Shown here: piece by piece, positions 1-64,000 of the stretch | Numbering within the stretch: position 1 is the stretch's first letter | Layout of the letters: each line of letters opens with the position of its first letter | NCBI GenBank assembly: GCA_964355135.1 | Contig: CAYHCG010000008.1 | Location: forward strand, 423 to 64,422 | Direction: 5' to 3' | From: Candidatus Woesearchaeota archaeon | Lineage (GTDB): Archaea > Nanobdellota > Nanobdellia > Pacearchaeales > GW2011-AR1 | DNA length: 64,000 nucleotides | Translations under genes and position numbers: made by a program | Notes under the pieces: generated by a model | What the model saw: the letters and a program-made list of their open reading frames with translations, nothing else | What the model was told of the DNA's origin: nothing | The model's database searches: none

Positions 1-303
1 AGGTTGACAACTGCCTTGATTTTCTTTTCTCTCTCTTCGTCTCTGAATTCCTGAGTTTTTTGTACTTCGCCTGAAATAATAATTTTTTTAGCAATTTCAT
101 TAATGTCGCTAGTTCCGAAAGCGTCCATTAAATCTTTTTGTGCAGCTATATTTCCTTTTTTAAGATCGTAAAAAATCTGAGGGGATTGCAAGGCAGACAT
201 TATATCTCCTTTTCCGGCTTTTAATTTTAGAGCTGCATCTAAATCTACATCAATTTCATAATGCTTTCCTTTTGCCTTTATTCTTGCCGTAACATTGACC
301 ATG
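1..303 (-). CDS. SBDS-family ribosome maturation protein, partial. The N-terminus is in the window and the C-terminus runs off the window start.
   Basis: Reverse-strand frame starting at ATG 303..301 translates MVNVTARIKAKGKHYEIDVDLDAALKLKAGKGDIMSALQSPQIFYDLKKGNIAAQKDLMDAFGTSDINEIAKKIIISGEVQKT. This matches the SBDS N-terminal pattern (EV.VDP..A...K.G, F.D.KKG, AFGT.D...IA..I...GE.Q.T). Linkage to psmA is typical of the archaeal exosome/proteasome superoperon. Confidence 0.6.
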
Positions 304-490
304 AAAGGAAAAAATGATTAGAGTTAATAAAGATTATTGTTCAACTTTTAGAGTCAGCTCTCTGCAGTAAAGCTTAAATATACTATATTATAAGTTTAGT
401 TAGAATGTCAAGAATCGCTCGTTAAGTTGAGTACTTGATTCTTGAGCATACTCAAGAATTCTTAATTCTTGATATTTTGAGGTAAATAAA

Positions 491-1216
491 ATGGACATTC
501 CAGCAGAAATGCAACATCAGGCAATGGGTTATGACAGAGCAGCTACTATGTTCTCCCCAGATGGACATCTCTTGCAAGTTGAATATGCTGAGAAGACTGT
601 CCGACTTGGAAGCGCGAGTATTGGTATGGTCTGCAAAGATGGAGTTGTTATAGTTGCCGATAAAAGAATCAGAGATAAATTATTAGCTCCTGAATCTGCC
701 CATAAAATTTTCGAAATAGATTATCATATTATGGCTTCTGCTGCAGGAATACTCTCAGACACTAGAATTTTAGTAGACCATTCACAATTACAAGCGCAAC
801 AAAATAGAGTCAGCCTAGGCTCTCCAGTTGAACCTATTGTTATAATAAGAATGATTGCAGATAAAAAACAAATGTTTACCCAATACGGAGGAGCAAGACC
901 TTTTGCAGCTTCCCTTATTGTAGCAGGAGTAAGCAAGGGCAAGGCACACTTGTATACTTCAGATATAACTGGAAATTATTTTGCTTACAAGGCAAATGCT
1001 ATTGGAGAAAACGACGAGAAAATCAAAGAAATTCTAAGAAGAGATTACAAGGAAGATATAACCATTGACGAAGGAATTAAGTTTGCATTGAAAATATTCA
1101 AGGAAATGCTTGAGAAGAACTTTGATTTGAATAGATTTGAAGTGGGCTATATAAAACTCTCAGAAGAAAAGCTGAAGAGAATGCAAGGCGACGACTTGAA
1201 AAAGTATGTCAAATAA
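491..1216 (+). CDS. psmA: proteasome alpha subunit
   Basis: The N-terminus YDRAATMFSPDGHLLQVEYA is the canonical 20S alpha-subunit signature. Length 241 aa. Confidence 0.9.
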   Translation: MDIPAEMQHQAMGYDRAATMFSPDGHLLQVEYAEKTVRLGSASIGMVCKDGVVIVADKRIRDKLLAPESAHKIFEIDYHIMASAAGILSDTRILVDHSQLQAQQNRVSLGSPVEPIVIIRMIADKKQMFTQYGGARPFAASLIVAGVSKGKAHLYTSDITGNYFAYKANAIGENDEKIKEILRRDYKEDITIDEGIKFALKIFKEMLEKNFDLNRFEVGYIKLSEEKLKRMQGDDLKKYVK

Positions 1217-1263
1217 ATTTTTAATAAGCGAGACTTTAAAAATCTCCACCACTTCTATAAATT

Positions 1264-1629
1264 ATGGATTTAAAATGGTTCTTTGGAATTAAACCTTATG
1301 ATCCAAAAAAACGGTTTGGTCTTTTTCTTATATTTATATTTTTAATTCTAGCTATATTGATTATATTTAAGGGGAATTATGTATATGGGTTTGGCATAAT
1401 TGGATTAATGGTCTTTGGTTTTATCATTAATTTGTCTATTGCAAAAACTAGAAATCCTCACAAAAATATGAATATATTTTTTGTAATATTGGGGGCATTA
1501 TTTATTATCTTTGGAATTGCATTAATGACCATTGAATCTTTTATTGCGGGATTGAGCCCTCTTGTTCCAGGGATTTTAATATTCGCATATTCTTTAAACA
1601 ATTTGATAAAGAAGAATCAAAGAAGCTAA
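1264..1629 (+). CDS. hypothetical small membrane protein, 4 predicted TM segments
   Basis: ORF with several hydrophobic helices. No recognisable motif. Confidence 0.35.
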   Translation: MDLKWFFGIKPYDPKKRFGLFLIFIFLILAILIIFKGNYVYGFGIIGLMVFGFIINLSIAKTRNPHKNMNIFFVILGALFIIFGIALMTIESFIAGLSPLVPGILIFAYSLNNLIKKNQRS

Positions 1630-1678
1630 CTTTCTGAATTATAATAAAGATTATAAATTCCATCTTACTGAAGATGAT

Positions 1679-1933
1679 ATGGATAATTCTGTGCCTGATG
1701 ATGTAAAAAATATTATTGGAAATAAAAAGCTAAAGGAAGTTTCAATTAAATTAAAATACAAAAACTGGAGGGGAGAAGTGGGTGAGCGAGAAATCATTCC
1801 AATTTCAATTTATTTTGGTGAAACAGATTTTCATAAAGAAAAACAATGGCTAATGAAAGTCTATGATTTAGATAAAAAGGATTACAGAGACTACGCATTG
1901 AAAGATATTGAAGAGTGGGTTAAATTCCCTTGA
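1679..1933 (+). CDS. hypothetical protein
   Basis: ORF only. Confidence 0.3.
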   Translation: MDNSVPDDVKNIIGNKKLKEVSIKLKYKNWRGEVGEREIIPISIYFGETDFHKEKQWLMKVYDLDKKDYRDYALKDIEEWVKFP

Positions 1934-1935
1934 TT

Positions 1936-2640
1936 TTATTTTTTAGCTACTTTCCATAATAAATCGAAGTGTTTTTTATACATTACTGAGACGAGTTTTG
2001 AATGAATTAAGATGCATACTAAAGAAGGTTCCCAAATATTAATATTGACTTTATCTCCATAAATAAATGTCGCGACAGGCCCACTAAACTCTTCAGAAAC
2101 GTATCTAAGTTCTGTGTAATAAAACGGATCATTTCCTCTTATTGTATAAATTCCGTTATATTGCATTTTATTGTTTTTGACTTGACGCAACCACTGCTCT
2201 GCAAACACTGGCAGTTTCTCTCTGAGCTGGCCACGAACACCAAAAGCATAAAGAGGTTTCTTTTCACGGAGCATATCTCGGAATGCGGCTTTCATACCTT
2301 CTGCCCCTTTGAATATCTCTACTTTGATACCTTCTGATGAAGACTCATAGAGTTTTTTTAGTTCTGGAAATAGATTGTCGAGCAGCTCTTTTTTCTCGTT
2401 GATTAATTCATAGAAATTTATAGGGTCTGTTGAACTATATTTCATTACTTTCCCTTCCTGAAAATAAGTTACCAACCCTTTTTCTTTTAATTGTTCTAAA
2501 ATATCATAGATATTTGTACGATGAAAACCACTTTCATGGGATATCTGCTTAACTGTACAAGTTTTTAATTTGAGAACGGCGCGATAAATAATAACTTCTG
2601 TTTCTGTTAAGCCTAACTTTGTAAGTTCTCGAATTTCCAT
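1936..2640 (-). CDS. TrmB-family transcriptional regulator
   Basis: N-terminal wHTH (LTETEVIIYRAVLKLKTCTVKQISHESGFHRTNIYDILEQLKEKGLV) with a TrmB-like C-terminal domain. Confidence 0.6.
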   Translation of the reverse strand: MEIRELTKLGLTETEVIIYRAVLKLKTCTVKQISHESGFHRTNIYDILEQLKEKGLVTYFQEGKVMKYSSTDPINFYELINEKKELLDNLFPELKKLYESSSEGIKVEIFKGAEGMKAAFRDMLREKKPLYAFGVRGQLREKLPVFAEQWLRQVKNNKMQYNGIYTIRGNDPFYYTELRYVSEEFSGPVATFIYGDKVNINIWEPSLVCILIHSKLVSVMYKKHFDLLWKVAKK

Positions 2641-2724
2641 CTCTAATTTAATTATTAAAGTTATTTAAAGTTGTCTAATGTTAGACACACATTGTTTAAG
2701 TATCTTTCCTTTTGTCGTCACTTT

Positions 2725-3561
2725 ATGATAACGGATTATTCAGAAGGGTGGAATAAGAGAAATGTGCGTTATGAAGAAATCCATAACGTGCCATTAGAAG
2801 ATCTCGCATTAATGGTTCAGAGTCTGGACTTTCAAGACGGAGATATATTCGCAGATCTTATGTGCGGTTATGGCGCAGTGACCAAGGCAGCCCTAGATTA
2901 TTGCGCTTTGGAAGGCATTAAAATTAAACCTATTCTTGTTGATATGTATAAAGAACAGATTCAAAGAAGCTGTGCTGAACTTCCAGATACTCAAATTATT
3001 AGACTATGTGAAGATAGCCGTTCTTTGAGTTTGCCAGATAATTCTGCGGATAGAATTGCTATCAAAATGGGATTGCATGAAGTTCCTAGAAAAGATCAAT
3101 ATAGAGTAATTGCCCAGGTTTATCGTGCATTGAAACCAGGAGGAAAATTTGTTATTTGGGAAATAATGCCTAAAACACATATTGAACAATTATTATTTCA
3201 GACTATTGTCCGAGAAAAGGATCGTCTTTCTGGATTTCCAGGTCTTGCAGTTAATCGTTATTTGCCTAGAGAAGAAGAATTGAGAGTGTGCTTGCAGAAT
3301 GCAGGTTTTAGCGATATTGAATTAATTAAAGAAATGCGTTACACCCTCTCAAGCGAAAAGCGATTGTATGCAGAACTTGGGGGAGACGAAGGTAAACTCG
3401 AAGAATGGAACGAATTTATTCGAGCGATTGTTCCAGACAACGTAAAAGATGAAATTAATTTTTCAGATAAGGGCTATACTATAGAAGCTACTTTCCGTAA
3501 AGGTATCTTGAAGGCCGTAAAGCCTTACTCAAGTTCTAAAGATGAAAGGGGGAATATGTAA
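2725..3561 (+). CDS. class I SAM-dependent methyltransferase
   Basis: Motif I DLMCGYGAVT and post-II LKPGGKFVIWE. The most likely start is MITDYSEGW, an internal Met of the listed ORF. Confidence 0.6.
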   Translation: MITDYSEGWNKRNVRYEEIHNVPLEDLALMVQSLDFQDGDIFADLMCGYGAVTKAALDYCALEGIKIKPILVDMYKEQIQRSCAELPDTQIIRLCEDSRSLSLPDNSADRIAIKMGLHEVPRKDQYRVIAQVYRALKPGGKFVIWEIMPKTHIEQLLFQTIVREKDRLSGFPGLAVNRYLPREEELRVCLQNAGFSDIELIKEMRYTLSSEKRLYAELGGDEGKLEEWNEFIRAIVPDNVKDEINFSDKGYTIEATFRKGILKAVKPYSSSKDERGNM

Positions 3562-3802
3562 AATGGAATACCAACCAAAACAAATTGCTGATATGATCCG
3601 AGCATACGAATCTCTTGCTGGTTCAGTTAAAGAACTTGTTTTTTACACAGAACGAGGCCCTATTAAAAAACATGAGTGGTCTGCTCGGATAAACAGTGCT
3701 TTAGATACTTATAAGGCCCAGGTTCCTCAAGAAGTACAAGAAGATCTGAAAGAAGAGTTTAAAGGACTTATGGCAAGGTTGCAAGAAGATTCTTTCGATT
3801 AA
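3542..3802 (+). CDS. hypothetical protein
   Basis: ORF. The likely start is MEYQPKQ at 3563. Confidence 0.3.
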   Translation: MKGGICKMEYQPKQIADMIRAYESLAGSVKELVFYTERGPIKKHEWSARINSALDTYKAQVPQEVQEDLKEEFKGLMARLQEDSFD

Positions 3803-3829
3803 GTGCTATAGAGATTATTAATAAACGTC

Positions 3830-4258
3830 TTAAGGCAAATTGAAAACTTTTCTAAATATTAAGCTACTGACGAAGGCAGAACCTATGTAATACCAGATCC
3901 ATTTTCCACCAATGGCTGTTTCAGCGTAAATTCCTTTAATGAATCCGATGAGAAGAATTATTGGAATGAATGTGATTATCATCGGTTTGAAAGAATGTTT
4001 CATCATTTCCATTGTGTGAGACATCATTTCTTTATTTAACTCCATCATCTTAGCATGATTTCCTGCCTTTTGATGTTCTTTTATTTGCAACTGCAGCGCT
4101 TTCTGCTTTGCTTTTATCCCTCTGACTTTTTCTTTGTCAATGATAAAATAGTTTATTAAACTGATAAGGAAAGAAACTACAAATCCGATTATGATTATAC
4201 TTATTATGGGATTTAGTTGTATAAGAGAAATTATATCTACCATTTTTATAGAAGACAA
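3830..4258 (-). CDS. DUF106 / EMC3-Oxa1-like archaeal membrane insertase homolog
   Basis: Three TM segments with a coiled-coil KQKALQLQIKEHQKAG segment. Lies directly next to secY, as in archaeal secY-adk-DUF106-cmk clusters. Confidence 0.5.
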   Translation of the reverse strand: MSSIKMVDIISLIQLNPIISIIIIGFVVSFLISLINYFIIDKEKVRGIKAKQKALQLQIKEHQKAGNHAKMMELNKEMMSHTMEMMKHSFKPMIITFIPIILLIGFIKGIYAETAIGGKWIWYYIGSAFVSSLIFRKVFNLP

Positions 4259-4297
4259 ATAGTGTTTTTAAACCTGCTGAAAGATGGATCTTATACA

Positions 4298-5689
4298 TTA
4301 ACCCATCATCTTTCGCAGCGCTGGATGCATGTCTAATGCGTGTTGCTGGGCAATGCTCTGATATAACTGATAAATAATCATGACTGCAAGTAGAATGGAA
4401 GTTCCGCCTGTCAATGCCCCTAACAAGTCCGCGGTTGAGGCTAATAGGCCGACTGCGATACCTCCCATGATGGTTAAAGGCAGGACATATCTCTTTAGTA
4501 TTGATTCTAAAACTCTTGGATCTTTTCTAAATCCAGGGATTTGCAAACCTGAAGAAAGAATATTCTTTGCCTGGGAAGTTTCATCCATTCCAGAAGTCTT
4601 TACCCAGAATACTGCGAAAATTGCTGAGAATGTTGCATAGAATAGGATATGGATAACTGCCTGTAAGATGAAACTAGATTGAAGGCTTCCTCTTATTATT
4701 CCTTCAATGATGTTTGTGCTTCCTATCCAGAAAGCTAAACCTGACACCGCTGTTCCCTGAGAAAAGCCGCCCAAGAAAGTAGGATGACCTACCCAGTTTT
4801 GTATTAAGTTTCCAAATAGAGTTATATTGGCGACTAAAGCAGCTGCTAGAATAACTGGAATGTTAGAGGAATAGAAAAATGCTAAAGGCCATTTTACTCC
4901 ATAGCCACGTAGTCTTTCATAGGTAAGCGGGATCTCAACTTTAAGACTTTGCGCCCAGACGACAACTAAGAAAATCAAAATTGTCGCCGCAATTATCGCT
5001 CCGGAAGCTAATGCCTCTGTTGGCGCCCCGTTAATAAATGACTGCAAGATAACCAATACATGTCCTGAGCAAGGAGTGTTAGAGAAATCAAATAGGCAAT
5101 TTTCTCCTGTTGGGCCTATAAACTGGAATAAGCCTGCAAATAAAGATCCTGCCACGTTAGCTACTATAAACAAGGAGACTCCTGAACCGAATCCATATTT
5201 CTGCACAACTTCGTCCATGAATACTATTGCCAAACCGCCCAACATAAGCTGGAATATCAGAATGGTAGTATATCCTGGGACGGCCTGTAATCCTCCCATT
5301 AAGACGTACACTAATGCTTCAAATATGATGAAAAAGAATACTCCTACTTTCTGCAAACCTTGAAAATATTTCTTTCCTTCAGGAGTTTTTACGTCAATTG
5401 ATAAAATCCCTGATCCCACCAATAATTGAAGGATAATAGATGACATTACTATAGGGCCTATACCAAGGCTGATGATACTACCAAATTGAGAAGCGAGAAC
5501 GAGCTGCAAGAACTCAAGATTAACTAAAGCATTTGTGGACAAACCGTATAGGGAGATATTTCCTAAAACGAAGAATAAAGCAAGAATGGCCAGAGTCCAT
5601 TTTAATTTTGTATTAAAGCTTAGCTTCTTTTCAACTGGCTTTTTTACTTCCGGAATATTATAAAATATACTCTTTAAATCGAAAGGCAT
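4298..5689 (-). CDS. secY: preprotein translocase subunit SecY
   Basis: 463-aa protein with 10 TM segments. SecY plug/TM2 region GIGPIVMSSIILQLL. Start MPFDLKSIFYNIPEV. Confidence 0.9.
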   Translation of the reverse strand: MPFDLKSIFYNIPEVKKPVEKKLSFNTKLKWTLAILALFFVLGNISLYGLSTNALVNLEFLQLVLASQFGSIISLGIGPIVMSSIILQLLVGSGILSIDVKTPEGKKYFQGLQKVGVFFFIIFEALVYVLMGGLQAVPGYTTILIFQLMLGGLAIVFMDEVVQKYGFGSGVSLFIVANVAGSLFAGLFQFIGPTGENCLFDFSNTPCSGHVLVILQSFINGAPTEALASGAIIAATILIFLVVVWAQSLKVEIPLTYERLRGYGVKWPLAFFYSSNIPVILAAALVANITLFGNLIQNWVGHPTFLGGFSQGTAVSGLAFWIGSTNIIEGIIRGSLQSSFILQAVIHILFYATFSAIFAVFWVKTSGMDETSQAKNILSSGLQIPGFRKDPRVLESILKRYVLPLTIMGGIAVGLLASTADLLGALTGGTSILLAVMIIYQLYQSIAQQHALDMHPALRKMMG

Positions 5690-5785
5690 TAATTTCTTAG
5701 AAAAACAGGCTTTTTAAAAGTTAGGTATTTATTGATTTTTTATAAGTAGTAAATAATAAGCTAAAAACTTTGCAGAATCTGTAAT

Positions 5786-6031
5786 TTAATTACTGCTTTG
5801 CGATTTTATGAGAATTATTGTGAAGCCTATTATTCTGAAGTTTGTTTTCAGTTTTAGTTTCTCCTGAATTTCTAAAGCCATCTTTTCTATGTTTTCTCTA
5901 TTTCTGCCTGAAGAAGGCAGGACAGAAATCCTGATCTGCCTGTGATTTGCAAGAGCTAAAGCTAAAGACTCTATTACTCCGGGAGTTATCCCGTTTTTTC
6001 CGATCTGAAATTTTGTTAAATTTGTTTTCAT
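5786..6031 (-). CDS. CRM-domain (YhbY/CRS1-like) RNA-binding protein
   Basis: GKNGITPGVIESLALALANHRQIRISVL matches the YhbY GxxGxT..V core. Confidence 0.55.
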   Translation of the reverse strand: MKTNLTKFQIGKNGITPGVIESLALALANHRQIRISVLPSSGRNRENIEKMALEIQEKLKLKTNFRIIGFTIILIKSQSSN

Positions 6032-6606
6032 TTTTCTCTCACTATTGTAACTCCTCCGGGTGGAAGAGCAGACAGTATTTCATCAGGACTGAAATGCTCG
6101 TGCATACTGACTTGTAGTTTAAGAAGCATGCTGCTTTTATCTACTTTTCCTGGCCTTATTTTAATAGCATTTTTCTTAGAAGATTGAGGAACTGCTCTTA
6201 GTTTTCCTTCTTGTTTTGTCAAAACTAGCTGAAGAGGGACCATTTTCCTTTTAATCTCGCCTTTAACTCCCCACGTGCCTGATTTCATTGCAACAGTCTT
6301 GTAAAGTTGAGACAAATAAAAAATATCTATCACTGTAGTTTTCTTCATTTCTTTCCATGCTCTACTGAAACACCCTGTAAATATTGCTGTTTCTTCTATA
6401 TCTTGCTGGTCTACCTTTTCAATACTGTCGAGAATAATGCAGAAAGGACTTCCAGGAGAGGATGTATGCATGACTATAAATTCGGTATGGAGAGACTTTA
6501 CTTTTTTCAATAATTCATCATTTTGCAAAGAGGATTTTCCGCCCACCACTAATTTTGAAGATGAAGTGAAAAACCATCTATATTTTTTATAATCTATAGT
6601 GTTCAT
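6028..6606 (-). CDS. NFACT-R (DUF814) domain RNA-binding protein
   Basis: YRWFFTSSSKLVVGGKSSLQNDELL....HTSSPGSPFCIIL matches the NFACT-R / Tae2 C-terminal motif. Confidence 0.5.
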   Translation of the reverse strand: MNTIDYKKYRWFFTSSSKLVVGGKSSLQNDELLKKVKSLHTEFIVMHTSSPGSPFCIILDSIEKVDQQDIEETAIFTGCFSRAWKEMKKTTVIDIFYLSQLYKTVAMKSGTWGVKGEIKRKMVPLQLVLTKQEGKLRAVPQSSKKNAIKIRPGKVDKSSMLLKLQVSMHEHFSPDEILSALPPGGVTIVREK

Positions 6607-6658
6607 GAAAATTCTAGATTGGCGGCGTTTTTAAAGGTGCTTATTTAGAATAGAAAAA

Positions 6659-7255
6659 TTAGAAGAAACCCTTTTCTTGGATTTCAACGATGAAGTAATT
6701 GCCTGCGTAATAACTACTTTCTCCAGTCTCTTTTACTTCTATGTATACTTTCTGAGTACAAAGAGGGACTGCATCAGGAACGTTTAATTGTATGACTGCA
6801 AATGCCTGTGAACCCTCGAACTTGTCAAATCTTCTGTCTGGTGTTCCAAGAGGAGTAAGGAAGAGTTTCTCTGTTTCCGTATCCCCGTAAACTTGGTAAC
6901 AGTTGCCTGGAGTATCTTCATCCAGAGTTATCTTATATTTTATATCGTCTGCTGCTGTGATCGCAGAACGATCTGTTTTTCTTGCCCCTATGCCTACGCT
7001 AAAGGGTCCGGAATCCTGCTTTATTTTTGCTGTTTGGTCTGCTCCAAGCTTAACCACAATGTCAGATCCTTCATCAGAGAATAAAGAAGTTATCTCTTCT
7101 AAGACTTTATCGTTTGAAAGATCAACAACGCCTGTGGCTCCTTTGAATATGTTTCTGATAAGAGCTATTCCTAAAACTAACATCGACATAGCAAGAACTA
7201 TGATTACTACTGTTCCAATAGAGAGTTCAATCGCCGCTTTTTTATTTTTCTTCAT
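6659..7255 (-). CDS. pilin-like secreted protein with a class III (type IV prepilin-like) signal peptide
   Basis: MKKNKKAAIELSIGTVVIIVLAMSMLVLGIALI: a basic N-terminus, a hydrophobic helix, and a Glu near the cleavage site. Confidence 0.4.
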   Translation of the reverse strand: MKKNKKAAIELSIGTVVIIVLAMSMLVLGIALIRNIFKGATGVVDLSNDKVLEEITSLFSDEGSDIVVKLGADQTAKIKQDSGPFSVGIGARKTDRSAITAADDIKYKITLDEDTPGNCYQVYGDTETEKLFLTPLGTPDRRFDKFEGSQAFAVIQLNVPDAVPLCTQKVYIEVKETGESSYYAGNYFIVEIQEKGFF

Positions 7256-7259
7256 TTTA

Positions 7260-7538
7260 TTAAGGCAAATTTGCGCCGGGAATCAAATTAAGATTTTTAT
7301 AATAGAATACTGTAAGGATTATAACTATTATACTTAGAATTATTCCTATAATTGCCAGCATCTTGCCTTTTCTTCCCCATACGGTTGGATGACGGGACTG
7401 CTGTTTATTAGCAAATATCAAAGCGATGATTCCCAAGATTATTCCATTAATTGAAGCAAATACTATACTAAATATTCCTAAAACGACAGAAGCAATTCCA
7501 AAACTATTATCTGTACTTTTACTAACCTCTTTCACCAT
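7260..7538 (-). CDS. small membrane protein (two TM)
   Basis: ORF with two hydrophobic helices. Confidence 0.3.
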   Translation of the reverse strand: MVKEVSKSTDNSFGIASVVLGIFSIVFASINGIILGIIALIFANKQQSRHPTVWGRKGKMLAIIGIILSIIVIILTVFYYKNLNLIPGANLP

Positions 7539-7621
7539 TGAGTGTTAAAGAATATTGTTTTTATAAAGGTTTCTTTAGAAAGATAGAAAGATTTATATAT
7601 TATTAAATATTATATAATAAT

Positions 7622-7760
7622 ATGAAAGAAAAATTTGTTAAGATAGTAAGAAAGAATGGAGATAGCCTCGCGATCAATATCCCGAAGGAAGTGATAGATA
7701 TAATGAAGATAACTGAAGGAGATATAATCAGAGTTGAAATCGAGAAGGTTAAAGGATAAT
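7622..7760 (+). CDS. AbrB/MazE/SpoVT-type swapped-hairpin DNA-binding protein (antitoxin-like), 45 aa
   Basis: Translates MKEKFVKIVRKNGDSLAINIPKEVIDIMKITEGDIIRVEIEKVKG. Not in the ORF track because it is under 60 aa. Its stop overlaps the next gene's ATG. Confidence 0.5.
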
Positions 7761-8556
7761 GAAAAATTATGAAATCTTAAATAAATCTGACAGAAAAAGA
7801 CGGATAAAAATCCCTGAGAGACATAGTGAGCTTGCAGAGCTCCTAGGCATTTTAACAGGAGATGGTTTTATGAATTACTATCCTAAGAGACAGGCATATA
7901 TTATTGGAATTGCCGGAAACAAATTGAAAGATTTAGAATATCTAGAAAACTTTACCAGCAAATTAATTAAAAATTTATTCAATTTAAGCCCCAGATTATA
8001 TTTACATAAAAGCCAAAATACTGCAAGTTTAGTCTTTCGTTCTAAGAGCATTTTTTATTTTCTTGAAGAATGTGGTTTTCCGACTGGAAGAAAGGGAGAA
8101 ATATCAATTCCAAAATGGATCTTAGAGAATCCTGATTTCTTTAAAAAATTCATTAGAGGCGTATTTGATACAGATGGACACTTATGTTTAAAGAATAAAG
8201 AGGGTAAAAAATATCCTGTTATTGGAATAACTTCAAAAAGTAAATCTTTATTGTTTCCGATAAAAGAATTTTTAAATTCATACGGGATAACTTCTTATCT
8301 GGGGAGCCATAGGGCGGACACAAGTAATAAGAAATTTATCGTTAATAGGGTTCAGATAAGTGGTCAGAAAAATATAGGATTGTTCTTTGATCAGGTTGGG
8401 TCAAATAACCCAAGAAATTTAATGAAGTATATGGAAATGGCCCCGGGGGGAATCGAACCCTCTTACAACGAGCTTCAGTCGTTTGCATTCCCATTATGCT
8501 ACAGGGCCTCCTTGTCCTTGAAATTGAGAGAAGAGAAGACTTTTAAATGTTTTTAA
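7759..8556 (+). CDS. LAGLIDADG-family homing endonuclease (double motif). The 3' end may be read-through.
   Basis: Two motifs, LLGILTGDGFM and FIRGVFDTDGHL, both keeping the acidic residues. The last ~40 codons are antisense to a tRNA-Phe. Confidence 0.7.
   Translation: MKNYEILNKSDRKRRIKIPERHSELAELLGILTGDGFMNYYPKRQAYIIGIAGNKLKDLEYLENFTSKLIKNLFNLSPRLYLHKSQNTASLVFRSKSIFYFLEECGFPTGRKGEISIPKWILENPDFFKKFIRGVFDTDGHLCLKNKEGKKYPVIGITSKSKSLLFPIKEFLNSYGITSYLGSHRADTSNKKFIVNRVQISGQKNIGLFFDQVGSNNPRNLMKYMEMAPGGIEPSYNELQSFAFPLCYRASLSLKLREEKTFKCF
8438..8508 (-). tRNA. tRNA-Phe (GAA), no encoded CCA
   Basis: Hand-folded cloverleaf. Acceptor GGCCCTG/CGGGGCC (one G-U pair), D-stem GCAT/ATGC, anticodon stem AACGA/TCGTT, loop CTGAAGC (anticodon GAA, G37), T-loop TTCGATT. 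There is one A-C mismatch in the T-stem. A TATA-like ATTTAAAAG lies about 30 nt upstream. Confidence 0.5.
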
Positions 8557-8590
8557 ACAGATTTTTATAATGTAAAGAGCGTATGTAAGC

Positions 8591-9184
8591 ATGAAAACTA
8601 AGCTTATGTTTGAACTAAAAAGAAAGGCAGTTCATATTCTCGCCTTGCTATTTTTAGCAATCTATATTATCGTCCGGAGATATTCTGGGAAAGGCATTGC
8701 TTTATTATCTTTAACCTTGATTTTGATATTATTTTTAATTCTGGACTACTTTAGGATTATCAGAAAGAAAAAGATACCTTTCTTTCATATTTTCTGGAGA
8801 GAGAGTGAGAGAAGCAGATTAGGCGGCAATGTTTACTTTATAATGGGGACTGTAGTTTCTTTTGCGATTTTTGATTTTTGGATCGCTTTAACTGCCCTTT
8901 TGATGACTGTTTTTGGGGATACTGCTGCCGCGTTGTTTGGAATAAAATTTGGGAAGATATTTCTCAAAAGCAATAAAAACAAAACGTGGGAAGGCGCGAC
9001 CGCAGAGCTTGTAGTTAACTTACTTATCGGTTTATTACTGCTCCATAACTTAGCGGTCGCAATTGGCATGGCCTTGGCAGCAACTTTGGTTGAAACCTTC
9101 TTCACAAAGGTAGATGATAACTTTGCCGTGCCCATTATATCTGGATTTATTGGAGAACTTTTAAATTTGGTAATCAGATTATGA
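8591..9184 (+). CDS. CTP-dependent polyprenyl kinase / CDP-archaeol synthase-like membrane protein (CdsA/SEC59/CarS family)
   Basis: Multi-TM protein with a KTWEGATAE motif typical of the CdsA/dolichol kinase family. Confidence 0.45.
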   Translation: MKTKLMFELKRKAVHILALLFLAIYIIVRRYSGKGIALLSLTLILILFLILDYFRIIRKKKIPFFHIFWRESERSRLGGNVYFIMGTVVSFAIFDFWIALTALLMTVFGDTAAALFGIKFGKIFLKSNKNKTWEGATAELVVNLLIGLLLLHNLAVAIGMALAATLVETFFTKVDDNFAVPIISGFIGELLNLVIRL

Positions 9185-9258
9185 TAACTATGAAAAAATA
9201 CCTCCTGACGAGAAATAAAACTAACAAAGTTTAAATAAATGGAAATTGTCTTTTAATT

Positions 9259-10788
9259 ATGGCTGTCCAGATAAACCTTAATCCTGTTATTCCTCCACTC
9301 AAAAAACCTGAGGATAAAAAGAATGTTGATGTCAGATATGTTTTGATATCTCCTTATGTTTCTGTGCATATTTATTGGGACAAAAAAATCAGTGAGTTAG
9401 TGTACGAGCTTGAAGAGCCCCTTCTTGACGATTTTGAGAAAGAAATTCTTGAGAAACTTGAAAATGCTATGCTTGAGCTCATAAATGTTAATGTGGCTGT
9501 TGACAAAACTTTGGATGCGACCACTTCTTATATAGACCGAACAGCAAAATTGCTTATTGATGAATTGAATATTACTATTTCTGTAGAGAGTTATGATAAG
9601 ATTTTTTATTATCTTTTTAGAGACTTTATTGGATTAAACGAGATAGAGCCATTACTAAGGGATTATTTTATAGAAGATATTGAATGTAATGGTGTGGACA
9701 CTCCCGTTTTTATAATTCATAGAGTTTATAGAAATTTAAGGACAAATATAAAATACAATGATCTGGACAAACTGGCTAGTTTTGTAGAGAAACTGGCGCA
9801 ACGAACAGGAAGATATGTCTCTTATGCGCAACCATTACTGGATGGAACGCTGCCTGATGGCAGCAGAGTTAATGCAACCTTTACTAAGGATGTAAGTTCT
9901 CGAGGTCCAACCTTTACACTGAGAAAGTTTACCAAAATTCCTTGGACGCCTACACAATTGATTGCGATGAGAACACTCTCTCCGGAAATGCTAGCTTATT
10001 TCTGGATTTTACTAGAGCACAAGTCCAGTATACTCATTAGTGGAGGTACTGCCTCAGGAAAGACTACCTTGCTTAATGCCTTAGCTTTCTTTATTCCTCC
10101 TGAAGCAAGAGTTGTTTCAATAGAAGAAACGAGAGAACTTAACTTGCCTAGAGAGAATTGGTTGCCTAGTGTGGCAAGAACCTCAATAGGCGTAGGAAAA
10201 ATAGGTGAGATTGACTTGTTTGAGATATTGAAAAGCTCTTTTAGACAAACTCCGGATTATTTGATAGTTGGAGAAGTGAGAGGGAAAGAGGCATTCGTCT
10301 TATTTCAGGGAATGGCTTCCGGCCACTCTTCTTTAAGTACAATGCACGCGGACTCTGTAGATACTTTAGTAAGAAGGTTGCAAACTCCCCCTATAAGCTT
10401 ATCCCCGACACTGATAAATACCCTGGACTGTGTAGCAATAATGACTCATGCCGTGGTGAAAGGACAAGGCACGAGAAAATTAAGAGAGGTAGTAGAGATA
10501 ATTAACATTAATAATGATGGGAGCGCTTTGACTAATACTCCATTCAAATGGTCTCCTGCTCAAGACGTTTTTTATTCCAAGAACCACTTTAAAGTTTTAG
10601 AAAAACTATCTGCAAAAACAGGAATTCCTCCTGAAAAACTTAGTAAAGACCTATACGCCCGAGCGATGTTATTGTTTGAACTTTACAGAAGAAAAATATT
10701 TGGATTTTATGAGATTGGAACTATTATCAATGAATATTATAAAAACCCTGCAGAAGTATTGAAAAGGTTTAATGTAAAGAGCGGTTGA
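9259..10788 (+). CDS. type IV pilus / archaellum assembly ATPase (PilB/ArlI, VirB11-like family)
   Basis: Walker A ISGGTASGKTT, Asp box DYLIVGEVRG, His box ASGHSSLSTMHADS. The archaeal-type N-terminal domain is present. Confidence 0.85.
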   Translation: MAVQINLNPVIPPLKKPEDKKNVDVRYVLISPYVSVHIYWDKKISELVYELEEPLLDDFEKEILEKLENAMLELINVNVAVDKTLDATTSYIDRTAKLLIDELNITISVESYDKIFYYLFRDFIGLNEIEPLLRDYFIEDIECNGVDTPVFIIHRVYRNLRTNIKYNDLDKLASFVEKLAQRTGRYVSYAQPLLDGTLPDGSRVNATFTKDVSSRGPTFTLRKFTKIPWTPTQLIAMRTLSPEMLAYFWILLEHKSSILISGGTASGKTTLLNALAFFIPPEARVVSIEETRELNLPRENWLPSVARTSIGVGKIGEIDLFEILKSSFRQTPDYLIVGEVRGKEAFVLFQGMASGHSSLSTMHADSVDTLVRRLQTPPISLSPTLINTLDCVAIMTHAVVKGQGTRKLREVVEIININNDGSALTNTPFKWSPAQDVFYSKNHFKVLEKLSAKTGIPPEKLSKDLYARAMLLFELYRRKIFGFYEIGTIINEYYKNPAEVLKRFNVKSG

Positions 10789-10806
10789 AAGTTATTTAAA
10801 TGTATT

Positions 10807-10992
10807 TTGTTTGAGAAAGTAATGAAAAAAGAGGAGATTTCAGTTCTAGCCCAGCTTTTGACTGCTATGAGAGAATGCGTTGATAAACTAGAGCACGCTG
10901 CTAAGAAAAAAGACTCTGAAGAAACTACTGTTGCCAAAAATGAACTTCTTAATCTGCAGAGAAGAATGAAAGAGATGTTAAAAAATGATTGA
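10807..10992 (+). CDS. small hypothetical helical protein
   Basis: ORF between the ATPase and platform genes. Confidence 0.25.
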   Translation: MFEKVMKKEEISVLAQLLTAMRECVDKLEHAAKKKDSEETTVAKNELLNLQRRMKEMLKND

Positions 10993-12319
10993 TGAATTAA
11001 AAAAGAATATTGAGACTGAAATAGAAATCTTAAAGGAAATTTCTAATTATACTAGGGCTGTAGATTATTCTAGTGGAGAGGAAATTTCCTTGCTAAATGG
11101 GGCGATAGCATCCCTTCGAGAAGCTCTACTTATATTAAACGACTCAATCCCCCTTATCATCCAGGAAAGAGGGCCCGAGAGTGTCAAGATAGCTCAGTTG
11201 CCTCAATTACCGAAAAAGAGAGCGGTAGAAAAAAAGACTGAAGAAAAACTCGAAAAAGTGGAAGTGCAAAGAAACAATTCTGCAGTCAGAGTTTTACTAG
11301 ATAAAAAAGACAAAGAAAAATTCCTAAAAGAATTGACCATAAGCGAGGATTTTATAAAAAAGATTAGAAAGAGAAAGATCGGAAAAGAAGAGAGATTACT
11401 AGAGTTTAAGAAATCTCGCGGTTATTTAAAACTGGCAAATAAAATTTTTCTTGGACAGAGCGCTAAATGGATAAAAAAAGGATATTTTAGATCCTTAGCG
11501 GTAGAATTGAGAAAGGCCAATATTGACATTTTACTTGAAGTATATGTTGCAATGGTTTTCTTAAGTGTCCTTCTTTCTTTAGTCTCTTCCTTTATTTTAT
11601 TTTTAATCCTTATCTTTGTTGATATTAATACTACTGTGCCTTTTTTTACATTGTATAATGGAGATTTTTTCATAAGAATATTGAGAATAATCTGGATACC
11701 TATAGCAATACCTCTATTGACTTTTCTAGGATTATACTATTATCCTTCGAGCGAGAAAAAATCAATAGGTAGAAAAATAGACCAGGAGCTTCCTTTTGCA
11801 GTAATTCATATGAGCGCCATTTCGGGATCTGGGATCGCTCCTCTAGAGATCTTTAAAATAATAGGTCTTGGAAAAGAATACCCTTCCTTAAGAAAAGAGT
11901 TTAGGAAGGTTCTGAATCAGATTAATCTCTTTGGATATGATCTCATAACTGCGCTGAATAATTCTGTAAAAACAGCACCTAGTGAAAGATTATCTGAACT
12001 ATTCTCAGGATTGTCCACTAGTGTAACTTCAGGAGCAAGTTTGCAACAGTTTTTTGAGAAAAGGTCTGAATCGCTTCTTTTGAATTATAGACTAGAAAGA
12101 GAAAAATATACTCGCACAATTGAAACTTTTTTAGATATTTACATAAGTATAGTTATCGCAGCGCCCATGATTTTTATGTTGCTTATAGTTATGATTTTTA
12201 TTTCGGGCGTGGATATCAAACTTACCGCCGGACAGATAAGCTTAGTGTTTGTATTTGGAGTAGCATTATTAAATGTTGTATTCTTGATGTTCCTACAGAC
12301 AAAGCAGCCCGCATATTAA
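10985..12319 (+). CDS. type II secretion system F-domain platform protein (TadC/ArlJ-like), first half
   Basis: T2SSF-like region FAVIHMSAISGSGIAPLEIFKIIGL...ITALNNSVKTAPSERLSELFSGLSTSVTSGASLQQFF with C-terminal TM segments. Confidence 0.7.
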   Translation: MIDELKKNIETEIEILKEISNYTRAVDYSSGEEISLLNGAIASLREALLILNDSIPLIIQERGPESVKIAQLPQLPKKRAVEKKTEEKLEKVEVQRNNSAVRVLLDKKDKEKFLKELTISEDFIKKIRKRKIGKEERLLEFKKSRGYLKLANKIFLGQSAKWIKKGYFRSLAVELRKANIDILLEVYVAMVFLSVLLSLVSSFILFLILIFVDINTTVPFFTLYNGDFFIRILRIIWIPIAIPLLTFLGLYYYPSSEKKSIGRKIDQELPFAVIHMSAISGSGIAPLEIFKIIGLGKEYPSLRKEFRKVLNQINLFGYDLITALNNSVKTAPSERLSELFSGLSTSVTSGASLQQFFEKRSESLLLNYRLEREKYTRTIETFLDIYISIVIAAPMIFMLLIVMIFISGVDIKLTAGQISLVFVFGVALLNVVFLMFLQTKQPAY

Positions 12320-12322
12320 AAA

Positions 12323-13198
12323 ATGAAACTAAAAAAAATGCATTGGCTCGGAATAATCTCCGGAATTGTAATCGTCATTTTAGATTTGATCTTCTTTCTT
12401 GATAATACCAGGATGCTTTATTTTTTAATGGGTATCGCTTTTGGAATAATTGCCCTCCCATTTGTTATTGGCATGACTTTAGAAAATAAAAAAGAGCAAA
12501 AAATCAACGAAATGTTTTTGGAATTTTCCAGAAACTTGGCAGAAAGCGTGGCTACTGGAACTCCTATAAATAAAAGTATTGCAAATATGAAAAAAAAGAA
12601 CTATGGAGAACTCAATCCTTACATAGAAAAGCTCTCAAATCAAATTGAGCTTGGAGTCCCTATAAACAAGTCCTTAGAGAATTTTGCGGAAGATATCAAT
12701 AGCCCTGTAGTAAAAAGAGCGACTGCTTTGATAAGAGAAGCGGAGAAGGCAGGCGGAGAGATAGAACAAATACTTGACTCTACTGCAAAATCTGTTTCTG
12801 AAATAGAAAAACTAAAGAAAGAGAGAAAATCTGCAATTTACAGTTTAGTTGTGCAGGGATATATCATTTTCTTCATATTTATCGCTATTGTGATAGTAGT
12901 TGAATTCCAGATTTTGCCTTTGACTGTAGGAACTGGAGGATTTACTCAGTTTACAGGAGATATTAATAGCATTGATGCTGCGGCTTCAGGGGCCCAGGAA
13001 GATATGATAAGCCCTGAAGAACTAACCAAACCGTTTATATTTCTCCTTTTGACACAAGGATTTTTTGTAGGATTAGTTATTGGAAAGCTTACAGAAGGGA
13101 GTATCAAGGCAGGATTAAAACATTCTTTTATCTTGATGATGGCCGCATTTATAGTCTCTAGTGGAGCAAAGTTATTACTAACTCCTGTTAAGCCTTAG
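12323..13198 (+). CDS. type II secretion system F-domain platform protein (TadB/ArlJ-like), second half
   Basis: A second T2SSF-like domain (FSRNLAESVATGTPINKSIANM...VKRATALIREAEKAGGEIEQIL) with TM segments. Confidence 0.65.
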   Translation: MKLKKMHWLGIISGIVIVILDLIFFLDNTRMLYFLMGIAFGIIALPFVIGMTLENKKEQKINEMFLEFSRNLAESVATGTPINKSIANMKKKNYGELNPYIEKLSNQIELGVPINKSLENFAEDINSPVVKRATALIREAEKAGGEIEQILDSTAKSVSEIEKLKKERKSAIYSLVVQGYIIFFIFIAIVIVVEFQILPLTVGTGGFTQFTGDINSIDAAASGAQEDMISPEELTKPFIFLLLTQGFFVGLVIGKLTEGSIKAGLKHSFILMMAAFIVSSGAKLLLTPVKP

Positions 13199-14042
13199 CC
13201 TGATGGATTAGATAAAATATCTCATTTGGGATCGAAAATTTTTCAAAACTAAGGCCCTTTCTGAGAAGAAGACGCTCAAACCAGCCCCTCTGTGGATAAT
13301 TCATTGCCTTGCCAGAAAGTTTTTTTGTAGAAAAACTTACTAAGATATATTTTGACTCTACCGCCAGGATTATTTTCTCTGACAAAGCATGATCTTTTTT
13401 GTCTACTACATCAATTACCTTAAAAAGAATGCAGAGATCTGTTTTTGGCAGCGGGGAAGATAGTTTCCTTAAGTCAAGAGTAAAAGTTTTTCCATTAATT
13501 TTATTTTTTTTGAAAAAAGAATCTATGAGCGATAGCTCATCTTCCTTGATATCTGAAGCATAGTAGAAAACTTCGGGAGAGGCAAGAGCTAAAGGGTTTA
13601 AACCGCAGCCTAGATCCAGGATAGATTTTATTTTTAGTTCTTTTATTTTTTCTTTTATCAATGGGTAAAACGGAAGCCTCTCCGCAGTAGAAGAATGAGT
13701 TTTTAATAGCTGCATGAAATTATCTTCCTGTAGGAGTCTTGGACGATCTTTGAGGCTTTTCTGATATTGTCCTGTTAAAAATCTCAATTCTGAACGAATT
13801 TGCTTAGTGATTATTCTAAAATCTTGTTTTTTGAGATTTTTTAAGCTGATTGAGTGTTTTTTGAGATAATCGTGCAGGCAATCCTCAACTACTGCATCAG
13901 AGAGACCGCGGAGTTCTTTTTTTTCCTTAATCTCCTTACAGAGCATTCTGCTGAGTTTTTCATCTGATTTTGCAGAATCTCTGTCTAGGGAATTCTCATT
14001 CTTATTAACAGAATTCCCCATAATCAAGGCTGATTCGTCCAT
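13188..14042 (-). CDS. FmrO-family 16S rRNA (guanine1405-N7) methyltransferase homolog (ArmA/RmtB-like)
   Basis: LDLGCGLNPLAL, FKVIDVV, VSFSTKKLSGKAMNYPQRGWFERLL and IPNEIFYLIHQ align with RmtB LDIACGLNPLAL / FKLLPLL / VSFPTRSLGGRGKGM..NY..WFE / IGTELIYLIKK. Confidence 0.55.
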   Translation of the reverse strand: MDESALIMGNSVNKNENSLDRDSAKSDEKLSRMLCKEIKEKKELRGLSDAVVEDCLHDYLKKHSISLKNLKKQDFRIITKQIRSELRFLTGQYQKSLKDRPRLLQEDNFMQLLKTHSSTAERLPFYPLIKEKIKELKIKSILDLGCGLNPLALASPEVFYYASDIKEDELSLIDSFFKKNKINGKTFTLDLRKLSSPLPKTDLCILFKVIDVVDKKDHALSEKIILAVESKYILVSFSTKKLSGKAMNYPQRGWFERLLLRKGLSFEKFSIPNEIFYLIHQAKA

Positions 14043-14092
14043 GATAAGCTAATTATGAGAACTTATATAAACATAGTTATTTATTTTTGTAG

Positions 14093-14851
14093 ATGAGAAA
14101 AAGAGGGATGAGTCATATAGAAGTAATTTTGTCTTTTATGATTTTTCTTGGAGCTGTTGGATTTGCACTTTACTTTTTCAGCCCGACAAATACTTCTAAA
14201 CTTGTCGACACTTCTTTAGATTATGTAAGTAGAGAAATTTCCAACAATATAACTGTATCGGTGACTACTTATTCTGTGAAAATTAATAATAGTGATAACC
14301 AGGCTAACTCTGCGGGCTTTTTAGCGATTAACATTAGCGGAATGTGTGATAATGAAAATAATGTGGCGAGAGTTGAAAATCTCTCAGGGAGTATTTTACC
14401 TTCAAAAATAGGGCCTGGAAACAGCAAATGTAAATCCTCTAATGATCAAGTTTTGATTATAGCCAATAGCGAATGGAATGCCCCAGAGGATTTTATCTAT
14501 ATTAAAATAAGCGAGGATTTTAATGAAACGGGCGATGAAGTGACTGGAAGTCCAACACCCAATGAATATTTCTATGAAATATCCACAACTAACTCGGAAA
14601 TTGAGTTTTCAGAGAAGAGAATACTTATTTTGAATAAGTCCTATTATGAAAATTATTACGGATTAAAAGAGGACTTCAACTTGCCTGGAAGAGTTAACTT
14701 TGGATTTAGCTTTGTCTTTGCAGATAATAGCATAGTCTCTGAAAGAGAAGTGCCTAATGGATTAGATGTATATTCTAAAGTTGAAAGAGTTGAAGTTTTA
14801 AGAGAAAATGGTCAAGTGCAGTACGCTGATTTGGTAATTAAAGTATGGTAG
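14093..14851 (+). CDS. type IV pilin-like protein (class III signal peptide)
   Basis: MRKRG|MSHIEVILSFMIFLGAVGFALYFF: a Gly at the cleavage site, Glu at +5, and a hydrophobic helix. Confidence 0.55.
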   Translation: MRKRGMSHIEVILSFMIFLGAVGFALYFFSPTNTSKLVDTSLDYVSREISNNITVSVTTYSVKINNSDNQANSAGFLAINISGMCDNENNVARVENLSGSILPSKIGPGNSKCKSSNDQVLIIANSEWNAPEDFIYIKISEDFNETGDEVTGSPTPNEYFYEISTTNSEIEFSEKRILILNKSYYENYYGLKEDFNLPGRVNFGFSFVFADNSIVSEREVPNGLDVYSKVERVEVLRENGQVQYADLVIKVW

Positions 14852-15300
14852 CAAAAAAAGGATTTATGAGAATTATGGAAGCGACTATTGCAGTCTTAAT
14901 TATTTTAGGAGTGCTTTTTGTCATCGCCTCCCAACGGGAAGTTAGAAGTAATCAAGATCTAACTGAAATTCTAAGAGCGTTGCTTGATGAAATTGCAAAA
15001 GATCAAGAGTTAAGACAACAAGTTGTAGAATATAACTTGAGTGTGGCAAGAAATGAAACTCCTAACCGAGAGATATTGGGAAATCTGAGCGTATTTTTAG
15101 AAGAAAAAATAAAAAATCCTGCATTTAATCATTCAATAAGCATTTGCAAAGCAAACGAAACCTGCCCATTGCAAGTATCCTTTCCTGTTGAGGACCCTCA
15201 AGACATCTATGCAGCTGAAAGAATAATAACGACAACCCTTAGCCAGGGAGGTTCGCAAGAATTAAAAAAAATAAAATTATTTTTATGGAGAAGAGTATAA
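14845..15300 (+). CDS. type IV pilin-like protein (class III signal peptide)
   Basis: MVAKKG|FMRIMEATIAVLIILGVLFVIA. Confidence 0.5.
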   Translation: MVAKKGFMRIMEATIAVLIILGVLFVIASQREVRSNQDLTEILRALLDEIAKDQELRQQVVEYNLSVARNETPNREILGNLSVFLEEKIKNPAFNHSISICKANETCPLQVSFPVEDPQDIYAAERIITTTLSQGGSQELKKIKLFLWRRV

Positions 15301-15352
15301 CAATTAATTATCTGTCGATAAGGTTTATAAACTTCTTTTCTTTTTAAAAAGA

Positions 15353-17665
15353 ATGAAAAAGAGTGGTGTGGTTTTCTTATTATTAGCAATTGTTTTTATT
15401 TTTGGTTTAATGGGGGAGGCTCATGCTGCATGTACATGTTCGGATAGTGACAACAGCGGGACAGACCAAAGTGGGACAGATTATATTGCATCTCTTATGG
15501 TTAGTGGAAATGCAAGATATAAGTCTAGTCCAACTGCTGCATGGAATAATAACTATGATAGGTGCAAAGATAGTACTCATATTTATGAAAGACAATGTGC
15601 AAGCAGTAGTGCGTGTACAAGTATATCTGTAGGAAGTCCCCAATGTCAGAGTTTAACTCCATTTTGTTTAGAGGTGCCTGACGCAGGAGATAAATGTGTT
15701 ATGTGTACTTCTGATAATCAATGTTCTGGATCGCCCCATAACTTGGGCTCTTTATATGGGTGCGGTAGTTCAAATTTTTGTGTTCAGGAATGGTCTGATG
15801 TAAGAGTCGGAGTTTTAAGGGCAGGAACAAGTACTACGATAAAGGAAGCTACAGTAACTTTTAATCAGGACCCATACACTCAAGAAGAGAGCACTGGAAA
15901 TACTGGGATGACTCCTACCATGAGTGTAAGAGTCGGATCGAACTATGTAAGAATTGAAAAAGAAGGATATGCCGATTATACAAATACAAATTATCAGGTA
16001 TCCGCTTATCCTAGTACAACAGATTTGATTTTTCATCTTTCAATATGCACGAATGAATGTTCTCCTCGAAATAGTATAATGTGTACTACTGATGGGTCTC
16101 CTTATCATGATCAGTGTCTTAAAAGATTTGGGTGTTGGGTCTGGGTGGAAGATTTGCTATGTTCAACTGGAACAACTTGTGTAGGAAATGCATGTACAAC
16201 ATGTGATAACGATCCTAATTTGTGTACTTCTGGAACAAGATGTTCAGGAAATGGAGTTCAGACTTGCAGTGTGGATAACGATCGGGATTCCTGTAGAGAA
16301 TGGAGTTCTACAGTACCTTGCAATGCTGATAATTTATGTTCAGCTGGAGTTTGTGTCCCTTCCGAATCATGTGTAGATAGTGATGATGCCAATAGGGGCA
16401 GTCCAGCAAATGGAGATGTTACAACTACTCAAGCAACCAGTGCAACTAAGACGGGCTCTCCTACCATGACTGACGAATGCTATCAAAGCGCCCCGAATCC
16501 TGATACATTGTATGAAGCTTATTGTGCTAGCACTTTAGCAGATCCTGGACGAACAATTGTAAGTTGTCCAACAGATAAGCCTGTTTGTTCAAATGGGGCC
16601 TGTGTAAGTGCCTGCACTCCGAGTCTTGAAATATGCGATGGCAAAGACAATGATTGTGACGGAAGTGTAGATGAAAATGATGCCAATATTTGCGGGGATT
16701 GGATGTGTTTTCATCCTGGACAGTCGGATGCGAAATGTGTTTGTAATGATGATAATGATTGCAATGATAGTAATGTGTGTACTATAAATGATAGATGTAC
16801 TAATCCTGCGAGTAGCTCGGCCCTTTGTGCTTATACAAATAATGATGGGGCTTCTTGCACTATAAATTCAAATCCTGGAACTTGCCAGAGCGGAACATGT
16901 ACTCCTCCTAATTGTGGTAATGGAGTTATTAATTCTGGGGAGCAGTGTGATGGGGATAATAATTTAGATGGAAAAACGTGTTCGACCGTCCCGGGAGGAT
17001 ACAATGGGGGAGATTTAAAATGCAAAGCGGATTGCACTTTCAATACTGATGATTGTAGTATTGGGGGGGGAGAAGACTGTACAGATGATGATGGAGATAC
17101 ATATTCTGCAATATCAGCGGATTGTGAAACGGGAAATGATTGTGATGATACGAACGAGACTATAAATCCTGGGGCAATAGAGGTATGTGATGATGTGGAC
17201 AATGATTGCGATGTTCCTACAGAAGTAGATGAAGGAGGAGTTTGCACACAACCAGAACAATGCGCATTATATCTTCCTGGAACTGCATGTTCAGAACTGC
17301 TGCAGGGAGATTGTAGTGCGTGCGGAGGATCTGTTGGGCCGAACGATCCTTCTGGAGATGGTTTAACAAATAAATACTGCTATTGGGAGAGTGGCGTGTG
17401 TAAGTTAGGAGGAACTGACGCAGATGGAAATATCTGCAGTGTAGAAACATTATCTTATCAATGTGTTGGGGATCAAACTTCTACAGACATAACGTATAGG
17501 AATAGTTGTGAACCTGCTTGTAGCGGTATTGAAGGCTGCGTTAAAGCAAACGTGCCATGCCCTCAAGTAGTTGATTTGCCTTTCTTTGGAATGTTTGGAT
17601 TTGGACTTAGCTTAATTATTATTGCAGGAATATATGGTTATTTAATAATGAAGAGAAAGGAGTAA
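15353..17665 (+). CDS. large Cys-rich surface protein with EGF/laminin-like modules and MopE-type CDGxDNDCDG putative metal-binding repeats, plus a C-terminal TM anchor
   Basis: Signal peptide MKKSGVVFLLLAIVFIFGLMGEAHA. More than 80 Cys. EICDGKDNDCDGSVDEND and VCDDVDNDCD repeats. C-terminal TM FGFGLSLIIIAGIYGYLIMKRKE. Confidence 0.6.
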   Translation: MKKSGVVFLLLAIVFIFGLMGEAHAACTCSDSDNSGTDQSGTDYIASLMVSGNARYKSSPTAAWNNNYDRCKDSTHIYERQCASSSACTSISVGSPQCQSLTPFCLEVPDAGDKCVMCTSDNQCSGSPHNLGSLYGCGSSNFCVQEWSDVRVGVLRAGTSTTIKEATVTFNQDPYTQEESTGNTGMTPTMSVRVGSNYVRIEKEGYADYTNTNYQVSAYPSTTDLIFHLSICTNECSPRNSIMCTTDGSPYHDQCLKRFGCWVWVEDLLCSTGTTCVGNACTTCDNDPNLCTSGTRCSGNGVQTCSVDNDRDSCREWSSTVPCNADNLCSAGVCVPSESCVDSDDANRGSPANGDVTTTQATSATKTGSPTMTDECYQSAPNPDTLYEAYCASTLADPGRTIVSCPTDKPVCSNGACVSACTPSLEICDGKDNDCDGSVDENDANICGDWMCFHPGQSDAKCVCNDDNDCNDSNVCTINDRCTNPASSSALCAYTNNDGASCTINSNPGTCQSGTCTPPNCGNGVINSGEQCDGDNNLDGKTCSTVPGGYNGGDLKCKADCTFNTDDCSIGGGEDCTDDDGDTYSAISADCETGNDCDDTNETINPGAIEVCDDVDNDCDVPTEVDEGGVCTQPEQCALYLPGTACSELLQGDCSACGGSVGPNDPSGDGLTNKYCYWESGVCKLGGTDADGNICSVETLSYQCVGDQTSTDITYRNSCEPACSGIEGCVKANVPCPQVVDLPFFGMFGFGLSLIIIAGIYGYLIMKRKE

Positions 17666-17670
17666 ATAAA

Positions 17671-20385
17671 ATGGGGAAAAGAGAAATTTTAATTGTACTA
17701 GTATTATTATTAATGTTTAGCGCAGCAACTCAGGCTACTTCTACTATTAACACAAATTCCTCTACCATTGAAAAAAAATATGCAGAAGGAGAATATGTAA
17801 AAGGAAGAGTGAATATGAGTTTCACTGCGCAAGAGAATAAAAGATTTACGAGCAATTTCAGCGGAGGGATTTATTTATATGATTTATTAAGTAATTTGAG
17901 CGCTAACTTTTGGTGCAATCCAAAAAACTGCAAAGACACTTACAGTGCGCAAAGTGGAGCAGAAAGCAAGGAATTTAGTTTATTGAACAACAAGACGGTC
18001 GGCATGAGAATATCTGGGGGCAAAATTGAGGAAATACAAAACTTTGTCTTCAATATTTCAGATTTAAACTCTCAGACCAGTTGCACTAACCAAGTAAGGA
18101 TCGACCTTTTTGATGATGGAGTTATTGATTTTTATAATACTAAAGCCTCAGAAGAAGTTTGTCAAACCACTCCTAAAAAATATGGTTGCTTTGAAAGCAG
18201 CGAGGATTTGCAAATTTCAGATATAACTAAGTCTCCCTATTGTGAAAAAATTAACTTGACTGCTGCCCCTGGATATAAATTAGGAGCTAAAGTAAGAAAG
18301 ACTTCATCTGATGGAGACGCAAAAATAATTCTTGAATTGCATGATAAAAGGAAGGAAGGGCCTTCCTGTGAAATAACTAATATTGCTATTTCATCTACTT
18401 TTGAGGAAGTAACCTGTGATGTTGTTCATCCTTCGCTAGATGAATTCGAGGCATTTATATGCGTAAAATCAAATAAAGACGCTGGGAACTTTGAAATAAG
18501 AGAAGAGAGTAATGAAGTCTGTGGAGGAGCTGGAGAACCTACTCTTTCGCCTTCTTATTTGACTGCAGACTTTGAGATATTCGCTCAGCCGCTTAAATTT
18601 GCGCCCTTGAGCTCATTAGAACTTAATAAAGAAATTTATAAGACTATTACTGGAAGAGTTCTTTTCGCAGATGTTAAATCCTATATACAAACCAGCTATG
18701 GAGCAGATTGTACTGAAGAATGTATCATTCCTATAACCTTAAGCGGTTCGTCCAGCAGTGTTAAAATAGATGCTGCTAAAGTAACTTTCAAGAAAGTAGG
18801 GTCATCCACTACTTCTTCCCAAAGCCTATATGATCTGAGCGAGAAATCATATGAAATTAATCTTAATTCCACTCTGTTAGATATTGAAAAAATGAAATTT
18901 ATTGTTCCTGCAAAGAATGGAACTCATAAATTTTTGTTATGTTTTGATGAAAATGAATGTACTAGCGAGAATGACTTAATTTCTGAAAATATAAATGTTC
19001 TAGTTGGATTTGATTTTTCATTAGGCCCACGATCAGTTCTTGTGGGGCAAAAAACAATATTTGTCGTGAAATCTACAAAGAATTTAAGTTCTACGGTGTG
19101 GAAATTTGGAGATAATAGTTCTATTGTTAATTCTATGAACAACCAAGCAGAACACACATATACTAGAGAGGGAGAGTTTACTATTGAAATAACCGCTACC
19201 ACGAAGAGTGGCGAAACCTCAACTAAGAAGTTTAAAGTCAATGTAGGGGACGCAAAAAAGTCGGTTAATTTGACTATAAATAAATATAATCAGAGAATAC
19301 TTGATGTAGAAGCAGATATAAGAATTCTCCCTACTTGGATAAAAGATGAAGCTGAGAAAGACTTCAAAGTTACTAAAGATGAATTTGTCAGAATAAATAA
19401 CGAATATAAGAATCTTGGCGCGGATGTAAGTAATGAAGAATATATTTCTCTTATTGCCCGCCTATTAGATTTAAAAATGCCCTATGAAATAAGAGCTACA
19501 GAAAAAGGTAGCCTCCCTATGGCCATAGGATTCAATAATATCAACGCAGGTTATGTTAAAGAGATTTCAGGAGATGAATCAGGTGATGAAGAAAATTTAA
19601 AGCAATCCATTATTTCTTGGATCAATAAAAACTATGATGGAGACGTAGCATTTGAGACTTATTCTGCATTATACGATGATGGAAAAGAGGAATTGTTTAC
19701 AACATATAAAATAGAGTTGACTCCAAAGGCAAGTCATGGTGGAGAAGAATCTTATTTGTTCATAGACTACCCTGCAAGTAGCATACGCTTTAATGGAAAC
19801 TATGATGAGAAAAAAACAAATGACGAAGGCGCAGCCTATATTCCGATCGACTCTAGCGGGAAGCCGGATAGTGTTGAGTTTTTGATTAAGGGAGAAACCT
19901 TGCCTGAAATTGAAGAGCTAGGTATTTTTGTCTCACCGGAAACTAATAATTTAGATATAGAGTCTGATAAGCCTATTTCTCCTTACCCTTGGGTAGAAGA
20001 AGGAAAGATATTGTGGGGAAGACTACTTATTTCTTTGGCAATATTATTTTTAGTCCTGCTAGTAATCTATCTTTTATTACAACACTGGTATAAAAACTCC
20101 TATGAGAAACATTTGTTCAAAAATCCCGATGACTTGTATAACTTGCTTAACTTTATTTACAACTCCAGAAAAATTGGGATGGATGATAAGACAATTAAGG
20201 TCAAACTTGGGGAAAAGAACTGGAAAGGAGAACAATTAAGCTATGCCTTCAAGAAGATTGACGGGAAAAGAACGGGAATGTTTGAAATACCTTTATTCAA
20301 ATTCGTTGAAAATAAGAAAGTCAAACAGGAAATTGAGAAAAGGCAGAAAGGGCCTATAGATACAAGATATATTGGACAAAAATAG
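17671..20385 (+). CDS. PKD-domain surface protein with a C-terminal TM segment and a ~100-aa cytoplasmic tail
   Basis: Signal peptide MGKREILIVLVLLLMFSAATQA. PKD motif WKFGDNSSIVNSMNNQAEHTYTREGEFTIEITAT. TM LLISLAILFLVLLVIYLLL followed by a basic tail. Confidence 0.6.
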   Translation: MGKREILIVLVLLLMFSAATQATSTINTNSSTIEKKYAEGEYVKGRVNMSFTAQENKRFTSNFSGGIYLYDLLSNLSANFWCNPKNCKDTYSAQSGAESKEFSLLNNKTVGMRISGGKIEEIQNFVFNISDLNSQTSCTNQVRIDLFDDGVIDFYNTKASEEVCQTTPKKYGCFESSEDLQISDITKSPYCEKINLTAAPGYKLGAKVRKTSSDGDAKIILELHDKRKEGPSCEITNIAISSTFEEVTCDVVHPSLDEFEAFICVKSNKDAGNFEIREESNEVCGGAGEPTLSPSYLTADFEIFAQPLKFAPLSSLELNKEIYKTITGRVLFADVKSYIQTSYGADCTEECIIPITLSGSSSSVKIDAAKVTFKKVGSSTTSSQSLYDLSEKSYEINLNSTLLDIEKMKFIVPAKNGTHKFLLCFDENECTSENDLISENINVLVGFDFSLGPRSVLVGQKTIFVVKSTKNLSSTVWKFGDNSSIVNSMNNQAEHTYTREGEFTIEITATTKSGETSTKKFKVNVGDAKKSVNLTINKYNQRILDVEADIRILPTWIKDEAEKDFKVTKDEFVRINNEYKNLGADVSNEEYISLIARLLDLKMPYEIRATEKGSLPMAIGFNNINAGYVKEISGDESGDEENLKQSIISWINKNYDGDVAFETYSALYDDGKEELFTTYKIELTPKASHGGEESYLFIDYPASSIRFNGNYDEKKTNDEGAAYIPIDSSGKPDSVEFLIKGETLPEIEELGIFVSPETNNLDIESDKPISPYPWVEEGKILWGRLLISLAILFLVLLVIYLLLQHWYKNSYEKHLFKNPDDLYNLLNFIYNSRKIGMDDKTIKVKLGEKNWKGEQLSYAFKKIDGKRTGMFEIPLFKFVENKKVKQEIEKRQKGPIDTRYIGQK

Positions 20386-20390
20386 CGAGG

Positions 20391-20426
20391 TTTATGCAAT
20401 AATGCCTGGGCCAGGGGTTGCATAAG
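20391..20426. terminator. GC-rich hairpin after the PKD-protein gene
   Basis: TTATGCAA-taatgCCTGGGCCAGGggt-TGCATAAG is a nested inverted repeat followed by a T-rich stretch. Confidence 0.35.
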
Positions 20427-20473
20427 TTATTTAAATCCTTAAGTAATTAACTTAACAGAAATATAACAAAAAG

Positions 20474-21112
20474 ATGCTAAAAATACTAAAGAACTTTTCA
20501 AAAAGAGTGCTCAGTGGCTTGTTCAAGAGCAGGAAAACTTTGAAAATAGGATTTTATGGACCTCCCAATGCAGGGAAAACTAGCTTGGCGAACAGAATAT
20601 GTAAGGATTGGACAGGAGAAGAATTAGGGACGGTGAGTAATGTCCCTCACGAGACAAGGAAAGTACAAGTCAAAGAAGAAGTTAAGGTCAAATACAAAGG
20701 CAAAACACTGACTTTCAAGATGATAGATACGCCTGGGATAGCTACAAAAATAGACTATGAAGATTTTTTGAAATTCGGACTAAACAAAAGTACTGCAAAA
20801 AAGAGAGCAAAAGAAGCCACCCAAGGGATTATAGAGTCTATTCAGTGGTTGGATGATGTTGATGCAGTTATAATAGTTTTAGACGCTGCAGAGAACCCTT
20901 ATTCTCAGGTGAACATTACCATCATAGGCAATTTAGTTGCCCGAAAGATCCCCATATTGATAGCAGCTAATAAAATAGATTTGAAGAAGGCAGATATAAA
21001 GAAAATCGAGTCTACTTTTCCAGAATATGATGTAGTTGGAATATCTGCAAAGGATGGACTAAATATGGATGAATTTTATGAGTCACTATTTAAATTAACC
21101 AAAGGAATATGA
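20474..21112 (+). CDS. EngB/YihA-like small GTPase
   Basis: G1 GPPNAGKTS, G2 HETR, G3 DTPG, G4 NKID, G5 ISAKDG. Confidence 0.7.
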   Translation: MLKILKNFSKRVLSGLFKSRKTLKIGFYGPPNAGKTSLANRICKDWTGEELGTVSNVPHETRKVQVKEEVKVKYKGKTLTFKMIDTPGIATKIDYEDFLKFGLNKSTAKKRAKEATQGIIESIQWLDDVDAVIIVLDAAENPYSQVNITIIGNLVARKIPILIAANKIDLKKADIKKIESTFPEYDVVGISAKDGLNMDEFYESLFKLTKGI

Positions 21113-21510
21113 AAATGAAAAAAATATTAAAGAAACTAAGTGGGCTAAGTCTTCATGTGATACCCTTTTCTGAAGTAAAGAATTTATCTATATCAGAGAG
21201 AGTTAAAAAAATATTAAATCTTGTGCTTGGGAATAAGATAGTCATTTTGCATGGCAGATTGAGACCTGAAGAGGAGGCTAGGCTAATAGAAGATACTATG
21301 GCTCTTGTGGACCATGTTAAGGACTTTAGAGGCATAGAACTTGCTGTAATAGAGCCAAATCTTAAAGAAGAGAATGTCTTTGTTAAAATGAGGTATGGTT
21401 TGGCAAAGAAACTTATTGGAGACAATAGTGCCTTGACTATCATTGGACCCGCCTCAGTTATAAAAGAGATAAAGAGAGATCCTAGAAAGCTAGAGTTGTT
21501 GCTTAGTTAA
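21109..21510 (+). CDS. DUF2073-like archaeal protein (GTPase-associated)
   Basis: ~130 aa. Position and size fit the GTPase-DUF2073-Zn-ribbon triad. The family call is from memory. Confidence 0.35.
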   Translation: MKMKKILKKLSGLSLHVIPFSEVKNLSISERVKKILNLVLGNKIVILHGRLRPEEEARLIEDTMALVDHVKDFRGIELAVIEPNLKEENVFVKMRYGLAKKLIGDNSALTIIGPASVIKEIKRDPRKLELLLS

Positions 21511-21581
21511 AAACGTTTAACCGAATAAGTAGTGTTTTAGAGTTAGCAAATATTTATTAATCTTTCACGACACCAAGTTTA

Positions 21582-21974
21582 ATGCCCTATAAGTGTGTTC
21601 ATTGCTCGAAAATTTTTGATGATGGTTCTACTCAAGTGCTAACTGGATGCGATAACTGCCAGCATAAATTCTTTTTCTATATTAGAAAAGATCAGCTAGA
21701 GAAGATAAAGGAAAGTGAGAAAGAAAATGTTGAACTCACTAATGTAGAGAAAAAACAAATAGAGAAGGACATCAGAGATATTGCGGGTATTGAAGATGAA
21801 GAAACCCCAGTCTATCTTGATTTTGAAAGTATAAAGATCATCAAACCTGGAAAGTATGTTGTCGATTTAGGAAACTTATTTTCAGTCAATAAACCTAGGG
21901 TTTATAAAATTGAAGACGGGAAGTATGTTGTCGATTTGTCTTCCTTAAGGGGACATCATAAGAGTACTATTTAA
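21582..21974 (+). CDS. Zn-ribbon protein (DUF2072-like)
   Basis: N-terminal CVHCSKIF...CDNCQHK zinc ribbon. Third member of the triad. Confidence 0.4.
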   Translation: MPYKCVHCSKIFDDGSTQVLTGCDNCQHKFFFYIRKDQLEKIKESEKENVELTNVEKKQIEKDIRDIAGIEDEETPVYLDFESIKIIKPGKYVVDLGNLFSVNKPRVYKIEDGKYVVDLSSLRGHHKSTI

Positions 21975-21998
21975 AAGCTTAGAAAACTTAATCATTCT

Positions 21999-23276
21999 AT
22001 GAAGATAAATGAGGCATTAAAGAAACTAGATTTTTCGGTAAATAAGGAAGAAATGAATTCTATAAATAAGGAAACTAAAGTGTTTATAGACTGCTTAAAA
22101 GAAAATATAAAAAAGAAAAAAATCAATGCAGAGGTCTTTATTGGGGGAAGTTTTGCCAAGGGGACTCTTGCTGCTTCGGAAGAATACGATATTGATGTAT
22201 TTGTAAGATTTGACTGGAAATATGAGGACTTGTCGAGATTGTTAGAAGATGTATTGAACGGAGTATCTAAAACCTTAAAATTAAATTTAACTAGGATGCA
22301 CGGAAGTAGAGACTATTTTAGGATTGAAAAAGATAAGAAATTAACTTTTGAAGTTGTTCCTGTTCTTAAAATAAAAAAAGTAAAAGAAGCCAGAAATGTC
22401 ACAGATCAAAGCTATTTTCATGTGAATTATGTTAAGAGAAACTTGAACGATAAAATGCGCAGGGAGATACTGCTACTGAAGAAATTTTGTAAAGCAGCTA
22501 GAGTGTATGGGGCAGAGTCGTATATTAATGGTTTTTCCGGGTATGGAATAGAATGCTTGATCATTCAATATAAGACTTTTGAAAAAACACTTAAGGAACT
22601 TATAAAAGTAAAACTCGAAGAGAGATTGATTCTAGACCCCGCTAAAAGTTATAAGAATAAGAAAGATATCTTTCTTAATGTTAACGAAAATAAGATCCGT
22701 GGCCCCGTTGTATTGATAGACCCCACATGGAAAGAAAGGAATATTCTATCGGCTCTGAACTGGATAACTTTAAAGAAGTTTCAGGAGAGTGCGGAGGAAT
22801 TTCTCAGAAAGCCAAGTGAGAAATTCTTTTACGTGAAAGAATTTGACGAGAATACTTTTAGAAATAAAGCAAAAAACCACGAGCTCTTAAAGATAAGGCT
22901 CGAGACGGATCGACAGGAAGGGGACATAGCGGGCACAAAACTAAAGAAATTCTCTAAATTTTTACTAGTTGAAATAAAGAAGTATTTTGAACTAATAGAA
23001 GAAGAATTCGTGTACGAAGGGGAAAAAGAGGCTAACTTACATGTAATATTGAAAAGTAAGAAAGAAATTGTAAAGATGGGGCCAGCTCTAGAAAGAAAAG
23101 ATGATGTTAAGGCATTTAAAAAAGTCAATAAAGATACTTTTGAGAAAAATGACCATATACATGCAAGAAAAAAGATTGATTTTACTGCGCGGAAGTTTAT
23201 AGAGAATTTTGCAAAGGCAGAAAAAAAGAGAAAACTCAAAGAGATGGGAATTATTGAAATGAGTATTGAAAAATAA
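21999..23276 (+). CDS. cca: archaeal class I CCA-adding tRNA nucleotidyltransferase
   Basis: GGSFAKGTLAASEEYDIDVFVRF nucleotidyltransferase motif. ~425 aa archaeal CCA architecture. Confidence 0.8.
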   Translation: MKINEALKKLDFSVNKEEMNSINKETKVFIDCLKENIKKKKINAEVFIGGSFAKGTLAASEEYDIDVFVRFDWKYEDLSRLLEDVLNGVSKTLKLNLTRMHGSRDYFRIEKDKKLTFEVVPVLKIKKVKEARNVTDQSYFHVNYVKRNLNDKMRREILLLKKFCKAARVYGAESYINGFSGYGIECLIIQYKTFEKTLKELIKVKLEERLILDPAKSYKNKKDIFLNVNENKIRGPVVLIDPTWKERNILSALNWITLKKFQESAEEFLRKPSEKFFYVKEFDENTFRNKAKNHELLKIRLETDRQEGDIAGTKLKKFSKFLLVEIKKYFELIEEEFVYEGEKEANLHVILKSKKEIVKMGPALERKDDVKAFKKVNKDTFEKNDHIHARKKIDFTARKFIENFAKAEKKRKLKEMGIIEMSIEK

Positions 23277-23278
23277 AT

Positions 23279-24133
23279 TTACAATGCTTTACTAGCTACT
23301 TTGCTTTTTAGCTCTTGAGCAAGAGGCTTTAAGTCTAAGGCTTTGATATTTGCATTTCCGCTCTTAAGATTATTTTCTACTATTAAGGATAAGGAATTTG
23401 CGAAAAACTGTGAATTAAGCCAGACTCCTACTTCTTCGTCTGAATTCTCAGCAGTAATCATGAATAATGCTTCCTGCTTGTCTGAAATGAACAATCTTGC
23501 TTCTGAAGTAGTTGTTGATGCTTTAATATTGAACTTAGAAGTGATTTTCTTTATTTTTTCAGGAGCGCCTGAAAGAGCAATTTTGACTCTAACATTGTTT
23601 TTAATTGCCTGCTCTATTGCTGGAACTAAAACTCTGCTTTTATCTTCAAAGTCTAGAGCTGAAGTTGATATAAAGACTTCTTTCTTAGCGTTTTGTATTA
23701 ATTCTCTTACTCTTGAGATAACATTAGATCTGCCTTTTAATGATCCTGTAATTTCATGAGTCTTTATAGGAGATATTCCAGTATTGTGTAACTTTTCAAG
23801 CTCTTCATACTCTGCAGTCTCCTTTAGAGTGGAAAGGTTCTTTACTTTATCCTGAGCGTCCTGCATTGTCTTTAACTTCATTTTTTCTAAGACTTCAACC
23901 GGCTTTACTGCGATGTATTTGACAGGCTTACCTATTTTAGTTATTGCAAAACCTCTTTTCTCAAGGCTTTCTAAAACATCATATGTTCTTGAACGTGGAA
24001 CGCCTGAAATAGTGGCAATTTCTCCTGCAGAGGCTATTCCTCTGGAAAGTAAGGCGATCCATACTTTGGTTTCATAAATATTAAGATTGAAATATTCTTT
24101 TATTCTCTTTACTAATTCTTGTTTTATTATCAT
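23279..24133 (-). CDS. TrmB-family transcriptional regulator
   Basis: wHTH IALLSRGIASAGEIATISGVPRSRTYDVLESLEKRGF. The likely start is MIIKQELV. Confidence 0.55.
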   Translation of the reverse strand: MIIKQELVKRIKEYFNLNIYETKVWIALLSRGIASAGEIATISGVPRSRTYDVLESLEKRGFAITKIGKPVKYIAVKPVEVLEKMKLKTMQDAQDKVKNLSTLKETAEYEELEKLHNTGISPIKTHEITGSLKGRSNVISRVRELIQNAKKEVFISTSALDFEDKSRVLVPAIEQAIKNNVRVKIALSGAPEKIKKITSKFNIKASTTTSEARLFISDKQEALFMITAENSDEEVGVWLNSQFFANSLSLIVENNLKSGNANIKALDLKPLAQELKSKVASKAL

Positions 24134-24242
24134 GAAGTTACAACACATCAGAGCCTATTTAAACTTTTCGGTTCTGTTATGACTAGTGAATGACACAACA
24201 ATTTAGAATAAAAATTGAGTTAGAGAGTAGTAAAATGCTTCA

Positions 24243-25244
24243 TCAAATTAAATAAGCGATTGCAAGGCCGATAAACGCCCCTACAGTTATGAAAGGCATT
24301 GCTGGATAGAATTTCCCTTTCTCGGAAATATAAAACAGAAACGCAAGAGCTATAGTGGAAAATAGAGACACTATTAAGGCTTGAAGCAATCCCCAATGAT
24401 TGAACACTACTCCGGCCAATATTAATGGAAATACGACATCGCCTCCACCTAAAATTGCTAAACTAACCTTTACTTTCTTGTTTTTATTCTTTGAGAGTTT
24501 TGCTTTTGCCAATTGATCTCTTTCCTTCTGGCCTAAATAAGGGACAAAGAAACCTGTGAAGATCTTTACTTTTTCGATCTGGTATTTTGCCATCTTCTGC
24601 ATAAACCCTGCATGCCAGACTGCATACATATCGTATAATGAAATTAAAATTAGAATTGCGGATATTGCAATAATACTCCATGCACTTGCCGAAAGACCAA
24701 AATATTCATATAATTTCCCAAAATACTTGCCGCTTGATAATGCCTTATCTGTAAAATTGAATAGAACCACGAAAATTGAAGCGATACCTGGATAGATTAA
24801 TAACTCCGAAATATTGTGGACGATAATGTTTCTTTTGAAAATTTTAAAAATAGCTATTGGGAGGGCGATTATCAAGGCTATTAAAGGAGAATAAGGAAAG
24901 TTAAGCAATAAAGAATTGAATGTTATTCCAAGCGCTAAAGTAACTACGATAAAAAACCATGTTCTGAGTATAGTCTCCGCTTTAAATTTCATTAATGTCA
25001 GCATTAAGAAAACTGCTATGGCTATTGCGATAACTATGGAAACTAATGTTCCCTGAGGCGTAACGTCCTCTGGAGGATCCATCCCATAAGGAAGATTATA
25101 GGAAGTTACATTGGTTATGGTTCCATTCTCATCAGCAACCTGACTTATTTGAGGCGAATACTGACTTATAACAAACAATCCGATTAATTGTGTAATGAAA
25201 AACATGCCCAAGAGAAGTAATGTTATTTTTATTGCATGCTTCAT
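24243..25244 (-). CDS. presenilin / signal-peptide-peptidase family (A22) intramembrane aspartyl protease homolog
   Basis: Multi-TM protein with YD (ISLYDMYAV), GxGD (LGGGDVVFPLILA) and PAL-like (YPAMPF) motifs in the correct order. Confidence 0.6.
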   Translation of the reverse strand: MKHAIKITLLLLGMFFITQLIGLFVISQYSPQISQVADENGTITNVTSYNLPYGMDPPEDVTPQGTLVSIVIAIAIAVFLMLTLMKFKAETILRTWFFIVVTLALGITFNSLLLNFPYSPLIALIIALPIAIFKIFKRNIIVHNISELLIYPGIASIFVVLFNFTDKALSSGKYFGKLYEYFGLSASAWSIIAISAILILISLYDMYAVWHAGFMQKMAKYQIEKVKIFTGFFVPYLGQKERDQLAKAKLSKNKNKKVKVSLAILGGGDVVFPLILAGVVFNHWGLLQALIVSLFSTIALAFLFYISEKGKFYPAMPFITVGAFIGLAIAYLI

Positions 25245-25365
25245 AATAGCAATTAGTAAATTGGGTTTTTATATGTTGGTAGTTATATTGATACTGAATA
25301 TGTGAATGATTGTTGAATGTTTGAAGTCAAAGAAATCTTATAAATATGGACCAGATATTTAATAT

Positions 25366-25626
25366 ATGAAGAAATGGGTAATTCTGTCTATTGTTGTTTT
25401 AATTATTCTTGCAGGAATTTATTTTTATTTTGGTAAAAGTTTCTCACCTAATCCTCATGAGGCATGCATTCAAAGAGTTCAAAGAGAAAATTCATTTTGT
25501 GCCACGGTAGAAGAAGAGCAATGTAAATATTATCATAATTATTCAAATTCCATACCTGGAGGCGGAAACTGTTATTGGTCAGAAGAAATGTCATCGTGTA
25601 GTGGAGAGACACGAGGTTGTGATTAA
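25366..25626 (+). CDS. small secreted Cys-rich protein
   Basis: Signal-anchor MKKWVILSIVVLIILAGIYFYF. Six Cys. Confidence 0.3.
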   Translation: MKKWVILSIVVLIILAGIYFYFGKSFSPNPHEACIQRVQRENSFCATVEEEQCKYYHNYSNSIPGGGNCYWSEEMSSCSGETRGCD

Positions 25627-25638
25627 TTAAAACAAACT

Positions 25639-27531
25639 TTACTTCAGCCTAATTGTTTCTAAGTTTCTTGGAACAACGGTTTCTATATTATTTGAACGAT
25701 ATAGTGTTGAAGCAAGGTCTAAGGACTTGGAGACTTCACCATGATTGATGATTATCTTTTTAGGTCGAGGAGACATACGGCTTACATACTGTAAGAGCTC
25801 GTTTCTTCCAGAATGAGCTGAAAATCCTGACAATGTTTCTACTTTCATCTTGACTTCTACTTTTTCATTTCCATAGTCTTTACCAAGATGGACCTCTTTA
25901 TTACCTTCCTGAATCTGTCTTCCCAAAGAACCAATTGATTGATAACAACTGAAGGCAATCACATTGTTAGGGCTATCTGCAAGATTTCTGAAATACTCTA
26001 CAGATGCTCCTCCAACAAGCATACCAGAAGTTGCAATAATTATGCAAGATCCGCCTTCAATAACTTCCTTTCTTTCGGTTGGGCTACCTATTCTCTTGAA
26101 TATATCAGAAACAAAAGGATTGTTATCCTGGAATATCTGTGAGCGTACTGAAGCGCTTAGAAAGTCTGGATAGGCCGTATGAATTGCATTAATATCCCAA
26201 ATCATCCCATCAATATAGACAGGGATCTTGGGTATTTCTCCGTTTCTTACTGCTTCTTCGACTCTAAGCATTGTTTCCTGGGCGTGGCCTAAACCTAGTT
26301 CTGGAAAGAGAACTTTTCCATTTTTCTGGATAGCTTCATTAACTAACTGGATAAACCGATCTTCTGCTTCCTTTCTAGGAGGCAGGATATCAGCTTTGCC
26401 GCCATAAGTAGATTCCATTTGCAGAGTCTCCACGCGAGGAAAACGATTGACTGCAGGGTCGAGAAGGCGGGATTTTGCATATTTTGTATCTGCGCTGTAA
26501 ACAAAATTGTGCAAGCCATTACCTATATTTACATGCACCTGGGCAGAGCCAAGAACGTGCCCTGCATTATAGAAGGTGATTCTAATGTCTGGAGTGATGT
26601 CTGTGACCTCTCCGTATTCTAAACATACTGAATGCCTTACCATTTCCTTGATATCTTCTGCTTTGTAAAGTGGAAACTCTGCTTTTTTATATGCTACTCC
26701 GATTAAGTCTAACTGTAATAAGGCAGATACGTCACGAGTTGGAGAAGTCATATAGATTGGGCCGCGATAACCCATTTTGAAAATATAGGGGACAAGGCCG
26801 CTATGATCTAAATGAGCGTGAGATAAGACTATTGCATCTATGCTATTGATGTCTCCTATTTCTGCAACATCAAGATAAGGAAATTTTTCAGGGCCCTCTG
26901 ATATCCCCGGGTTGATTCCGCAATCTAACAAGACTTTTGAATTTGGAGTGTGCAACAGTAAACATGACCTTCCCACTTGTCTCCCGCTACCCAGGAAAGT
27001 CAGTCTTACCCAGATATCTTTTTTCTCAGGATTCCAGTCGTTGTATATTTTCTTTCCAATTTCATGAAGAAATTTTCTCCTATAATTGTTATTTGCATAA
27101 AGAACTGAGCGGATCTTTTCAGTTATTTTTGAAGGAATGACGGGACTTCTTTGCACAACTGCCGACCAAAATGTGGATTTGCGAATATCTGAGAGAATGG
27201 AACCCTGTTTGCCTATTACAAGCCCAGGTTTTTTTGCTTCAATGATGACTGTGCTTCTTTGCACGTCAAAAATGACATTAATGATCTCAGCTTCAGCCTG
27301 AACAAGGGCGCGAATGGTTTTTTCTGTTTCTTCTTCGGTTGCCAAAATGCTTCTATCTGCCCTTAATTCAACTCTCTTTTTTATTTTGGAGACTACTTTT
27401 TTAATGCTCTCCTCTCCTGTCTTAAAAAACTCTTTATTGTTTGTGTAGAGAACTATGTTTGCGCCTTCAAATATGGCATCATTGATTACGTTAGGCAAGT
27501 CGTCCTTAATTGTCTTTAAAATGTCGCTCAT
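25639..27531 (-). CDS. aCPSF1/FttA (KH + metallo-beta-lactamase + beta-CASP ribonuclease; transcription termination factor)
   Basis: N-terminal KH region, HAHLDHSG MBL motif, beta-CASP region. 630 aa. Confidence 0.85.
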   Translation of the reverse strand: MSDILKTIKDDLPNVINDAIFEGANIVLYTNNKEFFKTGEESIKKVVSKIKKRVELRADRSILATEEETEKTIRALVQAEAEIINVIFDVQRSTVIIEAKKPGLVIGKQGSILSDIRKSTFWSAVVQRSPVIPSKITEKIRSVLYANNNYRRKFLHEIGKKIYNDWNPEKKDIWVRLTFLGSGRQVGRSCLLLHTPNSKVLLDCGINPGISEGPEKFPYLDVAEIGDINSIDAIVLSHAHLDHSGLVPYIFKMGYRGPIYMTSPTRDVSALLQLDLIGVAYKKAEFPLYKAEDIKEMVRHSVCLEYGEVTDITPDIRITFYNAGHVLGSAQVHVNIGNGLHNFVYSADTKYAKSRLLDPAVNRFPRVETLQMESTYGGKADILPPRKEAEDRFIQLVNEAIQKNGKVLFPELGLGHAQETMLRVEEAVRNGEIPKIPVYIDGMIWDINAIHTAYPDFLSASVRSQIFQDNNPFVSDIFKRIGSPTERKEVIEGGSCIIIATSGMLVGGASVEYFRNLADSPNNVIAFSCYQSIGSLGRQIQEGNKEVHLGKDYGNEKVEVKMKVETLSGFSAHSGRNELLQYVSRMSPRPKKIIINHGEVSKSLDLASTLYRSNNIETVVPRNLETIRLK

Positions 27532-27575
27532 TTTCTGTTTAAGATATCGAGTTTAATAGATGATGTGAATGATGA

Positions 27576-28229
27576 TTACTTGTATTGCGGGATAATTTCT
27601 TCGGATACTACTTGATTTACCCCATCTTTCGTAATACTAATAACATCTATTCCATTCCCTGATGAAACGTCTCTTTGTGTAGATGCTTTTATACACTCCT
27701 TGGAGAGTTCTATTGCTTCCTTGACCGTAATATCTTTCTTATACATTCTCTCCATAAATCCTAGTATATATGGCATTCCTGAGGAGAAATTAGCATCATA
27801 TTCTTTAACTTTGTATACTCCTCCGGCAGGTTCTATGGTATAGAGTTCGGCAGTTCCATCTTCATTATGTCCGCCGATGAGCAGGCCCACTATGAAAGGG
27901 ACCATGGTCGGAGTACGAATGTTTCTGTAAAGCATCATGCCAACAAGATTTGCTGCTTCCTTAACCGTGGGCCTTGACTTGTTTCTTAATTCCTGCAACC
28001 TTAATTCTGCAGCTAAAACTTTTTCTGAAATTATTGCGTCTGCAGCTCCTCCAGTTGTTGCTATAACAATGTAGTCGTTAACCTTTTTTACTTTTCTTTC
28101 ATCTTTGCTCATGATTATCGTTCCAGCTGTAACCCTTCTATCTGCAGCCATTACGACTCCGTCTTTACAAACAATTCCCACTATGCTTGTGTGCGATTTC
28201 AACATTTTGTCAGAAATTTCTTTATTCAT
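27576..28229 (-). CDS. psmB: proteasome beta subunit
   Basis: Propeptide followed by TSIVGIVCKDGVVMAADRR (catalytic Thr1). Confidence 0.85.
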   Translation of the reverse strand: MNKEISDKMLKSHTSIVGIVCKDGVVMAADRRVTAGTIIMSKDERKVKKVNDYIVIATTGGAADAIISEKVLAAELRLQELRNKSRPTVKEAANLVGMMLYRNIRTPTMVPFIVGLLIGGHNEDGTAELYTIEPAGGVYKVKEYDANFSSGMPYILGFMERMYKKDITVKEAIELSKECIKASTQRDVSSGNGIDVISITKDGVNQVVSEEIIPQYK

Positions 28230-28665
28230 TTTGAGAGAATGATATAGCCTAAAGAGGCGTTTACTATTTAAACTTTTTGGTAGATTTATTTTTAAATTCT
28301 TTTTAGAAAAGTTTTTAAAACAATAATGAATATAATAAATAAGATAAATAAAATGTCAGATAGATCCGAAATTGTTGGGCTGATGTATGATCAAGAAGAT
28401 TTAGATGCGGAAGTTCTTGAACATGGAACCCATATAGTAGAAAATCCTCAGCCCCTTGGCAGAAAGGCATTAGATGATAAAGCATGAATTCTGGCATGTG
28501 CCCAATCTGCAAGAAAAGGAGTTCTAGACTTACCTATGCATATAGGAGGCTTAAGAGGATTATTGGAAAGGGCCGCTCAAACGGGATATCTCGAACCTAA
28601 CAGTGTTTTGTCTTATGCAGCCCAATATAATGGAACAAGAAGGGGAGGTTTAACTTCCTCTGGAT

Positions 28666-30723
28666 TCAGAGATTATTGGTTTTAACTATGGAGACATCTC
28701 CTTCTTTTGTCGTCTTAAACACATTATCTACAAAACTTTCTATTTTTTGTTCGTGACTGACAATTATGAGTTGTTTCGCATTTAGTTCTTCTAGGATGTC
28801 TCTAATTTTGCTAATCTGCTCTTCAGAGAAGCCATCTGTAGGCTCGTCTAAAATTATTATGCCGCGAGTTTTTATTTTACTCATAATGGAATTAATAATC
28901 TGATTGAGGGCGAGCCGATAGGCTAAAGCTACTGCTGTTCTTTCTCCCCCTGATAAGAACTCGTAATCCATTTCCGTTTCCCTTTGCAAGATAATTGGTG
29001 TAAAGTTCTCGTCTATTCTTATGTCTAGGGAGTTTTCTGCTACTAGCATTAAGAACCATTTTCTAAGCAAGGAAGAAAACTCATTTCTAAGCTTTAGAAG
29101 GACATTTCTTTCAGTGAAATCAATTAATTTGAGGAATTGAGTTGAGAGCCAATCTATCAATTCATTCATTTGATAGAGTTTTTTCTTTGTTTCCTCCTTT
29201 TTTTGAATATTTCCCTGTAAAAGGGAGATTTCTTGTCCGCTTAATTGTAACTCTTTTTTAAGTTCTGCAACTACTATCTCCTTATTTTTTTCCTCTAAAA
29301 GAGCTTTTTCCACTTCTACAAATCTTATCCTGTAGTGATTCTCAAAAGTCGTGAATTTTAAGATGTCCTCTTTTAGACTTTCCATATGTTTGATAAGGAA
29401 AGAAATGTCTTTTTCCAGACTGAGTTGCGATTTTTCCAGTTCGGAAAGCTTATGTGAGGAAGCTACTATGAAGTCCTGGCGAGACTTGGCTGTTTCCATT
29501 CCTACTTTTTGATCTTCGAGTTTAACAAGCAGACTTCTTTGACTTTCAATCTGTGCCCTTACTTCTATTTTTTGGGACTCAGATTGCCCTATTTCCTTTT
29601 CTACGAAGTCCAACTTTCCCTTGGATTCATTTAAAATGGCATGTTTGTGGTTCTCTGAGACGACCTGAAAACAAATAGGGCAAAGATCTATTTTAAGGAG
29701 TTTCTCTTTTTTAGATAGCGACTCTTTTTTCTCTTGCTGGAGATAATTTATCTTGCTGTCTAAGGAAATATAAAGAGAATTGAGACTTTCTAATTTTACT
29801 TTTAACCCTTTTACTTCCTCACTTACCTTGGCATATTCTACCTCGTTAAAGATCTGAGAATCTTTTACTATGCTTTGGAGGTATTCTTTTTCTTTCTTTA
29901 CAGTATTTAAGGAGTCTCTCTTTGTAGAAACGAATATCTTTGCCTTCTCGAGTTCATTAGCAAAATTTTTCTTTTCCTCTATCTTAACTTCTAAAGATTT
30001 TAATTCTGACTCTAGAGATTCTCGAATAGCTTTCTTCTCTCTAAATGCCTCTTCTTGGATTGTTATGTTGGCTGCAAGCACACTTAACTTTTCTTTTCTT
30101 AATTCTAGACTTTGAAGATCTTCTTCGAGAGTCTTTATTTCTCCTTGCATTAATTTTGACTCTGATTTTAGGTTTGTAAGCAGAGTGGAGAGATTATTTT
30201 TAATTTGCTTGTATTTGTCAATCCCGAAAATGTGTCTTAGAATATTGAGCCTTGCTTCGGCATCCTCAAGGATAATCTGTTTCATTTGTTCTTGAGGAGA
30301 AAAAACAGTATATCTAAACAAAATATTATTCTTTTTTATGAATTCTTCCGGATAACCTAGTAATTCAACGATTTTTGACTTTATTTCTGTAACTGAAGAT
30401 TCGAACTTTTCACCATTTATTGTTATCGAAGAATATTCATTGCTCACTCCTTTAGGGCTCCTCTTAAGTTTTCGCTCGATTATCAGGGACTTGCCTGCTA
30501 AGTCTATTTCTAGAACTACCTCTGCAACATTTTCGCGGTTTCTTAGTAATGAAGTTCCCTTTTGCCCTGGCTGCAATCCAAATAGAGCGTATTCTATTGC
30601 TAGTAGAATTGTTGTTTTGCCCGAACCTATATCTCCTGAAAGCAAGAGAGACCCTTCGGGAAATTCTAATTCCTGCTCTTTGTAAGAACGGATATTTTTT
30701 ATTTTTATTTTTTTAAATCTCAT
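28666..30723 (-). CDS. rad50: Rad50 DNA double-strand break repair ATPase (short coiled-coil form)
   Basis: Walker A LLSGDIGSGKTT, zinc hook CPICFQ, signature LSGGERTAVALAYRLAL, Walker B IIILDEPT. Confidence 0.85.
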   Translation of the reverse strand: MRFKKIKIKNIRSYKEQELEFPEGSLLLSGDIGSGKTTILLAIEYALFGLQPGQKGTSLLRNRENVAEVVLEIDLAGKSLIIERKLKRSPKGVSNEYSSITINGEKFESSVTEIKSKIVELLGYPEEFIKKNNILFRYTVFSPQEQMKQIILEDAEARLNILRHIFGIDKYKQIKNNLSTLLTNLKSESKLMQGEIKTLEEDLQSLELRKEKLSVLAANITIQEEAFREKKAIRESLESELKSLEVKIEEKKNFANELEKAKIFVSTKRDSLNTVKKEKEYLQSIVKDSQIFNEVEYAKVSEEVKGLKVKLESLNSLYISLDSKINYLQQEKKESLSKKEKLLKIDLCPICFQVVSENHKHAILNESKGKLDFVEKEIGQSESQKIEVRAQIESQRSLLVKLEDQKVGMETAKSRQDFIVASSHKLSELEKSQLSLEKDISFLIKHMESLKEDILKFTTFENHYRIRFVEVEKALLEEKNKEIVVAELKKELQLSGQEISLLQGNIQKKEETKKKLYQMNELIDWLSTQFLKLIDFTERNVLLKLRNEFSSLLRKWFLMLVAENSLDIRIDENFTPIILQRETEMDYEFLSGGERTAVALAYRLALNQIINSIMSKIKTRGIIILDEPTDGFSEEQISKIRDILEELNAKQLIIVSHEQKIESFVDNVFKTTKEGDVSIVKTNNL

Positions 30724-31865
30724 AGTAATATCTTCCTCACTTCTGAAAGAAGGCGGTCTTCGAAACCTAATAAAGTTTCACCTTCTAACTTTTCTATTTG
30801 GAGAGTCCTTATTAGATCAGGTATGAAAATGTTAAATTTGCTTTGATTTGTCTCTTCAAATTTCCCTATGATGTGCGACTCTAAATCTTCTGAGTCCGTA
30901 AGTTCTATTTTAACTTCGGATTCTGCCATATGGAGTTTTGAAGTGCTCCTTAATAATACGTAGGCTCCTTTTTCTCTTAGATTATTCTCTATCTTATTAA
31001 AATCGATGTCTGAGATTTTACCCCTATCTAGAATTCCTGAAAGGCGAATTACAACAATTTTATCTTTCACAGACTCGTTTTTCAATAAATTAATTATTTC
31101 ATCTGTGACCGTTAGAGAATTATTGATTTCTAGATGGATTGAAAAAACATCTTTAATTTTTATTTGCTCTTTTTTGATGTTTCCATCTTCGTATATGAAA
31201 AAAGATCCTCCTTTGAGCTCCTCTAGTTCTGAAATAGTATTGGGGAAAAGAGGTCCAGAGTACACCGTTGATCCTTTTTTATAATTTATATGCAGGTGTG
31301 ATAAAGCCAGATAGTCTACTTTAGGAAGATATCTTTCATCCACGGCTTTTACAGGAATGTCTCCAATTGCGTCTCTTATAGTGGTGTGCAACATCAATAT
31401 CTTGAATAAGCCGGGACTGTCTTGTAATTTGATCCTCTCTACTTCGTCTACTTCTAGGCCTGATTTTTTTCCTGGGAAGCCATAGATGGCTACATTTTTG
31501 TGAATTGTGGGCTCTAGTAAAATTTTTCCATTTTTTTCTTCATATTTTACGACATTCTTGCAGAATCCTGCCCTCTCGAGAACATCTAAAAAAGTTTTGC
31601 CTGAGACAGAATAATCATGACTTCCTGCAATAATAAATACAGGTATATTGGCATCTTTTAACTTGCGAAATTCTTCAAATGTCTGTTTGAGAGTATCGAT
31701 TGGAGGATAGGAATTATCAAATAAATCTCCGCTAATTAAAACAAAGTCTGGCTTAAACTTTATACTTCTTTTTACAGCTTCTACGAAATGCTGAAAATTC
31801 AACTCTTTTAATTCAGGCTGACGCCATCCTCCCAGATGGCAATCTCCCATATGGATAAATCTCAT
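30720..31865 (-). CDS. mre11: Mre11 nuclease
   Basis: Phosphoesterase motifs HMGDCHLG, ISGDLFD, AGSHD. Overlaps rad50 (ATGA). Confidence 0.85.
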   Translation of the reverse strand: MRFIHMGDCHLGGWRQPELKELNFQHFVEAVKRSIKFKPDFVLISGDLFDNSYPPIDTLKQTFEEFRKLKDANIPVFIIAGSHDYSVSGKTFLDVLERAGFCKNVVKYEEKNGKILLEPTIHKNVAIYGFPGKKSGLEVDEVERIKLQDSPGLFKILMLHTTIRDAIGDIPVKAVDERYLPKVDYLALSHLHINYKKGSTVYSGPLFPNTISELEELKGGSFFIYEDGNIKKEQIKIKDVFSIHLEINNSLTVTDEIINLLKNESVKDKIVVIRLSGILDRGKISDIDFNKIENNLREKGAYVLLRSTSKLHMAESEVKIELTDSEDLESHIIGKFEETNQSKFNIFIPDLIRTLQIEKLEGETLLGFEDRLLSEVRKILL

Positions 31866-31919
31866 ATTTTTGAAATTAGAGAGGATTATTTAAGGATTTA
31901 TATGTCAACAATAATGCCC

Positions 31920-32402
31920 TCAGTAACAGAAAACTGGTTGAGTGGCAATATTTTTACAGAGTAGTGTTGATCTCTTCTCGGACATGACTGCTGGCTGAAC
32001 TTCTACAATGTGGTCACCTGCACGGTAATTGAATGGGATTTGGAAAGAATACAATTTTGTGTCAGAAGGAGCAAGAGGTTGCGGCAAGAGCTCTGTTTTG
32101 TTATTGACTTGTTGCCTTACCGACCTTGACTCATTTCCTAGTCTGACAAAAATCATTGAAACATTAAATAAACCTCTATTTGAAATGGTCACGTTTAATT
32201 GCCCGCGAAAACAGACTGCGTTTTCTATGACCAGATTTATATCCTCCGGGCATTTTTCCTTTGAAGAAGGAAGATACAATTTGAGATAAGCATATACTGC
32301 AACGCTCAGACTAATCCCGATTACTATAAGCAATACATATGCTACCATCTGACTGTCTGCTTTTTTATTTATCATTTTATCTATGAGCCTGACACTGACC
32401 AT
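31920..32402 (-). CDS. hypothetical membrane-anchored protein
   Basis: N-terminal TM segment. No motif. Confidence 0.3.
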   Translation of the reverse strand: MVSVRLIDKMINKKADSQMVAYVLLIVIGISLSVAVYAYLKLYLPSSKEKCPEDINLVIENAVCFRGQLNVTISNRGLFNVSMIFVRLGNESRSVRQQVNNKTELLPQPLAPSDTKLYSFQIPFNYRAGDHIVEVQPAVMSEKRSTLLCKNIATQPVFCY

Positions 32403-33204
32403 TATTCTTACAAGTGTAACTTATTCCCTCCTCATTAAATTGATCGCAGTAATTTCCTGTACAGGACTCGTAACACTTTTGCTCTTCCTGTCCGCTTAGT
32501 TTATAACATATGAGGTTCTCTTCGCATTTATCGCTTGTAGGACAACACAACTGATTTTTTCCACCACATTGTGCGCATATACCTTCTTCATCACAGAACA
32601 AGTTTTCAGTGTTACATGATGGTCTGCCTTGCTCAGGGGAGCAGCACTCTTGGTCAGAATTTCCGCATTGCTCTAGATCTTCACCTTTTTTTGAAACAAA
32701 GATATCTCCATCTCCTTCTTTCTTCAAAACTAAAAAGAAGTTCTGACCTTCTTCTTTTACATCGAACGTGTATGTTGTAGTGCCGAAAGTGACGGTTGCC
32801 TGATTTCCGACAACTTCTTCCGTTCCCTTCCAGATATTCCCTTCGGCTATAGGCCAGCAGCTATTATCTGTCAAGCAAGGACCTCCAATGTTAGTTAAAT
32901 TATAGACTAGCCAAGTCAGAGTCGTTTTATTTCCATAAACGATGACTATTTCAGTTTGAGGATATGATTGTGCATAAACTTGAATTAGATCTGAAAGATA
33001 ATTGTCAATTTCTTCTGAGGATAGGGCATAGAACGACCCACTGTCCAGATATTGTAATATCTCATAATTTATTTCATCAGATAGATCATACACGGAGACA
33101 TCTTCTTCTGAAACTTGAACATTGTTATAAACTGTTGCTAAGCTTGCAACTACTGCGATTATTACTAGTGCTGCTACTAAAAAGAACTGCCCTCTTTTTT
33201 TCAT
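32377..33204 (-). CDS. secreted protein with a Cys-rich C-terminal domain
   Basis: Signal peptide MKKRGQFFLVAALVIIAVVASLA. About 22 Cys in the C-terminal 100 aa. Confidence 0.35.
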   Translation of the reverse strand: MKKRGQFFLVAALVIIAVVASLATVYNNVQVSEEDVSVYDLSDEINYEILQYLDSGSFYALSSEEIDNYLSDLIQVYAQSYPQTEIVIVYGNKTTLTWLVYNLTNIGGPCLTDNSCWPIAEGNIWKGTEEVVGNQATVTFGTTTYTFDVKEEGQNFFLVLKKEGDGDIFVSKKGEDLEQCGNSDQECCSPEQGRPSCNTENLFCDEEGICAQCGGKNQLCCPTSDKCEENLICYKLSGQEEQKCYESCTGNYCDQFNEEGISYTCKNNGQCQAHR

Positions 33205-33259
33205 ATTGTAAAAAAGCAGAAGAGGTTTTTATATCTTGTTAATGTAAAGAGAAATTAAA

Positions 33260-33523
33260 GTGGTGCAGACGGGGAGTTAGCTTGGATTGGGACTTTTAGT
33301 TCCCTCTTGATCTTCTCGGTTCTGCGACCCTACAAGCACCATACTTCCCATTTAGGGCTGCTCCGATCAAGGCCTGACCCATTTCACAAGAGTACGATCG
33401 AGTAGGACAAAACCTCATAGTTGAGCAAGAGACCAAAAACCTTAGGCCTCACGCCCTCCTTTGAGTCCGCCTTAAAGCCCGTTTGCGAATAGCGCAGGGC
33501 TAGCGCGCCGACTCGTCCGCACC
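33260..33523 (-). ncRNA. signal recognition particle RNA (7S / SRP RNA)
   Basis: GC-rich island in an AT-rich genome. The minus strand reads GGTGCGGACG...GGGTCAGGCC...GGAGCAGCC...CGTCTGCACC. The 5'/3' ends are complementary (helix 1) and there is a domain IV GUCAGG/AGCAGCC motif. Confidence 0.65.
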
Positions 33524-33758
33524 AGAAAACGAAGATAAAGAGGTTTTATAAAGGTTTTTACTCCATATCTATTTGCTTCTTTATTTTGCTTATATCTTCC
33601 TTAATTGATTTTTTCTTTTTCTTGGTCTTATTATTGGGTTTGAAAGAAAACATTAACAAAACTACAAGTGAAATAGTTAAGAATATGCCCGTAATTAATA
33701 AAATAGTTATCATCTCCATATCTGAAATTGCTTTAATAGGTTTTTAAGAGTTTTGATT

Positions 33759-35429
33759 TTACATTTCTTCCAAAGGTTCTATTGAAAGGAGTTTGAGAGC
33801 ATTTTTTAACACTTGCGAAAATGAGTCAACTAAACTAAGCCTGAAAAGTTCATTTTCAGAGCCTATGACTAACTGGGCATGATAAAATTCATTGAAGGTT
33901 TGGGCAAGATGGAATGCATAATTTGCGATTATATTTGGGGCAAGAGAGGCATAGGCCTGCTGAACTATTTCTGGAAATTTAGAGAGCTCAACTATTATGG
34001 ACTTTTCTAATTCACTTAACTGAGGAATTAAAATGGATTTAGGCCTAGAGTACTTTGCTTTTCTTATAATGCTTTTTGCGCGGGCATAGCTATAAAGCAA
34101 ATAGGGACCAGTGTTGCCTTCGAAAGAAATAAAACGATCTATATCAAAAATTACGTCACTTGAACGATGATTCTTTAAATCTCCATAAAAGATTGCAGCC
34201 AATGCAATTTTATGGGCCCGAGAGTTAAGTTCTTTTTCCCCAAGTTTCTCTCTTTTCTGGATTTCTTTTTTTGCAAGATCTTGAGTTTCCTGTATGATTC
34301 CTTCCAGAAATATTGTCTTTCCATGGCGGGTAGCGAATTTCTTTCCATCTGTATCTAAATAAAGGCCATGGTCTATATGCACGCAATCTTTTGCCCAAGT
34401 ATAACCCATCAATTCTAAAACTTTAAAGAATTGTTTAAAATGAAGCTTTTGCTCCTGGCCAACTTCATAAAATAATCTATCCGACTTATACTTTTTTTTA
34501 CGATCTATTGCTGCCGTAATATCTCTTGTCGCGTACAGTGTTGCGCCATCAGACTTCTGGATAAGACACACTCCGAGATTATACTTTTCAAGATTTACCA
34601 CTAAAGCTCCCTCGCTTTGCTGAAGAAGATTCTTTTCTTTTAGCTCCTTAAGCGTAGAGTTCATTTTATTATTATAATAAGACTCGCTGGAAATAACATC
34701 AAATTTGATATTCAAAATCTTGTAAAGTTTGCTAAATTCTTTAATGCTTAAGGCTTTGAATTGCTTCCATAGTTTGATTGCCTCTTTATCTCCATCCTCA
34801 AGTTTTTTGAACCATTTTCTTCCCTCTTCTTCTAGATTCTTATCTTTATTGGCTTCCACATAAAGACTGTAGAGATAATTTATTGGATCTTTTTTCAGCT
34901 TTTTTTGGTCGCCAGATTTTTTATAACTTGCCAGGATTTTTCCAAAAGGAGTTCCCCAGTCCCCCAGATAATTTAATTTTACTACCTTGTATCCTTGAAA
35001 TTGTGAAATATTGGCCATAGCATTTCCAATTATTGTAGATCTTAAATGACCTATTCCGAACGGTTTGGCGATATTTGGGGAAGACATATCTATGACTATC
35101 CTTTTTCCTTTGCCTTCTTTAGAAGAGCCGTATTTCTCTCTTTCATTTAGGATTGCGTTTAGAGTTTTTTTAGCAATGTTGTTTTTGTTAATGAAGAAAT
35201 TGATATACGGGCCTTTTGCCTCAACTTTTTCCAAATTTTCTGAATGTAGCTTTTTTGATAAATCCAAAGCTATTTCGACTGGATTCTTCTTAAATTGCTT
35301 TGCTAAGGAAAAACATGGGAAGGCAAAGTCTCCTAATTCAGGAGAAGGAGGAATTTCGATTAGGGAGAGGATGTCTTCTTTTTTAATTGAAAACTGTTTT
35401 GATAAAAGTGCTGCTATTTCTTCTTTCAT
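33759..35429 (-). CDS. argS: arginyl-tRNA synthetase
   Basis: PFGIGHLRSTIIGNA (HIGH region), class I architecture, C-terminal ...EPLEEM. 556 aa. Confidence 0.9.
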   Translation of the reverse strand: MKEEIAALLSKQFSIKKEDILSLIEIPPSPELGDFAFPCFSLAKQFKKNPVEIALDLSKKLHSENLEKVEAKGPYINFFINKNNIAKKTLNAILNEREKYGSSKEGKGKRIVIDMSSPNIAKPFGIGHLRSTIIGNAMANISQFQGYKVVKLNYLGDWGTPFGKILASYKKSGDQKKLKKDPINYLYSLYVEANKDKNLEEEGRKWFKKLEDGDKEAIKLWKQFKALSIKEFSKLYKILNIKFDVISSESYYNNKMNSTLKELKEKNLLQQSEGALVVNLEKYNLGVCLIQKSDGATLYATRDITAAIDRKKKYKSDRLFYEVGQEQKLHFKQFFKVLELMGYTWAKDCVHIDHGLYLDTDGKKFATRHGKTIFLEGIIQETQDLAKKEIQKREKLGEKELNSRAHKIALAAIFYGDLKNHRSSDVIFDIDRFISFEGNTGPYLLYSYARAKSIIRKAKYSRPKSILIPQLSELEKSIIVELSKFPEIVQQAYASLAPNIIANYAFHLAQTFNEFYHAQLVIGSENELFRLSLVDSFSQVLKNALKLLSIEPLEEM

Positions 35430-35459
35430 AGATAATGGATTAAGAATTAATTAATAAAG

Positions 35460-35747
35460 TTATTCCTTAAGTTTGGTGCCGCACTCTGTACAGAATTTCT
35501 CAGTTTCATCAATTGGTTTTTTACATCCCGGACAGTTTGTTAAAGGAACGACCATTTTTCCGCCGCATTGGGGGCAGAATTTTTGATCTATATCCCCGCC
35601 TCGACCACATCCGCTGCATTTCGGAGGGACTTTCTTTCTTTCTATTACAGTTTTGTAACCTATTTTTCCTCCGGAAACTATTTTTGAAAAAGCATCCTGG
35701 ATAGCATCCCCATCCTGATATTTCCTTAGATCTAAGCCGCTGCTCAT
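35460..35747 (-). CDS. multi-Zn-ribbon protein
   Basis: Four CxxC pairs (CSGCG, CPQCG, CPGC, CTECG). Confidence 0.4.
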   Translation of the reverse strand: MSSGLDLRKYQDGDAIQDAFSKIVSGGKIGYKTVIERKKVPPKCSGCGRGGDIDQKFCPQCGGKMVVPLTNCPGCKKPIDETEKFCTECGTKLKE

Positions 35748-35865
35748 TTTCCTCTTTATTTAATCCTCTTTAACTAGTAGATAAGATAAAGTTTTTAAAT
35801 ATTTTGATAGTTTTGAGAGTTACAGAGAATTTTGCGGTTTAGCTTTAGGTGCAAAATCTCTGTCT

Positions 35866-35908
35866 GGAGAATTTATAAACAGTGTAATCGGTAGAATTCT
35901 CCATATCT
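35866..35908. promoter_or_regulatory. inverted repeat flanking a TATA-like box upstream of padR (candidate PadR operator)
   Basis: TGGAGAATT-tataaacagtgtaatcggta-GAATTCTCCA is a perfect 9-bp inverted repeat enclosing TTTATAAA. A second imperfect palindrome, AGAGAATTTTGC...GCAAAATCTCT, lies at 35826-35860. Confidence 0.35.
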
Positions 35909-35921
35909 TTATATATATCGG

Positions 35922-36242
35922 TTGCCCAATAAAACTATGAAAAAGGCAAAAAAAGAGGTCTATTGCTGCGATATGCGGGGATTTTTGTCGTTTTTGGTCT
36001 TATTCTTATTATCTAAACAGTCCATGAATGGACAGGAGCTTGCAAGAGAGCTAGAAAAAAGAAAGGGGGAAAAGCCTAGCCCTGGGACTATCTACCCTGC
36101 TTTGAAATCCTTAAAAGAAGAGGGATTGATACAGGAGAAAAAAGAAGGAAAGTCTATTTCTTATACTTTAACATCTGAAGGCAAAGAGAGCTTAAAGATT
36201 GCAAAGGAAAGATTCTGCAGGACTTTTGTCGATTTATTGTAA
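35922..36242 (+). CDS. PadR-family transcriptional regulator
   Basis: SMNGQELARELEKRKGEKPSPGTIYPALKSLKEEGLI is the PadR wHTH signature. Confidence 0.7.
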   Translation: MPNKTMKKAKKEVYCCDMRGFLSFLVLFLLSKQSMNGQELARELEKRKGEKPSPGTIYPALKSLKEEGLIQEKKEGKSISYTLTSEGKESLKIAKERFCRTFVDLL

Positions 36243-36641
36243 ATCAAATATTTTTAACACCTTAAACTCTTCACAAACAATCAGAGTATTCTCATCAAAT
36301 TTTCTTTTCATTTTCTCTAGTCTTTTTTCGAAGAATTTTTTATGCGCTTTTCTCCAGTAAGCGAGAGATCTGTCGCCTTCACCCTCTTTAAAGGCAAATG
36401 CGGCACTAACTTTACTAAAGGGTTTGTGTGAAGCTTTTGTTGTTATAATCGAGCATCTCTTTCTTCCTTTAGAATCCAATATGACGTTCTTATCTCCTAC
36501 TTTAGGCAAGGGCATTTTTTTATCCAGATAAGATTCGTACAATGAAGAGGTAGCGGTTTTCTTTCCAGAGATAACAAGTCCCTGCAGGTAGTCTGCTTCT
36601 TTTTTTGTATCTCCAAATTGCCAAGAAGGAATTTTTTTCAT
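36234..36641 (-). CDS. ASCH-domain protein
   Basis: MKKIPSWQFGD...LQGLVISGKKTATSSL resembles the ASCH GxKTxTxR core. The listed ORF start at 36710 overlaps the tRNA, so I trimmed to the internal Met. Confidence 0.4.
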   Translation of the reverse strand: MKKIPSWQFGDTKKEADYLQGLVISGKKTATSSLYESYLDKKMPLPKVGDKNVILDSKGRKRCSIITTKASHKPFSKVSAAFAFKEGEGDRSLAYWRKAHKKFFEKRLEKMKRKFDENTLIVCEEFKVLKIFDLQ

Positions 36642-36674
36642 AACTCTATAAATTTCTAATTCTATAAAAATATA

Positions 36675-36746
36675 AGCCTCTACCGGGATTTGAACCCGGG
36701 ACCTCTTCATTACGAGTGAAGCGCTCCACCACTGAGCTATAGAGGC
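36675..36746 (-). tRNA. tRNA-Thr (CGT)
   Basis: GCCTCTATAGCTCAGTGGTGGAGCGCTTCACTCGTAATGAAGAGGTCCCGGGTTCAAATCCCGGTAGAGGCT. Perfect cloverleaf, anticodon CGT, no encoded CCA. TATA CTTTATAAAT lies about 25 nt upstream. Confidence 0.85.
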
Positions 36747-36817
36747 TTATCTTCGAGAAGAAGATAAGATTTATAAAGATGTTTTATTTCAAGTTGGTAT
36801 ATTATAGTGATAAAAAG

Positions 36818-39800
36818 ATGTTGAAGAAAAGGGTTATTTTACTATTGCCGGCGATCCTAATATTAATTTTCTTGCAACTCAGCTTCTCCTCCGCTTTGCT
36901 GGCTAATTTTACTAATGTTACTGGCAGTATAGAAAGATCGTTGAGTACAATCTCATCAACAAACATTATAAATTTTACAATTGGGGCAATTAGTGAAAAC
37001 ATTACGGAAATAAAATTTATTTTAACTGGAAGCCAAAATACAGACCCCGATAAATTTGTTATAGATTCTAACGGCACCAACGCTCCATCCGTGGCATTTT
37101 CTAATGTCTCAATAACAAATGCTAGTATGCCTGGAGGATCATTTACATTAATACTGACTTTCACAAACAATTCCGGAGCAGGTATAATTCCCAATGGGAC
37201 CACTAGAAATTTCTGGTTCAATATTAATTCTAGGAGTACAACTTCTTCTTTAATAAGCGTTTTAGTTAACGCTACGGGAGTTTCAAATACCATTAATCAG
37301 TCGAGTGGAGGCAATAGTATGAGTTTTCCATTTAGCTTTAGATTTAGCGGATATGTTAAAAATGAAAGTGGAGGTTTACAGAATGCAACAAATATTACTA
37401 TGTATCAGTTCACAAACGTCCCGATGGGCCCCCCAATTGAAACGCCGGTTTCTTCTGTTTTGAGCAATGAAAACGGCTCATTCACGTTTACAGGCCTAAG
37501 TTCTTCTGGAGGAATCATGTACACTATGAAAATGATTTATTACAATGCGTCTGGGGTAGCAACAAAAATAGGAACTATCTTGCCCCCATTCCCTGCCGAA
37601 ATGTACTATCCTCAATCTTTTAGCGGAGGCGGTGAACCTGCATATGAGTTCATGAAACCTCCAAGTTTGAACGGCTCAACATTCTATTTGGGGCCTGCGG
37701 CGACAATTTATATTAACGCAACTAATGGGACCACCCTCCAGAGATTTGGTTACATGATTATGGATCAAAAAATAGGTCTTCAGATGGAGAGTAATATGTT
37801 TGGGAATGTAAGTAACATGTCTGCAATTGTACCAATTAATAAAAGATATACTGTGATGCTTGTAAGAGCAAATCAGCAATTTGGAATGTATGCTACATGT
37901 GGCGGAAGTTTTATGAATGATACTGCTTGCAACACTCCTCCAAGATCAAATTCGACTATTTATCCTACCGTTGCAGGGCAAATAACTAATGTTCAACTCA
38001 ATCTTGCAATAAACAGGGTGCAGATGTATGGGTGTATTGAAGTTAGTGGAAATTCCAGCCAGATAACAAATATTACTTCTATTCTACCAAAAATGTTGCC
38101 CTGGGAAGGATTTGTACCTCCTATGAGGCCAGACAACCAAGATATTAATTTGTCTAGTACTGCCCAATTAAATTATTCGGACTCGAGATGTTCTGGGAAA
38201 ATTGCATGGTATAATATAAGCCTGCTAAACTCTAATTATCTTGTAGAATTCTATGGGGCGAAGAATGCAAGCACAAGCAACTCTTCAGAGCATGTCGCGG
38301 CATTTCAAAATGTGAGTTATAGTGGGTTAAGCCAAGGAAATAATACTATGCAAAATATTACTCTTAAACCTCTTGCAGGGGCTTTTGTTGCTGAAGGAAA
38401 CGTGAATACTACAAAAATTAGAATAAATATACAAAATTCTACTGGGGGAGCTATTACACAGGATACGCCGCATGTCGACTTGTTTGTAAGAGATACTACA
38501 ACATTTGGCGAATTGACTTATATTATGGACAATCCAACAAATGGAACTTTTTATATTACCCTGCCTGCAAATTCTACTGCAAAAGTTAAGATATTCTCCA
38601 ATAACGCCCCTCCAAAAGAGAAGACATTGAATTTGAGTTTGTCTGAAACAAATGTAACTTTAATAAGTATGACTGGGGGAGATGGAGGATTTAGAAAAAT
38701 TAATTCTAGCGGTGGAATGGAGGCAATGAATATAACTTCTTCAACTTTTGCAATGCAGATGAAATTCATTAAAGCTGGGGGGAATTGTGACGGACTTTAT
38801 CCAGACAATAGTAGTTGTGTATTAACAAGCACTACTGCAAGCGGGTTTAATCCTATGAGTGCGATGGTTGCGGGCACTATAAATATGGAAATGAAAATGA
38901 CTTCGTCTAATACTTCTATAACTTTCTATAACTTTGATATGCTTGCGGCAAAACAACCTCCGATGGAGAGCGTTTTGAATGATCAAAAATCAGGCGGTTC
39001 GGCAAATGCCCCTGAATGGCAATTTGGAAGTTTTGTCCCGGCTGATGTGTATGATTATGCGATAGTTGCAATGCCTTATTCCGATACAAACATAAACGAC
39101 TCTGCACAAATAAATATTTCTATGTCTAATTTGTATGATGAAAACTGGAATGTCGTTTGGAACTCTTCTAGAGGAGATACTGCGGCAAATTTCACAAATA
39201 ATGTTGATGAATATTTAGGAAATTCTAACAATAGATCTTATAACTCTACGGGATATAGGAACTTTACAGTTAGTGGAGGGGTTGCCTGTAGCACTAGCGA
39301 TTCAAATTTGAACGGAACAAGCCCGAGCGCTTATTGTTTTATCAATACTTCTTCAAATATCATGTATATGCGAGTGCCTCACTTTTCTGGAGTTGCTCCC
39401 TTGATTACAGCTACTGCCCCGGCGACTGCTGCTGCGGCTTCTGATGACGATGATGATGACGATGATAGCTCGAGCAGTTCTACCGCCGGATATTGGAGCA
39501 GCACCTTTAACTTTGCGGATGAGGAGTTTAGTAAGAAAGAAACAATAATAAAGGAAGTAGGAAAGAAACAAAGAATCAAATTAAAGATAAGTAGTGCAAT
39601 ACATTACGTAGGAGTCATTGACCTCACAAGTACCACAGTTACGATAAATGTTTCTTCTATTCCCCAACAAGCAATTCTAGGGATTGGAGAGGAGAAAAAG
39701 TTTGAGATAGATGAGGATGATTTCTACGATGTTTTAGTTAAACTCAATAATTTTGTTAATGGTCGAGCTAATTTAAGCGTGTCCTATCTACATGAAGAAA

Positions 39801-40048
39801 CTCCAACGCAGCCCTTGCCTCCTGCCGAGAATTCTACCTTGGGTAGCAATGAAACAGCAGCAGATACAAATAATGCAAATTTGGACGGGAACACTGCAGA
39901 GTCGGGAGAAGGCACTAAAAGTAGGAGATGGATTTGGATTTTAATAATTATCGTAATAGTGCTCGCTGCGGGCGGGATAATTGGATATAGATATTTGAAG
40001 AAAGAAAGCTATAAATATCATCGCCACTCGGGTTCTTTTTATGCCTAG
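36818..40048 (+). CDS. large surface (S-layer-like) glycoprotein with a C-terminal TM anchor
   Basis: Signal peptide MLKKRVILLLPAILILIFLQLSFSSA. Ser/Thr/Asn-rich with dozens of N-x-S/T sequons. A DDDDDDDDSSSSS linker. TM WIWILIIIVIVLAAGGIIGY and a basic tail. Confidence 0.55.
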   Translation: MLKKRVILLLPAILILIFLQLSFSSALLANFTNVTGSIERSLSTISSTNIINFTIGAISENITEIKFILTGSQNTDPDKFVIDSNGTNAPSVAFSNVSITNASMPGGSFTLILTFTNNSGAGIIPNGTTRNFWFNINSRSTTSSLISVLVNATGVSNTINQSSGGNSMSFPFSFRFSGYVKNESGGLQNATNITMYQFTNVPMGPPIETPVSSVLSNENGSFTFTGLSSSGGIMYTMKMIYYNASGVATKIGTILPPFPAEMYYPQSFSGGGEPAYEFMKPPSLNGSTFYLGPAATIYINATNGTTLQRFGYMIMDQKIGLQMESNMFGNVSNMSAIVPINKRYTVMLVRANQQFGMYATCGGSFMNDTACNTPPRSNSTIYPTVAGQITNVQLNLAINRVQMYGCIEVSGNSSQITNITSILPKMLPWEGFVPPMRPDNQDINLSSTAQLNYSDSRCSGKIAWYNISLLNSNYLVEFYGAKNASTSNSSEHVAAFQNVSYSGLSQGNNTMQNITLKPLAGAFVAEGNVNTTKIRINIQNSTGGAITQDTPHVDLFVRDTTTFGELTYIMDNPTNGTFYITLPANSTAKVKIFSNNAPPKEKTLNLSLSETNVTLISMTGGDGGFRKINSSGGMEAMNITSSTFAMQMKFIKAGGNCDGLYPDNSSCVLTSTTASGFNPMSAMVAGTINMEMKMTSSNTSITFYNFDMLAAKQPPMESVLNDQKSGGSANAPEWQFGSFVPADVYDYAIVAMPYSDTNINDSAQINISMSNLYDENWNVVWNSSRGDTAANFTNNVDEYLGNSNNRSYNSTGYRNFTVSGGVACSTSDSNLNGTSPSAYCFINTSSNIMYMRVPHFSGVAPLITATAPATAAAASDDDDDDDDSSSSSTAGYWSSTFNFADEEFSKKETIIKEVGKKQRIKLKISSAIHYVGVIDLTSTTVTINVSSIPQQAILGIGEEKKFEIDEDDFYDVLVKLNNFVNGRANLSVSYLHEETPTQPLPPAENSTLGSNETAADTNNANLDGNTAESGEGTKSRRWIWILIIIVIVLAAGGIIGYRYLKKESYKYHRHSGSFYA

Positions 40049-40285
40049 AAATAAATCGGGAATTATCGGATTGACAAATATAAGAAATTATGATAGAATC
40101 CCTCCATTATTTTTATTTGTGTTTTTATCTTTTATTCTTTTTTTAGTAGGTCTTCTAATTAAAATAAACCTGCTCTGGCAATTGACAGGATTTTTCCTTT
40201 TTGTTTATGTTGCAGCCATAGTTGTTTGGATAAAAACAAACGTATAGTCCGCTAAATTTAAATACTAAATAAGGCATTATTAAAT

Positions 40286-40711
40286 ATGGTTTTAGAAAAT
40301 ATCGATGTAAACTATTTCGCAATTCTTATTGCCGCTATTGCTTCTATGATTATCGGAGGACTGTGGTATTCTCCTATTTTGTTTGGAAACATCTGGATAA
40401 AACTTTCAGGATTCACTAATAAAGAAAAGGACAAAGCCAAACAAAGGGGAATGGCAAAATTTTACATTATAGCCCTTATTGGTTCTTTAGTAACTTCCTT
40501 TGTTTTAGCGCATTTTGTTAAATATATGGGAATTACCAGTATAGGCGGAGCATTACAACTAGCATTCTGGATTTGGGTAGGTTTTATTGCTACGGTAATG
40601 CTAGGAACAGTAATCTGGGAAGGAAAACCTGTAAAGTTATATTTGATTAACGCCGTTTATCAACTAGTCTCTTTCTCAGTTGCAGCTGTAATTCTTACCC
40701 TCTGGGCTTAA
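40286..40711 (+). CDS. DUF1761-like membrane protein
   Basis: INYFAILIAAIASMIIGGLWYSPILFGNIW pattern. 4 TM segments. Confidence 0.4.
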   Translation: MVLENIDVNYFAILIAAIASMIIGGLWYSPILFGNIWIKLSGFTNKEKDKAKQRGMAKFYIIALIGSLVTSFVLAHFVKYMGITSIGGALQLAFWIWVGFIATVMLGTVIWEGKPVKLYLINAVYQLVSFSVAAVILTLWA

Positions 40712-40713
40712 AG

Positions 40714-41343
40714 ATGTTTAGTAAAGAAGAGCTAAAGATAATAGAAAAATTGAATACTCCTAAGAAGATTCAAGATTTCTTGAATGCTTTGAAAACAAAT
40801 TTTGAAGAAATGGGAGATACTTGCATGTCTCCACGCAAAGTTCTGCGAGAAAGAAAAGCGCATTGTGTTGAAGGGGCCGTTTTTGCTGCTGCTGTGCTAA
40901 ATGTGCACGGATTCAAACCTTTAATTGTGGATTTAGAATCAAATAATAAAGATTTCGATCATGTAATTGCGGTTTTTAAGAGAGGATCACACTGGGGAGC
41001 ACTCAGCAAAACCAATCACGCAATTTTACGTTATCGAGAACCAATTTATAGCTCGATAAGAGAACTTGTTATGTCCTATTTTCATGAATATTTTTTAGAT
41101 AATGGTGTAAAAACACTAAGAAAATACAGTTTGCCTGTAGATTTATCTAAGTTCGATAATAAAGATTGGATGACTAGCGAAGAAGACATCTGGTATATTC
41201 CAGAGCACTTATTAGAAGTTAAGCATTTTGACATACTTAATAAATCGCAGATAAAATATTTAAGAAATGCTGATTCTCTTGAAATTAAAGCAGGAAAACT
41301 AGTTGAACAAAAATCAAAGAAAAAGGATGTTTGGAAAGGATAA
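40714..41343 (+). CDS. transglutaminase-like Cys-His-Asp fold protein (putative cysteine peptidase/acyltransferase)
   Basis: AHCVEGAVFAAAVL ... DHVIAVF spacing is consistent with a Cys-His-Asp triad. Confidence 0.3.
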   Translation: MFSKEELKIIEKLNTPKKIQDFLNALKTNFEEMGDTCMSPRKVLRERKAHCVEGAVFAAAVLNVHGFKPLIVDLESNNKDFDHVIAVFKRGSHWGALSKTNHAILRYREPIYSSIRELVMSYFHEYFLDNGVKTLRKYSLPVDLSKFDNKDWMTSEEDIWYIPEHLLEVKHFDILNKSQIKYLRNADSLEIKAGKLVEQKSKKKDVWKG

Positions 41344-41382
41344 CTTTGCAAAGTTTAAATATAGTTAATTCCTAAGAAATAA

Positions 41383-41697
41383 ATGGGCAAAGGTAATGGA
41401 TTATTGATTGCAGGGGCAGTGTTATTAATAATAGGATTTTTCCTTATTTTGGCTTCTGTATTCTCCTTTTATGGTGGTGCGATGATGGGCGGAAGTGTTG
41501 GAATGATAATAACTTTTCCTCTACTTTTCATAGGCGCTGTTCTAATAATTGCAGGCATTGCAAAAAAAGTTTATTCCAATATTGATAAATTGGGAGAGGG
41601 TTTAGCTAAGAAAACAGCAAAGTCAACTGAAATGAGATATGAATCTCTTGGTAAAGGATTGGGTAAAGGTCTGAAAAAAGGACTCTTTACAAATTAG
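41383..41697 (+). CDS. small membrane protein with a Gly/Lys-rich tail
   Basis: Two TM segments. GKGLGKGLKKG tail. Confidence 0.3.
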   Translation: MGKGNGLLIAGAVLLIIGFFLILASVFSFYGGAMMGGSVGMIITFPLLFIGAVLIIAGIAKKVYSNIDKLGEGLAKKTAKSTEMRYESLGKGLGKGLKKGLFTN

Positions 41698-41735
41698 GGG
41701 CTGTTTGGACAGCTGTTTAAAACAGCCGTTTATAT

Positions 41736-42473
41736 TTAAGCAGGGCATTCGCCTTGAGTATAATATAGAACATCCTCGTTTGAACATCCAACACAACTAT
41801 TTGAATAAGTTTGAGCACATGGATAACGTATGCATTGTATCTTTTCAGGATTAAACCAACCGCACACAGGTTGATAAATAGCGATGCAGGCTTGTGCGTT
41901 TCTGTTTTCTGCAGCACAGTAGATTCTTTCTTCATTTTCTCCGCCTTGTCCTGAAATTAGAGAGATTAAACTGTTAAGATCTTCTTCTGTTTGAACATCA
42001 ATATTTAACCTTCTTCCCGCGTTTTCTATAAGCATTTCAATCCCTTCATCAGTCAAAGTGCCGTCTGCAGAAGTTATTTCATTACTAGTTTTTATGAATT
42101 GAAGATTATTATTTTGGAATTCCCATCTTCCGCCAATTGCTTGAGCATTGTCAAAATCAGCATCAATTAAACCTGGGAAAACACCTTGGTAGAGTGGCGG
42201 ATCGAATCCTTCGATAGGCATGGCTACTGACTTCTCGATTGCTTTCTGTCTAAATAGTTCAACAAGTGAAGAATCAGTTGAAATATCTTCTGTGAAGGTC
42301 TGGCCATTTGCTCTGCATTGTCTTGGATAACTTTCCATAATAGGATATCCTGCCGCAGAACATTCTTCAAAATTAGTTATAATAGCTCGCGCAGGTAGTA
42401 AAAAATAAATGATAATTCCCAATATAATGGCCAAAATAGCTGCGATTGGGATTATTGGAGCCTTATTTTTCAT
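41736..42473 (-). CDS. membrane-anchored secreted protein with a C-terminal Kazal-like domain
   Basis: C-terminal CIAIYQPVCGWFNPEKIQCIRYPCAQTYSNSCVGC resembles the Kazal C..Y.PVCG....TY.N.C..C pattern. Confidence 0.4.
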   Translation of the reverse strand: MKNKAPIIPIAAILAIILGIIIYFLLPARAIITNFEECSAAGYPIMESYPRQCRANGQTFTEDISTDSSLVELFRQKAIEKSVAMPIEGFDPPLYQGVFPGLIDADFDNAQAIGGRWEFQNNNLQFIKTSNEITSADGTLTDEGIEMLIENAGRRLNIDVQTEEDLNSLISLISGQGGENEERIYCAAENRNAQACIAIYQPVCGWFNPEKIQCIRYPCAQTYSNSCVGCSNEDVLYYTQGECPA

Positions 42474-42562
42474 TAAATTAATAATACAAACTTATATTTA
42501 AACTTCTTGTTGAATTCAATCGAAATTGAAGTAAAAATGCAAACAGTTAAAAAGGATATTTC

Positions 42563-43006
42563 TTGGTTTATAAAATGATTAAGAAAGGCGACAAATTAAA
42601 AGTAGATTATGAAGGTCGATTTGAAGACGGAGAAGTTTTTGATTCTTCAAGTCATGGCGATCACTCGCATCCTTTAGAATTTACTGTTGGAGAAGGTCAC
42701 GTAATTAAGGGCTTTGACGACGCAGTTATTGGAATGAAAAAAGGAGAGGAGAAAGAATTTGAGATTGAAGCACAAGACGCATACGGCGAAGTAAAAGAAG
42801 AATTAAAGCAAAAAGTGCCTAGAGCAGAATTAGGCGATTTGCCGGAACTAAAAAAAGGAATGGTTTTGATGTTGCAAACGCCTGACGGGCATAAAATGCC
42901 TGTGAATGTTGCAGACGTCGATGCAACGACAGTAACTTTAGATTTAAATCATCCTTTAGCAGGGAAAAAACTTATTTTTAAGATAAAAATTGTTGATATT
43001 GAGTAA
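42563..43006 (+). CDS. FKBP-type peptidyl-prolyl cis-trans isomerase
   Basis: KGDKLKVDYEGRFEDGEVFDSS...FTVGEGHVIKGFDDAVIGMKKGE matches the FKBP core, with an inserted flap domain. Confidence 0.85.
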   Translation: MVYKMIKKGDKLKVDYEGRFEDGEVFDSSSHGDHSHPLEFTVGEGHVIKGFDDAVIGMKKGEEKEFEIEAQDAYGEVKEELKQKVPRAELGDLPELKKGMVLMLQTPDGHKMPVNVADVDATTVTLDLNHPLAGKKLIFKIKIVDIE

Positions 43007-43298
43007 AAGAAAGATTTAAATTTCTAATTTTTAACATTTATGTATGAAAATTTTTGAAAAAGAGGCCAAAGACATCTATATCGGGGAAATGATAGAAGGA
43101 GTGAATGAACATCTAAAGAAATACAAAAATAGGAAGATGAGCGTTGTTGATCTAGATGCTCTGTTTAGATAAAGATACAAAAATTTAAGGCATGATTTGA
43201 GCGAGCTGAAAAGAGTTCATATTGATGGCAGTTTTGTATTAATATTTAAGGTTGATTTGGCCCATAATTATTGAATTTTGAATTAACGATTTAATAAA

Positions 43299-43574
43299 TT
43301 AAGGAAAAAGGCCTCTAGAAGAATCTTCATTTTTTCTATAGTCTCTTGAATTTCCTGCTTCGTCCATTTCTGATCCTCTATCGTGCATCGGATTATATAT
43401 TGCGATTATCTCTAAATCATTTCTGCGCCTTTCTTCAACTTTTTCAAGAACATATGCTGTTGCACCTAACATTATTGCCCCGGCTACTAATCCGGGCAGT
43501 ACTTCAGGTAATAATTCAGCCACCATAAATCTTCTGTATCGTGTCCGTGCACTTATTCTTCTTTCATCTAGCAT
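43299..43574 (-). CDS. hypothetical protein (island ORF)
   Basis: ORF with composition atypical for this genome (Arg/Glu-rich, higher GC). Confidence 0.3.
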   Translation of the reverse strand: MLDERRISARTRYRRFMVAELLPEVLPGLVAGAIMLGATAYVLEKVEERRRNDLEIIAIYNPMHDRGSEMDEAGNSRDYRKNEDSSRGLFP

Positions 43575-43703
43575 GTTTAAACCAAGGATTGCCCTATTAT
43601 AAACTTTTCTTAGTATTAAACGAACTCTTGTGCTAGGCTCAAACTTGTTAGAGAAAGCTGAAAGGTTTAGCTTTGGGTAAAGGTTTAAATAAGAAGAAAA
43701 AAC

Positions 43704-44150
43704 TTGATTTTTATGGAAAATGTAAGTAAATATCGACAGTTAAGGGGAGAAGTTGCTGCATTGAGATTTATCAATGAACAAACAGGATATGATTTAGATA
43801 TTAGAAAAACTATAGAAAGAAAATATATATTTGAGAAAATTTTTGATAAAGAAGGATCAATTAACGAGGGAATAGGTATTGGATTAACAATCGCAACTAT
43901 GGGGTTGCCGATGTTGGCAGGTCTTGTTTCCGCGGCAGTCGCTCTAAAAGGATTTGTTTCGCCTAAAGTGTCCGGTTTAGGGGGGGCAGTCCTGGGTTTG
44001 ATTACGGGAGGTTTCCTACATCACTACACTTTAGGGAGATGGGAGAGATCTTATTCAATGGTTAAAAAAGCTAAGGCCTATAAGGGAGTATATGACTCTG
44101 AAGGCATTGAAGGATTGATAGCTAAAGATATGGGATTCGATAAATTCTAA
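43704..44150 (+). CDS. hypothetical glycine-zipper membrane protein
   Basis: GIGIGLTIATMGLPMLAGLVSAAVALKG. Confidence 0.3.
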   Translation: MIFMENVSKYRQLRGEVAALRFINEQTGYDLDIRKTIERKYIFEKIFDKEGSINEGIGIGLTIATMGLPMLAGLVSAAVALKGFVSPKVSGLGGAVLGLITGGFLHHYTLGRWERSYSMVKKAKAYKGVYDSEGIEGLIAKDMGFDKF

Positions 44151-44263
44151 ATTTGTAGAGCTTCTAATCAAGTTTTATTAAAAGAATTCAGATTCGTTCG
44201 TTTAATTCGATTTTTAGGCTCTAAAACTTCGGGTAATCAATCTTGTGCGAACTCTTGTTAAAT

Positions 44264-44749
44264 TTAACGTAAAAGATTCTTTCTTTTTGCAAATAATCTC
44301 GAACTTCTGTCCAAATAATAAGGCAAATCTAGTTTTTTTGCCTGTTCGAGTAAAGGAACCAGGTTTGACCCATAAAAGTTTATTTGTCGATCATCTTCAA
44401 ATAGAGTATTTGGACATGTTGGAATCGTGATTAAAACTCCTTTATTTCCATAAAACAATGTGCTTACTATATCGCGGCCCCAAGGACCCGTTTTACGAAG
44501 CGATCCATTTTTAAGTTTATTAATAGCAGATTCATATGCCTCCGTAGTAACATGCCCGTTGAAACCGTAAGGGACATCTGGTAAATCGTGTTCGGGACCT
44601 CTCCAAAATTCTATTTTCGAGCTAGACGGTTTTCTAGGATTAAACATCAATTGGATTACTGGCCTTTTCATAAAAACCCTACTTTTAATCCATATAAAAA
44701 CCTTTCCCTTTGTTGTTCCCGCAGGAGATAACATATACCGAGCGAACAA
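44264..44749 (-). CDS. hypothetical protein (island ORF, atypical composition)
   Basis: ORF with no recognisable motif. Confidence 0.3.
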   Translation of the reverse strand: MFARYMLSPAGTTKGKVFIWIKSRVFMKRPVIQLMFNPRKPSSSKIEFWRGPEHDLPDVPYGFNGHVTTEAYESAINKLKNGSLRKTGPWGRDIVSTLFYGNKGVLITIPTCPNTLFEDDRQINFYGSNLVPLLEQAKKLDLPYYLDRSSRLFAKRKNLLR

Positions 44750-44768
44750 CGTCGATCTAATAAACTTA

Positions 44769-45071
44769 TTAATTGTGCGAACTCTTGCGATTTTTACCTT
44801 GAGTTTTTTTAGATAATGGGGAAATATTTACTATCCGGTAAGCATCTTTACCAATAGATATAGATTCTACACTTATCCTATCGCCCGATGATATGTTTTG
44901 ATGATCAGTGCCTCGATAATCAATAGATGTTGAACTCCAAGGTACAGAAATAGACAAAATTCTCATTGGTGGACCATCATATACCTGTCCCCCTACAATA
45001 AAGGGATCTATATATGTCTGCCCTACCACCCTACCTTCGTCCGTTCTTCTTTGAGCCGCAGGATAATCCAT
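44769..45071 (-). CDS. hypothetical protein (island ORF)
   Basis: ORF only. Confidence 0.25.
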   Translation of the reverse strand: MDYPAAQRRTDEGRVVGQTYIDPFIVGGQVYDGPPMRILSISVPWSSTSIDYRGTDHQNISSGDRISVESISIGKDAYRIVNISPLSKKTQGKNRKSSHN

Positions 45072-45117
45072 GAAAATCCTACTTTTTCCCAGTATAAAAA
45101 CCTATCTTTTTGATACC

Positions 45118-45144
45118 GAGCGCGTTCGGCGCTTCGCGCCTCAC
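45118..45144. repeat. GC-rich hairpin repeat GCGTTCGGCGCTTCGCGCCTCAC (copy 1). Copy 2 is at 46586-46613.
   Basis: Two near-identical ~70-bp intergenic segments. The GGCGC-ttc-GCGCC stem-loop stands out in an AT-rich genome. Confidence 0.7.
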
Positions 45145-45230
45145 TCTTTAGTGCAGCTAATTTTTTTAATAGGGGCGGAAAAATGTTGTTTTGGAATTTT
45201 GATAGATTAAACGAACTCTTCTGTCCTCAA

Positions 45231-45644
45231 TTATGCGGCAAAGTGAGACATTTTTTCTCGCTGAAGAGCAAGAGATATAGCTCTTTCTCCGACGTAGCTT
45301 GTAGGTATGGGTCCAAATTGTTCAGAAATATGGCCCCTTAATCTTTCGATAGCATTTTTAGTCACCCCATAATCACTAATTTCCTCGGAAAAATAAAGAT
45401 TTATCAAATCGCTAGGTGTTCCGTATAATGTTCTTTCTATAATTTTATCTTTGCAACGCCTCGTCCAATGCCTGAATTTCTGATCTATTTTTAAAGCAAG
45501 ATCTCTTCTCTGTTCTTTTTCTCTCTTATCTAAGTGCGAATATGCTCCTGCTAAGATATCTAGCCCTTCAGTAGTTTCATCCTGGAATGGGAGAAACCTT
45601 GGATTTTCGTCAATATCTTGATCTATAGTTAATTGAAATGTCAT
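45231..45644 (-). CDS. hypothetical protein (island ORF)
   Basis: ORF only. Confidence 0.3.
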   Translation of the reverse strand: MTFQLTIDQDIDENPRFLPFQDETTEGLDILAGAYSHLDKREKEQRRDLALKIDQKFRHWTRRCKDKIIERTLYGTPSDLINLYFSEEISDYGVTKNAIERLRGHISEQFGPIPTSYVGERAISLALQREKMSHFAA

Positions 45645-45750
45645 AAAAAGTCCTGCTTGTGACCCTATAAAAAGCTTTGCTTTTTCTCGATTAAACGAGC
45701 TCTTGCCCCTAGATCAAATATTTAAGAGATGCTAAGAAGTTTGAGCATGA

Positions 45751-46002
45751 TTATTTCTTGTAAATTCTTTCTCTATGGCCGATTTCAATAACGTAGATAA
45801 CTAACTGCATATCTTTAATATCTAAAATAATCCTATAATCGTCGACTCTTGCCCTATAATAATTACTGTTATACAAGCGTTTTACAAATTTATGAGGCCT
45901 TATTTTTATTCTTTCTATAGCAGAACCAATCCTATTTCTGATTTCTTGAGGTAGTTGGATTAGTTGATTTTTTGCCTCATTTGTAAAAATAATCTCATAC
46001 AT
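45751..46002 (-). CDS. RelE/ParE-family toxin
   Basis: MYEIIFTNEAKNQLIQLPQEIRNRIGSAIERI...YRARVDDYRIILDIKDMQLVIYVIEIGHRERIY. Overlaps the upstream antitoxin by 8 nt. Confidence 0.6.
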   Translation of the reverse strand: MYEIIFTNEAKNQLIQLPQEIRNRIGSAIERIKIRPHKFVKRLYNSNYYRARVDDYRIILDIKDMQLVIYVIEIGHRERIYKK

Positions 46003-46219
46003 CGACGTTCAACTCCTTTTTAACGTCTTCCCATTTGTGAATTCTGCCTTTCTTTATGTCCTCTTCGGATTTTGCAATACTCTTTTTAGTTTCTTCACTC
46101 AATTCTTCTCTGTCCCCTATTAAATCCCAAATTAAGTCTTCATAGCTTTCTTTCTCAGAAAGTTTAAGATTTTTAAGCTTGCTTACTAATTCCTTGCTTA
46201 TTTGTATTGTCGTATCCAT
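45995..46219 (-). CDS. antitoxin partner of the RelE-like toxin
   Basis: 74-aa acidic protein immediately upstream, translationally coupled. Confidence 0.5.
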   Translation of the reverse strand: MDTTIQISKELVSKLKNLKLSEKESYEDLIWDLIGDREELSEETKKSIAKSEEDIKKGRIHKWEDVKKELNVDV

Positions 46220-46299
46220 AGCAATACTATAACTTGCTATGGTATTTAAATTTTTCTCTTGTTGAGCGTATTAAGAGAGGCTAAGAAGTTTGAGCATTG

Positions 46300-46542
46300 T
46301 TATTTCCACGATTTGGAAGCCTCTGCCAATATTTCCAAATCTTTTTTAGTCATAGAAATAACATGTTTATCATGAAGATGCCGTAAAATATGCATATCTG
46401 CCTGCGCGTTTCCAAAATCAACTCTCATCGTATTATTATCTAAAGAATATGAACCGACCGAGTATCTTTTGCCATCGGAAGCAAGATATATTCTGCCCTT
46501 GGGTCCATCTTCAGTAAAAATATGATCATATAAAGTTTCCAT
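46300..46542 (-). CDS. hypothetical protein (island ORF)
   Basis: ORF only. Confidence 0.25.
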   Translation of the reverse strand: METLYDHIFTEDGPKGRIYLASDGKRYSVGSYSLDNNTMRVDFGNAQADMHILRHLHDKHVISMTKKDLEILAEASKSWK

Positions 46543-46657
46543 AATTACGACAGAGAATAAGGGTTTTTAATATTTATTGTGATGTCAGCGGCGTTCGGCG
46601 CTTCGCGCCTCACACTCTAATGTGGCTATTTTATTTTAGATTTGGGACGGATTTTTA

Positions 46658-46906
46658 TTATTCTTTAACAAAGTCGTCTAAAGCCGTTTCTAGCCTTCGA
46701 TCTTTACTATCTCCTGGTGCAAAAACAGAAACAGAGAATCTTGCGTGGGGAGTGCCTACGCCGATATATCCAATTGCCCCACAATATATGCCATTATCAT
46801 ATATCCTTTCTCCATCAAATTCAAACTTTTTGCCAGATAAATATTTCTTAATCTTGTCAACATCTTCTAATTCTTCTACTGTGTACAAAACACTTTCTCT
46901 TATCAT
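46658..46906 (-). CDS. hypothetical protein (island ORF)
   Basis: ORF only. Confidence 0.25.
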   Translation of the reverse strand: MIRESVLYTVEELEDVDKIKKYLSGKKFEFDGERIYDNGIYCGAIGYIGVGTPHARFSVSVFAPGDSKDRRLETALDDFVKE

Positions 46907-47043
46907 CGAGTCATATTAATAATTTAGTATAAAAATCTTTCTTTTTTATGAATTAAACGTACTTTTCTCCTTTAGAGACCCGAAAACTTCGTACAAGTAC
47001 TATTAAGCGAAGTCTTGCTCTATGAAGAAATTGATGGATTTAT

Positions 47044-47400
47044 TTAAGGTTCTGCTCGTTTGATAACTTCTACTGCATCGGGGTTAGATATGAGATTACT
47101 AGAAGGATCGTTATTAAAATTTTGAAGAATATTTAAATTTAGCCTGACTCTATCTCCTTTATTAATTTTACTATCTACTGCTGCTGCATACTCGTGATGT
47201 ACTGAATAAGTGAATTCAGAAGTATCTGTTTTTACGGTGAATGCATAAGGATAATAGGATCCAGCATTATTAGTTTGCACTTCATTAATAATTATGCCTC
47301 GAATATAATTTGGAGGAAGAGGTTTTTCTTCTTCAAACAAATCACAACCTGCAGCACTAAGAGAAATTGCGCCAGCCATTAAATATTTTGATAGACTCAT
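47044..47400 (-). CDS. small secreted/lipoprotein-like protein
   Basis: MSLSKYLMAGAISLSAAGC is a lipobox-like ...AAGC motif. Confidence 0.3.
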   Translation of the reverse strand: MSLSKYLMAGAISLSAAGCDLFEEEKPLPPNYIRGIIINEVQTNNAGSYYPYAFTVKTDTSEFTYSVHHEYAAAVDSKINKGDRVRLNLNILQNFNNDPSSNLISNPDAVEVIKRAEP

Positions 47401-47497
47401 AAATTTGTCAGTTATTTGTCATATTTAAACTTTTTGATTGATTAAACGAAGTTTAAGGTCATGCTGAAAGATGTTGGAGAAAGCTGAAAGATTGAGC

Positions 47498-47725
47498 TTA
47501 ATTTTCTAATTGGATATTTTTTACTTTAACGCTTTGAAGGAAGTCTTTAGGGATTTGCTTGCTTACGTCAAGGATTTCGATGCCCAAGGTTTTTCCTTCC
47601 TTGTCTAAGTCTACGTTTATATTTTTATTTAGAGAGATTGTTTCACTTACTTCTCCGGCTTTTATTTCCTTAAAGTATATGTATGCAGCATCTGCTTCTT
47701 TATCTATTTCAATTTTCATTTCCAC
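47498..47725 (-). CDS. DUF2283-family antitoxin-like protein
   Basis: MKIEIDKEADAAYIYF......GKTLGIEILDVS matches the DUF2283 pattern. Confidence 0.5.
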   Translation of the reverse strand: MEMKIEIDKEADAAYIYFKEIKAGEVSETISLNKNINVDLDKEGKTLGIEILDVSKQIPKDFLQSVKVKNIQLEN

Positions 47726-47928
47726 ATAAGAGTTATTATCTTTATATAATTATCTTTTTCCTCGTAAATTACTTTGAGAGTTTTATTTGATATTTTCTTG
47801 TAAATCTCGACTTTCCCTTCTTTCCTAACAGAATACTCTGAAAAGTCAACCGCTTCTTGAACTTGTGAAAAGGAAATATTTCTCTCTTTCATCCTCTTTT
47901 TTGCATGATCTGAAAGAATAATTTTCAT
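47716..47928 (-). CDS. DUF4258-family toxin-like protein
   Basis: MKIILSDHAKKRMKERNISFSQVQEAV. Overlaps the DUF2283 gene by 10 nt. Confidence 0.5.
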   Translation of the reverse strand: MKIILSDHAKKRMKERNISFSQVQEAVDFSEYSVRKEGKVEIYKKISNKTLKVIYEEKDNYIKIITLMWK

Positions 47929-48025
47929 GACTTAATCAGTTGAGATCTACTAATAAATTTATCGTTATCGAAGATAAAACAGCTGTTTGGACAGGTGTTT
48001 GTGTTGTTTGAGATGTTTTAAACAA

Positions 48026-48274
48026 CTAACCTAATGGAGAAAGACCGATGTATCCACCTAGAAGGCCCAAGATACCTACTAAAATAAGATAGATGCCTAC
48101 AAAGTAATTTAGAAATCTAGGCCAGACTAAGATAAGAATTCCGAAAATGATGGCTAGAACGGCTGTAATTGTAAATGTAAGTGCCATGATATATTGAAAG
48201 CTCGCAAGTATATAAATGTTACTTGTTTTGCTCAGACTGCTTATTGGCCCAAGCGGTAATAATAAGAATTGCAA
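48026..48274 (-). CDS. DUF3096-like small membrane protein
   Basis: ITAVLAIIFGILILVWPRFLNYFVGIYLILVGILGL. Confidence 0.4.
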   Translation of the reverse strand: MQFLLLPLGPISSLSKTSNIYILASFQYIMALTFTITAVLAIIFGILILVWPRFLNYFVGIYLILVGILGLLGGYIGLSPLG

Positions 48275-48518
48275 CTGCGCCGATTAATGTAACTATTAAG
48301 GCTGTGTAGAGATCTGCCAGATAGGGATGATAGAGTAGAATGCCTTTTTTGGGAACACCATCAACTATTTTTTTGATGACAGTTTGCCAGGAGAGAGCAA
48401 TGACTAAGCCAAATGCTGCAATTAATGCAGTCGTAGTTTGCTTCTTAAATTCGAGCTTTATTATTGATGCCCTATTAAGTAACTTGGTTTTCTGATTTGG
48501 AGGAGTCACTTTTTCCAT
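48219..48518 (-). CDS. small membrane protein
   Basis: Two TM segments. Confidence 0.3.
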   Translation of the reverse strand: MEKVTPPNQKTKLLNRASIIKLEFKKQTTTALIAAFGLVIALSWQTVIKKIVDGVPKKGILLYHPYLADLYTALIVTLIGAVAILIITAWANKQSEQNK

Positions 48519-48584
48519 GTTTACTTGAATATAACTTTAGATGTTTATGATAATTAAAAAAATAAAAATAAATAACTTTTGTGA

Positions 48585-48815
48585 TTATTTCTTGAATAAT
48601 CTAATTATTTCCCATATACCGGCTAGACCTACTAAGGCATAGATTATGGTGGTTACAACACCTAGATTTCCTACTACGTTTATACCCCAAATCATTAGAC
48701 CCCAATTTAGCGCGCCGATTATAACAAGAATTCTTGCTATCCAGTCGATTGCGTTCATTTGACTTATTTCACAACCTCCTTTCAACCTCTTTAGTAGAAT
48801 ACCTAAAATATGCAA
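48585..48815 (-). CDS. DUF378-like small membrane protein
   Basis: IDWIARILVIIGALNWGLMIWGINVV...IYALVGLAGIW. Confidence 0.45.
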   Translation of the reverse strand: MHILGILLKRLKGGCEISQMNAIDWIARILVIIGALNWGLMIWGINVVGNLGVVTTIIYALVGLAGIWEIIRLFKK

Positions 48816-48855
48816 ATAGAGTTTAAATATGTTTCCATTTTAGAATAGGACTAGC

Positions 48856-49218
48856 CTAGTGTTTTTTATCCATATAATAAACACCAAGGCTAAACACTCC
48901 TATGACGAGATGCACGATGGTTGTTTTAGTGTTTATATTGAGCATGTTTAATAAGAGAGTATTAATCTCAGGAATGAAACCTAATACTGCCAGAAGGAAA
49001 AAGATCCATCCTATAACCTGATTATATCTTATTCCCTCTCCCTTTGTGCCAATATAGATTCCCATCACTCCGCAGAGTATATAGAAAATGCTGAGATAGA
49101 GACTGGTGCTAAACAATCCCGAATTGCCTATGAGAGGATTATTAAAAAAATATGCGGCTCCTGCTAAAAGTAAAAAAATGCCTAAAACTAATGAAAGAGT
49201 CTTTTGTTTGTTTGCCAT
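48856..49218 (-). CDS. small membrane protein (DUF4383-like)
   Basis: Four TM segments. Confidence 0.3.
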   Translation of the reverse strand: MANKQKTLSLVLGIFLLLAGAAYFFNNPLIGNSGLFSTSLYLSIFYILCGVMGIYIGTKGEGIRYNQVIGWIFFLLAVLGFIPEINTLLLNMLNINTKTTIVHLVIGVFSLGVYYMDKKH

Positions 49219-49547
49219 TTTATTATTTTTTAGCTGAAATTTTCTATTATGATAAGCAAACAGCTGTTTAAATACATTTTTGTTTAAAGAAAAAAGACTG
49301 TGAGAAAAAAGATTAAAGACCGATGTAAAAAATTCATTAATGGAGAGATTTATTGAGGATAATTGGGGCTGTTTAAGCTGTTTAAACAGGTGTTTGTTTT
49401 AACTCTTATGGTGTTTTCCAAGCACTCCAGGTGTTTAGAAGGGTGTTTGAGCTGTTTGTTTTATAGATTGAAGGGTGTTTTTTTACGAATGGTTAATAGA
49501 GGAGAGCTAACGTAATATTTAAATAGTCAAGCTGTTTAAACAGTTTT

Positions 49548-50180
49548 ATGTTTGGATGGTTTAAGAAAAAAGAGTTAAGGGATTTGGAGAAAAAAACTCA
49601 AGAAGGGTTTGGTTCTGTTAAAAGAGATATTGATGCGGTTGGAAAGTGGATCAAACACCTTGACAAGCAAGACAAACAGCTGTTTGATTTAATAAATTTG
49701 TTAAAAAGCGATTTGTCGTATATAAGAGATGAGCTAGATAGTTTGAGAGAAGGTGTTGAAGAGATCTCAGAAGAACGAAAAGGCAAACAGCTGTTTAAGA
49801 AATTACCTGTTTTAGGCAAACAGACAGCTGTTGAGGATGTTCAAGAAGCTGTTCAAACAGCTGTCCAAACAGGTAATTTTTATGATATTTTTAAAAGATT
49901 GTCTGCTAATGAGAGGGCGGTAATTATTACGTTGATGAATAGTGAAATGAAGTTGAGTTATGAGGATTTGGCACTATTACTTGGAAAAGAGAAGTCTACA
50001 GTAAGGGGTCAGATCAATTCCATAAAACAGAAAAGTGAAGGATTGATCCTGGAGATGATCGAGAAAAATGGCAAAAAAAGGGTCTATGTACCTGAAGAAA
50101 TTAAGGAAAAAATGCAAAAATACGCAAAAGTGAGGGTTGGAAAGGGTAAAAAGAACAAGAAAAAGGATGAAAATGAGTAA
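49548..50180 (+). CDS. coiled-coil + C-terminal winged-HTH DNA-binding protein carrying KQLF repeats
   Basis: C-terminal LSANERAVIITLMNSEMKLSYEDLALLLGKEKSTVRGQINSIKQKSEGLILEMIEKNGKKRVYV. Paralog of 50609..51403. Contains 4 AAACAGCTGTTT motifs in frame. Confidence 0.45.
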   Translation: MFGWFKKKELRDLEKKTQEGFGSVKRDIDAVGKWIKHLDKQDKQLFDLINLLKSDLSYIRDELDSLREGVEEISEERKGKQLFKKLPVLGKQTAVEDVQEAVQTAVQTGNFYDIFKRLSANERAVIITLMNSEMKLSYEDLALLLGKEKSTVRGQINSIKQKSEGLILEMIEKNGKKRVYVPEEIKEKMQKYAKVRVGKGKKNKKKDENE

Positions 50181-50224
50181 AAATAGGCTCCAAAACGTAA
50201 AAGTGAGAGTTAGGAAGTGAAAAA

Positions 50225-50458
50225 ATGGCAAAAAAAGATGAAAAAAACTGGTTGAAAGGGGTAAAAGACCTCAAAAATAGAAAAGTGAGAGTTGTGGAAA
50301 GAAAAAAATTTGATAGGTTTATGGAAAAATGTAAAAAAGAGAGTGTTTTGGACAATTTTTTGACTTTTGAGATTGGACATTACAAAAGTGAGAGAAACAT
50401 CTTCATGAGTGTATCTGAACAAAACATCAAAAAGGGGGGAGTTGAGGAGGATATGTGA
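50225..50458 (+). CDS. doubtful small ORF overlapping the direct-repeat array
   Basis: 77-aa Lys-rich ORF spanning the AAAAGTGAGAGTT repeats. May not be coding. Confidence 0.15.
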   Translation: MAKKDEKNWLKGVKDLKNRKVRVVERKKFDRFMEKCKKESVLDNFLTFEIGHYKSERNIFMSVSEQNIKKGGVEEDM

Positions 50459-50608
50459 AAATTTATGAAAATGGGGGAAAAAGGAGAGAGTTTTAAGCGA
50501 ACTTTAGCCGTAAAGAATTGATGAAAGGTTTAGGGAGAAGTTAGTGAAAGATACCCGTTTAAACGAATTACTCAAAGTTTAAGGGCATTTTGTGAGAGAT
50601 TTACGATT

Positions 50609-51403
<795 letters not shown>

Positions 51404-51445
51404 TTATTTTTGAATAAGAAGAAGTATAAAAATTTATAGATCAAA

Positions 51446-51718
51446 TTAAAGTTGCTTTTTGGAATAGATATTATAGACTTGTGAAGATAGACGCCATCTC
51501 TGCCTTCGCGTATATACTGTTCCCTGGGAATTCTTTTTGACTTCTACTACGAAGTTCTTTTTCTGTAAGTGGAGGAGAAGGCTTTTAGTAAATTCTTCGT
51601 CACGCGCAGTTTCCTCTGCTATTTTATTTGTAAAGGCTGCTTCAGGAGAGATCGAGAAAAGGTAATGTAAGATCTGCTCGGATATTTTGTCTTTTTTCTG
51701 TTGAGATATCTTTGGCAT
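51446..51718 (-). CDS. small hypothetical protein (possible winged-helix)
   Basis: ORF only. Confidence 0.25.
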   Translation of the reverse strand: MPKISQQKKDKISEQILHYLFSISPEAAFTNKIAEETARDEEFTKSLLLHLQKKNFVVEVKKNSQGTVYTRRQRWRLSSQVYNIYSKKQL

Positions 51719-51827
51719 GAAGAGTTAAGGAAAAGTGCATATAAAAATATTGAGTTTGGAGAGAGAAGATTTAAAAAGAATTCTTAAGAATGTTTAGATA
51801 CTAGTTTGGACTTATTTTCTAGTTATA

Positions 51828-54431
51828 TTGGAGAACTTAAATACAATGGCAGAGATAAAATATATTGAACCTTATGGAGAGCAAGAAACAAAGGATATGC
51901 TTAATCCCTTAGTTAGAGAATGGTTCTTTTCCAAATTTAAAGCATTCTCTAAGACTCAGCTTTATGGAGTTAAGGGCATCCATAGTAGAAGAAATATCCT
52001 AGTAAGCGCTCCTACTGGAGGAACTAAAACCTTAACTGCCTTTCTAAGCATTTTAAATTATTTAGTTGAACTGGGGCTAAAAAATGAGCTAGAGGATAAG
52101 ATATATGCTATATATTCTAGTCCCTTGAAAGCGCTAAGTAATGACATTGCAGTAAATTTGATTAATCCTTTACAAGAAATTAAAGAACTAGCTGAACAAA
52201 AAGGATTGAAATTGCAGGAAGTTAGAATTGGACTACGGACTGGAGATACGGAGACTAAAGATAGAGTAAAGATGTTGAAAAAGCCCCCCCATATTCTGGT
52301 GACTACTCCTGAAACGTTGGCTATTGTATTGACTAGTGGAAAGTTTGTTGAACATATGAAAAGACTAGAGTTTGTGATTGTGGACGAGATTCACGCCATG
52401 ACTAGTAAGAGAGGAGTTTACATGTCTTTGACTCTGGAGAGATTGCATGAAGTAAGCGTTATCGAACCTGTAAGAATTGGATTAAGCGCGACTATATCTC
52501 CACTGGATGAAATTGCAAAGTTTTTAGTTGGGGGGGAGAGGGACTGCGATATAGCAGATGTGAAACTTGATAAGCGGATTGAGATCGACTTAGATTTTCC
52601 CGGCAAAGATATTATGGAATCAGAAATGCCTGATAATCAGAAAGAATTGTATAGGATGTTAGATGAGATTATCCAAAAGTATCGAACGACCTTGATTTTT
52701 ACTAATACTAGAAATGCAACGGAGAGAATTGTGCATTATTTAGAGGAGCATTATCCTGGAAACTATGCAGGCTTGATTGGAGCGCATCATAGTTCTATGA
52801 GTAAAGACAAGAGATTTGAGATTGAAGATAGATTAAGAAAGGGAGAACTCAAAGTTGTGGTCACTTCGACTAGTTTGGAACTTGGGATTGATATAGGGAG
52901 TATTGATTTTGTTGTTTTACTTCGGTCTCCTAAGAGCGTTGCAAGAGCAATGCAGAGAATTGGAAGAGCGGGACATAAACTCCATGAGAACCCAAGGGGT
53001 ACATTCATTGTTTTGGAAAGAGATGATTTGGTTGAGTGTGGTGTTTTAATGAAAGAGATGATTGAGGGAAAAATTGACAGGACAGAGATTCCCAAAAATC
53101 CTTTAGACGTTTTGGCGCAACAAATCTATGGGATGGCTATTTCTAAAGTATGGGATATTGATGATATGTTAAGAGTTATACGAAGAAGTTATTGCTATAG
53201 TGAACTAAGCAAGGAGGACTTTTTATCTGTTGTTAGTTATTTGGCAGGAGATTATGCCTTAGAACATAGACATGTATATGCAAAGATCTGGTACGACACT
53301 CAGACTAAGCAAATAGGAAAACGTGGTAAACTTGCAAGAGTGATTTATATGACTAACTTAGGAACTATTCCGAGCGAGAGCTTCATTAAAGTATCTATAC
53401 GCACTCCTGCATCCAGGCAAGGAGAAACTGTTGGAAAGATTGATGAAGGTTTTTTAGAAAGGATGAAGCGGGGAGATGTGTTTGTACTAGGCGGACAGAA
53501 ATATCAGTATTTGTATTCGAAAGGTATGACTGCTTTTGTGGGCGCGGATGTAACAAAGAGTCCCACTATCCCGAGTTGGTTTTCAGAAATGCTGCCTTTG
53601 AGCTTTGATGTTGCCTTAGATATTGGAAAATTCAGAAAACTCGTTAGTGAGAGAGTTAAAAATAAGAAAGAGTGCTTGGCTTTTATTAAAGAGTACTTGT
53701 ACTGTAAAGATAAAATCGCAGAAGTGATTTATGAGTACTTCAGAGAGCAGGATGCGTATGCAGAGATCCCACATTCTGAGAAGATTGTTGTTGAAAAATT
53801 CAAAGAAAACAAGGAATATCTTGTTTTTCATACTCTTTATGGGAGGAGAGTTAATGATGCTCTATCCAGAGCGTATGCTTTTGCAGCTGGTCGGGTACGA
53901 GGTAGGGATGTAGAAATTGGGATTAATGATAATGGGTTTTTTATTGCTGGAGATAGTCTGGATGAAGAGAAGATCATAAAGTGGGTTAAGAGTAAAGATT
54001 TGAAAGCTATCTTAAAAGAAGCTGTTGAGAAGACTGATGTATTAAGAAGAAGGTTTAGACATTGCGCGGGCAGGTCACTGATGATACTGCGCAACTATAA
54101 AGGCATAGAGAAGTCTGCTGGTAAGCAGCAGATCCATTCTGAATTTTTGTTTACTGCTGTGAAGAAGATAAGTAATGAATTCCCAATACTGCGGGAAGCA
54201 AGAAGAGAAGTGATGGAGGATTTGATGGATGTAAAGAGTGCGGAGAAGGTACTAAACTGGATTGAAGAAGGGAAAATAAAGATAAAGGTTGTGAGACGGC
54301 CATTGATTTCTCCTTTTGGAGTTAATTTGGTTATTCAGGGAAGAAGCGACTTGATAAAAATGGAAGACAAGGTTAAATTCTTAAAGAGAATGCATGAATT
54401 ACATAAGAAAGTTATTGAAGAAAAAGCTTAA
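51828..54431 (+). CDS. Lhr-type (Lhr-core) ATP-dependent DEAD/DEAH-box helicase
   Basis: Motif I SAPTGGTKT, motif II VIVDEIHA, motif VI QRIGRAGH, with a C-terminal Lhr WH/DUF1998-like extension. 867 aa. Confidence 0.8.
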   Translation: MENLNTMAEIKYIEPYGEQETKDMLNPLVREWFFSKFKAFSKTQLYGVKGIHSRRNILVSAPTGGTKTLTAFLSILNYLVELGLKNELEDKIYAIYSSPLKALSNDIAVNLINPLQEIKELAEQKGLKLQEVRIGLRTGDTETKDRVKMLKKPPHILVTTPETLAIVLTSGKFVEHMKRLEFVIVDEIHAMTSKRGVYMSLTLERLHEVSVIEPVRIGLSATISPLDEIAKFLVGGERDCDIADVKLDKRIEIDLDFPGKDIMESEMPDNQKELYRMLDEIIQKYRTTLIFTNTRNATERIVHYLEEHYPGNYAGLIGAHHSSMSKDKRFEIEDRLRKGELKVVVTSTSLELGIDIGSIDFVVLLRSPKSVARAMQRIGRAGHKLHENPRGTFIVLERDDLVECGVLMKEMIEGKIDRTEIPKNPLDVLAQQIYGMAISKVWDIDDMLRVIRRSYCYSELSKEDFLSVVSYLAGDYALEHRHVYAKIWYDTQTKQIGKRGKLARVIYMTNLGTIPSESFIKVSIRTPASRQGETVGKIDEGFLERMKRGDVFVLGGQKYQYLYSKGMTAFVGADVTKSPTIPSWFSEMLPLSFDVALDIGKFRKLVSERVKNKKECLAFIKEYLYCKDKIAEVIYEYFREQDAYAEIPHSEKIVVEKFKENKEYLVFHTLYGRRVNDALSRAYAFAAGRVRGRDVEIGINDNGFFIAGDSLDEEKIIKWVKSKDLKAILKEAVEKTDVLRRRFRHCAGRSLMILRNYKGIEKSAGKQQIHSEFLFTAVKKISNEFPILREARREVMEDLMDVKSAEKVLNWIEEGKIKIKVVRRPLISPFGVNLVIQGRSDLIKMEDKVKFLKRMHELHKKVIEEKA

Positions 54432-54750
54432 AAAAGACTCTTGGAGCTTATTTGATATGGACGAAAACTATAAGGTAAGAATGAAAAACCAGGGCAGCAT
54501 AGGACGTTTGAGAGAAGATATTGCTTCGGTTGTGACTGGAGGGGTAGTTGGTTTGGGGATGGGCGCTTTAGGGAGGGCAGTAGGTATGAACCTAGATAGA
54601 GAAACCATATTAGTGTATGCAGGATTTGTAAGTGGGGCCTATTATTTTACACTAGATAGAAAAGATGTAAAAAAGAATTATTTTCTTGAGAGTTTAATTA
54701 CTGGGACTAGTTTTGCGATAGGGTTAACATTTAACAGACTAGTTTTTTGA
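54394..54750 (+). CDS. hypothetical small protein
   Basis: ORF with a Gly-rich hydrophobic segment. Confidence 0.25.
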   Translation: MNYIRKLLKKKLKKDSWSLFDMDENYKVRMKNQGSIGRLREDIASVVTGGVVGLGMGALGRAVGMNLDRETILVYAGFVSGAYYFTLDRKDVKKNYFLESLITGTSFAIGLTFNRLVF

Positions 54751-54778
54751 TTGGGGAGGCTTGAATAGGAAGACTTAA

Positions 54779-55552
54779 ATGGGGAAGTATTTTTCTGTAA
54801 GGATGTTAGAAGATGAAAACATACAGTTTGTTGGAAAATGTTTGTATATTGAAGAACATAAGCAGAAGATTTTGGTAATTGGAGATCTGCATTTAGGATA
54901 TGAAGAAGTATTGAATAGGGGAGGAGTTTTCATTTCTAGAGCGATGTTTAAGGAAATGATTGCGTATTTTGAAAGAGTTTTCGAACGTGTGGGGAAGGTG
55001 AATAAGATTGTTTTATTGGGAGATGTTAAACATGCTTTTGGAAATATTATGGAACAGGAGTGGGATGATGTGCTGCGGTTGTTTGATTACTTAAAGAAAA
55101 AGCTCTTAGAAAATGGGAAGATAATAATTGTGAAGGGAAATCATGACCGGATACTAGAACCTATTGCGAAACTGCGAAATATGGTTGAACTCAAACCGTA
55201 TTTTATTTTTCACGAGTTCTTTTTTATGCATGGAGATAAAGATTTCTTTGAGAACTATGAAAAGAAAATAAAATATTGGATTATTGGACACGGTCATCCC
55301 GCTATAACTATAAGAGACCCTGAAGGCATAAAGGCGGAAAAATATAAGTGCTTTTTAACAGGGCATTATAAGAAAAAGAGAATTATAGAAGCAATTCTTG
55401 TACCCTCCTTCTTTGCTTATACTGAAGGTAGTGATCCAAGAGAGAATGATTTAGGATTTCCTTGGAAATTTGACTTTGAGAGATTTTTTGTACATGTGGT
55501 AGGAGACAGTCTAGATGTACTTGATTTTGGAAGGCTAGGAAAGTTAAAGTAG
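54779..55552 (+). CDS. calcineurin-like metallophosphoesterase (Lhr-associated MPE-like)
   Basis: VIGDLHLG, LLGDVKH, GNHD, IIGHGH phosphoesterase motifs. Confidence 0.6.
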   Translation: MGKYFSVRMLEDENIQFVGKCLYIEEHKQKILVIGDLHLGYEEVLNRGGVFISRAMFKEMIAYFERVFERVGKVNKIVLLGDVKHAFGNIMEQEWDDVLRLFDYLKKKLLENGKIIIVKGNHDRILEPIAKLRNMVELKPYFIFHEFFFMHGDKDFFENYEKKIKYWIIGHGHPAITIRDPEGIKAEKYKCFLTGHYKKKRIIEAILVPSFFAYTEGSDPRENDLGFPWKFDFERFFVHVVGDSLDVLDFGRLGKLK

Positions 55553-55557
55553 ATGAT

Positions 55558-55995
55558 TTATTCTTTAGGACGAAGCTGAGGGATTTTGAGGTAAGGTGAA
55601 GGTAGAGAAAGATCTTCCTGCAATATTATCGCTTTGGACGAACATTTTCGTAAAATGAAATTGTAAAGAGGAGCTACTGCGTTTTTAGGAACTGCTTTCT
55701 TTTTCCAGGAAGTATGAAATTCTTTTGCTTCTTCTGGTGTTGCTGAAAGAACAAGAAAACCCTCAAAGGCTATCTCAGCTTGTCTATCTTTCTCTTTTGT
55801 TAGCTCCGGTTTCTCTACATCACCATAGAGAAGAGAGTATTTGAAAGATATTTTTAGAGCTTCTGTGTCTTTTAGTAGGCTCACTGTATCTTTTTCAACA
55901 TTTGAGAAATCAATATTGTTATTTACTCCTGCTCTTGAGAAACTAGGCTTTTTTTCACCGTGTATTTTTGTTAGATTGAATCCTATGATTTGCAT
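55558..55995 (-). CDS. hypothetical protein
   Basis: ORF only. Confidence 0.25.
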   Translation of the reverse strand: MQIIGFNLTKIHGEKKPSFSRAGVNNNIDFSNVEKDTVSLLKDTEALKISFKYSLLYGDVEKPELTKEKDRQAEIAFEGFLVLSATPEEAKEFHTSWKKKAVPKNAVAPLYNFILRKCSSKAIILQEDLSLPSPYLKIPQLRPKE

Positions 55996-56050
55996 GTTGT
56001 GTATTATTAAGAGTTATTTTTAAATGTTGTTGTAGTGTTGTTTAGGAAAA

Positions 56051-56311
56051 TTACATTAAGTCTTCTTCAGAGACAACTACAAAATCGCCAATAGCTATTA
56101 TTGAATTGTAAGGAACTAGAGCTTCCCCTTTATTTGAGGATTCTAAGGAGAGGTTTTTTGTATATGGAGTTGAATCTTTAAGAACTAACTGGATTAATTC
56201 TCCTGTTCTTGTTTCAAAAGTAATGTCTTTGACGAAACCTAATCTCTTGCCTTCCTTGGTAACCACGAGCTTTCCCATGACATCTCTTAGAGGCTTTTTT
56301 TCTAGTACCAT
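56051..56311 (-). CDS. PRC-barrel domain protein
   Basis: RDVMGKLVVTKEGKRLGFVKDITFETRTGELIQLVL. Confidence 0.5.
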   Translation of the reverse strand: MVLEKKPLRDVMGKLVVTKEGKRLGFVKDITFETRTGELIQLVLKDSTPYTKNLSLESSNKGEALVPYNSIIAIGDFVVVSEEDLM

Positions 56312-56379
56312 CAGTTCTGTAAATATGTATGATATTTAAACTTTTCTTTGGTGGAGTTGTGTATTGAGGAGGAAAAGAA

Positions 56380-56916
56380 CTTTAAATTGAAGAATTATTC
56401 AACTTTCTTCTTACCCCCGCCCCCCATGGTTTCGTGTGGAGATAGGATATTATTATAGTGAGACTGAGATATTTTTCTTCTTCTAATTTTCATTTATAAA
56501 TATTTATATTATATAATATAGATATAATAACTATTTTGTTGATATTGATAGATTAGTTCTTTTAATATGAGATATAGATAGTTGTAACGATATAATTGAT
56601 TGTTATGATTAATTCATATTAATAGACCATATTATTGATTAAGAGAAGTATTTTAACAGAGTAGTACGGTTAATTAAATTAAAGTGAATGATTTGATAGT
56701 TATACTTTCATATAATAGTTCTGTCTAATTATAATTTATTTTTATGTAGTAGATATCTATTTCTCCAGTGGAAATGCTGGTGTGGGTGCGTGATTTGATT
56801 TTTTCTTTTTATGATCATTTTTCGTCGATCTTTCCCCATTAACACAAGAAATAAGGGTTAAAGAATAGATAAGTTTAAATTGGAGGGATAGTAAATATAT
56901 TTGAGGTGAAAAAGAG
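56380..56916. promoter_or_regulatory. chromosomal replication origin (oriC): two inverted ORB elements flanking an AT-rich DNA-unwinding element
   Basis: ORB TCTCCAGTGGAAATGCTGGTGTGGGTG at 56762..56790. Inverted degenerate ORB ACCCCCGCCCCCCATGGTTTCGTGTGGAGA at 56413..56446. About 300 bp of more than 85% A+T between them. Directly upstream of orc1/cdc6-polD. Confidence 0.6.
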
Positions 56917-58128
56917 ATGGATAAACTTGATCAGATTTTCGATTCTTTTGCAGCAACCAGCTTATTCAAGAATAAAAGTGTGCTGCAGTCAAATTATGCC
57001 CCCGATAGTATTTTACACAGAACTGAACAAATAGAGTCAATCGCTTCTATTTTGGGTCCAACTCTGCGGGGAGACAAGGCCAGTAATCTATTTCTTTATG
57101 GGAAAACCGGCAGCGGCAAGACCTTAAGCATGCAACATGTAGGAAATAAATTAGAAAGCAGAACAAAAGAGCTCAATGGCAATAAAATCAAGTTTTTATA
57201 TATAAATTGTAAATTAAGGAAAGTTTCTGATACAGAATATAGAATCATCGCAGAATTAATAAAAGCCCTGGGGGAAAAAATACCTGCTACAGGACTTCCT
57301 ACCGATGCAGTTTATTCAAAATTTGTTGAAATTATAGATAATGAAAAACAAGTTGTTGTCCTAGTACTAGACGAAATAGATCAGGCCGTTAAGAAAATAT
57401 CTGATAATTTTATTTACACATTAACAAGGATGAATTCAGAACTAAAAAATGCTCAAATAAGTCTAGTTGGGATAAGTAATAGTTTGACATTCATGGATAA
57501 CTTGGATCCTCGAGTCAGAAGCTCTCTAGGAGAAGAGGAAATTGTTTTTCCACCTTATAATGCATTGCAATTAAGAGATATATTAAAGAAAAGGGCAGAA
57601 TCCGCATTCAATGAGGACTGTCTGGGAGAGGGAGTTATTGAAAAATGTGCGGCTTATGCTGCAAGAGAGCATGGGGATGCAAGAAGAGCTTTAGATTTAC
57701 TAAGGGTTGCGGGGGAGATAGCGGTTAGAGAAGGAAGCAAGAAAGTGTTACTTAAGCATATTGATGTTTCAAATGAGAAAATCGAAAGAGATAAAATGCT
57801 CGATGTTATTGAAAGCGAACCTGCACAGTTCCAACTTGTTTTATACGCAATAATGAATTTAAGTGATGAAGGCAAGGGCATTAAAAATATATTTACTGGA
57901 GATGTTTTCAATGTTTATCAGGAACTTTGCGAGAAAACCAAGAGCGAAGTTTTAACCCAGCGGAGAGTCTCGGATATTATCGCAGAGTTTGACATGTTAG
58001 GAATAATAAATGCAAGGGTGATAAGCAAGGGGAGACAGGGAAGGACCAGAGAAATAAAATTGATGCTATCTAAAAACATAAAAGAGAAAGCAAAAGAGAT
58101 CTTAGAGAAAGCTTTAGATATAAAATGA
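56917..58128 (+). CDS. orc1: Orc1/Cdc6 replication initiator
   Basis: Walker A LFLYGKTGSGKT, Walker B VLVLDEID, C-terminal winged helix. Confidence 0.9.
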   Translation: MDKLDQIFDSFAATSLFKNKSVLQSNYAPDSILHRTEQIESIASILGPTLRGDKASNLFLYGKTGSGKTLSMQHVGNKLESRTKELNGNKIKFLYINCKLRKVSDTEYRIIAELIKALGEKIPATGLPTDAVYSKFVEIIDNEKQVVVLVLDEIDQAVKKISDNFIYTLTRMNSELKNAQISLVGISNSLTFMDNLDPRVRSSLGEEEIVFPPYNALQLRDILKKRAESAFNEDCLGEGVIEKCAAYAAREHGDARRALDLLRVAGEIAVREGSKKVLLKHIDVSNEKIERDKMLDVIESEPAQFQLVLYAIMNLSDEGKGIKNIFTGDVFNVYQELCEKTKSEVLTQRRVSDIIAEFDMLGIINARVISKGRQGRTREIKLMLSKNIKEKAKEILEKALDIK

Positions 58129-58131
58129 AAA

Positions 58132-59676
58132 ATGGACAACGAAATTTTGAATCTGATAAGAGAAAGAGGATTATTACTAGAGAAGGAAATATTCGATTTA
58201 GTTAATCAGATTAAGGATGTAACTATCGCTAAGAACTTCTTAGAACAAATTGAGAGATTATCTGGAAAAAAACTCATAACTCGGAACGTTCTTGGAAGCA
58301 ACATGGAATATGTGAAAAGCTTTATGGGTACTTTAGGAGACAATAGCTATGTTGAGAGAGTTTTTGTGAATCTTGGTATAAGTCTTGAAGTAAGAAGAGA
58401 AGTACTCAAGGAAGAAAACAGAAAGCAGGAATATAAGATCCTGTATGCGAATACGACGGTTGACAAAAAGATTGAAGTAAAAGACTTTGTGGGTCATTTT
58501 AGGTCGCGCTTTGCGCAATTACAAAGAATTCTTATGTCACGGCCGGAACTTCAAAATAATTTGATTTCTATAAACAAAATACAATCCGAAAGAGCTAATT
58601 TAAGCATTATAGGAATTGTGAAAGAAAAAAGAATAACAAAAAATAAAAACATGATCTTGAGGCTTGAGGATTTAACTGGAGAGATAGGGGCCTTAGTTAA
58701 ATTTGATAGGGGAGAAGTATTTGAGAAAGCTGACGAATTATTATTAGACGATGTAATAGGGGTCAAGGCATCTGGAAATAAAGATCTCTTGTTTGTGCAG
58801 GATATATTTTATCCTGATTCAATGATATTTGAGAAAACTAGGTTTGAAAATGAAGATTGCATAGCCTTTCTTTCTGATTTACATTGTGGCAGCGATAGAC
58901 ACTTAAAAAAGAGCCTAGCGAGATTTTTGGAGTGGATTAATTCAGATGACGAAACTGCAAAGAAAATAAAATATATCTTTTTTGTAGGAGATAATGTAGA
59001 TGGGGTGGGAATTTTTCCAGGGCAGGAAGAAGTTTTAGAAATGAAAAGCATGAAACAACAGTATCAACTATTAAGCCATTATTTAAGACAAATTCCCAAG
59101 CATATTACCATGTTTATGTGTCCGGGACAGCACGATGCGGTAAGAGTTGCTGAACCTCAACCTGTTATAAGTAGAAGATATGCTCCTGAATTATACGAAA
59201 TTGAAAATTTAAATTTAGTGAGTAACCCTAGTCTTGTGAAGTTAATAGAAGGAGACAAAGAGTTTAAGGTACTAATGTATCATGGAGCAAGCATTCACAG
59301 TTTTATTAATGAAATTAAGACGTTAAGACTTATGAAAGCACACAGATGTCCTGCAAAAGCGGTTGAACAAATGCTCAAAAGAAGACATTTGGCTCCAACA
59401 CATAGCGAAGTGGTCTATATTCCAAATGCAGAGATCGATCCTTTAGTTATTAACGAAGTTCCAGATATTTTATGCACTGGTGAAGTTCACAGATTGGACA
59501 TTTCTACTTACAACGGCATCTTAATTATGACTGGCAGTTGCTGGCAGGCACAAACTCCTTTTGAAGAGAAGGTTGGGAATATTCCCGATCCTGCAAAAGT
59601 ACCTGTTTTTAATATGAAAACAAGGGAGCTAAAGATTTTTGATTTTAGCGCCACGGAGGAACTGAAAAAAAGATGA
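58132..59676 (+). CDS. DNA polymerase II (PolD) small subunit DP1
   Basis: Calcineurin-like phosphoesterase (Mre11-like) core with an OB domain. Gene order orc1-DP1-DP2 as in Pyrococcus. Confidence 0.85.
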   Translation: MDNEILNLIRERGLLLEKEIFDLVNQIKDVTIAKNFLEQIERLSGKKLITRNVLGSNMEYVKSFMGTLGDNSYVERVFVNLGISLEVRREVLKEENRKQEYKILYANTTVDKKIEVKDFVGHFRSRFAQLQRILMSRPELQNNLISINKIQSERANLSIIGIVKEKRITKNKNMILRLEDLTGEIGALVKFDRGEVFEKADELLLDDVIGVKASGNKDLLFVQDIFYPDSMIFEKTRFENEDCIAFLSDLHCGSDRHLKKSLARFLEWINSDDETAKKIKYIFFVGDNVDGVGIFPGQEEVLEMKSMKQQYQLLSHYLRQIPKHITMFMCPGQHDAVRVAEPQPVISRRYAPELYEIENLNLVSNPSLVKLIEGDKEFKVLMYHGASIHSFINEIKTLRLMKAHRCPAKAVEQMLKRRHLAPTHSEVVYIPNAEIDPLVINEVPDILCTGEVHRLDISTYNGILIMTGSCWQAQTPFEEKVGNIPDPAKVPVFNMKTRELKIFDFSATEELKKR

Positions 59677-62600
59677 ACATACAAGCTTATTTCAATGAAA
59701 TTGATGAAAAAGTAAAGCATGCTTACGCTATTGCAAATAAAGCGAGAGCTTTGGGACTCGATCCTGCAGATACCGTAGAAACCCCTATTGCAACAACCCT
59801 AGCTGAAAAGACTATAGGATTAATCTCTGTCGTTTATCCACAATTAAATAACAAAGAAGTTATAGAGAGAATTTTAGAGCTGGAAAAAGAATACGGACAA
59901 CTTGATACTACAGTTGCATTTAAGATTGCAGAGGAAGTCGCAAAAGAGAAATTCTGCAAATTTAAGGACTTAATGGAATCTATGGATGCGGGAATAAGGG
60001 TAGGTTTTGCCTATATTACTTTGGGTGTTGTTTCAAGTCCTATTGAAGGATTTACGGGACTTAGGGTGGGGAAGACTAGAGAAGGTAAAGATTACTTGAT
60101 GGCTTATTTTTCAGGCCCCATAAGAAGCGCTGGAACTACTGCTTCGTGTGTAGTGTTAATGCTGATTGATTATTTACGAGAGACTTTTGGATTTGCAAAA
60201 TTTGATCCAGACGAGAATGAAGTTAAAAGATATGTTACTGAAAATTATGATTATCATGAAAGAGTAAACAATTTGCAATATTTACCCACTGAAGAAGAAA
60301 TTGCATTCCTAGCAAAGAATTTGCCTATCCAGATTAATGGAGAGGCGAGTGAAGATCGAGAAGTTTCCAATTATAAAGATCTGGCAAGGGTAGAAACTAA
60401 TTTTATTCGCGGAGGGATGTGCCTTATTTTTTCAGAAGGATTAGCTCAAAAGGCGCAGAAAGGACTTAGACTTTTGAAGGGAGTAAAAGAGAAAGGATTA
60501 AAATCTAGCGGATGGGACTTTCTGGATGAGTATATTGTATTGCACAAGAAGAGAGAAAAAGGAAGCGCGGATACAAGTCCCACATACATAAAAGATATTG
60601 TTGCAGGCAGACCTGTTTTTGGACATCCTTCAAGATCGGGAGGATTCAGGTTTAGATATGGGAGAAGCAGAACGGGCGGATTTTCTGCAACTGCTATAAG
60701 CCCTTTAACTATGGGCATATCGAATCAATTCTTATCTTCTGGAAATCAATTAAAAATAGAAAAACCTACGAAGGGATGCGCAATAACAGTATGTGATTCT
60801 ATAGATGGCCCGGTTGTAAAACTAAAAGACGGAACGGTAAAGAGAATGAAAACTTTTGAAGAGACAAAAAAGCTTTACAAAGATGTTGAAGAGATTTTAT
60901 ATTTGGGAGACTTGCTGTTTTCATTAGACGATGTAATTAATAGGAATTATGAGTTACTAAAATCAGGATATGTTGAAGAGTGGTGGGACTTGGAATTAAA
61001 GAAAGCGGCAGGAGAAGATAATCCGGACACAAAACTAGATAGTTTTAATGTGGTTTTTGAAAAGGCAGTAGAACTTAGTGAAAAATATAAAATACCTCTG
61101 CATCCTTCTTTTATTTATTATTGGACGCAAATAGATTATGATGGATTTTTGGCATTAATTGATTGGACCGCACATGGAGATCTCAGAGAAGGCAAGCTTG
61201 TCCTGCCTTATACTAAAGTTGATAGAGAACGATTTGCGAAAGGCAAGAGGACTATGGAATTAATTGCATGTGAGCATTTAGTTGGGATAGAGAATGTCAT
61301 TTTAGAAGAAAAAGATACAAAACCTTTTTTACTTAATCTAGGATTTGATGTTGAAAATCTAACTATGGAGAGTTTTGAGGCAAAATTAGATGAGCTTTCT
61401 TTAGTAGTGAAGGAGAAAGGAAACGTATTAGAAATTATAAATAAACTTTCCAAGTATAAAATTAAAGATAAGGCAGGAACATTCATTGGAACGAGGATGG
61501 GTCGACCAGAAAAAGCGAAACTGAGGAAGCTTACTGGCAGTCCGCATGTTTTATTTCCTGTAGGAAATGAAGGAGGAAGATTAAGGAGTTTTCAGGCAGC
61601 CTGCGATATAGGAAATGTGACTAGCGAATTTGCTAATTACTATTGTAATACTTGCAAGGGCGATAAGATTTATAGAAAATGTGAAACTTGCAGAGCAGAT
61701 TGCGAACTCAAAGAAGAAGAGCAAGGGTTTGGCAAAAGAGGGAAAAGAATAGATATTAAAGAGTATTTTGAAAGCGCAAAAAAACTCTTGGGAGTGAGGG
61801 GAGAAGAACTGCCTGTTGTGAAGGGAGTTAGGGGAATGTCAAATAAAGATCACAGCATAGAGCCCTTGGCGAAAGGGATATTGCGGGCAAAGCATAACTT
61901 GAATGTAAACAAGGACGGGACTATCAGATACGATATGACTGAAATGGCTTTCACTCATTTTAAGCCTGGAGAAATTGGAACGAGCCCAGAGAAATTAAGG
62001 GGGCTTGGATACGAAAAAGATATTGAAGGAAATCTACTCGAGCGTGATGACCAAATCTTAGAATTATTACCTCATGATATTATCTTGCCGTCATGTCCTG
62101 AGACTCTAGATGAAAGAGCAGATGACGTTTTTTTAAGAATATGTAAATTTATTGATGACGAACTAGAGAAATTGTATAAATTAGATAAGTTTTACAATGC
62201 CAATACGAAAGAAGATATCATAGGCCACTATGTTGTTTGTATTGCACCTCATATTTGCACTGCAACTGTGGGGAGAATCATAGGGTTTTCAAAGATACAG
62301 GCTTTACTAGCAAGTCCGTTCATGCATGCAGCGATGAGAAGAGACTGTGATGGTGATGAAGCTGCAGTAATGTTGCTTATGGACTTACTGCTCAACTTCT
62401 CGAAGAAATTTTTGCCAGCTCATAGGGGGGGAACTCAAGATGCGCCTCTAGTATTGAATACACATATTAGCGCGGGAGAAGTTGATGACCAAATCCTTGA
62501 CTTTATCATGGGAGCATACCCTTTAGAACTTTATGAACTAGCAGAGCAAGGCAAACATTCTTCCGAATTAAAAGTAGACAACGTAAAAAAGAGGTTGAAA

Positions 62601-63092
62601 GATGGAAAGGACACATTTACCGGGATAAAATTTACTCACGGTTGCTCTGATTTCAATGCGGGAGTTGTGAATTCTTCCTATAAGCTTTTGCCTACAATGC
62701 ATGAAAAAGTAAGCGCGCAGATGGATTTATGTAAAAAAATACGGGCAGTGGATGTCGAAGATGTTGCTCGATTGATCATTGAGAGACACTTCATAAGAGA
62801 TACTAGGGGTAATTTGAGAAAGTTTTCAATGCAGGTTTTTAGATGTGTGGGCTGTAATGAGAAATATAGGAGGCCTCCTTTGATTGGCAAGTGCGGCAAG
62901 TGCGGAGGGAGATTGATATTTACGATTTCAGAAGGAAGTATTCTCAAATATATGCAGCCGGCACTAGATTTAGCGAGAACTTACAATTCTAGCCCATATC
63001 TATTGGAATCACTAGAACTTACTGAAATGTATATTCATAGTATATTTGGCAAAGAGAAAGAGAAACAAGAAGGACTTGGGAAGTGGTTTTAA
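59673..63092 (+). CDS. DNA polymerase II (PolD) large subunit DP2
   Basis: 1139 aa. C-terminal Zn-binding CVGCNEKYRRPPLIGKCGKCGG. No intein. Overlaps DP1 (ATGA). Confidence 0.9.
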   Translation: MNIQAYFNEIDEKVKHAYAIANKARALGLDPADTVETPIATTLAEKTIGLISVVYPQLNNKEVIERILELEKEYGQLDTTVAFKIAEEVAKEKFCKFKDLMESMDAGIRVGFAYITLGVVSSPIEGFTGLRVGKTREGKDYLMAYFSGPIRSAGTTASCVVLMLIDYLRETFGFAKFDPDENEVKRYVTENYDYHERVNNLQYLPTEEEIAFLAKNLPIQINGEASEDREVSNYKDLARVETNFIRGGMCLIFSEGLAQKAQKGLRLLKGVKEKGLKSSGWDFLDEYIVLHKKREKGSADTSPTYIKDIVAGRPVFGHPSRSGGFRFRYGRSRTGGFSATAISPLTMGISNQFLSSGNQLKIEKPTKGCAITVCDSIDGPVVKLKDGTVKRMKTFEETKKLYKDVEEILYLGDLLFSLDDVINRNYELLKSGYVEEWWDLELKKAAGEDNPDTKLDSFNVVFEKAVELSEKYKIPLHPSFIYYWTQIDYDGFLALIDWTAHGDLREGKLVLPYTKVDRERFAKGKRTMELIACEHLVGIENVILEEKDTKPFLLNLGFDVENLTMESFEAKLDELSLVVKEKGNVLEIINKLSKYKIKDKAGTFIGTRMGRPEKAKLRKLTGSPHVLFPVGNEGGRLRSFQAACDIGNVTSEFANYYCNTCKGDKIYRKCETCRADCELKEEEQGFGKRGKRIDIKEYFESAKKLLGVRGEELPVVKGVRGMSNKDHSIEPLAKGILRAKHNLNVNKDGTIRYDMTEMAFTHFKPGEIGTSPEKLRGLGYEKDIEGNLLERDDQILELLPHDIILPSCPETLDERADDVFLRICKFIDDELEKLYKLDKFYNANTKEDIIGHYVVCIAPHICTATVGRIIGFSKIQALLASPFMHAAMRRDCDGDEAAVMLLMDLLLNFSKKFLPAHRGGTQDAPLVLNTHISAGEVDDQILDFIMGAYPLELYELAEQGKHSSELKVDNVKKRLKDGKDTFTGIKFTHGCSDFNAGVVNSSYKLLPTMHEKVSAQMDLCKKIRAVDVEDVARLIIERHFIRDTRGNLRKFSMQVFRCVGCNEKYRRPPLIGKCGKCGGRLIFTISEGSILKYMQPALDLARTYNSSPYLLESLELTEMYIHSIFGKEKEKQEGLGKWF

Positions 63093-63481
63093 GCAGCTAC
63101 AGAATATTCTTTTATTTTCCAGACATTAAATCTCATTTCTCTATTATTGCCTGCTCTTGCAACAAGATCTTCTCGATGCCTTCCTAAAACGCTTACATTA
63201 TACTTTCTTCCATCATCAAGAGTTATTTCTGCTCTCTCATAAACTCCTTCTTGTTCAGAAACTCTTGGAAAAGTTTGAAGAAGATGAGGCGCGTTTGCTA
63301 AATGAAGCTCTCCGGACTTGCTGTGATAGTAGAGAGGTTTAATTCTTATAGGTTTAAATTTAGATTTTTTATCTGGTTTGGCTGGACGAGATATCGGTAG
63401 AGCATATCTCACAGGATCATCATATCCTCCTGTCTGCTCCATCAATCTTGCTACCTTCATTATGTATTCGAGCGTTAGCAT
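63089..63481 (-). CDS. hypothetical protein
   Basis: ORF only. Confidence 0.3.
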   Translation of the reverse strand: MLTLEYIMKVARLMEQTGGYDDPVRYALPISRPAKPDKKSKFKPIRIKPLYYHSKSGELHLANAPHLLQTFPRVSEQEGVYERAEITLDDGRKYNVSVLGRHREDLVARAGNNREMRFNVWKIKEYSVAA

Positions 63482-63569
63482 TTTACTTTAAAGATGAAGT
63501 CTTATTTAAAGATTATGAGAATATTGTGTAAGGAAAGGTTTTTAACAGAGCGTTTTTTGAGTTAATTAA

Positions 63570-63642
63570 GCCTCTATAGCTCAGTGGTTAGAGCATTAGT
63601 TTTGTAAACTAAGGGTCGAGGGTTCAACTCCCTCTAGAGGCT
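63570..63642 (+). tRNA. tRNA-Thr (TGT)
   Basis: GCCTCTATAGCTCAGTGGTTAGAGCATTAGTTTTGTAAACTAAGGGTCGAGGGTTCAACTCCCTCTAGAGGCT. Anticodon TGT. Followed by TTTTTG. Confidence 0.85.
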
Positions 63643-64000
63643 TTTTGATCCCAAATTCCAAGAAGCCTTTCTCTCCAATATTCTTCTTTAGGAATCGGAG
63701 GATTTAACTGATATGTTCCTAAAAAGTTTGGCCTCCTTATAGAAAAATTTGTCAAGACTAGACCTTCTACCCCATCAACTCTAGTGAAAGTGAAATCGTC
63801 TCTGAGCATTATATTTCCTTGACCTATCACGCTCCTATATTCCTCGGAGTTATAAGCGATAACTACTCTCCCATTGTCCACTGCAGTATTAAAAAGAAAG
63901 GCATAATATTCATCTCTATTTTGTTGGGAATGAAATTCTTTGTGAGAATCACTTTTGCGCATAGTTCCTGGAATCCAGATCAAATTAATCTGTCTTGCTT
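63624..64000 (-). CDS. hypothetical protein (possibly truncated by the window edge)
   Basis: ORF. The last 6 codons are antisense to the tRNA-Thr 3' end. Confidence 0.25.
   Translation of the reverse strand, partial: ARQINLIWIPGTMRKSDSHKEFHSQQNRDEYYAFLFNTAVDNGRVVIAYNSEEYRSVIGQGNIMLRDDFTFTRVDGVEGLVLTNFSIRRPNFLGTYQLNPPIPKEEYWRERLLGIWDQKASRGS

Follow-up and report, generated by a model that had tools for sequence, protein, structure and literature searches.

Within the window, by which we mean the whole stretch of 64,000 nucleotides that was analysed, a compact unit of about 855 nt is probably a free-standing homing-endonuclease cassette, lodged at the 3' boundary of a tRNA-Phe gene and equipped with an AbrB-fold controller. 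This unit contains only two ORFs and sits between a divergent DUF4190 gene on its left and the 3' end of tRNA-Phe on its right. No second LAGLIDADG or AbrB copy was found elsewhere in the window, whose two tRNA-Thr genes have no LAGLIDADG or AbrB neighbour. The locus comprises the following features:

7260 to 7538, minus strand: DUF4190 membrane-protein gene (Pfam) of the left flank, within a conserved NFACT - hyp198 - DUF4190 block
7582 to 8437, plus strand: proposed mobile cassette, with promoter/operator, AbrB-like gene and the folded part of the LAGLIDADG gene
7592 to 7599, plus strand: putative TATA box of the cassette, TTTATATA, with a purine-rich GAAAG just 5' of it; kept in 10 of 10 AbrB-containing cassettes
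7609 to 7618, plus strand: perfect 10-nt palindrome, ATTATATAAT, lying 3' of the TATA box and 5' of the AbrB start codon
7622 to 7759, plus strand: AbrB/MazE/SpoVT-fold protein of 45 aa (Pfam MazE_antitoxin, PF04014), DNA-binding domain only
7759 to 8556, plus strand: LAGLIDADG endonuclease ORF of 265 aa (LAGLIDADG_3, PF14528, E=3.5e-12)
8437 to 8556, plus strand: tRNA-antisense tail, that is, nuclease codons 227-265 and the stop, across the tRNA and its promoter
8438 to 8508, minus strand: tRNA-Phe(GAA) gene (ARAGORN; Rfam tRNA, 58.3 bits, E=5e-10)
8540 to 8554, minus strand: putative tRNA-Phe promoter, AAAAACATTTAAAAG in minus-strand reading, 32-46 nt upstream of the tRNA 5' end

The larger of the two ORFs encodes two LAGLIDADG motifs, LGILTGDG and FDTDGH, and the acidic residues D35 and D139, which are invariant across 19 homologues. 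In the AlphaFold (AF2) model (pLDDT 85.9, pTM 0.81), residues 4-230 are confidently placed (to position 8448), residues 231-265 have a pLDDT below 50, and the fold runs helix-strand-strand-helix-strand-strand-helix, twice. The best Foldseek matches are I-Tsp061I (2dch), intein endonucleases and I-DmoI, with a probability of 1.0 to I-Tsp061I, I-DmoI and PI-PfuI, and there are PDB profile matches as well. On this model, the nuclease is a two-domain monomeric LAGLIDADG fold with both catalytic aspartates, a layout shared with I-Tsp061I, I-DmoI, PI-PfuI and the TliVMA intein (Foldseek E=1e-11 to 1e-8) despite a sequence identity to intron and intein enzymes of only about 20%. LAGLIDADG homing endonucleases usually reside in a self-splicing intron, an archaeal intron or an intein. 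The archaeal enzymes of this kind resemble the cassette nuclease in that highly conserved genes are targeted, but they lie within rRNA introns or inteins and are made harmless by splicing, whereas the cassette nuclease is encoded on the other strand and beyond the mature tRNA, where splicing is unneeded. Rfam detected no intron in the window, and because the nuclease ORF, which is antisense to the tRNA, is intergenic and does not reside in an intron, it is of the free-standing type.

When compared with 20 other tRNA-Phe genes, the tRNA-Phe gene of the window is atypical, being 71 nt long, with no encoded CCA, a GCAU/AUGC D stem and an A50.C64 mismatch in the T stem. A motif of the AAAAACATTTAAAAG type, the putative promoter, is also present upstream of tRNA-Phe in L001, L002, L003, L082 and L087 (L-numbers designate the compared loci of related genomes), and in the window it is touched by the nuclease stop codon (8554-8556). 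The original prediction, which had described a 45-aa AbrB/MazE ORF overlapping the start of a LAGLIDADG gene that keeps both catalytic acidic residues and whose last ~40 codons run antisense to tRNA-Phe(GAA), holds on each of these points. Both genes are present and overlap by one base, the two aspartates are in place, the antisense stretch amounts to 39 codons plus the stop, and the tRNA search that had been advised located the gene at the expected position and strand with both ARAGORN and Rfam.

How the nuclease comes to cover the tRNA can be seen from its homologues, of which 99 were found. The family-conserved part of the protein stops at about residue 226, and the first codon overlapping tRNA-Phe is codon 227 (8437-8439). 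Beyond this point, the tails of homologues read the tRNA T arm in three frames, giving GIEPP, GNRTP or ESNPA. The stop codons are spread over a range that begins 5 nt short of the tRNA 3' end, with some homologues terminating 0-5 nt ahead of it, and reaches 76 nt into the tRNA; that of the window lies past the tRNA 5' end. Because both frame and length vary among homologues and the segment is predicted to be disordered, we interpret the antisense tail as read-through, one of the two explanations that had been offered for it. LAGLIDADG proteins annotated with GIEPP, GNRTP or ESNPA tails are in this way explained as an annotation artefact, namely read-through into tRNA antisense.

The NFACT - hyp198 - DUF4190 block served as a marker for the same locus elsewhere, with synteny established by tblastn and blastn. 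The cassette is missing from the syntenic loci L108, L087 and L082, in which tRNA-Phe and the same neighbours are present, and hence represents an insertion/deletion polymorphism; this bears out the other explanation that had been proposed, namely that a selfish element inserted itself at a tRNA locus. To the left and right of its cassette, L001 is collinear with L087 and L082, which have none: the shared blocks are hyp198-DUF4190 (plus primase) on the left and tRNA-Phe and RNase P RNA on the right, and the surplus of about 860 nt in L001 consists of promoter, AbrB and nuclease. Similarly, the spacer between DUF4190 and tRNA-Phe measures 43 nt in L108 versus 899 nt in the window. Comparison with relatives, recommended as a means of defining the boundaries of the element, succeeded fully for the right end, which is the tRNA-Phe discriminator base in all relatives whatever the left flank, and for the left end to a precision of about ±10 nt. 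There, similarity to the cassettes of L001, L002, L131 and L129 begins at window positions 7583-7588 (blastn), and the end is bounded because the upstream gene in L131 ends 42 nt 5' of the AbrB ATG. The left flank itself varies and can be DUF4190 (window, L124), primase (L001, L126), RNase P RNA (L002), an NTP-transferase gene (L131) or a giant Big_13 protein (L129, L133). Two candidates for finer landmarks were rejected. A nucleotide-level left junction derived from the best local alignment between the L108 spacer and the left flank of the window (7559-7580) was not used because 112 of 500 shuffles reach its score, and the 12-nt ATATTATATAAT of cassette-free L082, considered as a relic of the cassette promoter or a deletion scar, matches the AT-rich flank of L001 equally well.

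The precise abutment on a tRNA 3' end brings to mind integrative elements, for which such ends are classical attachment sites (PMC4090602). The cassette would then be remnant cargo of a larger virus or plasmid that had used the tRNA-Phe 3' end as its attachment site, the nuclease not being the targeter, and the PriS-like primase gene found in the same slot of L001, L082 and L126 would be in keeping with this. We nevertheless consider such an origin highly unlikely. The slot has no integrase, and a search within 2.5 kb for the last 24 nt of the tRNA, allowing up to 6 mismatches, revealed no direct repeat of the tRNA 3' end flanking the cassette in 29 of 30 cassette-bearing loci (the window included), L022 with its partial copy being the lone exception. 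Moreover, the 855-nt cassette alone is the unit of presence and absence between L001 and L082, and it is the nuclease gene itself, not other cargo, that touches at least nine tRNA species. As for viral carriers, the relatives in IMG/VR are all distant, aligning over part of the protein at 26-38% identity.

The association with tRNA genes extends across the whole family and is not peculiar to this locus. An intron-less tRNA contains the end of the nuclease ORF, or lies no more than 50 nt from it, in 34 of 78 homologue loci, against an expectation of about 0.5 (binomial P=4e-53, for loci that are phylogenetically non-independent but involve at least nine tRNA species). This is a conservative count, and loci that first seemed to be tRNA-less proved to have a multi-intron tRNA-Phe. 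About 40 homologues, 33-64% identical, adjoin tRNA-Phe in the same convergent arrangement. In a neighbour-joining tree, the clade of about 40 members is all tRNA-Phe and a CPR clade is all tRNA-Ser(CGA), while other clades adjoin Thr, His, Arg, Gly and Leu tRNAs. Sister clades at other tRNAs occur in either orientation and in both archaea and CPR bacteria, and the distant relatives L046 and L053 lie inside tRNA introns.

Part of this distribution could also be produced by domestication, that is, by a LAGLIDADG protein inherited vertically with tRNA-Phe in a host role, such as helping to express or maintain the tRNA-Phe/RNase P RNA locus, with the empty loci corresponding to losses. Intact ORFs with their catalytic residues occupy the same place in dozens of divergent DPANN lineages, and tblastn (E<=5) detected no decayed nuclease genes in the empty loci. 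In the closest clade, the divergence of the nuclease is about that of the neighbouring NFACT and hyp198 genes, which is as compatible with long vertical inheritance and losses as with repeated homing. However, we find domestication rather unlikely as the main explanation, since the gene is dispensable, being missing at the same locus in related genomes, a truncated copy exists (L033, 172 aa), and the convergent orientation speaks against co-expression with the tRNA. The sister clades, with their different tRNAs, both orientations, presence in CPR and archaea alike and intron-resident members, display instead the pattern of a mobile element. That an intact ORF has been kept over the long term in many lineages could, on the other hand, point to a host function.

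The smaller ORF matches PF04014 over residues 9-41 (E=1e-6, 29 bits, cut-off 24.7). It is consequently little else than a DNA-binding domain, and the few residues beyond the match at either end leave no room for a toxin-binding C-terminal tail. Its TAA stop (7757-7759) has one A in common with the nuclease ATG, and the stop/start overlap, TAATGA or ATGA, is seen in the window and in L001, L002, L005, L124 and L129-L135. The 20 AbrB homologues that were found are all 45-49 aa long, with a mean column identity of 75%; they always overlap the start of a LAGLIDADG_3 gene, and nuclease and tRNA-Phe are present in every context checked. The AbrB and nuclease genes thus form a dedicated cassette of two genes that is conserved. 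Between the window and L131, the AbrB proteins are 64% identical and the promoter-AbrB DNA is 87% identical, while the nucleases share only 33%. The promoters of ten AbrB-containing cassettes were aligned by eye, and in the light of archaeal promoter architecture TTTATATA is a likely TATA box, from whose spacing a leaderless mRNA that begins near the AbrB ATG is predicted. The palindrome ATTATATAAT, conserved or nearly so in the window, L001, L124, L131 and L129, is a candidate operator for the AbrB-like protein, a role we put no more strongly because the DNA is AT-rich.

Gene order, small size and an overlap of 1-4 bases are as in type II toxin-antitoxin modules such as those of MazE and VapB, in which a small AbrB/SpoVT-fold protein likewise comes first and overlaps the second gene, and in which, as is likely here, expression is autoregulated via an operator. 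The Pfam family is MazE_antitoxin, the 45-aa protein has a weak TIGR02609 (doc_partner) match, and its homologues were found only beside this nuclease. The original prediction had described the pairing as toxin-antitoxin-like, and the module would be an addiction system in which the nuclease is the toxin and the AbrB-fold protein a labile antitoxin, both operon repressor and neutraliser. This part of the prediction is not supported, and we regard it as quite unlikely. Not one of the 20 AbrB homologues has the C-terminal toxin-binding tail of MazE/VapB modules, and most nucleases of the clade, although intact, do without an AbrB gene altogether (L004, L006-L009, L122, L126, L127 and all the more distant ones). 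In L003, the AbrB gene has decayed through an internal deletion while the nuclease gene is intact. The partner falls outside known toxin families, and the fact that we know of no toxin family with a LAGLIDADG fold also counts against it. A neutralising contact between the AbrB-fold protein and the nuclease may occur all the same.

We favor a homing cassette that would operate as follows. The nuclease would recognise DNA spanning the conserved 3' part of tRNA-Phe (acceptor/T arm) and the start of the trailer, a target that we infer from the position of the insertion. Cassette-free alleles would be cut there, and the cassette copied in by double-strand-break repair. As an insertion just beyond the mature tRNA does it no damage, no intron or intein would be needed, and as the same insertion splits the recognition site, the allele that carries the cassette would be immune. 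Cassette-bearing and cassette-free loci have almost the same tRNA-Phe sequence (2 positions separate L002 from L082), which rules out immunity through changes in the tRNA body, so that it must come from the disrupted flank. The last codons of the nuclease, rich in lysine, glutamate and asparagine, would supply the T-rich trailer of the convergent tRNA, and, for lack of a stop codon within the cassette in this case, translation would continue through the G+C-rich tRNA antisense to the TAA in the tRNA promoter. The 45-aa AbrB-fold protein would be a controller, not an antitoxin. Translated first from the leaderless mRNA, with the nuclease translationally coupled to it, it probably binds ATTATATAAT and keeps nuclease expression low, thereby probably acting as an autorepressor of the cassette, in the manner of the DNA-binding half of an antitoxin.

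The closest precedent is SegB of phage T4, a GIY-YIG endonuclease capable of intronless homing in a tRNA gene cluster, which recognises a 27-bp site containing a tRNA T-arm motif (PMC2330249). Both are free-standing nuclease genes that adjoin tRNA genes and are variably present among related genomes, and the break repair with co-conversion of flanks by which SegB spreads is what we propose for the cassette. The two differ in fold (GIY-YIG versus LAGLIDADG) and in setting (phage versus cellular genome). SegB is not fixed at an exact tRNA boundary, does not overlap a tRNA and has no partner DNA-binding gene; its cleavage is demonstrated, whereas the cassette nuclease is known from sequence and a structural model. 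The AbrB-fold partner is reminiscent, as a functional analogy only, of the C proteins of restriction-modification systems, which are also small DNA-binding proteins whose genes lie immediately 5' of a mobile nuclease gene and are transcribed together with it. These bind a palindromic operator at their own promoter (for which the cassette has a candidate), and the role proposed in both cases is to limit or delay nuclease expression. However, C proteins are helix-turn-helix rather than AbrB-fold, and the cassette is devoid of a methyltransferase. Integrases and the Ty3/TRE retroelements likewise find a safe place to insert in or at the edge of a conserved tRNA gene, but do so by site-specific recombination or by tethering to Pol III factors, and the cassette has no att repeats.

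Homing endonucleases are thought to persist hidden in the introns or inteins of conserved genes. Here, a third solution appears to be used, which is to land just outside a conserved RNA gene, where an invariant end is available for recognition and there is no splicing cost; the position of the cassette suggests a route of spread that needs neither intron nor intein. The pattern recurs at no fewer than nine tRNA species and in two domains of ultrasmall, genome-reduced organisms. In the literature we could search, outside of which lie most subscription journals, we found no paper with both 'LAGLIDADG' and 'AbrB', and no account of LAGLIDADG genes that flank tRNAs in DPANN or CPR organisms. The family offers natural enzymes with tRNA-gene specificities and provides a compact, putatively autoregulated nuclease cassette, and its intron-resident relatives, together with the multi-intron tRNA-Phe genes, offer a handle on the origin of archaeal tRNA introns and on tRNA gene fragmentation.

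A broader reading, which we put forward tentatively, is that tRNA gene boundaries are the homing sites of a large undescribed LAGLIDADG lineage in DPANN and CPR, with one tRNA species per clade. For Phe, the site would be the 3' end of the gene; for Ser(CGA), Thr, His, Arg, Gly and Leu tRNAs it would be the 5' end, and some members would have moved into the tRNA body, to be removed by archaeal splicing as giant (~720-760 nt) introns. If true, this would be a concrete, testable source of archaeal tRNA introns, and in its AbrB-fold partner a homing-endonuclease cassette would have a dedicated transcriptional controller for the first time. The multi-intron tRNA-Phe genes found beside these nucleases would likewise have a selective explanation, the target of the enzymes having been broken up, in line with the Randau-Soll idea that introns break up a DNA target (summarised in PMC4090602). 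The window itself comes from a DPANN archaeon of a Hainich groundwater population.

The cassette comprises a promoter, an AbrB-like gene and a LAGLIDADG nuclease gene whose 3' end lies at a tRNA-Phe gene. The window has a low G+C content (about 0.27-0.44) and archaeal genes, and both cassette proteins have identical copies in Hainich groundwater assemblies.

Features of the cassette and the adjoining tRNA gene in the window
7592-7599: predicted TATA box TTTATATA, in the conserved 40 nt upstream of the AbrB ATG
7609-7618: perfect palindrome ATTATATAAT, directly upstream of the AbrB ATG; candidate operator
7622-7759, plus strand: AbrB-like ORF, 45 aa, Pfam MazE_antitoxin match above cut-off
7759-8556, plus strand: nuclease ORF, 265 aa, Pfam LAGLIDADG_3 match
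8438-8508, minus strand: tRNA-Phe(GAA), called by ARAGORN and Rfam alike
8540-8554, minus strand: putative tRNA-Phe promoter, touched by the nuclease stop TAA

The stop of the AbrB-like ORF overlaps the ATG of the nuclease ORF, which enters the tRNA gene at codon 227 and then spans it entirely. The original prediction, an AbrB/MazE-like ORF coupled by overlap to a LAGLIDADG ORF with tRNA-Phe(GAA) antisense to its 3' end, is therefore real in every element according to the ORF, Pfam, ARAGORN and Rfam results.

A search of about 5.8 billion proteins yielded 99 relatives of the nuclease, nearly all from DPANN metagenome bins. Given an alignment of 19 of them as input, AlphaFold modeled residues 4-230 confidently as two domains (pLDDT mostly above 90), and Foldseek and a PDB profile search group the protein with I-Tsp061I, I-DmoI and the intein endonucleases PI-PfuI and TliVMA. 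The acidic residues closing the two LAGLIDADG motifs, D35 and D139, are invariant in the same alignment, confirming that both catalytic acidic residues have been kept; the catalytic core is intact. Residues 231-265 have a pLDDT below 50. Homologues end in GIEPP..., GNRTP... or ESNPA..., corresponding to a tRNA T arm read antisense in its three frames, or have no tail. Across 16 loci of the closest clade, the stop falls anywhere between 1 nt short of the tRNA 3' end and 76 nt within the tRNA, and a short-form clade has its TAA 2-5 nt ahead of the tRNA. In every case, conservation of the protein stops no more than a few codons from the tRNA discriminator base, the 3'-terminal base bordering the cassette, and the tail past that point is set by the first chance stop in the G+C-rich tRNA antisense. 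The tRNA-antisense tail is read-through, as had been proposed, which the variable frames and stop positions and the low pLDDT support.

Our search for empty sites used the neighboring NFACT protein, not the nuclease, as query, and 28 metagenome loci were fetched (L numbers denote loci in other genomes, each with its own coordinates). In cassette-free L108 and L087, the order NFACT, hyp198, DUF4190, tRNA-Phe and the orientation of the tRNA are as in the window, and the DUF4190 start lies 43 nt (L108) and 166 nt (L087) from the tRNA 3' end, versus 899 nt in the window. L001, which has the cassette, is collinear on both sides with cassette-free L087 and L082, with identities of 67-70% in the left flank, 83-85% over tRNA plus promoter and 75-78% in the RNase P RNA beyond; relative to L082, it contains about 860 extra nt, consisting of promoter, AbrB and nuclease. 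The tRNA-Phe genes of cassette-bearing and cassette-free loci are near-identical (two differing positions between L002 and L082). The cassette is an insertion/deletion polymorphism, and the idea of a selfish insertion at the tRNA locus gains support from these relatives (L108, L087 and L082), which retain the flanks and lack the cassette. Because similarity between the cassettes of different genomes starts at window position 7583-7588 and the upstream gene of L131 lies only 42 nt ahead of the AbrB ATG, we place the cassette at about 7582-8437. Its left neighbor varies by genome (DUF4190, a PriS-like primase, RNase P RNA, an NTP-transferase or a giant Big_13 protein), and its right neighbor is constantly the tRNA-Phe 3' end in the cassette-bearing genomes compared. 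There is no integrase in the cassette, and 29 of 30 cassette-bearing loci lack a far-side repeat of the end of the tRNA gene that borders the cassette (3'). The slot between DUF4190 and tRNA-Phe holds the PriS-like primase gene (PF01896) in L001 (4981-5730), L082 (3469-4278) and L126 (2286-2996); in L126, the nuclease gene follows 4 nt after it and has neither an AbrB gene nor a promoter of its own.

The tRNA link is a property of the whole nuclease family. We scanned one genome per GTDB species and kept the best 80 loci of 370 relatives; the nuclease ORF ends inside or at most 50 nt from a tRNA in 34 of 78 of these best loci (ARAGORN without introns), compared with about 0.5 expected by chance (P=4e-53, the loci not being independent). 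Many seemingly tRNA-less loci of the same clade carry a tRNA-Phe(GAA) with one to three non-canonical introns, six of them recognized by Rfam and the others by inspection (CTGAAG anticodon loop, T arm, matching acceptor halves). Nuclease clade matches tRNA species in a neighbor-joining tree: all of the about 40 members of the clade that includes the window adjoin tRNA-Phe, in nearly every case convergently at its 3' end, a CPR-bacterial clade is entirely tRNA-Ser(CGA) on the same strand, and other branches adjoin Thr, His, Arg, Asn, Leu, Gly and Pro/His tRNAs. In the CPR loci (L035, L056, L058, L065, L068, L072, L074 and L077), the nuclease stop lies inside the 5' end of tRNA-Ser(CGA), at a depth of 23-24 nt in seven of the eight and 48 nt in L035; if the two were co-transcribed, RNase P processing would cut the stop codon off the mRNA. 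In distant relatives, the ORF sits within a tRNA intron, of 761 nt in L046 (5939-6793) or 718 nt in L053 (2379-3171), and also in L050 (3-972). After intron removal, ARAGORN finds a good cloverleaf for L046 and L053, the latter with anticodon UGA and without a long variable arm. The ORF nearly fills both introns, so that a group I ribozyme would not fit, and none is detected in them by Rfam.

Only 20 AbrB homologues were found, all of 45-49 aa (mean column identity 75%), and in every context examined (the window, L001, L002, L005, L124 and L129-L135) the gene overlaps a LAGLIDADG_3 start, with a convergent tRNA-Phe beyond the nuclease gene. Two nuclease lineages carry it; between them, the nucleases are only 33% identical and the AbrB proteins 64%. 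The DNA of the promoter and 5' half of AbrB is 87% identical between window 7586-7683 and L131 1387-1484, reflecting either module exchange between cassettes or very strong constraint. The 40 nt upstream of the AbrB ATG are conserved, GAAAG included, and their layout is consistent with a putative leaderless mRNA and a putative operator that covers the start site. AbrB is absent from L004, L006-L009, L122, L126, L127 and all more distant clades, and in L003 it is internally deleted next to an intact nuclease. Since it is a DNA-binding domain alone and is lost while the nuclease persists, AbrB would not be an antitoxin in the usual sense, and the suggested toxin-antitoxin pairing is not supported; the role that fits best would be that of a dedicated autorepressor or controller.

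The cassette nuclease is probably a free-standing homing endonuclease, with predicted cleavage activity. It would recognize the tRNA-Phe 3' region plus the start of the trailer in empty alleles and cut there, and the cassette would be copied in by break repair. Insertion just past the discriminator base would leave the tRNA unharmed and split the recognition site. AbrB would limit nuclease expression, which convergent transcription with the strongly expressed tRNA gene may reduce further. For the closest clade, the distribution is accounted for equally well by vertical inheritance with loss and by repeated homing. Both rRNA introns and inteins are known homes of archaeal LAGLIDADG enzymes; distinctive here are the fixed position at a tRNA gene boundary, the family-wide tRNA specificity in DPANN and CPR, and the proposed dedicated AbrB-fold controller. 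The nearest precedent for this tRNA-Phe-abutting nuclease is T4 SegB, a free-standing GIY-YIG enzyme of a tRNA cluster whose 27-bp site contains a T-arm motif (PMC2330249). We found no paper linking LAGLIDADG with AbrB and no description of tRNA-flanking LAGLIDADG genes in DPANN or CPR, in a literature coverage that is incomplete and therefore makes their undescribed status provisional; a 2014 tRNA-intron review (PMC4090602) mentions neither homing, LAGLIDADG nor endonuclease-bearing archaeal tRNA introns.

Cassettes without AbrB share an element of ~18 nt, CACTGGACA-TGTC-CGCG/CGACG, 8-12 nt upstream of the nuclease TATA box (L011, L012, with two copies, L014, L015, L019, L020, L024, L027, L029 and L073), with degenerate GGACA repeats in L013, L021, L022, L026 and L030. 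Constant regardless of the local tRNA acceptor sequence, it is a candidate operator or a candidate part of the homing site. The intron-bearing tRNA-Phe genes just after the nuclease ORF, which occur in many DPANN lineages (L010-L014, L016, L021, L022, L024, L028-L031 and L040), have their introns in the D loop, anticodon stem, variable region and T loop; these introns may simply be customary in the lineages concerned, or may have arisen in response to a nuclease for which the tRNA gene is a DNA target. In a related Pacearchaeota genome, the 23S rRNA gene (L003 9237-12689) is interrupted by a group I intron (Rfam RF00028, 73 bits).

Atypical features of the window tRNA-Phe are its length of 71 nt, a GCAU/AUGC D stem (GCUC/GAGC-type in 19 of 20 other tRNA-Phe genes compared) and an A50.C64 mismatch in the T stem. 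It scores 58 bits in Rfam versus 62-70 in five relatives. RNase P RNA (Rfam RF00373, 110-131 bits) lies directly upstream of tRNA-Phe on the same strand in L127 (4151-4465), L003 (7018-7338) and L087 (184-523); that position in the window is occupied by a CTP_transf_1-like gene (8591-9184), and Rfam finds no RNase P RNA anywhere in the 64 kb. In cassette-free loci, parts of the tRNA-Phe T loop and 3' end recur in inverted form next to the tRNA (L082 3327-3345, L087 1100-1160, L083 6300-6420), for example GTTCGATTCC..A|TGGGAGTGGAG, and in L083/L092 and L002 tRNA-Phe points the other way with respect to its flanks. Such inverted copies and inversions may have arisen as fold-back repair scars when the tRNA end was broken repeatedly.

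What the first reader, a model, noticed from the sequence alone, without database searches (positions are those of the whole stretch)
13188..14042. Aminoglycoside-resistance-type 16S rRNA m7G1405 methyltransferase (FmrO/ArmA/RmtB family) homolog in an archaeon, antisense within the pilus locus
Motif-by-motif similarity to RmtB/ArmA is strong: LDLGCGLNPLAL, VSFSTKKLSGKAMNYPQRGWFE, IPNEIFYLIH. This family is normally confined to aminoglycoside-producing actinomycetes and to plasmid-borne resistance genes in Proteobacteria. An archaeal copy is unexpected and suggests horizontal acquisition or a different substrate. It is encoded on the minus strand between pilus platform and pilin genes.
Basis: partly seen in the sequence, partly recalled or inferred. 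Interest (0 to 1): 0.55.

Follow-up and report, generated by a model that had tools for sequence, protein, structure and literature searches.

The report
Archaeal ArmA/Rmt-type rRNA methyltransferase in pilus locus
This DPANN archaeon carries a real, intact relative of the bacterial ribosome methyltransferases that cause aminoglycoside resistance, but it is an old, vertically inherited gene of the whole lineage (first noticed in 2010), oddly locked backwards inside a pilus operon where it shares one TATA box with the pilin gene.

Summary
ORF 13188-14042 (-) encodes a 284-aa FmrO/Arm-family protein: Pfam PF07091 scores 66 bits against a cut-off of 27, and the AlphaFold model (pLDDT 95) matches Sgm, RmtF, RmtB, RmtC and ArmA over its full length, N-terminal domain included.

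The gene is not a recent horizontal acquisition. It belongs to a large archaeal clade (over 140 GTDB species, all listed ones DPANN-labelled bar one probable mislabel). A Nanoarchaeum ortholog (NEQ545) was reported in 2010 and listed as a Nanoarchaeota signature gene in 2013.

Most residues shown to be critical in RmtC are kept: SAM binding, K204, Y60, K236, R241, M245, K47 and R50. The archaeal proteins share their own changes: K20 to E, Y21 to L, H54 to R, an N1 insertion and a shorter loop. The protein scores far below NCBI's Rmt equivalog cut-off (108 vs 250 bits).

Two things appear to be new.
- The gene is always the single inverted gene between the platform and pilin genes. A roughly 50-nt spacer holds one central TATA box 21-22 nt from both start codons.
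- A sister subfamily lies in a Pelota-FmrO-TrmB-PheRS operon, which ties the family to the ribosome.

The most likely function is intrinsic m7G methylation of the organism's own 16S rRNA at the G1405 equivalent. This is untested.

The parts
13188..14042 (-). CDS of the FmrO/Arm-family SAM-dependent methyltransferase (284 aa). Residues 33-284 form the conserved two-domain core.
   Evidence: ORF; Pfam, NCBIfam and PDB hits; AF2 model pLDDT 95.1 and Foldseek TM 0.83 to Sgm.
13947..14042 (-). 32-codon hydrophilic N-terminal extension (MDESALIMGNSVNKNENSLDRDSAKSDEKLSR), private to this genome.
   Evidence: Homologs start at the M33 equivalent. The extension is not shared by the longer relatives checked. 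The promoter geometry points to M1 as the start. No TATA-like box was seen by eye upstream of M33.
14043..14092 (.). 50-nt divergent spacer, inferred to be a shared bidirectional archaeal promoter. Both mRNAs are inferred to be leaderless.
   Evidence: The spacer is 48-51 nt in about 43 of 73 homologous loci, with a mode of 50. Position-specific conservation is limited to the central box and its flanks.
14064..14071 (.). Palindromic TATA box TTATATAA, 21 nt from the methyltransferase ATG (14042) and 21 nt from the pilin ATG (14093).
   Evidence: Sequence. All 66 spacers of 30-120 nt carry a TATA motif, starting 21-22 nt from the pilin ATG and, in most loci, ending 19-22 nt from the methyltransferase ATG.
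13188..13198 (.). 11-nt convergent overlap between the 3' ends of the methyltransferase gene and the second platform gene.
   Evidence: ORF coordinates. In homologous loci the two 3' ends typically abut or overlap, with a median HSP gap of about 17 nt.
14093..14851 (+). Pilin-like gene A (252 aa). Its N-terminus is MRKRG|MSHIEVILSF..., a class III signal-peptide-like motif with Glu at +5.
   Evidence: ORF. The N-terminal motif is conserved in more than 70 loci. There is no Pfam or NCBIfam family match, so the 'pilin' label rests on the N-terminus and the gene context.
14845..15300 (+). Pilin-like gene B (151 aa), N-terminus MVAKKG|FMRIME...
   Evidence: ORF. It co-occurs with the block in 65 of 80 loci.
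12323..13198 (+). Platform protein, C-terminal half of FlaJ/ArlJ type (T2SSF domain).
   Evidence: Pfam T2SSF 64.7 bits. NCBIfam ArlJ/FlaJ positions 265-543.
10985..12319 (+). Platform protein, N-terminal half of FlaJ/ArlJ type (T2SSF domain).
   Evidence: Pfam T2SSF 55.1 bits. NCBIfam ArlJ/FlaJ positions 21-248.
9259..10788 (+). FlaI/PilB-type assembly ATPase of the type IV filament locus.
   Evidence: Pfam T2SSE 100 bits. NCBIfam FlaI-type 384 bits.

Best explanation
The gene encodes an intrinsic, chromosomally inherited small-subunit rRNA methyltransferase of the Arm/FmrO family.

Inferred mechanism. The basic N-terminal helical domain docks on the conserved h24/h27/h44/h45 surface of the organism's own mature 30S subunit. 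The C-terminal Rossmann domain binds SAM, and a loop wedges into helix 44. The guanine equivalent to E. coli G1405 is flipped out and methylated at N7. This would be a constitutive 'housekeeping' mark of the decoding centre in this DPANN lineage. Insensitivity to 4,6-disubstituted deoxystreptamine aminoglycosides would be a by-product, not an acquired resistance trait.

Inferred expression. The gene is transcribed as a leaderless mRNA from a single TATA box that it shares, back to back, with the first pilin gene. The arrangement most likely arose when the gene inserted in reverse into an ancestral ATPase-platform-pilin operon. It then persisted because the spacer became the pilin promoter and no harmless breakpoint was left.

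Shown: homology, fold, residue conservation, clade-wide distribution, synteny and promoter geometry.
Inferred: the substrate, the modified position, leaderless bidirectional transcription and the insertion history.
For: Family and fold:
- Pfam FmrO scores above its cut-off and NCBIfam Rmt_gen aligns end to end.
- A profile of the archaeal clade hits only m7G1405 methyltransferases in the PDB (RmtB 2.6e-23, ArmA, RmtF, Sgm, RmtC).
- The AF2 model has pLDDT 95.1 and pTM 0.90. Its 16 best Foldseek hits are all m7G1405 enzymes over the full length (TM 0.83 to Sgm). The next class of hits matches the Rossmann domain only.

Residues. I mapped the residues that are experimentally critical in RmtC (PMC10288597) through alignment A2. 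The RmtC sequence was verified against PDB 8GHU. Frequencies are from 46 clade members.
- S107 46/46; R111 46/46; D134 46/46; D160 as D/E 46/46.
- K204 45/46; Y60 as F/Y 46/46; K47 44/46; R50 45/46.
- R241 as K/R 44/46; M245 43/46; K236 as K/R 35/46.
- The core has a net charge of +15.

Vertical inheritance:
- 142 GTDB species hits; the 80 best are DPANN-labelled apart from one probable mislabel.
- The gene has native GC content.
- The pilus-linked genes form one clade in the tree.

Independent link to the ribosome. Six of six sampled long-contig members of the sister archaeal subfamily lie in an overlapping Pelota-FmrO operon followed by TrmB and PheRS. That subfamily shares the archaeal signature residues.

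The pilus link is not obligatory:
- Homologs exist outside pilus loci.
- Pilus loci with the same pilin N-terminus exist without the methyltransferase.

Promoter.

Target site. G1405 lies inside the universally conserved 1392-1406 segment of SSU rRNA. This is established knowledge and was not tested here.
Against: - No rRNA modification data exist for any member, and no 16S rRNA gene is in the window or in any held locus.
- The protein scores 108 bits against the 250-bit equivalog cut-off of NCBIfam's Rmt model.
- Three N1 docking residues that are critical in RmtC are changed throughout the archaeal proteins: K20 to E, Y21 to L and H54 to R. RmtF, a proven m7G1405 enzyme, also lacks K20 and Y21.
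- N1 carries a 10-residue insertion, and the h44-distorting loop is 2 residues shorter.
- The near-perfect retention inside a pilus locus (34 of 34 and 73-76 of 80 loci) is not explained by an rRNA function. It is only rationalised as hitch-hiking.
- Husain et al. 2010 also left open whether NEQ545 has the orthodox function.
Confidence: 0.6

Rival explanations
1. Same family and fold, but retargeted. The archaeal enzyme methylates a different nucleotide of SSU rRNA, or another RNA, because its docking domain has diverged.
For: - Archaeal-specific changes sit at RmtC positions that dock on h45: K20 to E, Y21 to L, H54 to R.
- N1 has an insertion, N2 is shorter, and loop 237-246 is 2 residues shorter.
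- The score is far below the Rmt equivalog cut-off.
- Husain et al. 2010 considered the function of NEQ545 unclear.
Against: - The residues that touch the flipped guanine and helix 44 are kept: K204, Y60, K236, R241, M245.
- K47 and R50 of the docking helix are also kept.
- RmtF, a proven G1405 enzyme, also has K-N-L at positions 19-21.
- The rRNA surface contacted is among the most conserved in the ribosome (PMC10288597).
Confidence: 0.2
2. A pilus-system enzyme. The methyltransferase acts on a component of the type IV filament, for example by N-methylating the mature pilin N-terminus. Archaeal prepilin peptidases are not known to have the N-methyltransferase activity of bacterial PilD (my own knowledge).
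For: - The gene is placed invariantly between the platform and pilin genes and shares a TATA box with the pilin gene. This holds across proteins only 40-63% identical.
- The pilins have a bacterial-type G|xxxxE motif with Glu at +5.
- No prepilin peptidase gene is in the window.
Against: - RNA-contacting and guanine-contacting residues of the rRNA enzymes are conserved.
- The sister subfamily carries the same signature residues but sits in a Pelota/PheRS operon, with none of the called neighbouring genes matching a pilus-system Pfam family.
- About six pilus loci with an unchanged pilin N-terminus lack the gene.
- There is no similarity to any protein N-methyltransferase. All the best structural hits that extend beyond the Rossmann domain are rRNA enzymes.
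Confidence: 0.07
3. A recently acquired aminoglycoside-resistance gene, transferred horizontally from bacteria.
For: The closest characterised relatives are plasmid-borne ArmA, RmtB and RmtF, at 24-29% identity.
Against: - GC content equals that of the surroundings.
- No mobile-element genes are adjacent.
- More than 140 GTDB species carry orthologs at 36-63% identity, in the same chromosomal position and with the same promoter geometry.
- The gene was described as a Nanoarchaeota signature gene in 2013.
- Any inter-domain transfer must predate the diversification of this DPANN lineage.
Confidence: 0.02
4. An effector directed at the host. The episymbiont delivers the enzyme through the filament or contact apparatus to methylate host ribosomes.
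For: Only the co-location and co-transcription with a surface-filament locus in a lineage of presumed episymbionts.
Against: - No signal peptide or secretion motif was seen in the sequence (by eye).
- Type IV filament systems of this kind are not known to export folded cytoplasmic enzymes (my own knowledge).
- The sister subfamily is embedded among housekeeping translation genes.
Confidence: 0.03

Closest known systems
Acquired 16S rRNA (guanine1405-N7) methyltransferases ArmA, RmtB and RmtF (Arm/FmrO family, Pfam PF07091; PDB 3FZG, 3FRH, 6PI9)
   Same: - Same two-domain architecture: a helical N1/N2 domain plus a class I Rossmann domain.
- Same length class (about 250 aa).
- Same SAM-binding motifs: HSSTxER, DxGCGxNP and the acidic residue after beta-2.
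- Same FK(L/V) lysine, SF(P/S)TK..SG..M loop and NE..Y C-terminal motif.
- These are the best sequence matches among solved structures.
   Different: - Only 24-29% identity.
- K-E-L replaces K-K-Y at the N1 loop; RmtF has K-N-L.
- Arg replaces the near-universal His54.
- Asp occupies the Thr207/Pro position.
- N1 has a 10-residue insertion, and the h44 loop is 2 residues shorter.
- The gene is chromosomal, vertically inherited and archaeal, not on mobile elements.
- The presumed substrate is an archaeal 30S subunit.
RmtC bound to the 30S subunit (PDB 8GHU; Srinivas et al. 2023, PMC10288597)
   Same: Equivalents of the experimentally essential residues are present: K47, R50, Y60, S107, D160, K204, R211 (as K), K236, R241 (as K) and M245.
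   Different: - RmtC has a much longer N2 subdomain.
- K20, Y21 and H54 are not conserved in the archaeal proteins.
- Structural match is lower (TM 0.65-0.70) than to Sgm, RmtF or RmtB.
Producer self-resistance enzymes Sgm, FmrO and Kgm (PDB 3LCU)
   Same: - Best full-length structural match (TM 0.83).
- These are also intrinsic, chromosomally encoded enzymes.
- Equivalents of Sgm R108, D156 and D182 are conserved.
   Different: - Sequence similarity is weaker than to RmtB or ArmA (66 vs 86 bits with the clade profile).
- The producer enzymes sit in antibiotic biosynthesis clusters, whereas this gene sits in a pilus locus.
- There is no aminoglycoside biosynthesis context here.
NEQ545 of Nanoarchaeum equitans (Husain et al. 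2010, PMC2896518) and its Nst1 ortholog (Podar et al. 2013, PMC3655853)
   Same: These are archaeal (DPANN) Arm-family orthologs. They are described as having conserved C-terminal motifs and a diverged helical N-terminal domain, and as being a signature gene of Nanoarchaeota. They are functionally untested, as is this gene.
   Different: The NEQ545 sequence and its gene neighbourhood could not be retrieved here. Whether it belongs to the pilus-linked subfamily, the Pelota-linked subfamily or neither is unknown. The papers do not mention any pilus or Pelota linkage.

Membership tests
Arm/FmrO family (Pfam PF07091), homology | Score above the curated Pfam gathering cut-off | tested here: met
   66.2 bits against 27, E=4e-18. 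All 120 closest homologs listed also carry PF07091.
Arm/FmrO family, architecture | N-terminal helical (N1/N2) domain fused to a C-terminal class I Rossmann methyltransferase domain | tested here: met
   AF2 model pLDDT 95.1 with helices 2-103 followed by a beta/alpha Rossmann domain. Foldseek full-length matches: Sgm TM 0.83, RmtF 0.82, RmtB 0.78. NCBIfam alignment covers model positions 4-254 of 254.
Arm/FmrO family, cofactor site | SAM-binding residues (Sgm R108, D156, D182; RmtC S107, D160; motif I DxGCGxNP) | tested here: met
   R122, D164, D190, S118 and D143-G-C-G-x-N-P are present in the query. They are invariant or nearly so in 46 clade members.
m7G1405 methyltransferases, target-base and h44 residues | RmtC K204, aromatic Y60, K236, R241, M245, R211 | tested here: met
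   Query K208, Y93, K240, K245, M247 and K215. Clade frequencies: K 45/46; F/Y 46/46; K/R 35/46; K/R 44/46; M 43/46; K 27/46.
m7G1405 methyltransferases, 30S docking residues of N1 | RmtC K20, Y21, R39, K47, R50, H54 | tested here: inconclusive
   K47 (as K80), R50 (as R83) and R39 (as K62) are kept. K20 is E43, Y21 is L44 and H54 is R87, in both archaeal subfamilies. RmtF also lacks K20 and Y21, so the first two changes lie within known family variation. H54 to Arg does not.
Rmt equivalog (NCBIfam NF000466: same function as RmtA-H) | Score above the curated equivalog cut-off | tested here: not met
   107.8 bits against 250. The individual RmtB-H models score 33-51 bits against 500-550.
m7G1405 methyltransferases, activity | N7 methylation of G1405 in mature 30S subunits, with resistance to 4,6-DOS aminoglycosides | not testable with these tools
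   No rRNA, modification or phenotype data. No 16S rRNA gene is in the window or in the held loci.
Acquired (mobile) resistance determinant | Association with plasmids, transposons or integrons; patchy distribution; foreign base composition | tested here: not met
   Conserved chromosomal position in 110 of 115 loci that carry a full-length homolog. Native GC content. No mobile-element genes nearby.
Component of the archaeal type IV filament system | Always present with the system and absent without it | tested here: not met
   About six pilus loci lack the gene. Sister and outlier homologs lie in Pelota/PheRS or other contexts.

The most novel reading that the evidence does not exclude
Ribosomes of Nanobdellota (Woese-, Pace- and Nanoarchaeota-type DPANN) carry a lineage-wide intrinsic m7G mark at the decoding-centre G1405 position. 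In one large clade its synthesis is hard-wired to pilin expression through a single shared TATA box. The state of the decoding centre, and with it aminoglycoside insensitivity, would then be transcriptionally coupled to the cell's attachment apparatus. A corollary is that this archaeal lineage, which Husain et al. placed nearer the 'pathogen-type' than the 'producer-type' enzymes, could be close to the long-sought natural reservoir of ArmA/Rmt-like genes.
Probability: 0.12. Interest if true: 0.75.

Novelty: new variant of a known kind. Interest (0 to 1): 0.45.

Why it matters
- **Origins of resistance.** m7G1405 methyltransferases are known only as antibiotic-resistance or self-resistance factors, and the origin of the acquired ones is unresolved. 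A vertically inherited, phylum-wide archaeal branch in two conserved housekeeping-type contexts would be a case of the family acting as a native ribosome-modification enzyme. It would also add a new modified position to archaeal rRNA.
- **Cultivation.** It predicts that these mostly uncultivated DPANN archaea are intrinsically insensitive to kanamycin- and gentamicin-type drugs, which bears on enrichment strategies.
- **Enzyme mechanism.** The archaeal proteins offer natural variants (H54R, K20E, a shorter h44 loop) of residues held to be essential in RmtC.
- **Gene regulation.** The single-TATA, 50-nt, doubly leaderless divergent promoter is a clean natural model of bidirectional archaeal transcription initiation. 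It also illustrates how an inserted gene can become fixed within an operon.

Tried and rejected
1. I first concluded that the true start was M33 (gene 13188-13946), because homologs are about 255 aa and align from residue 34 onward. I reversed this after finding the conserved 50-nt spacer with a central TATA box, which fits only M1 at 14042.
2. I looked for shared N-terminal extensions in the longer relatives P0003, P0007, P0014, P0018, P0031 and P0041. None resembles the extension here.
3. I searched the window and all held loci for a 16S rRNA 3' end, to inspect the G1405 region. None was found.
4. The pilin N-methyltransferase hypothesis was considered seriously and downgraded.
5. The first pilin alignment (24 sequences) was too divergent for the metagenome scan. 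I repeated the scan with 10 closer sequences, which biases that sample towards closer relatives.
6. tblastn found no Pelota homolog in the window.
7. The outlier loci L069, L081 and L083 show no common context.
8. The sigma-70 promoter and intrinsic-terminator scan of 13000-14300 gave nothing above shuffled expectation, and it is not relevant to an archaeon.
9. Literature searches for FmrO plus DPANN, and for pilus plus DPANN plus methyltransferase, returned nothing relevant.
10. The NJ tree is distance-based, without support values, and rooted on four bacterial enzymes. It cannot show the direction of any ancient inter-domain transfer.
Full report
**1. The observation**

The ORF at 13188..14042 on the minus strand is real.

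- Pfam assigns it to FmrO (PF07091): E=4e-18, 66.2 bits against a gathering cut-off of 27.
- NCBIfam's general Rmt model aligns residues 35-280 to model positions 4-254 of 254. The score is only 107.8 bits against an equivalog cut-off of 250.
- The only solved structures matched by sequence are m7G1405 methyltransferases: RmtB, ArmA, RmtF, Sgm and RmtC.
- tblastn against plasmids aligns ArmA over 97% of the conserved core at about 29% identity.
- An AlphaFold2 model of the core, built on a 46-sequence alignment, is very confident (pLDDT 95.1, pTM 0.90).
- The 16 best Foldseek hits in the PDB are all m7G1405 enzymes over the full length: Sgm TM 0.83, RmtF 0.82, RmtB 0.78. The next hits (Hen1 and others) cover only the Rossmann domain.

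It is not met, so the family assignment stands.

**2. Organism and locus**

The window is archaeal. It encodes proteasome alpha and beta subunits, SecY with a Sec61-type plug, TrmB regulators, an archaeal CCA-adding enzyme, OapB/OapC, aCPSF1/FttA, Rad50/Mre11, Orc1/Cdc6 and PolD DP1/DP2. GC content is about 35% and is uniform across the gene.

The neighbours on the plus strand are:
- a FlaI-type ATPase (9259-10788);
- a split FlaJ/T2SSF platform (10985-12319 and 12323-13198);
- beyond the methyltransferase gene, two genes whose products begin with class-III-signal-peptide-like sequences, MRKRG|MSHIEV... and MVAKKG|FMRIME... (14093-15300);
- large surface proteins after those.

'Antisense within a pilus locus' is therefore correct. 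The pilin label rests on N-terminal motifs and context only, because no family model matches these proteins.

**3. Not a one-off and not a recent transfer**

- The word-indexed search returned 717 homologs. The best 120 are 50-71% identical, about 255 aa long and all carry PF07091. Wherever a label names a taxon, it is Nanoarchaeota or Pacearchaeota.
- The exhaustive search of 1.84 billion representatives found 1,155 clusters at E<=1e-3 and 124 at E<=1e-30.
- A scan of GTDB species representatives found 142 genomes with a relative. The 80 best are labelled Woesearchaeota, Pacearchaeota, Nanoarchaeota, Nanoarchaeia, Parvarchaeota/Parvarchaeum or simply 'archaeon'. One carries a Methanosarcinales label, probably a mislabel.
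- The literature already knows the archaeal branch. Husain et al. 2010 named NEQ545 of Nanoarchaeum equitans 'the first archaeal ortholog' of the Arm family and left its function open (PMC2896518). Podar et al. 2013 listed it among 15 signature genes of Nanoarchaeota (PMC3655853).

Any inter-domain transfer must be ancient.

**4. Does it still look like a G1405 enzyme?**

I took the experimentally critical residues of RmtC from the 30S-RmtC cryo-EM and MIC study (PMC10288597). I verified the RmtC sequence against PDB 8GHU. I then aligned RmtC, ArmA, RmtB and RmtF (taken from annotated plasmids) with the archaeal proteins.

Conserved in the query and in 46 clade members:
- S107 and R111: 46/46 each.
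- D134: 46/46. D160: D/E 46/46.
- K204, which contacts N7 of the flipped guanine: 45/46.
- Y60, aromatic: 46/46.
- K236: K/R 35/46.
- R241: K/R 44/46.
- M245, which inserts into the h44 minor groove: 43/46.
- Docking residues K47: 44/46, and R50: 45/46.

The core has a net charge of +15.

Changed throughout the archaeal proteins:
- K20 to Glu.
- Y21 to Leu. RmtF has K-N-L at positions 19-21.
- His54, near-universal in bacteria, to Arg (40/46).
- Thr207 or Pro to Asp.
- A 10-residue insertion in N1, and a 2-residue deletion in the h44-distorting loop.

The catalytic and h44-handling apparatus is intact. The part of N1 that touches h45 has a lineage-specific solution.

**5. The unexpected part: genomic anatomy**

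In the 80 GTDB loci the order is pilB<- pilA<- MT-> <-F2 <-F1 <-ATPase in essentially every locus with enough flank.
- F2 is present in 73 of 80 loci and pilA in 76 of 80. Most exceptions are truncated contigs.
- Genes outside the block are not conserved.
- The methyltransferase gene is always the only inverted gene.
- Its 3' end abuts or overlaps that of the platform gene (11 nt here).

The spacer between its start codon and the pilin start codon is 48-51 nt in about 43 of 73 loci, with a mode of 50.
- All 66 spacers of 30-120 nt contain a TATA box (consensus A-TTTATATA).
- The box starts 21-22 nt from the pilin ATG and, in most loci, ends 19-22 nt from the methyltransferase ATG.

In the window, TTATATAA (14064-14071) lies exactly 21 nt from both ATGs, but only if the methyltransferase starts at M1 (14042). 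This overturned my earlier inference of an M33 start. The 32-residue hydrophilic extension is private to this genome.

With the TATA centre about 25 nt from each ATG, both mRNAs are inferred to be leaderless and to start from one shared, bidirectional archaeal promoter. This follows from established archaeal promoter geometry and was not measured.

**6. Is the pilus link functional?**

I tested it from both sides.

- *From the pilin side.* A metagenome scan with a pilin alignment gave 52 loci. All 34 with enough upstream sequence and a pilin at least 31% identical carry the inverted methyltransferase. About six, almost all with the most divergent pilins (L123, L126, L129, L133, L135, L136), have the platform gene running directly into the pilin gene with no methyltransferase. 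A relaxed search also finds none there, and their pilins keep the KKG|xSHIE...ILSF N-terminus. In L136 the junction sequence shows a GAGG box a few bases before the pilin ATG, read by eye, which suggests an ancestral single operon.
- *From the methyltransferase side.* The pilus-linked genes form one clade in an NJ tree (156 of 255 terminals). L081, L083, L084, L085 and about 95 cluster representatives fall outside it.

The outside group is also labelled Woese-, Pace-, Nanoarchaeota or Nanobdellota. It shares the archaeal signature: K-E-L, Arg54 in 55 of 58, Asp207 and an N1 insertion.

In six of six long-contig members sampled, the outside group lies in an overlapping operon Pelota -> FmrO-like -> TrmB -> PheRS alpha/beta; in one of them (L143) a dCTP-deaminase gene lies between TrmB and PheRS. 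Pelota is the ribosome-rescue factor that occupies the A site. This is independent context evidence that the archaeal family works on the ribosome.

The simplest history is as follows. A housekeeping rRNA methyltransferase gene was inserted backwards into an ATPase-platform-pilin operon in the ancestor of a large subclade. The new spacer became the pilin promoter. The arrangement was then frozen because no breakpoint is harmless. A regulatory coupling of the two genes remains possible and is unexplained.

**7. Verdict**

- Homology to the Arm/FmrO family is certain.
- Equivalence of function to RmtA-H is plausible but untested. I put own-rRNA m7G at the G1405 equivalent at about 0.6.
- Retargeting within RNA: about 0.2.
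- A pilus-related substrate: about 0.07.
- Recent HGT resistance and host-directed effector: a few percent each.

The gene itself is a documented, though obscure, archaeal signature gene.

Three things appear to be new relative to the searchable literature:
- the breadth of the clade;
- its shared residue signature;
- the two conserved contexts, especially the single-TATA 50-nt divergent promoter shared with the pilin gene.

I rate it a new variant of a known kind, of moderate interest.

Noticed in passing
window 20474-21974: A GTPase gene followed by OapB and OapC (origin-associated protein families) lies directly downstream of the pilus block. The GTPase travels with the block in 16 of 80 related loci, although the 6-kb flank limits detection.
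   Followed up: partly
window 55996-56916: A 0.9-kb AT-rich intergenic gap lies immediately upstream of orc1/cdc6 (56917-58128) and PolD DP1/DP2 (58132-63092). It is a candidate replication origin. Only short, weak direct and inverted repeats were found, with no clear ORB-like array.
   Followed up: partly
window 45751-46219 and 47498-47928: The 45.6-48.9 kb stretch lacks long ORFs and is packed with small ones. These include two overlapping pairs that look like toxin-antitoxin modules (a RelE/ParE-like 83-aa protein with a 74-aa partner, and a 70-aa plus 75-aa pair). This was judged by eye only.
   Followed up: no
window 7759-8556 and 8438-8508: A 265-aa ORF with a LAGLIDADG_3 homing-endonuclease-like domain overlaps the tRNA-Phe gene on the opposite strand.
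   Followed up: no
window 15353-17665: A 770-aa cysteine-rich predicted surface protein with a Sec-type signal peptide, MopE-type metal-binding motifs and a C-terminal transmembrane anchor. Local GC is about 0.40 against 0.35 elsewhere. It is poorly conserved in related pilus loci (8 of 80), unlike the PKD-domain protein that follows it (37 of 80).
   Followed up: partly
window 10985-13198: The filament platform protein is split into two genes that correspond to the N-terminal and C-terminal halves of ArlJ/FlaJ. The split is conserved across the related loci.
   Followed up: partly
L138-L143 (sister-subfamily loci), e.g. L139:5964-7870: The operon Pelota -> FmrO-like methyltransferase (13-25 nt overlap) -> TrmB regulator -> PheRS alpha/beta is conserved in six of six unrelated DPANN contigs sampled (with a dCTP-deaminase gene inserted before PheRS in L143). 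I found no report of this association in the searchable literature.
   Followed up: partly
window 24243-25244: A presenilin/signal-peptide-peptidase-type intramembrane aspartyl protease (PSH-like). No A24-type prepilin peptidase was detected among ORFs of at least 120 aa in the window.
   Followed up: no

Follow-up and report, generated by a model that had tools for sequence, protein, structure and literature searches.

The DNA analysed here, a 64-kb stretch hereafter called the window (W), stems from a groundwater Woesearchaeota (DPANN) archaeon and contains an array of small genes at positions 43037 to 47930 on the minus strand. The array lies between an FKBP gene (42575-43006, plus strand) and a DUF3096 gene (48026-48274, minus strand), and it comprises 12 ORFs and one probable pseudogene, arranged at 43.0-47.9 kb in about 10 units of one or two genes each. 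As first noticed, 11 of the 12 small ORFs at 43.3-47.9 kb are encoded by the minus strand, the exception being G11 (43713-44150, plus strand). The initial annotation also ascribed an unusual composition to several of the ORFs. Only G1 and G7 (GC 0.286) and G2 (0.315) fell below the range of the core genes (0.326-0.408).

The first cassette of the array is a DUF4258 (47716-47928) and DUF2283 (47498-47725) gene pair (47498-47928, minus strand). Another cassette (45751-46219, minus strand) encodes a ParE/RelE toxin (ParE_toxin, 45751-46002, Pfam E 6e-10) with its DUF7557 antitoxin partner (45995-46219), and homologous ParE/DUF7557 pairs are present in the arrays of the related genomes C and D (82% and 73% amino acid identity, respectively). 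The proposal that the island holds two toxin-antitoxin pairs was thereby confirmed, all members scoring above the Pfam cut-offs. The G8 cassette (45212-45695, minus strand), delimited by a filled/empty comparison with genome A, consists of its own promoter and a 137-aa ORF for which a search for family matches returned none. The G10 segment (44163-44732, minus strand) is common to W and genome A with 95% nucleotide and 96% amino acid identity. At the distal end, a reversed gene (43044-43274, plus strand) that looks RelE/ParE-like by eye is probably a pseudogene, because its codon 43 is an in-frame TAA; over the 3' part of the gene (43171-43279), an alignment to genome A gave 84% nucleotide identity.

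One of the elements that separate the units is a repeat of about 59 nt, referred to as J, which starts at or a few nucleotides from the upstream stop codon and extends to a core AAGAG-TTCG-TTTAAT. A gapless alignment of nine long copies, taken from three genomes, spans 63 columns with a mean identity of 76%, and these copies were used to build the sequence model R1. When 92 kb were searched on both strands, all 18 matches with E<0.1 were on the array strand, and unbiased 9-mer scans of both strands gave the same one-strand result. The window contains three full copies and four partial ones with E<0.1 (three inside the island and one outside), all on the minus strand. The count is therefore three full and several truncated copies, and not the eight equal copies that were originally listed. 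The full copies are located after the DUF4258/DUF2283 pair (47438-47499; R1 56.8 bits, E 2e-16), where J begins on the G2 stop codon and ends with TTCGTTTAAT; after the ParE/DUF7557 pair (45688-45748; 55.6 bits), where the core reads AAGAGCTCGTTTAAT and J delimits the G8 insertion on the left; and between the reversed G11 and G12 (43614-43673; 63.2 bits), where J and genome A 10777-10863 share 87.5% identity. Among the partial copies, the left half of J after G5 (46271-46297; R1 positions 1-27, E 0.004) is devoid of the TTCGTTTAAT part; CAAGAG comes next, and then the TATA box that serves the ParE operon. The right part of J after G3 (47001-47031; E<0.1, core CAAGAC-TTCG-CTTAAT) has its right flank, but not its left flank, in common with genome A site 6783. 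A core-only copy (45204-45224; E<0.1, GAAGAG-TTCG-TTTAAT), placed 10 nt past the G8 stop codon, delimits the G8 insertion on the right and is followed by a C spacer and a D element. The fourth, an isolated weak J-like copy (50491-50544; E 0.003) about 2.6 kb upstream of the array, is kept in genome A (2672-2693). In addition, a second, degenerate box AAAAGTACGTTTAAT upstream from the promoter of G4 (46950-46970, minus strand; R1 E 1.1, not significant alone) and the truncated J at 47001-47031 bound a gene-less segment of 50 nt.

These junction elements keep one direction whatever the strand of the accompanying gene. Indeed, the genome A copies at 10805-10865, 11306-11328 and 12319-12356 have the array orientation despite their minus-strand neighbour genes, which include a Pfam-supported nucleotidyltransferase. 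The J family is real, polar and confined to the array. The repeat had initially been described as a structured one with a stem-loop. That it is shared was borne out, but its structure was not: fold and alignment analyses of J revealed no conserved hairpin or consensus pairing, and the 'stem-loop' motif alone was not enriched (8 matches versus 4.8 expected, with 14 of 100 shuffles reaching 8). The motif was said to overlap two stop codons (45751 and 46300), but it lies 2 nt past each of them. A true overlap, with the stop codon of G2, is seen for the J copy at 47499. The T-run typical of archaeal terminators is absent from J.

The box TTAAACGARCTCTTG gave 15 matches with at most three mismatches as compared to 6.07 ± 2.3 in shuffled sequences, and none of 100 shuffles reached 15. 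With at most two mismatches, all five matches fell within 43.6-47.0 kb in a single orientation. In agreement with the initial annotation, the box is found about 40-55 nt before the ATG of the next gene in four cases, and one copy lies between convergent genes (44240-44257, minus strand; CAAGAG-TTCG-CACAAG, 6 nt past the G10 stop codon). The latter is kept in genome A together with its 88-nt right flank. Another copy from the box scan (44770-44787, minus strand; CAAGAG-TTCG-CACAAT, family D14) overlaps the last codons of G9, and a box-like sequence GATTCGTTCGTTTAAT in opposite orientation (44191-44207, plus strand), 40 nt past the stop codon of the reversed G11, is kept in genome A at ~10463-10479 on the minus strand of that locus, its start being given as 10479. 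The GC-rich D element CACTAAAGAGTG-AGGCGCGAAGCGCC-GAACGCGCTCGG of repeat family D6 is located upstream of the G9 promoter (45122-45167, minus strand); a second D element lies between G4 and G5 (46591-46636, minus strand). The D core GAGGCGCGAAGCGCCGAAC also occurs in genomes A, C and D. In the window array, each of the 10 internal boundaries bears J, truncated J or D.

The cassette units carry their own promoters, which have the host-type leaderless layout, the TATA box preceding the ATG by 21 nt. The promoter module of G10, GGTTTTTATA-N21-ATG (44669-44712, minus strand; repeat family D2), is reused, with related copies before G9 (45069-45112) and G8 (45642-45685) and three further copies before unrelated ORFs in genome A. 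The promoters of core genes have the same TATA-N21-ATG layout, but the box is missing. Except for the weak copy at 50.5 kb, J does not occur in the remaining ~59 kb of the window. As the element is confined to the array and core promoters are without the box, an ordinary promoter used genome-wide was rejected as its nature, in line with the initial annotation, and so was a general role as promoter or terminator in this genome.

W was compared with four related Woesearchaeota genomes, A to D, all data being metagenome assemblies from one narrow clade. In all five, the array adjoins a DUF378/DUF5654/DUF3096 gene cluster. The arrays of W, A and B encode 36 cassette proteins, of which a single pair is related, G10 being the only cassette that is shared, namely by W and A. 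Nucleotide identities between the genomes amount to 66-79% for core genes, 77-97% for junction modules and 95% for the G10 cassette. On sequence comparison, one cassette has recently been shared between two genomes. The relatives hold almost wholly different genes at this site, which therefore looks like an integron-style gene-swapping site, albeit one without the recombination sites that define an integron. According to the initial annotation, an invariant ORF content at the element boundaries would speak against its reading. The related genomes differ exactly at these boundaries, so the reading is not refuted on this ground, and a cassette-like, co-oriented array is borne out. The W array is identical in at least five assemblies and the genome C array in contigs from several samples; arrays appear to be stable within species-level populations.

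A filled and an empty site could be cleanly compared in one case: genome A 8300-8440 corresponds to a fusion of W 45760-45690 with W 45228-45130. In W, direct repeats of a 16-nt core, AAGAG(Y)TCGTTTAAT, enclose the G8 unit, which is missing at the genome A site. Another candidate site, around G12, is not clean. Information content peaks at -6 to +8 around TTCG, and long left-flank homology ends 5-7 nt past TTCG in nine of nine pairs. With the core excluded, the best partners of the left and right flanks differ at nearly all of 28 sites, indicating that the two flanks assort independently. The shared G10 segment extends 88 nt beyond the box on the right, and promoter modules are conserved as far as the ATG of unrelated ORFs. 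There is no dyad symmetry in the core and no conserved hairpin in J; therefore, no known type of recombinase site is matched.

We consider it an even chance that the locus is an attC-less cassette array of integron-like architecture, which recombines at the core by means of an enzyme encoded elsewhere. Each unit consists of a host-type leaderless promoter, one ORF or one toxin-antitoxin pair, and a junction element at the end that lies downstream with respect to the array. Cassettes would be gained, lost and exchanged via recombination within the ~16-nt core, the recombinase would be supplied from elsewhere in the genome, and the toxin-antitoxin cassettes would stabilise the array. We infer that the crossover would take place in the core and be conservative and site-specific, perhaps with a circular intermediate. 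Counted against recombination at the core are the lack of a tyrosine or serine recombinase in the 64-kb window, and the housekeeping type of the sole recombinase seen near an array, the XerA of genome D at ~1 kb. The same applies to the missing dyad symmetry of the core and hairpin of J, several exchange boundaries that lie off the core (the right side of G10 and the promoter modules), the stability at the population level, the lone clean filled/empty site and the one narrow clade.

The main rival view is that of a flexible island kept by homologous recombination, in which the conserved non-coding modules (promoter modules, J and D) would be regulatory parts, such as promoters, operators and 3'-end or insulator elements. 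Owing to their conservation among relatives that occur together, they would also serve as homology anchors for ORF swapping. We regard this as possible, but with clearly less than even probability. It needs neither a dedicated recombinase nor a specific crossover site, and it would suit the absence of a recombinase from the 64-kb window, the stability of arrays within populations and the off-core right boundary of the shared G10 segment. It is also consistent with conserved modules that touch the start and stop codons of unrelated ORFs, with near-identical promoter modules (81-94%) before three unrelated ORFs in genome A, and with a first-cassette promoter that is conserved between W and A to the ATG of differing genes. 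However, homologous recombination leaves unexplained the sharp end of homology 5-7 nt past TTCG in all nine pairs, the bounding of the G8 insertion by a direct repeat of just 16 nt, the single orientation beside reversed genes and the first entry of 35 unrelated genes between the modules. A purely regulatory role, with the box as a transcription-factor site co-regulating the island, the upstream part of J as a 3'-end/terminator signal and the array as a mere small-gene cluster, is unlikely. It is true that, for four copies in the window and several in genomes A and B, the box precedes the BRE/TATA of the following gene by 10-17 nt, that a reversed box in genome A (~11312-11327, TTCG at 11318) lies 16 nt upstream of the TATA box of a reversed gene, and that J begins at stop codons. 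Yet the copy at 44240-44257 separates convergent gene ends, that at 45204-45224 is 100 nt away from the next TATA box, left-only and right-only truncated copies of J exist, and the strict orientation is independent of gene strand. Moreover, J is without the T-run of archaeal terminators and without a conserved hairpin, and the turnover of gene content at boundaries would be left unexplained.

The statement that no integron-like system has been described in archaea is outdated, since integrons and CALINs have been reported in nine archaeal phyla, including Nanoarchaeota/Woesearchaeales, with cassette families such as DUF2283, ParE and Polbeta nucleotidyltransferase (Ghaly et al. 2022, PMC9668308). 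A canonical integron array without a nearby integrase (CALIN) would fit these three families, the short co-oriented ORFs, of which many have no assigned function, the abundance of toxin-antitoxin cassettes, and a ~59-nt repeat from the stop codon whose end ...TCGTTTAAT loosely recalls the attC end ...TCGTTAGGC. We nevertheless give this view hardly any credence. A covariance model derived from the nine archaeal attCs that Ghaly et al. (PMC9668308) published detected attC(aadA1) of plasmid R100 as a control (46.2 bits, E 1e-10), but nothing significant at five loci: the best match (E 0.36) was outside the arrays, and the only one overlapping a junction element scored 8.8 bits (E 3.6). Single-stranded J folds at -0.5 to -9.7 kcal/mol into inconsistent shapes, whereas real attCs form end-to-end hairpins of -8 to -30 kcal/mol, and the R boxes are not complementary. 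With the attC model blank here in spite of its positive control, and with no consensus pairing, J was rejected as an integron attC. In addition, each cassette has its own promoter, and IntI was not found in the 64-kb window or in the surroundings of the genome D array. Of the claimed likeness to integrons, the cassette architecture thus remains, but not the attC sites or a nearby recombinase, and the locus is not a canonical integron. Very improbable, too, are tandem remnants of non-autonomous HUH elements (IS200/IS605- or IS91-type), inserting one-way 3' of TTCG/GTTC and regenerating the target at their own end. Such elements would account for one-directional insertion beside an invariant tetranucleotide and for the core that is repeated on either side of the G8 unit; the site may resemble IS91 target sites, and D contains GCGAAGC, a very stable DNA mini-hairpin. 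Against this, the window yielded no HUH transposase, conserved subterminal hairpins are missing from both ends, and the copies are at one locus rather than dispersed.

The proposed attC-less array recombining at its core can be placed beside several known systems. The pdif modules of Acinetobacter and other Xer-dependent elements are small, often of the toxin-antitoxin type, and have short recombination sites and a recombinase encoded elsewhere. The present array is similar in its small gene modules, often toxin-antitoxin, and in the XerA gene ~1 kb from the genome D array. It differs in that the core does not show the dyad-symmetric 11-6-11 arrangement of dif-like sites, every site is direct and there is no alternation, and a XerA gene is absent from the 64-kb window. 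In tandem integration hotspots, such as tRNA-linked islands and tycheposon arrays, the attachment site is regenerated at each integration. Here, likewise, the locus is fixed, short-core direct repeats mark the junctions and the cargo varies among close relatives, but the units are single genes of 0.3-0.7 kb without their own integrase, and the repeated core is outside any tRNA gene. Unlike in integrons, the repeat is conserved in sequence and not in structure, being without R''/R' complementarity, hairpin or attC-model match; each cassette has its own promoter, there is a second, unrelated junction element (D), promoter modules are reused, and IntI was not found. With integron arrays and CALINs (including those in PMC9668308), the locus shares tandem short genes that are mostly co-oriented, mostly without an assigned function and rich in toxin-antitoxin pairs, and a ~60-nt repeat downstream of each cassette that starts from the stop codon and keeps its orientation beside reversed genes. 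As in CALINs, no integrase adjoins the array, and, as in integron arrays generally, the repeats are more similar within the lineage than the genes are, and gene content varies among relatives.

The small-gene array is bounded by an FKBP gene (42575-43006, +) and a DUF3096 gene (48026-48274, -), and 11 of the 12 small ORFs between them (G1 to G12) are located on the minus strand, as the initial annotation had described. The two toxin-antitoxin pairs that it had proposed are supported by Pfam, namely ParE_toxin with DUF7557 and DUF4258 with DUF2283, with scores that all exceed the respective cut-offs (PF05016, 40 bits; PF24434, 32.2; PF14076, 41.3; PF10049, 54.2). Within each pair the genes overlap by 8-10 nt, and by their sequence both are predicted type II toxin-antitoxin modules, which are recognised as adjacent or overlapping pairs of small genes with family domains in both members. 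The remaining eight ORFs had no notable match in Pfam, NCBIfam or PADLOC. As to the unusual composition attributed to several ORFs, a GC content under the range of the core genes was found for G1, G2 and G7 alone, all of them toxin-antitoxin genes. At the distal end of the array, a reversed ORF (43044-43274, +) resembles RelE/ParE by eye, but is interrupted at codon 43 by an in-frame TAA. The 3' part of this ORF (43171-43279) is 84% identical in nucleotides to positions 12397-12507 of contig L059 from a related genome, A, and it is probably a decaying cassette common to the arrays of genome A and of W, the genome of the window.

The window, which has a GC content of about 35% without a compositional break at the island, is archaeal and includes genes for Orc1/Cdc6, the PolD small subunit, FttA, TrmB regulators, Rad50/Mre11 and proteasome subunits. 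At gathering thresholds, Rfam returned three tRNAs and nothing else for the window, and a permissive Rfam scan of 42.9-48.1 kb gave a single match at chance level. A LAGLIDADG_3 ORF (7759-8556, +) overlaps with its 3' end the tRNA-Phe gene (8438-8508, -). Between 56000 and 63092, orc1/cdc6 is followed by the genes for the small and large PolD subunits, and the kilobase before it is the richest in AT of the whole window (GC 0.29). Judged from these features, the orc1/cdc6 region, which lies about 9 kb from the array, is likely to be a replication origin; clear origin-recognition-box repeats were not found in 56000-63092.

The W sequence is identical in at least 5 independent Hainich aquifer metagenome assemblies, and replicate assemblies reproduce the arrays of W and A, each at 99.9-100%. 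Since, in addition, the repeats are no longer than 60 nt and diverged, it is unlikely that the structure of these two arrays results from misassembly. Two contigs depart from the window. L010 (Hain_H52_02um_R2_53891) is 99.85% identical on the FKBP side and diverges at 43036/43037, the distal edge of the array; its divergent part is only 123 nt long, has a coverage of 2 and matches nothing else that was fetched. This contig may be a strain-level variant of the array or a chimera. Bases 1-33 of L005, a 1.3-kb contig with a coverage of 3, depart from the window at 46452, inside G5, a difference that may have arisen in assembly.

The box and the "stem-loop" noted earlier in the gaps between the genes proved to be two parts of one junction repeat, J, when read on the coding (minus) strand and compared between related genomes. 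J is about 59 nt long, begins at the upstream stop codon or 0-3 nt past it and terminates in the core AAGAG-TTCG-TTTAAT (about 16 nt), where, on the cassette reading, one cassette would end with ...AAGAGTTCG and another would start with TTTAAT.... Three genomes contributed three long copies each, and these nine could be aligned without gaps over 63 columns with a mean identity of 76%; terminal inverted repeats are absent from the aligned copies. When a sequence-only model of these copies (R1) was searched against 92 kb from the three genomes, on both strands and with filters off, it retrieved at E<0.1 the nine training copies and nine more, and all 18 were on the array strand. Matches in the window were confined to the island, with the exception of one weak copy at 50491-50544, and unbiased 9-mer scans of both strands agree with this picture. 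The box itself is enriched (15 matches versus 6.1 ± 2.3 expected), its close matches being all in the island and in a single orientation. J, a truncated J or a second, GC-rich element (the D element) is present at all 10 internal boundaries of the window array, which bears out the view that the gaps share an element.

The same cannot be said of the proposed structured repeat. The "stem-loop" motif taken alone was not enriched, the RNAalifold consensus for J contained 0 pairs, and the copies form only weak single-stranded DNA folds, which vary from one copy to the next (-0.5 to -9.7 kcal/mol). What is conserved in J is therefore its sequence and not a structure. In genome A, the copies of J hold the array orientation even amid minus-strand genes, one of which is a Pfam-supported nucleotidyltransferase gene, and this argues that J marks the boundaries of cassettes rather than the 3' ends of genes. 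On the array strand, some 2.6 kb upstream of the array and downstream of a conserved gene for a 264-aa coiled-coil/HTH protein, there is a small cluster of weak box-like copies (TTCGYTTAAA) that is conserved between W and A (window 50491-50579, -; L059 2607-2693 and about 2971, +).

The D element is GC-rich, even though the genome is AT-rich, and reads CACTAAAGAGTG-AGGCGCGAAGCGCC-GAACGCGCTCGG. It occurs in the window at 45122-45167 and 46591-46636, in genome A at about 7204-7260, 8400-8457 and 9147-9195 of L059, and in two further related genomes, C (L079 6514-6570) and D (L083, about 1765-1810), often starting directly at a stop codon. The 19-nt core of the element, GAGGCGCGAAGCGCCGAAC, is preserved without change in the two window copies, in one of the three copies of genome A and in genomes C and D, despite the fact that the core genes of the latter two are only about 70% identical to those of W. 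In the other two copies of genome A, the differences are confined to the hairpin loop. The element could plausibly form a GC hairpin and contains GCGAAGC, which we take to be a very stable DNA mini-hairpin motif; compensatory changes were not seen, a test for covariation within the element was negative, and long-range pairing between J and the D element was looked for without result.

Comparison with related genomes backs the cassette reading of the region. G10 has one cluster of homologues, with 96% amino-acid identity, on the 47-kb contig of genome A, another Woesearchaeota MAG from Hainich. Between W and A, the nucleotide identity is 69-79% for core genes, 80-97% for junction modules and 95% for the G10 segment. 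At the same locus, genome A carries an array of about 7.5 kb with different genes, including MazEF-like and VapBC/PIN modules, a nucleotidyltransferase pair and ORFs without known function. A scan with exact 18-mers over one genome per species found Woesearchaeota matches only in genome A and in genome B (contig L067), whose array at this locus is shorter, plus four bacterial singletons; the metagenome contigs that matched were all Hainich contigs of the W, A and B populations. W, A and B together have 36 cassette proteins, among which G10 is the only related pair. Genomes C (from JGI, NCBI and ENA samples) and D (another Hainich MAG) were reached solely via the ParE protein, and their arrays, again at the same locus, have copies of J and of the D element on the array strand. 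Between related genomes, gene content varies at the repeat boundaries, as the cassette reading had anticipated. In distant Pacearchaeota, the same ParE toxin-antitoxin pair is a solitary insertion without J, so that J goes with the array rather than with the toxin-antitoxin module. A viral origin of the elements was considered and rejected: in IMG/VR, the box pattern gave 48 singletons, which is chance level, and the D element pattern gave 0 matches. We found nothing relevant in the literature on such arrays in Woesearchaeota or DPANN archaea.

Beside the array, genes for small membrane proteins (DUF4383, DUF378, DUF5654, DUF3096) vary in number and order across the five genomes (window 48026-49218; L059 4292-5050; L067 2566-3584; L083 421-1700), and those of genome B are interspersed with a box (TTCG at about 2787; R1 match 2776-2798) and with one additional cassette, for a 114-aa protein (3713-4187). 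These genes may be an older part of the array.

A TATA box is located exactly 21 nt before the ATG at 8 of the 10 cassette starts, and 23 nt before it at one. The same layout is found in about 11 of 27 core genes (for example at window positions 1936, 6028, 9259, 13188, 41736 and 50609), whose promoters lack the box. The cassette promoters are therefore predicted to be ordinary leaderless host promoters, and the exact spacing in so many genes implies that the transcripts of this organism would mostly be leaderless. The promoter of the ParE operon has an inverted repeat across the start codon, CCATAGCAA...TTGCTATG, that is conserved in W, C and D (window 46220-46250; L079 7740-7783; L083 2895-2940) and is probably the operator of the antitoxin.

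The position at which exchange may take place was narrowed down by alignment. Over 23 anchored sites, the information content peaks from -6 to +8 around TTCG and reaches background by +9. Nine pairs have left-flank homology that spans 20 nt or more, and in all nine it stops 5-7 nt past TTCG. When the 16-nt core is left out of the comparison, the left flank and the right flank have different best partners at nearly all of 28 sites, the orthologous G10 site being the only one at which both flanks are shared. The clearest case is a filled and an empty site: positions 8300-8440 of genome A, a contiguous J-core-spacer-D, correspond to W 45760-45690 plus W 45228-45130, and these two stretches of W are separated by the G8 unit of about 484 nt, which is flanked by the direct repeat AAGAG(Y)TCGTTTAAT. 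A second candidate, around G12, was untidy and was set aside as evidence.

Our best explanation, to which we give an even chance, is a one-directional cassette array that lacks attC sites and in which a recombinase encoded elsewhere acts at the core of about 16 nt. A bolder claim, which we consider less likely than not, is that the locus represents a previously undescribed site-specific gene-capture system of DPANN archaea. Such a system would insert and exchange cassettes of one gene, each under a leaderless promoter of its own, at the one-directional core AAGAG-TTCG-TTTAAT, which would be backed on one side by the sequence arm of J (about 45 nt), with the GC-rich hairpin element alongside; its recombinase would be encoded elsewhere and would have site requirements unrelated to those of integron integrases. 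The main rival, homologous recombination anchored on conserved regulatory modules, appears somewhat unlikely to us. The shared G10 segment runs 88 nt past the box, conservation of the promoter modules extends as far as the ATG of unrelated ORFs, and these two observations, together with the untidy G12 site, speak against a strict core-only model; the sharp end of left-flank homology past TTCG and the short direct repeat around G8 are left unexplained by the rival. A purely regulatory role of the repeats is less likely. Box positions include the gap between convergent gene ends (44240-44257) and a site 100 nt from the next TATA (45204-45224), and an ordinary archaeal promoter element was rejected, as the TATA layout is found genome-wide but the box and J are not, J being absent from the other ~59 kb save the weak copy at 50491-50544. 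Transposon remnants and a canonical integron are also less likely explanations, and the features that bear on them are discussed below.

The array combines an integron-like architecture, cargo of the same kinds (genes without known function and toxin-antitoxin pairs) and turnover between relatives with a repeat that did not pass any of the attC tests. Should recombination at the core indeed be responsible, then cassette capture would have evolved more than once, or integron-like platforms would use another type of site, and ultra-small symbiotic archaea with very reduced genomes would have dedicated means to sample the genes of co-occurring relatives. The joints, precise to start and stop codons, between modules and unrelated ORFs would then offer a concrete handle on the origin of cassettes; since its conserved modules border directly on the start and stop codons of ORFs that are unrelated, the locus might also reveal how a cassette first comes into being. 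With homologous recombination alone, it would still be a clear and well-delimited hypervariable island in DPANN genomes.

To our knowledge, cassette arrays have so far been known essentially as integrons, which are defined by folded attC sites and IntI. An attC site is recognised by RYYYAAC ... GTTRRRY with complementary R and L boxes and an extended imperfect hairpin. Archaeal integrons, mostly CALINs, were reported in 2022, including in Nanoarchaeota/Woesearchaeales, and their cassette families overlap those of the array (DUF2283, ParE and Polbeta nucleotidyltransferase; PMC9668308). A covariance model (R2) was built from nine published archaeal attCs (PMC9668308). It detected the positive control, attC(aadA1) of plasmid R100, with 46.2 bits and an E-value of 1e-10, and gave nothing significant on W, A, B, C and D (best match, E 0.36). 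Archaeal attCs fold to end-to-end hairpins of -8 to -30 kcal/mol, as compared to -0.5 to -9.7 for J. The model with its control and the folding thus rule out a canonical attC or CALIN, and the suggested resemblance to integrons does not extend to the site. A tyrosine or serine recombinase, which had been proposed as a thing to look for near the array, was not found in the 64-kb window, and no Phage_integrase domain was present in the scanned window ORFs of at least 150 aa. Genome D encodes a XerA (NF040815, 260 bits; L083 4310-5131, -) about 1 kb from its array, two genes from the distal end and beside a ribosomal protein operon, that has no counterpart in the window and scores below the integron-integrase cut-off (214.6 versus 265).

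Other mobile systems were compared with the array as well. Xer/dif modules have a site of about 28 bp with inverted arms of about 11 bp and a 6-bp spacer, whereas inspection of the aligned cores and flanks revealed no dyad symmetry. IS200/IS605 and IS91-type elements and their non-autonomous derivatives are marked by an HUH transposase in the genome and by conserved subterminal hairpins, and here the picture is mixed: the 64-kb window has no match to an HUH enzyme and J has no conserved hairpin, but the D element could plausibly form a GC hairpin, for which compensatory changes were not seen. MITEs are dispersed and have terminal inverted repeats and target-site duplications, whereas J lacks such repeats and occupies one locus per genome. 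Compared with integrons, in which cassettes are mostly promoterless and depend on a common Pc promoter, the cassettes of the array have their own predicted promoters; a complete integron also has an adjacent IntI, a tyrosine recombinase with an extra integron-specific domain, which a CALIN need not have and which is absent from the 64-kb window. The array shares with integrons and CALINs its co-oriented cassettes, whose content varies between relatives at repeat boundaries. Because the defining attC test failed, we do not class the locus as an integron, but regard it as integron-like in architecture and turnover.
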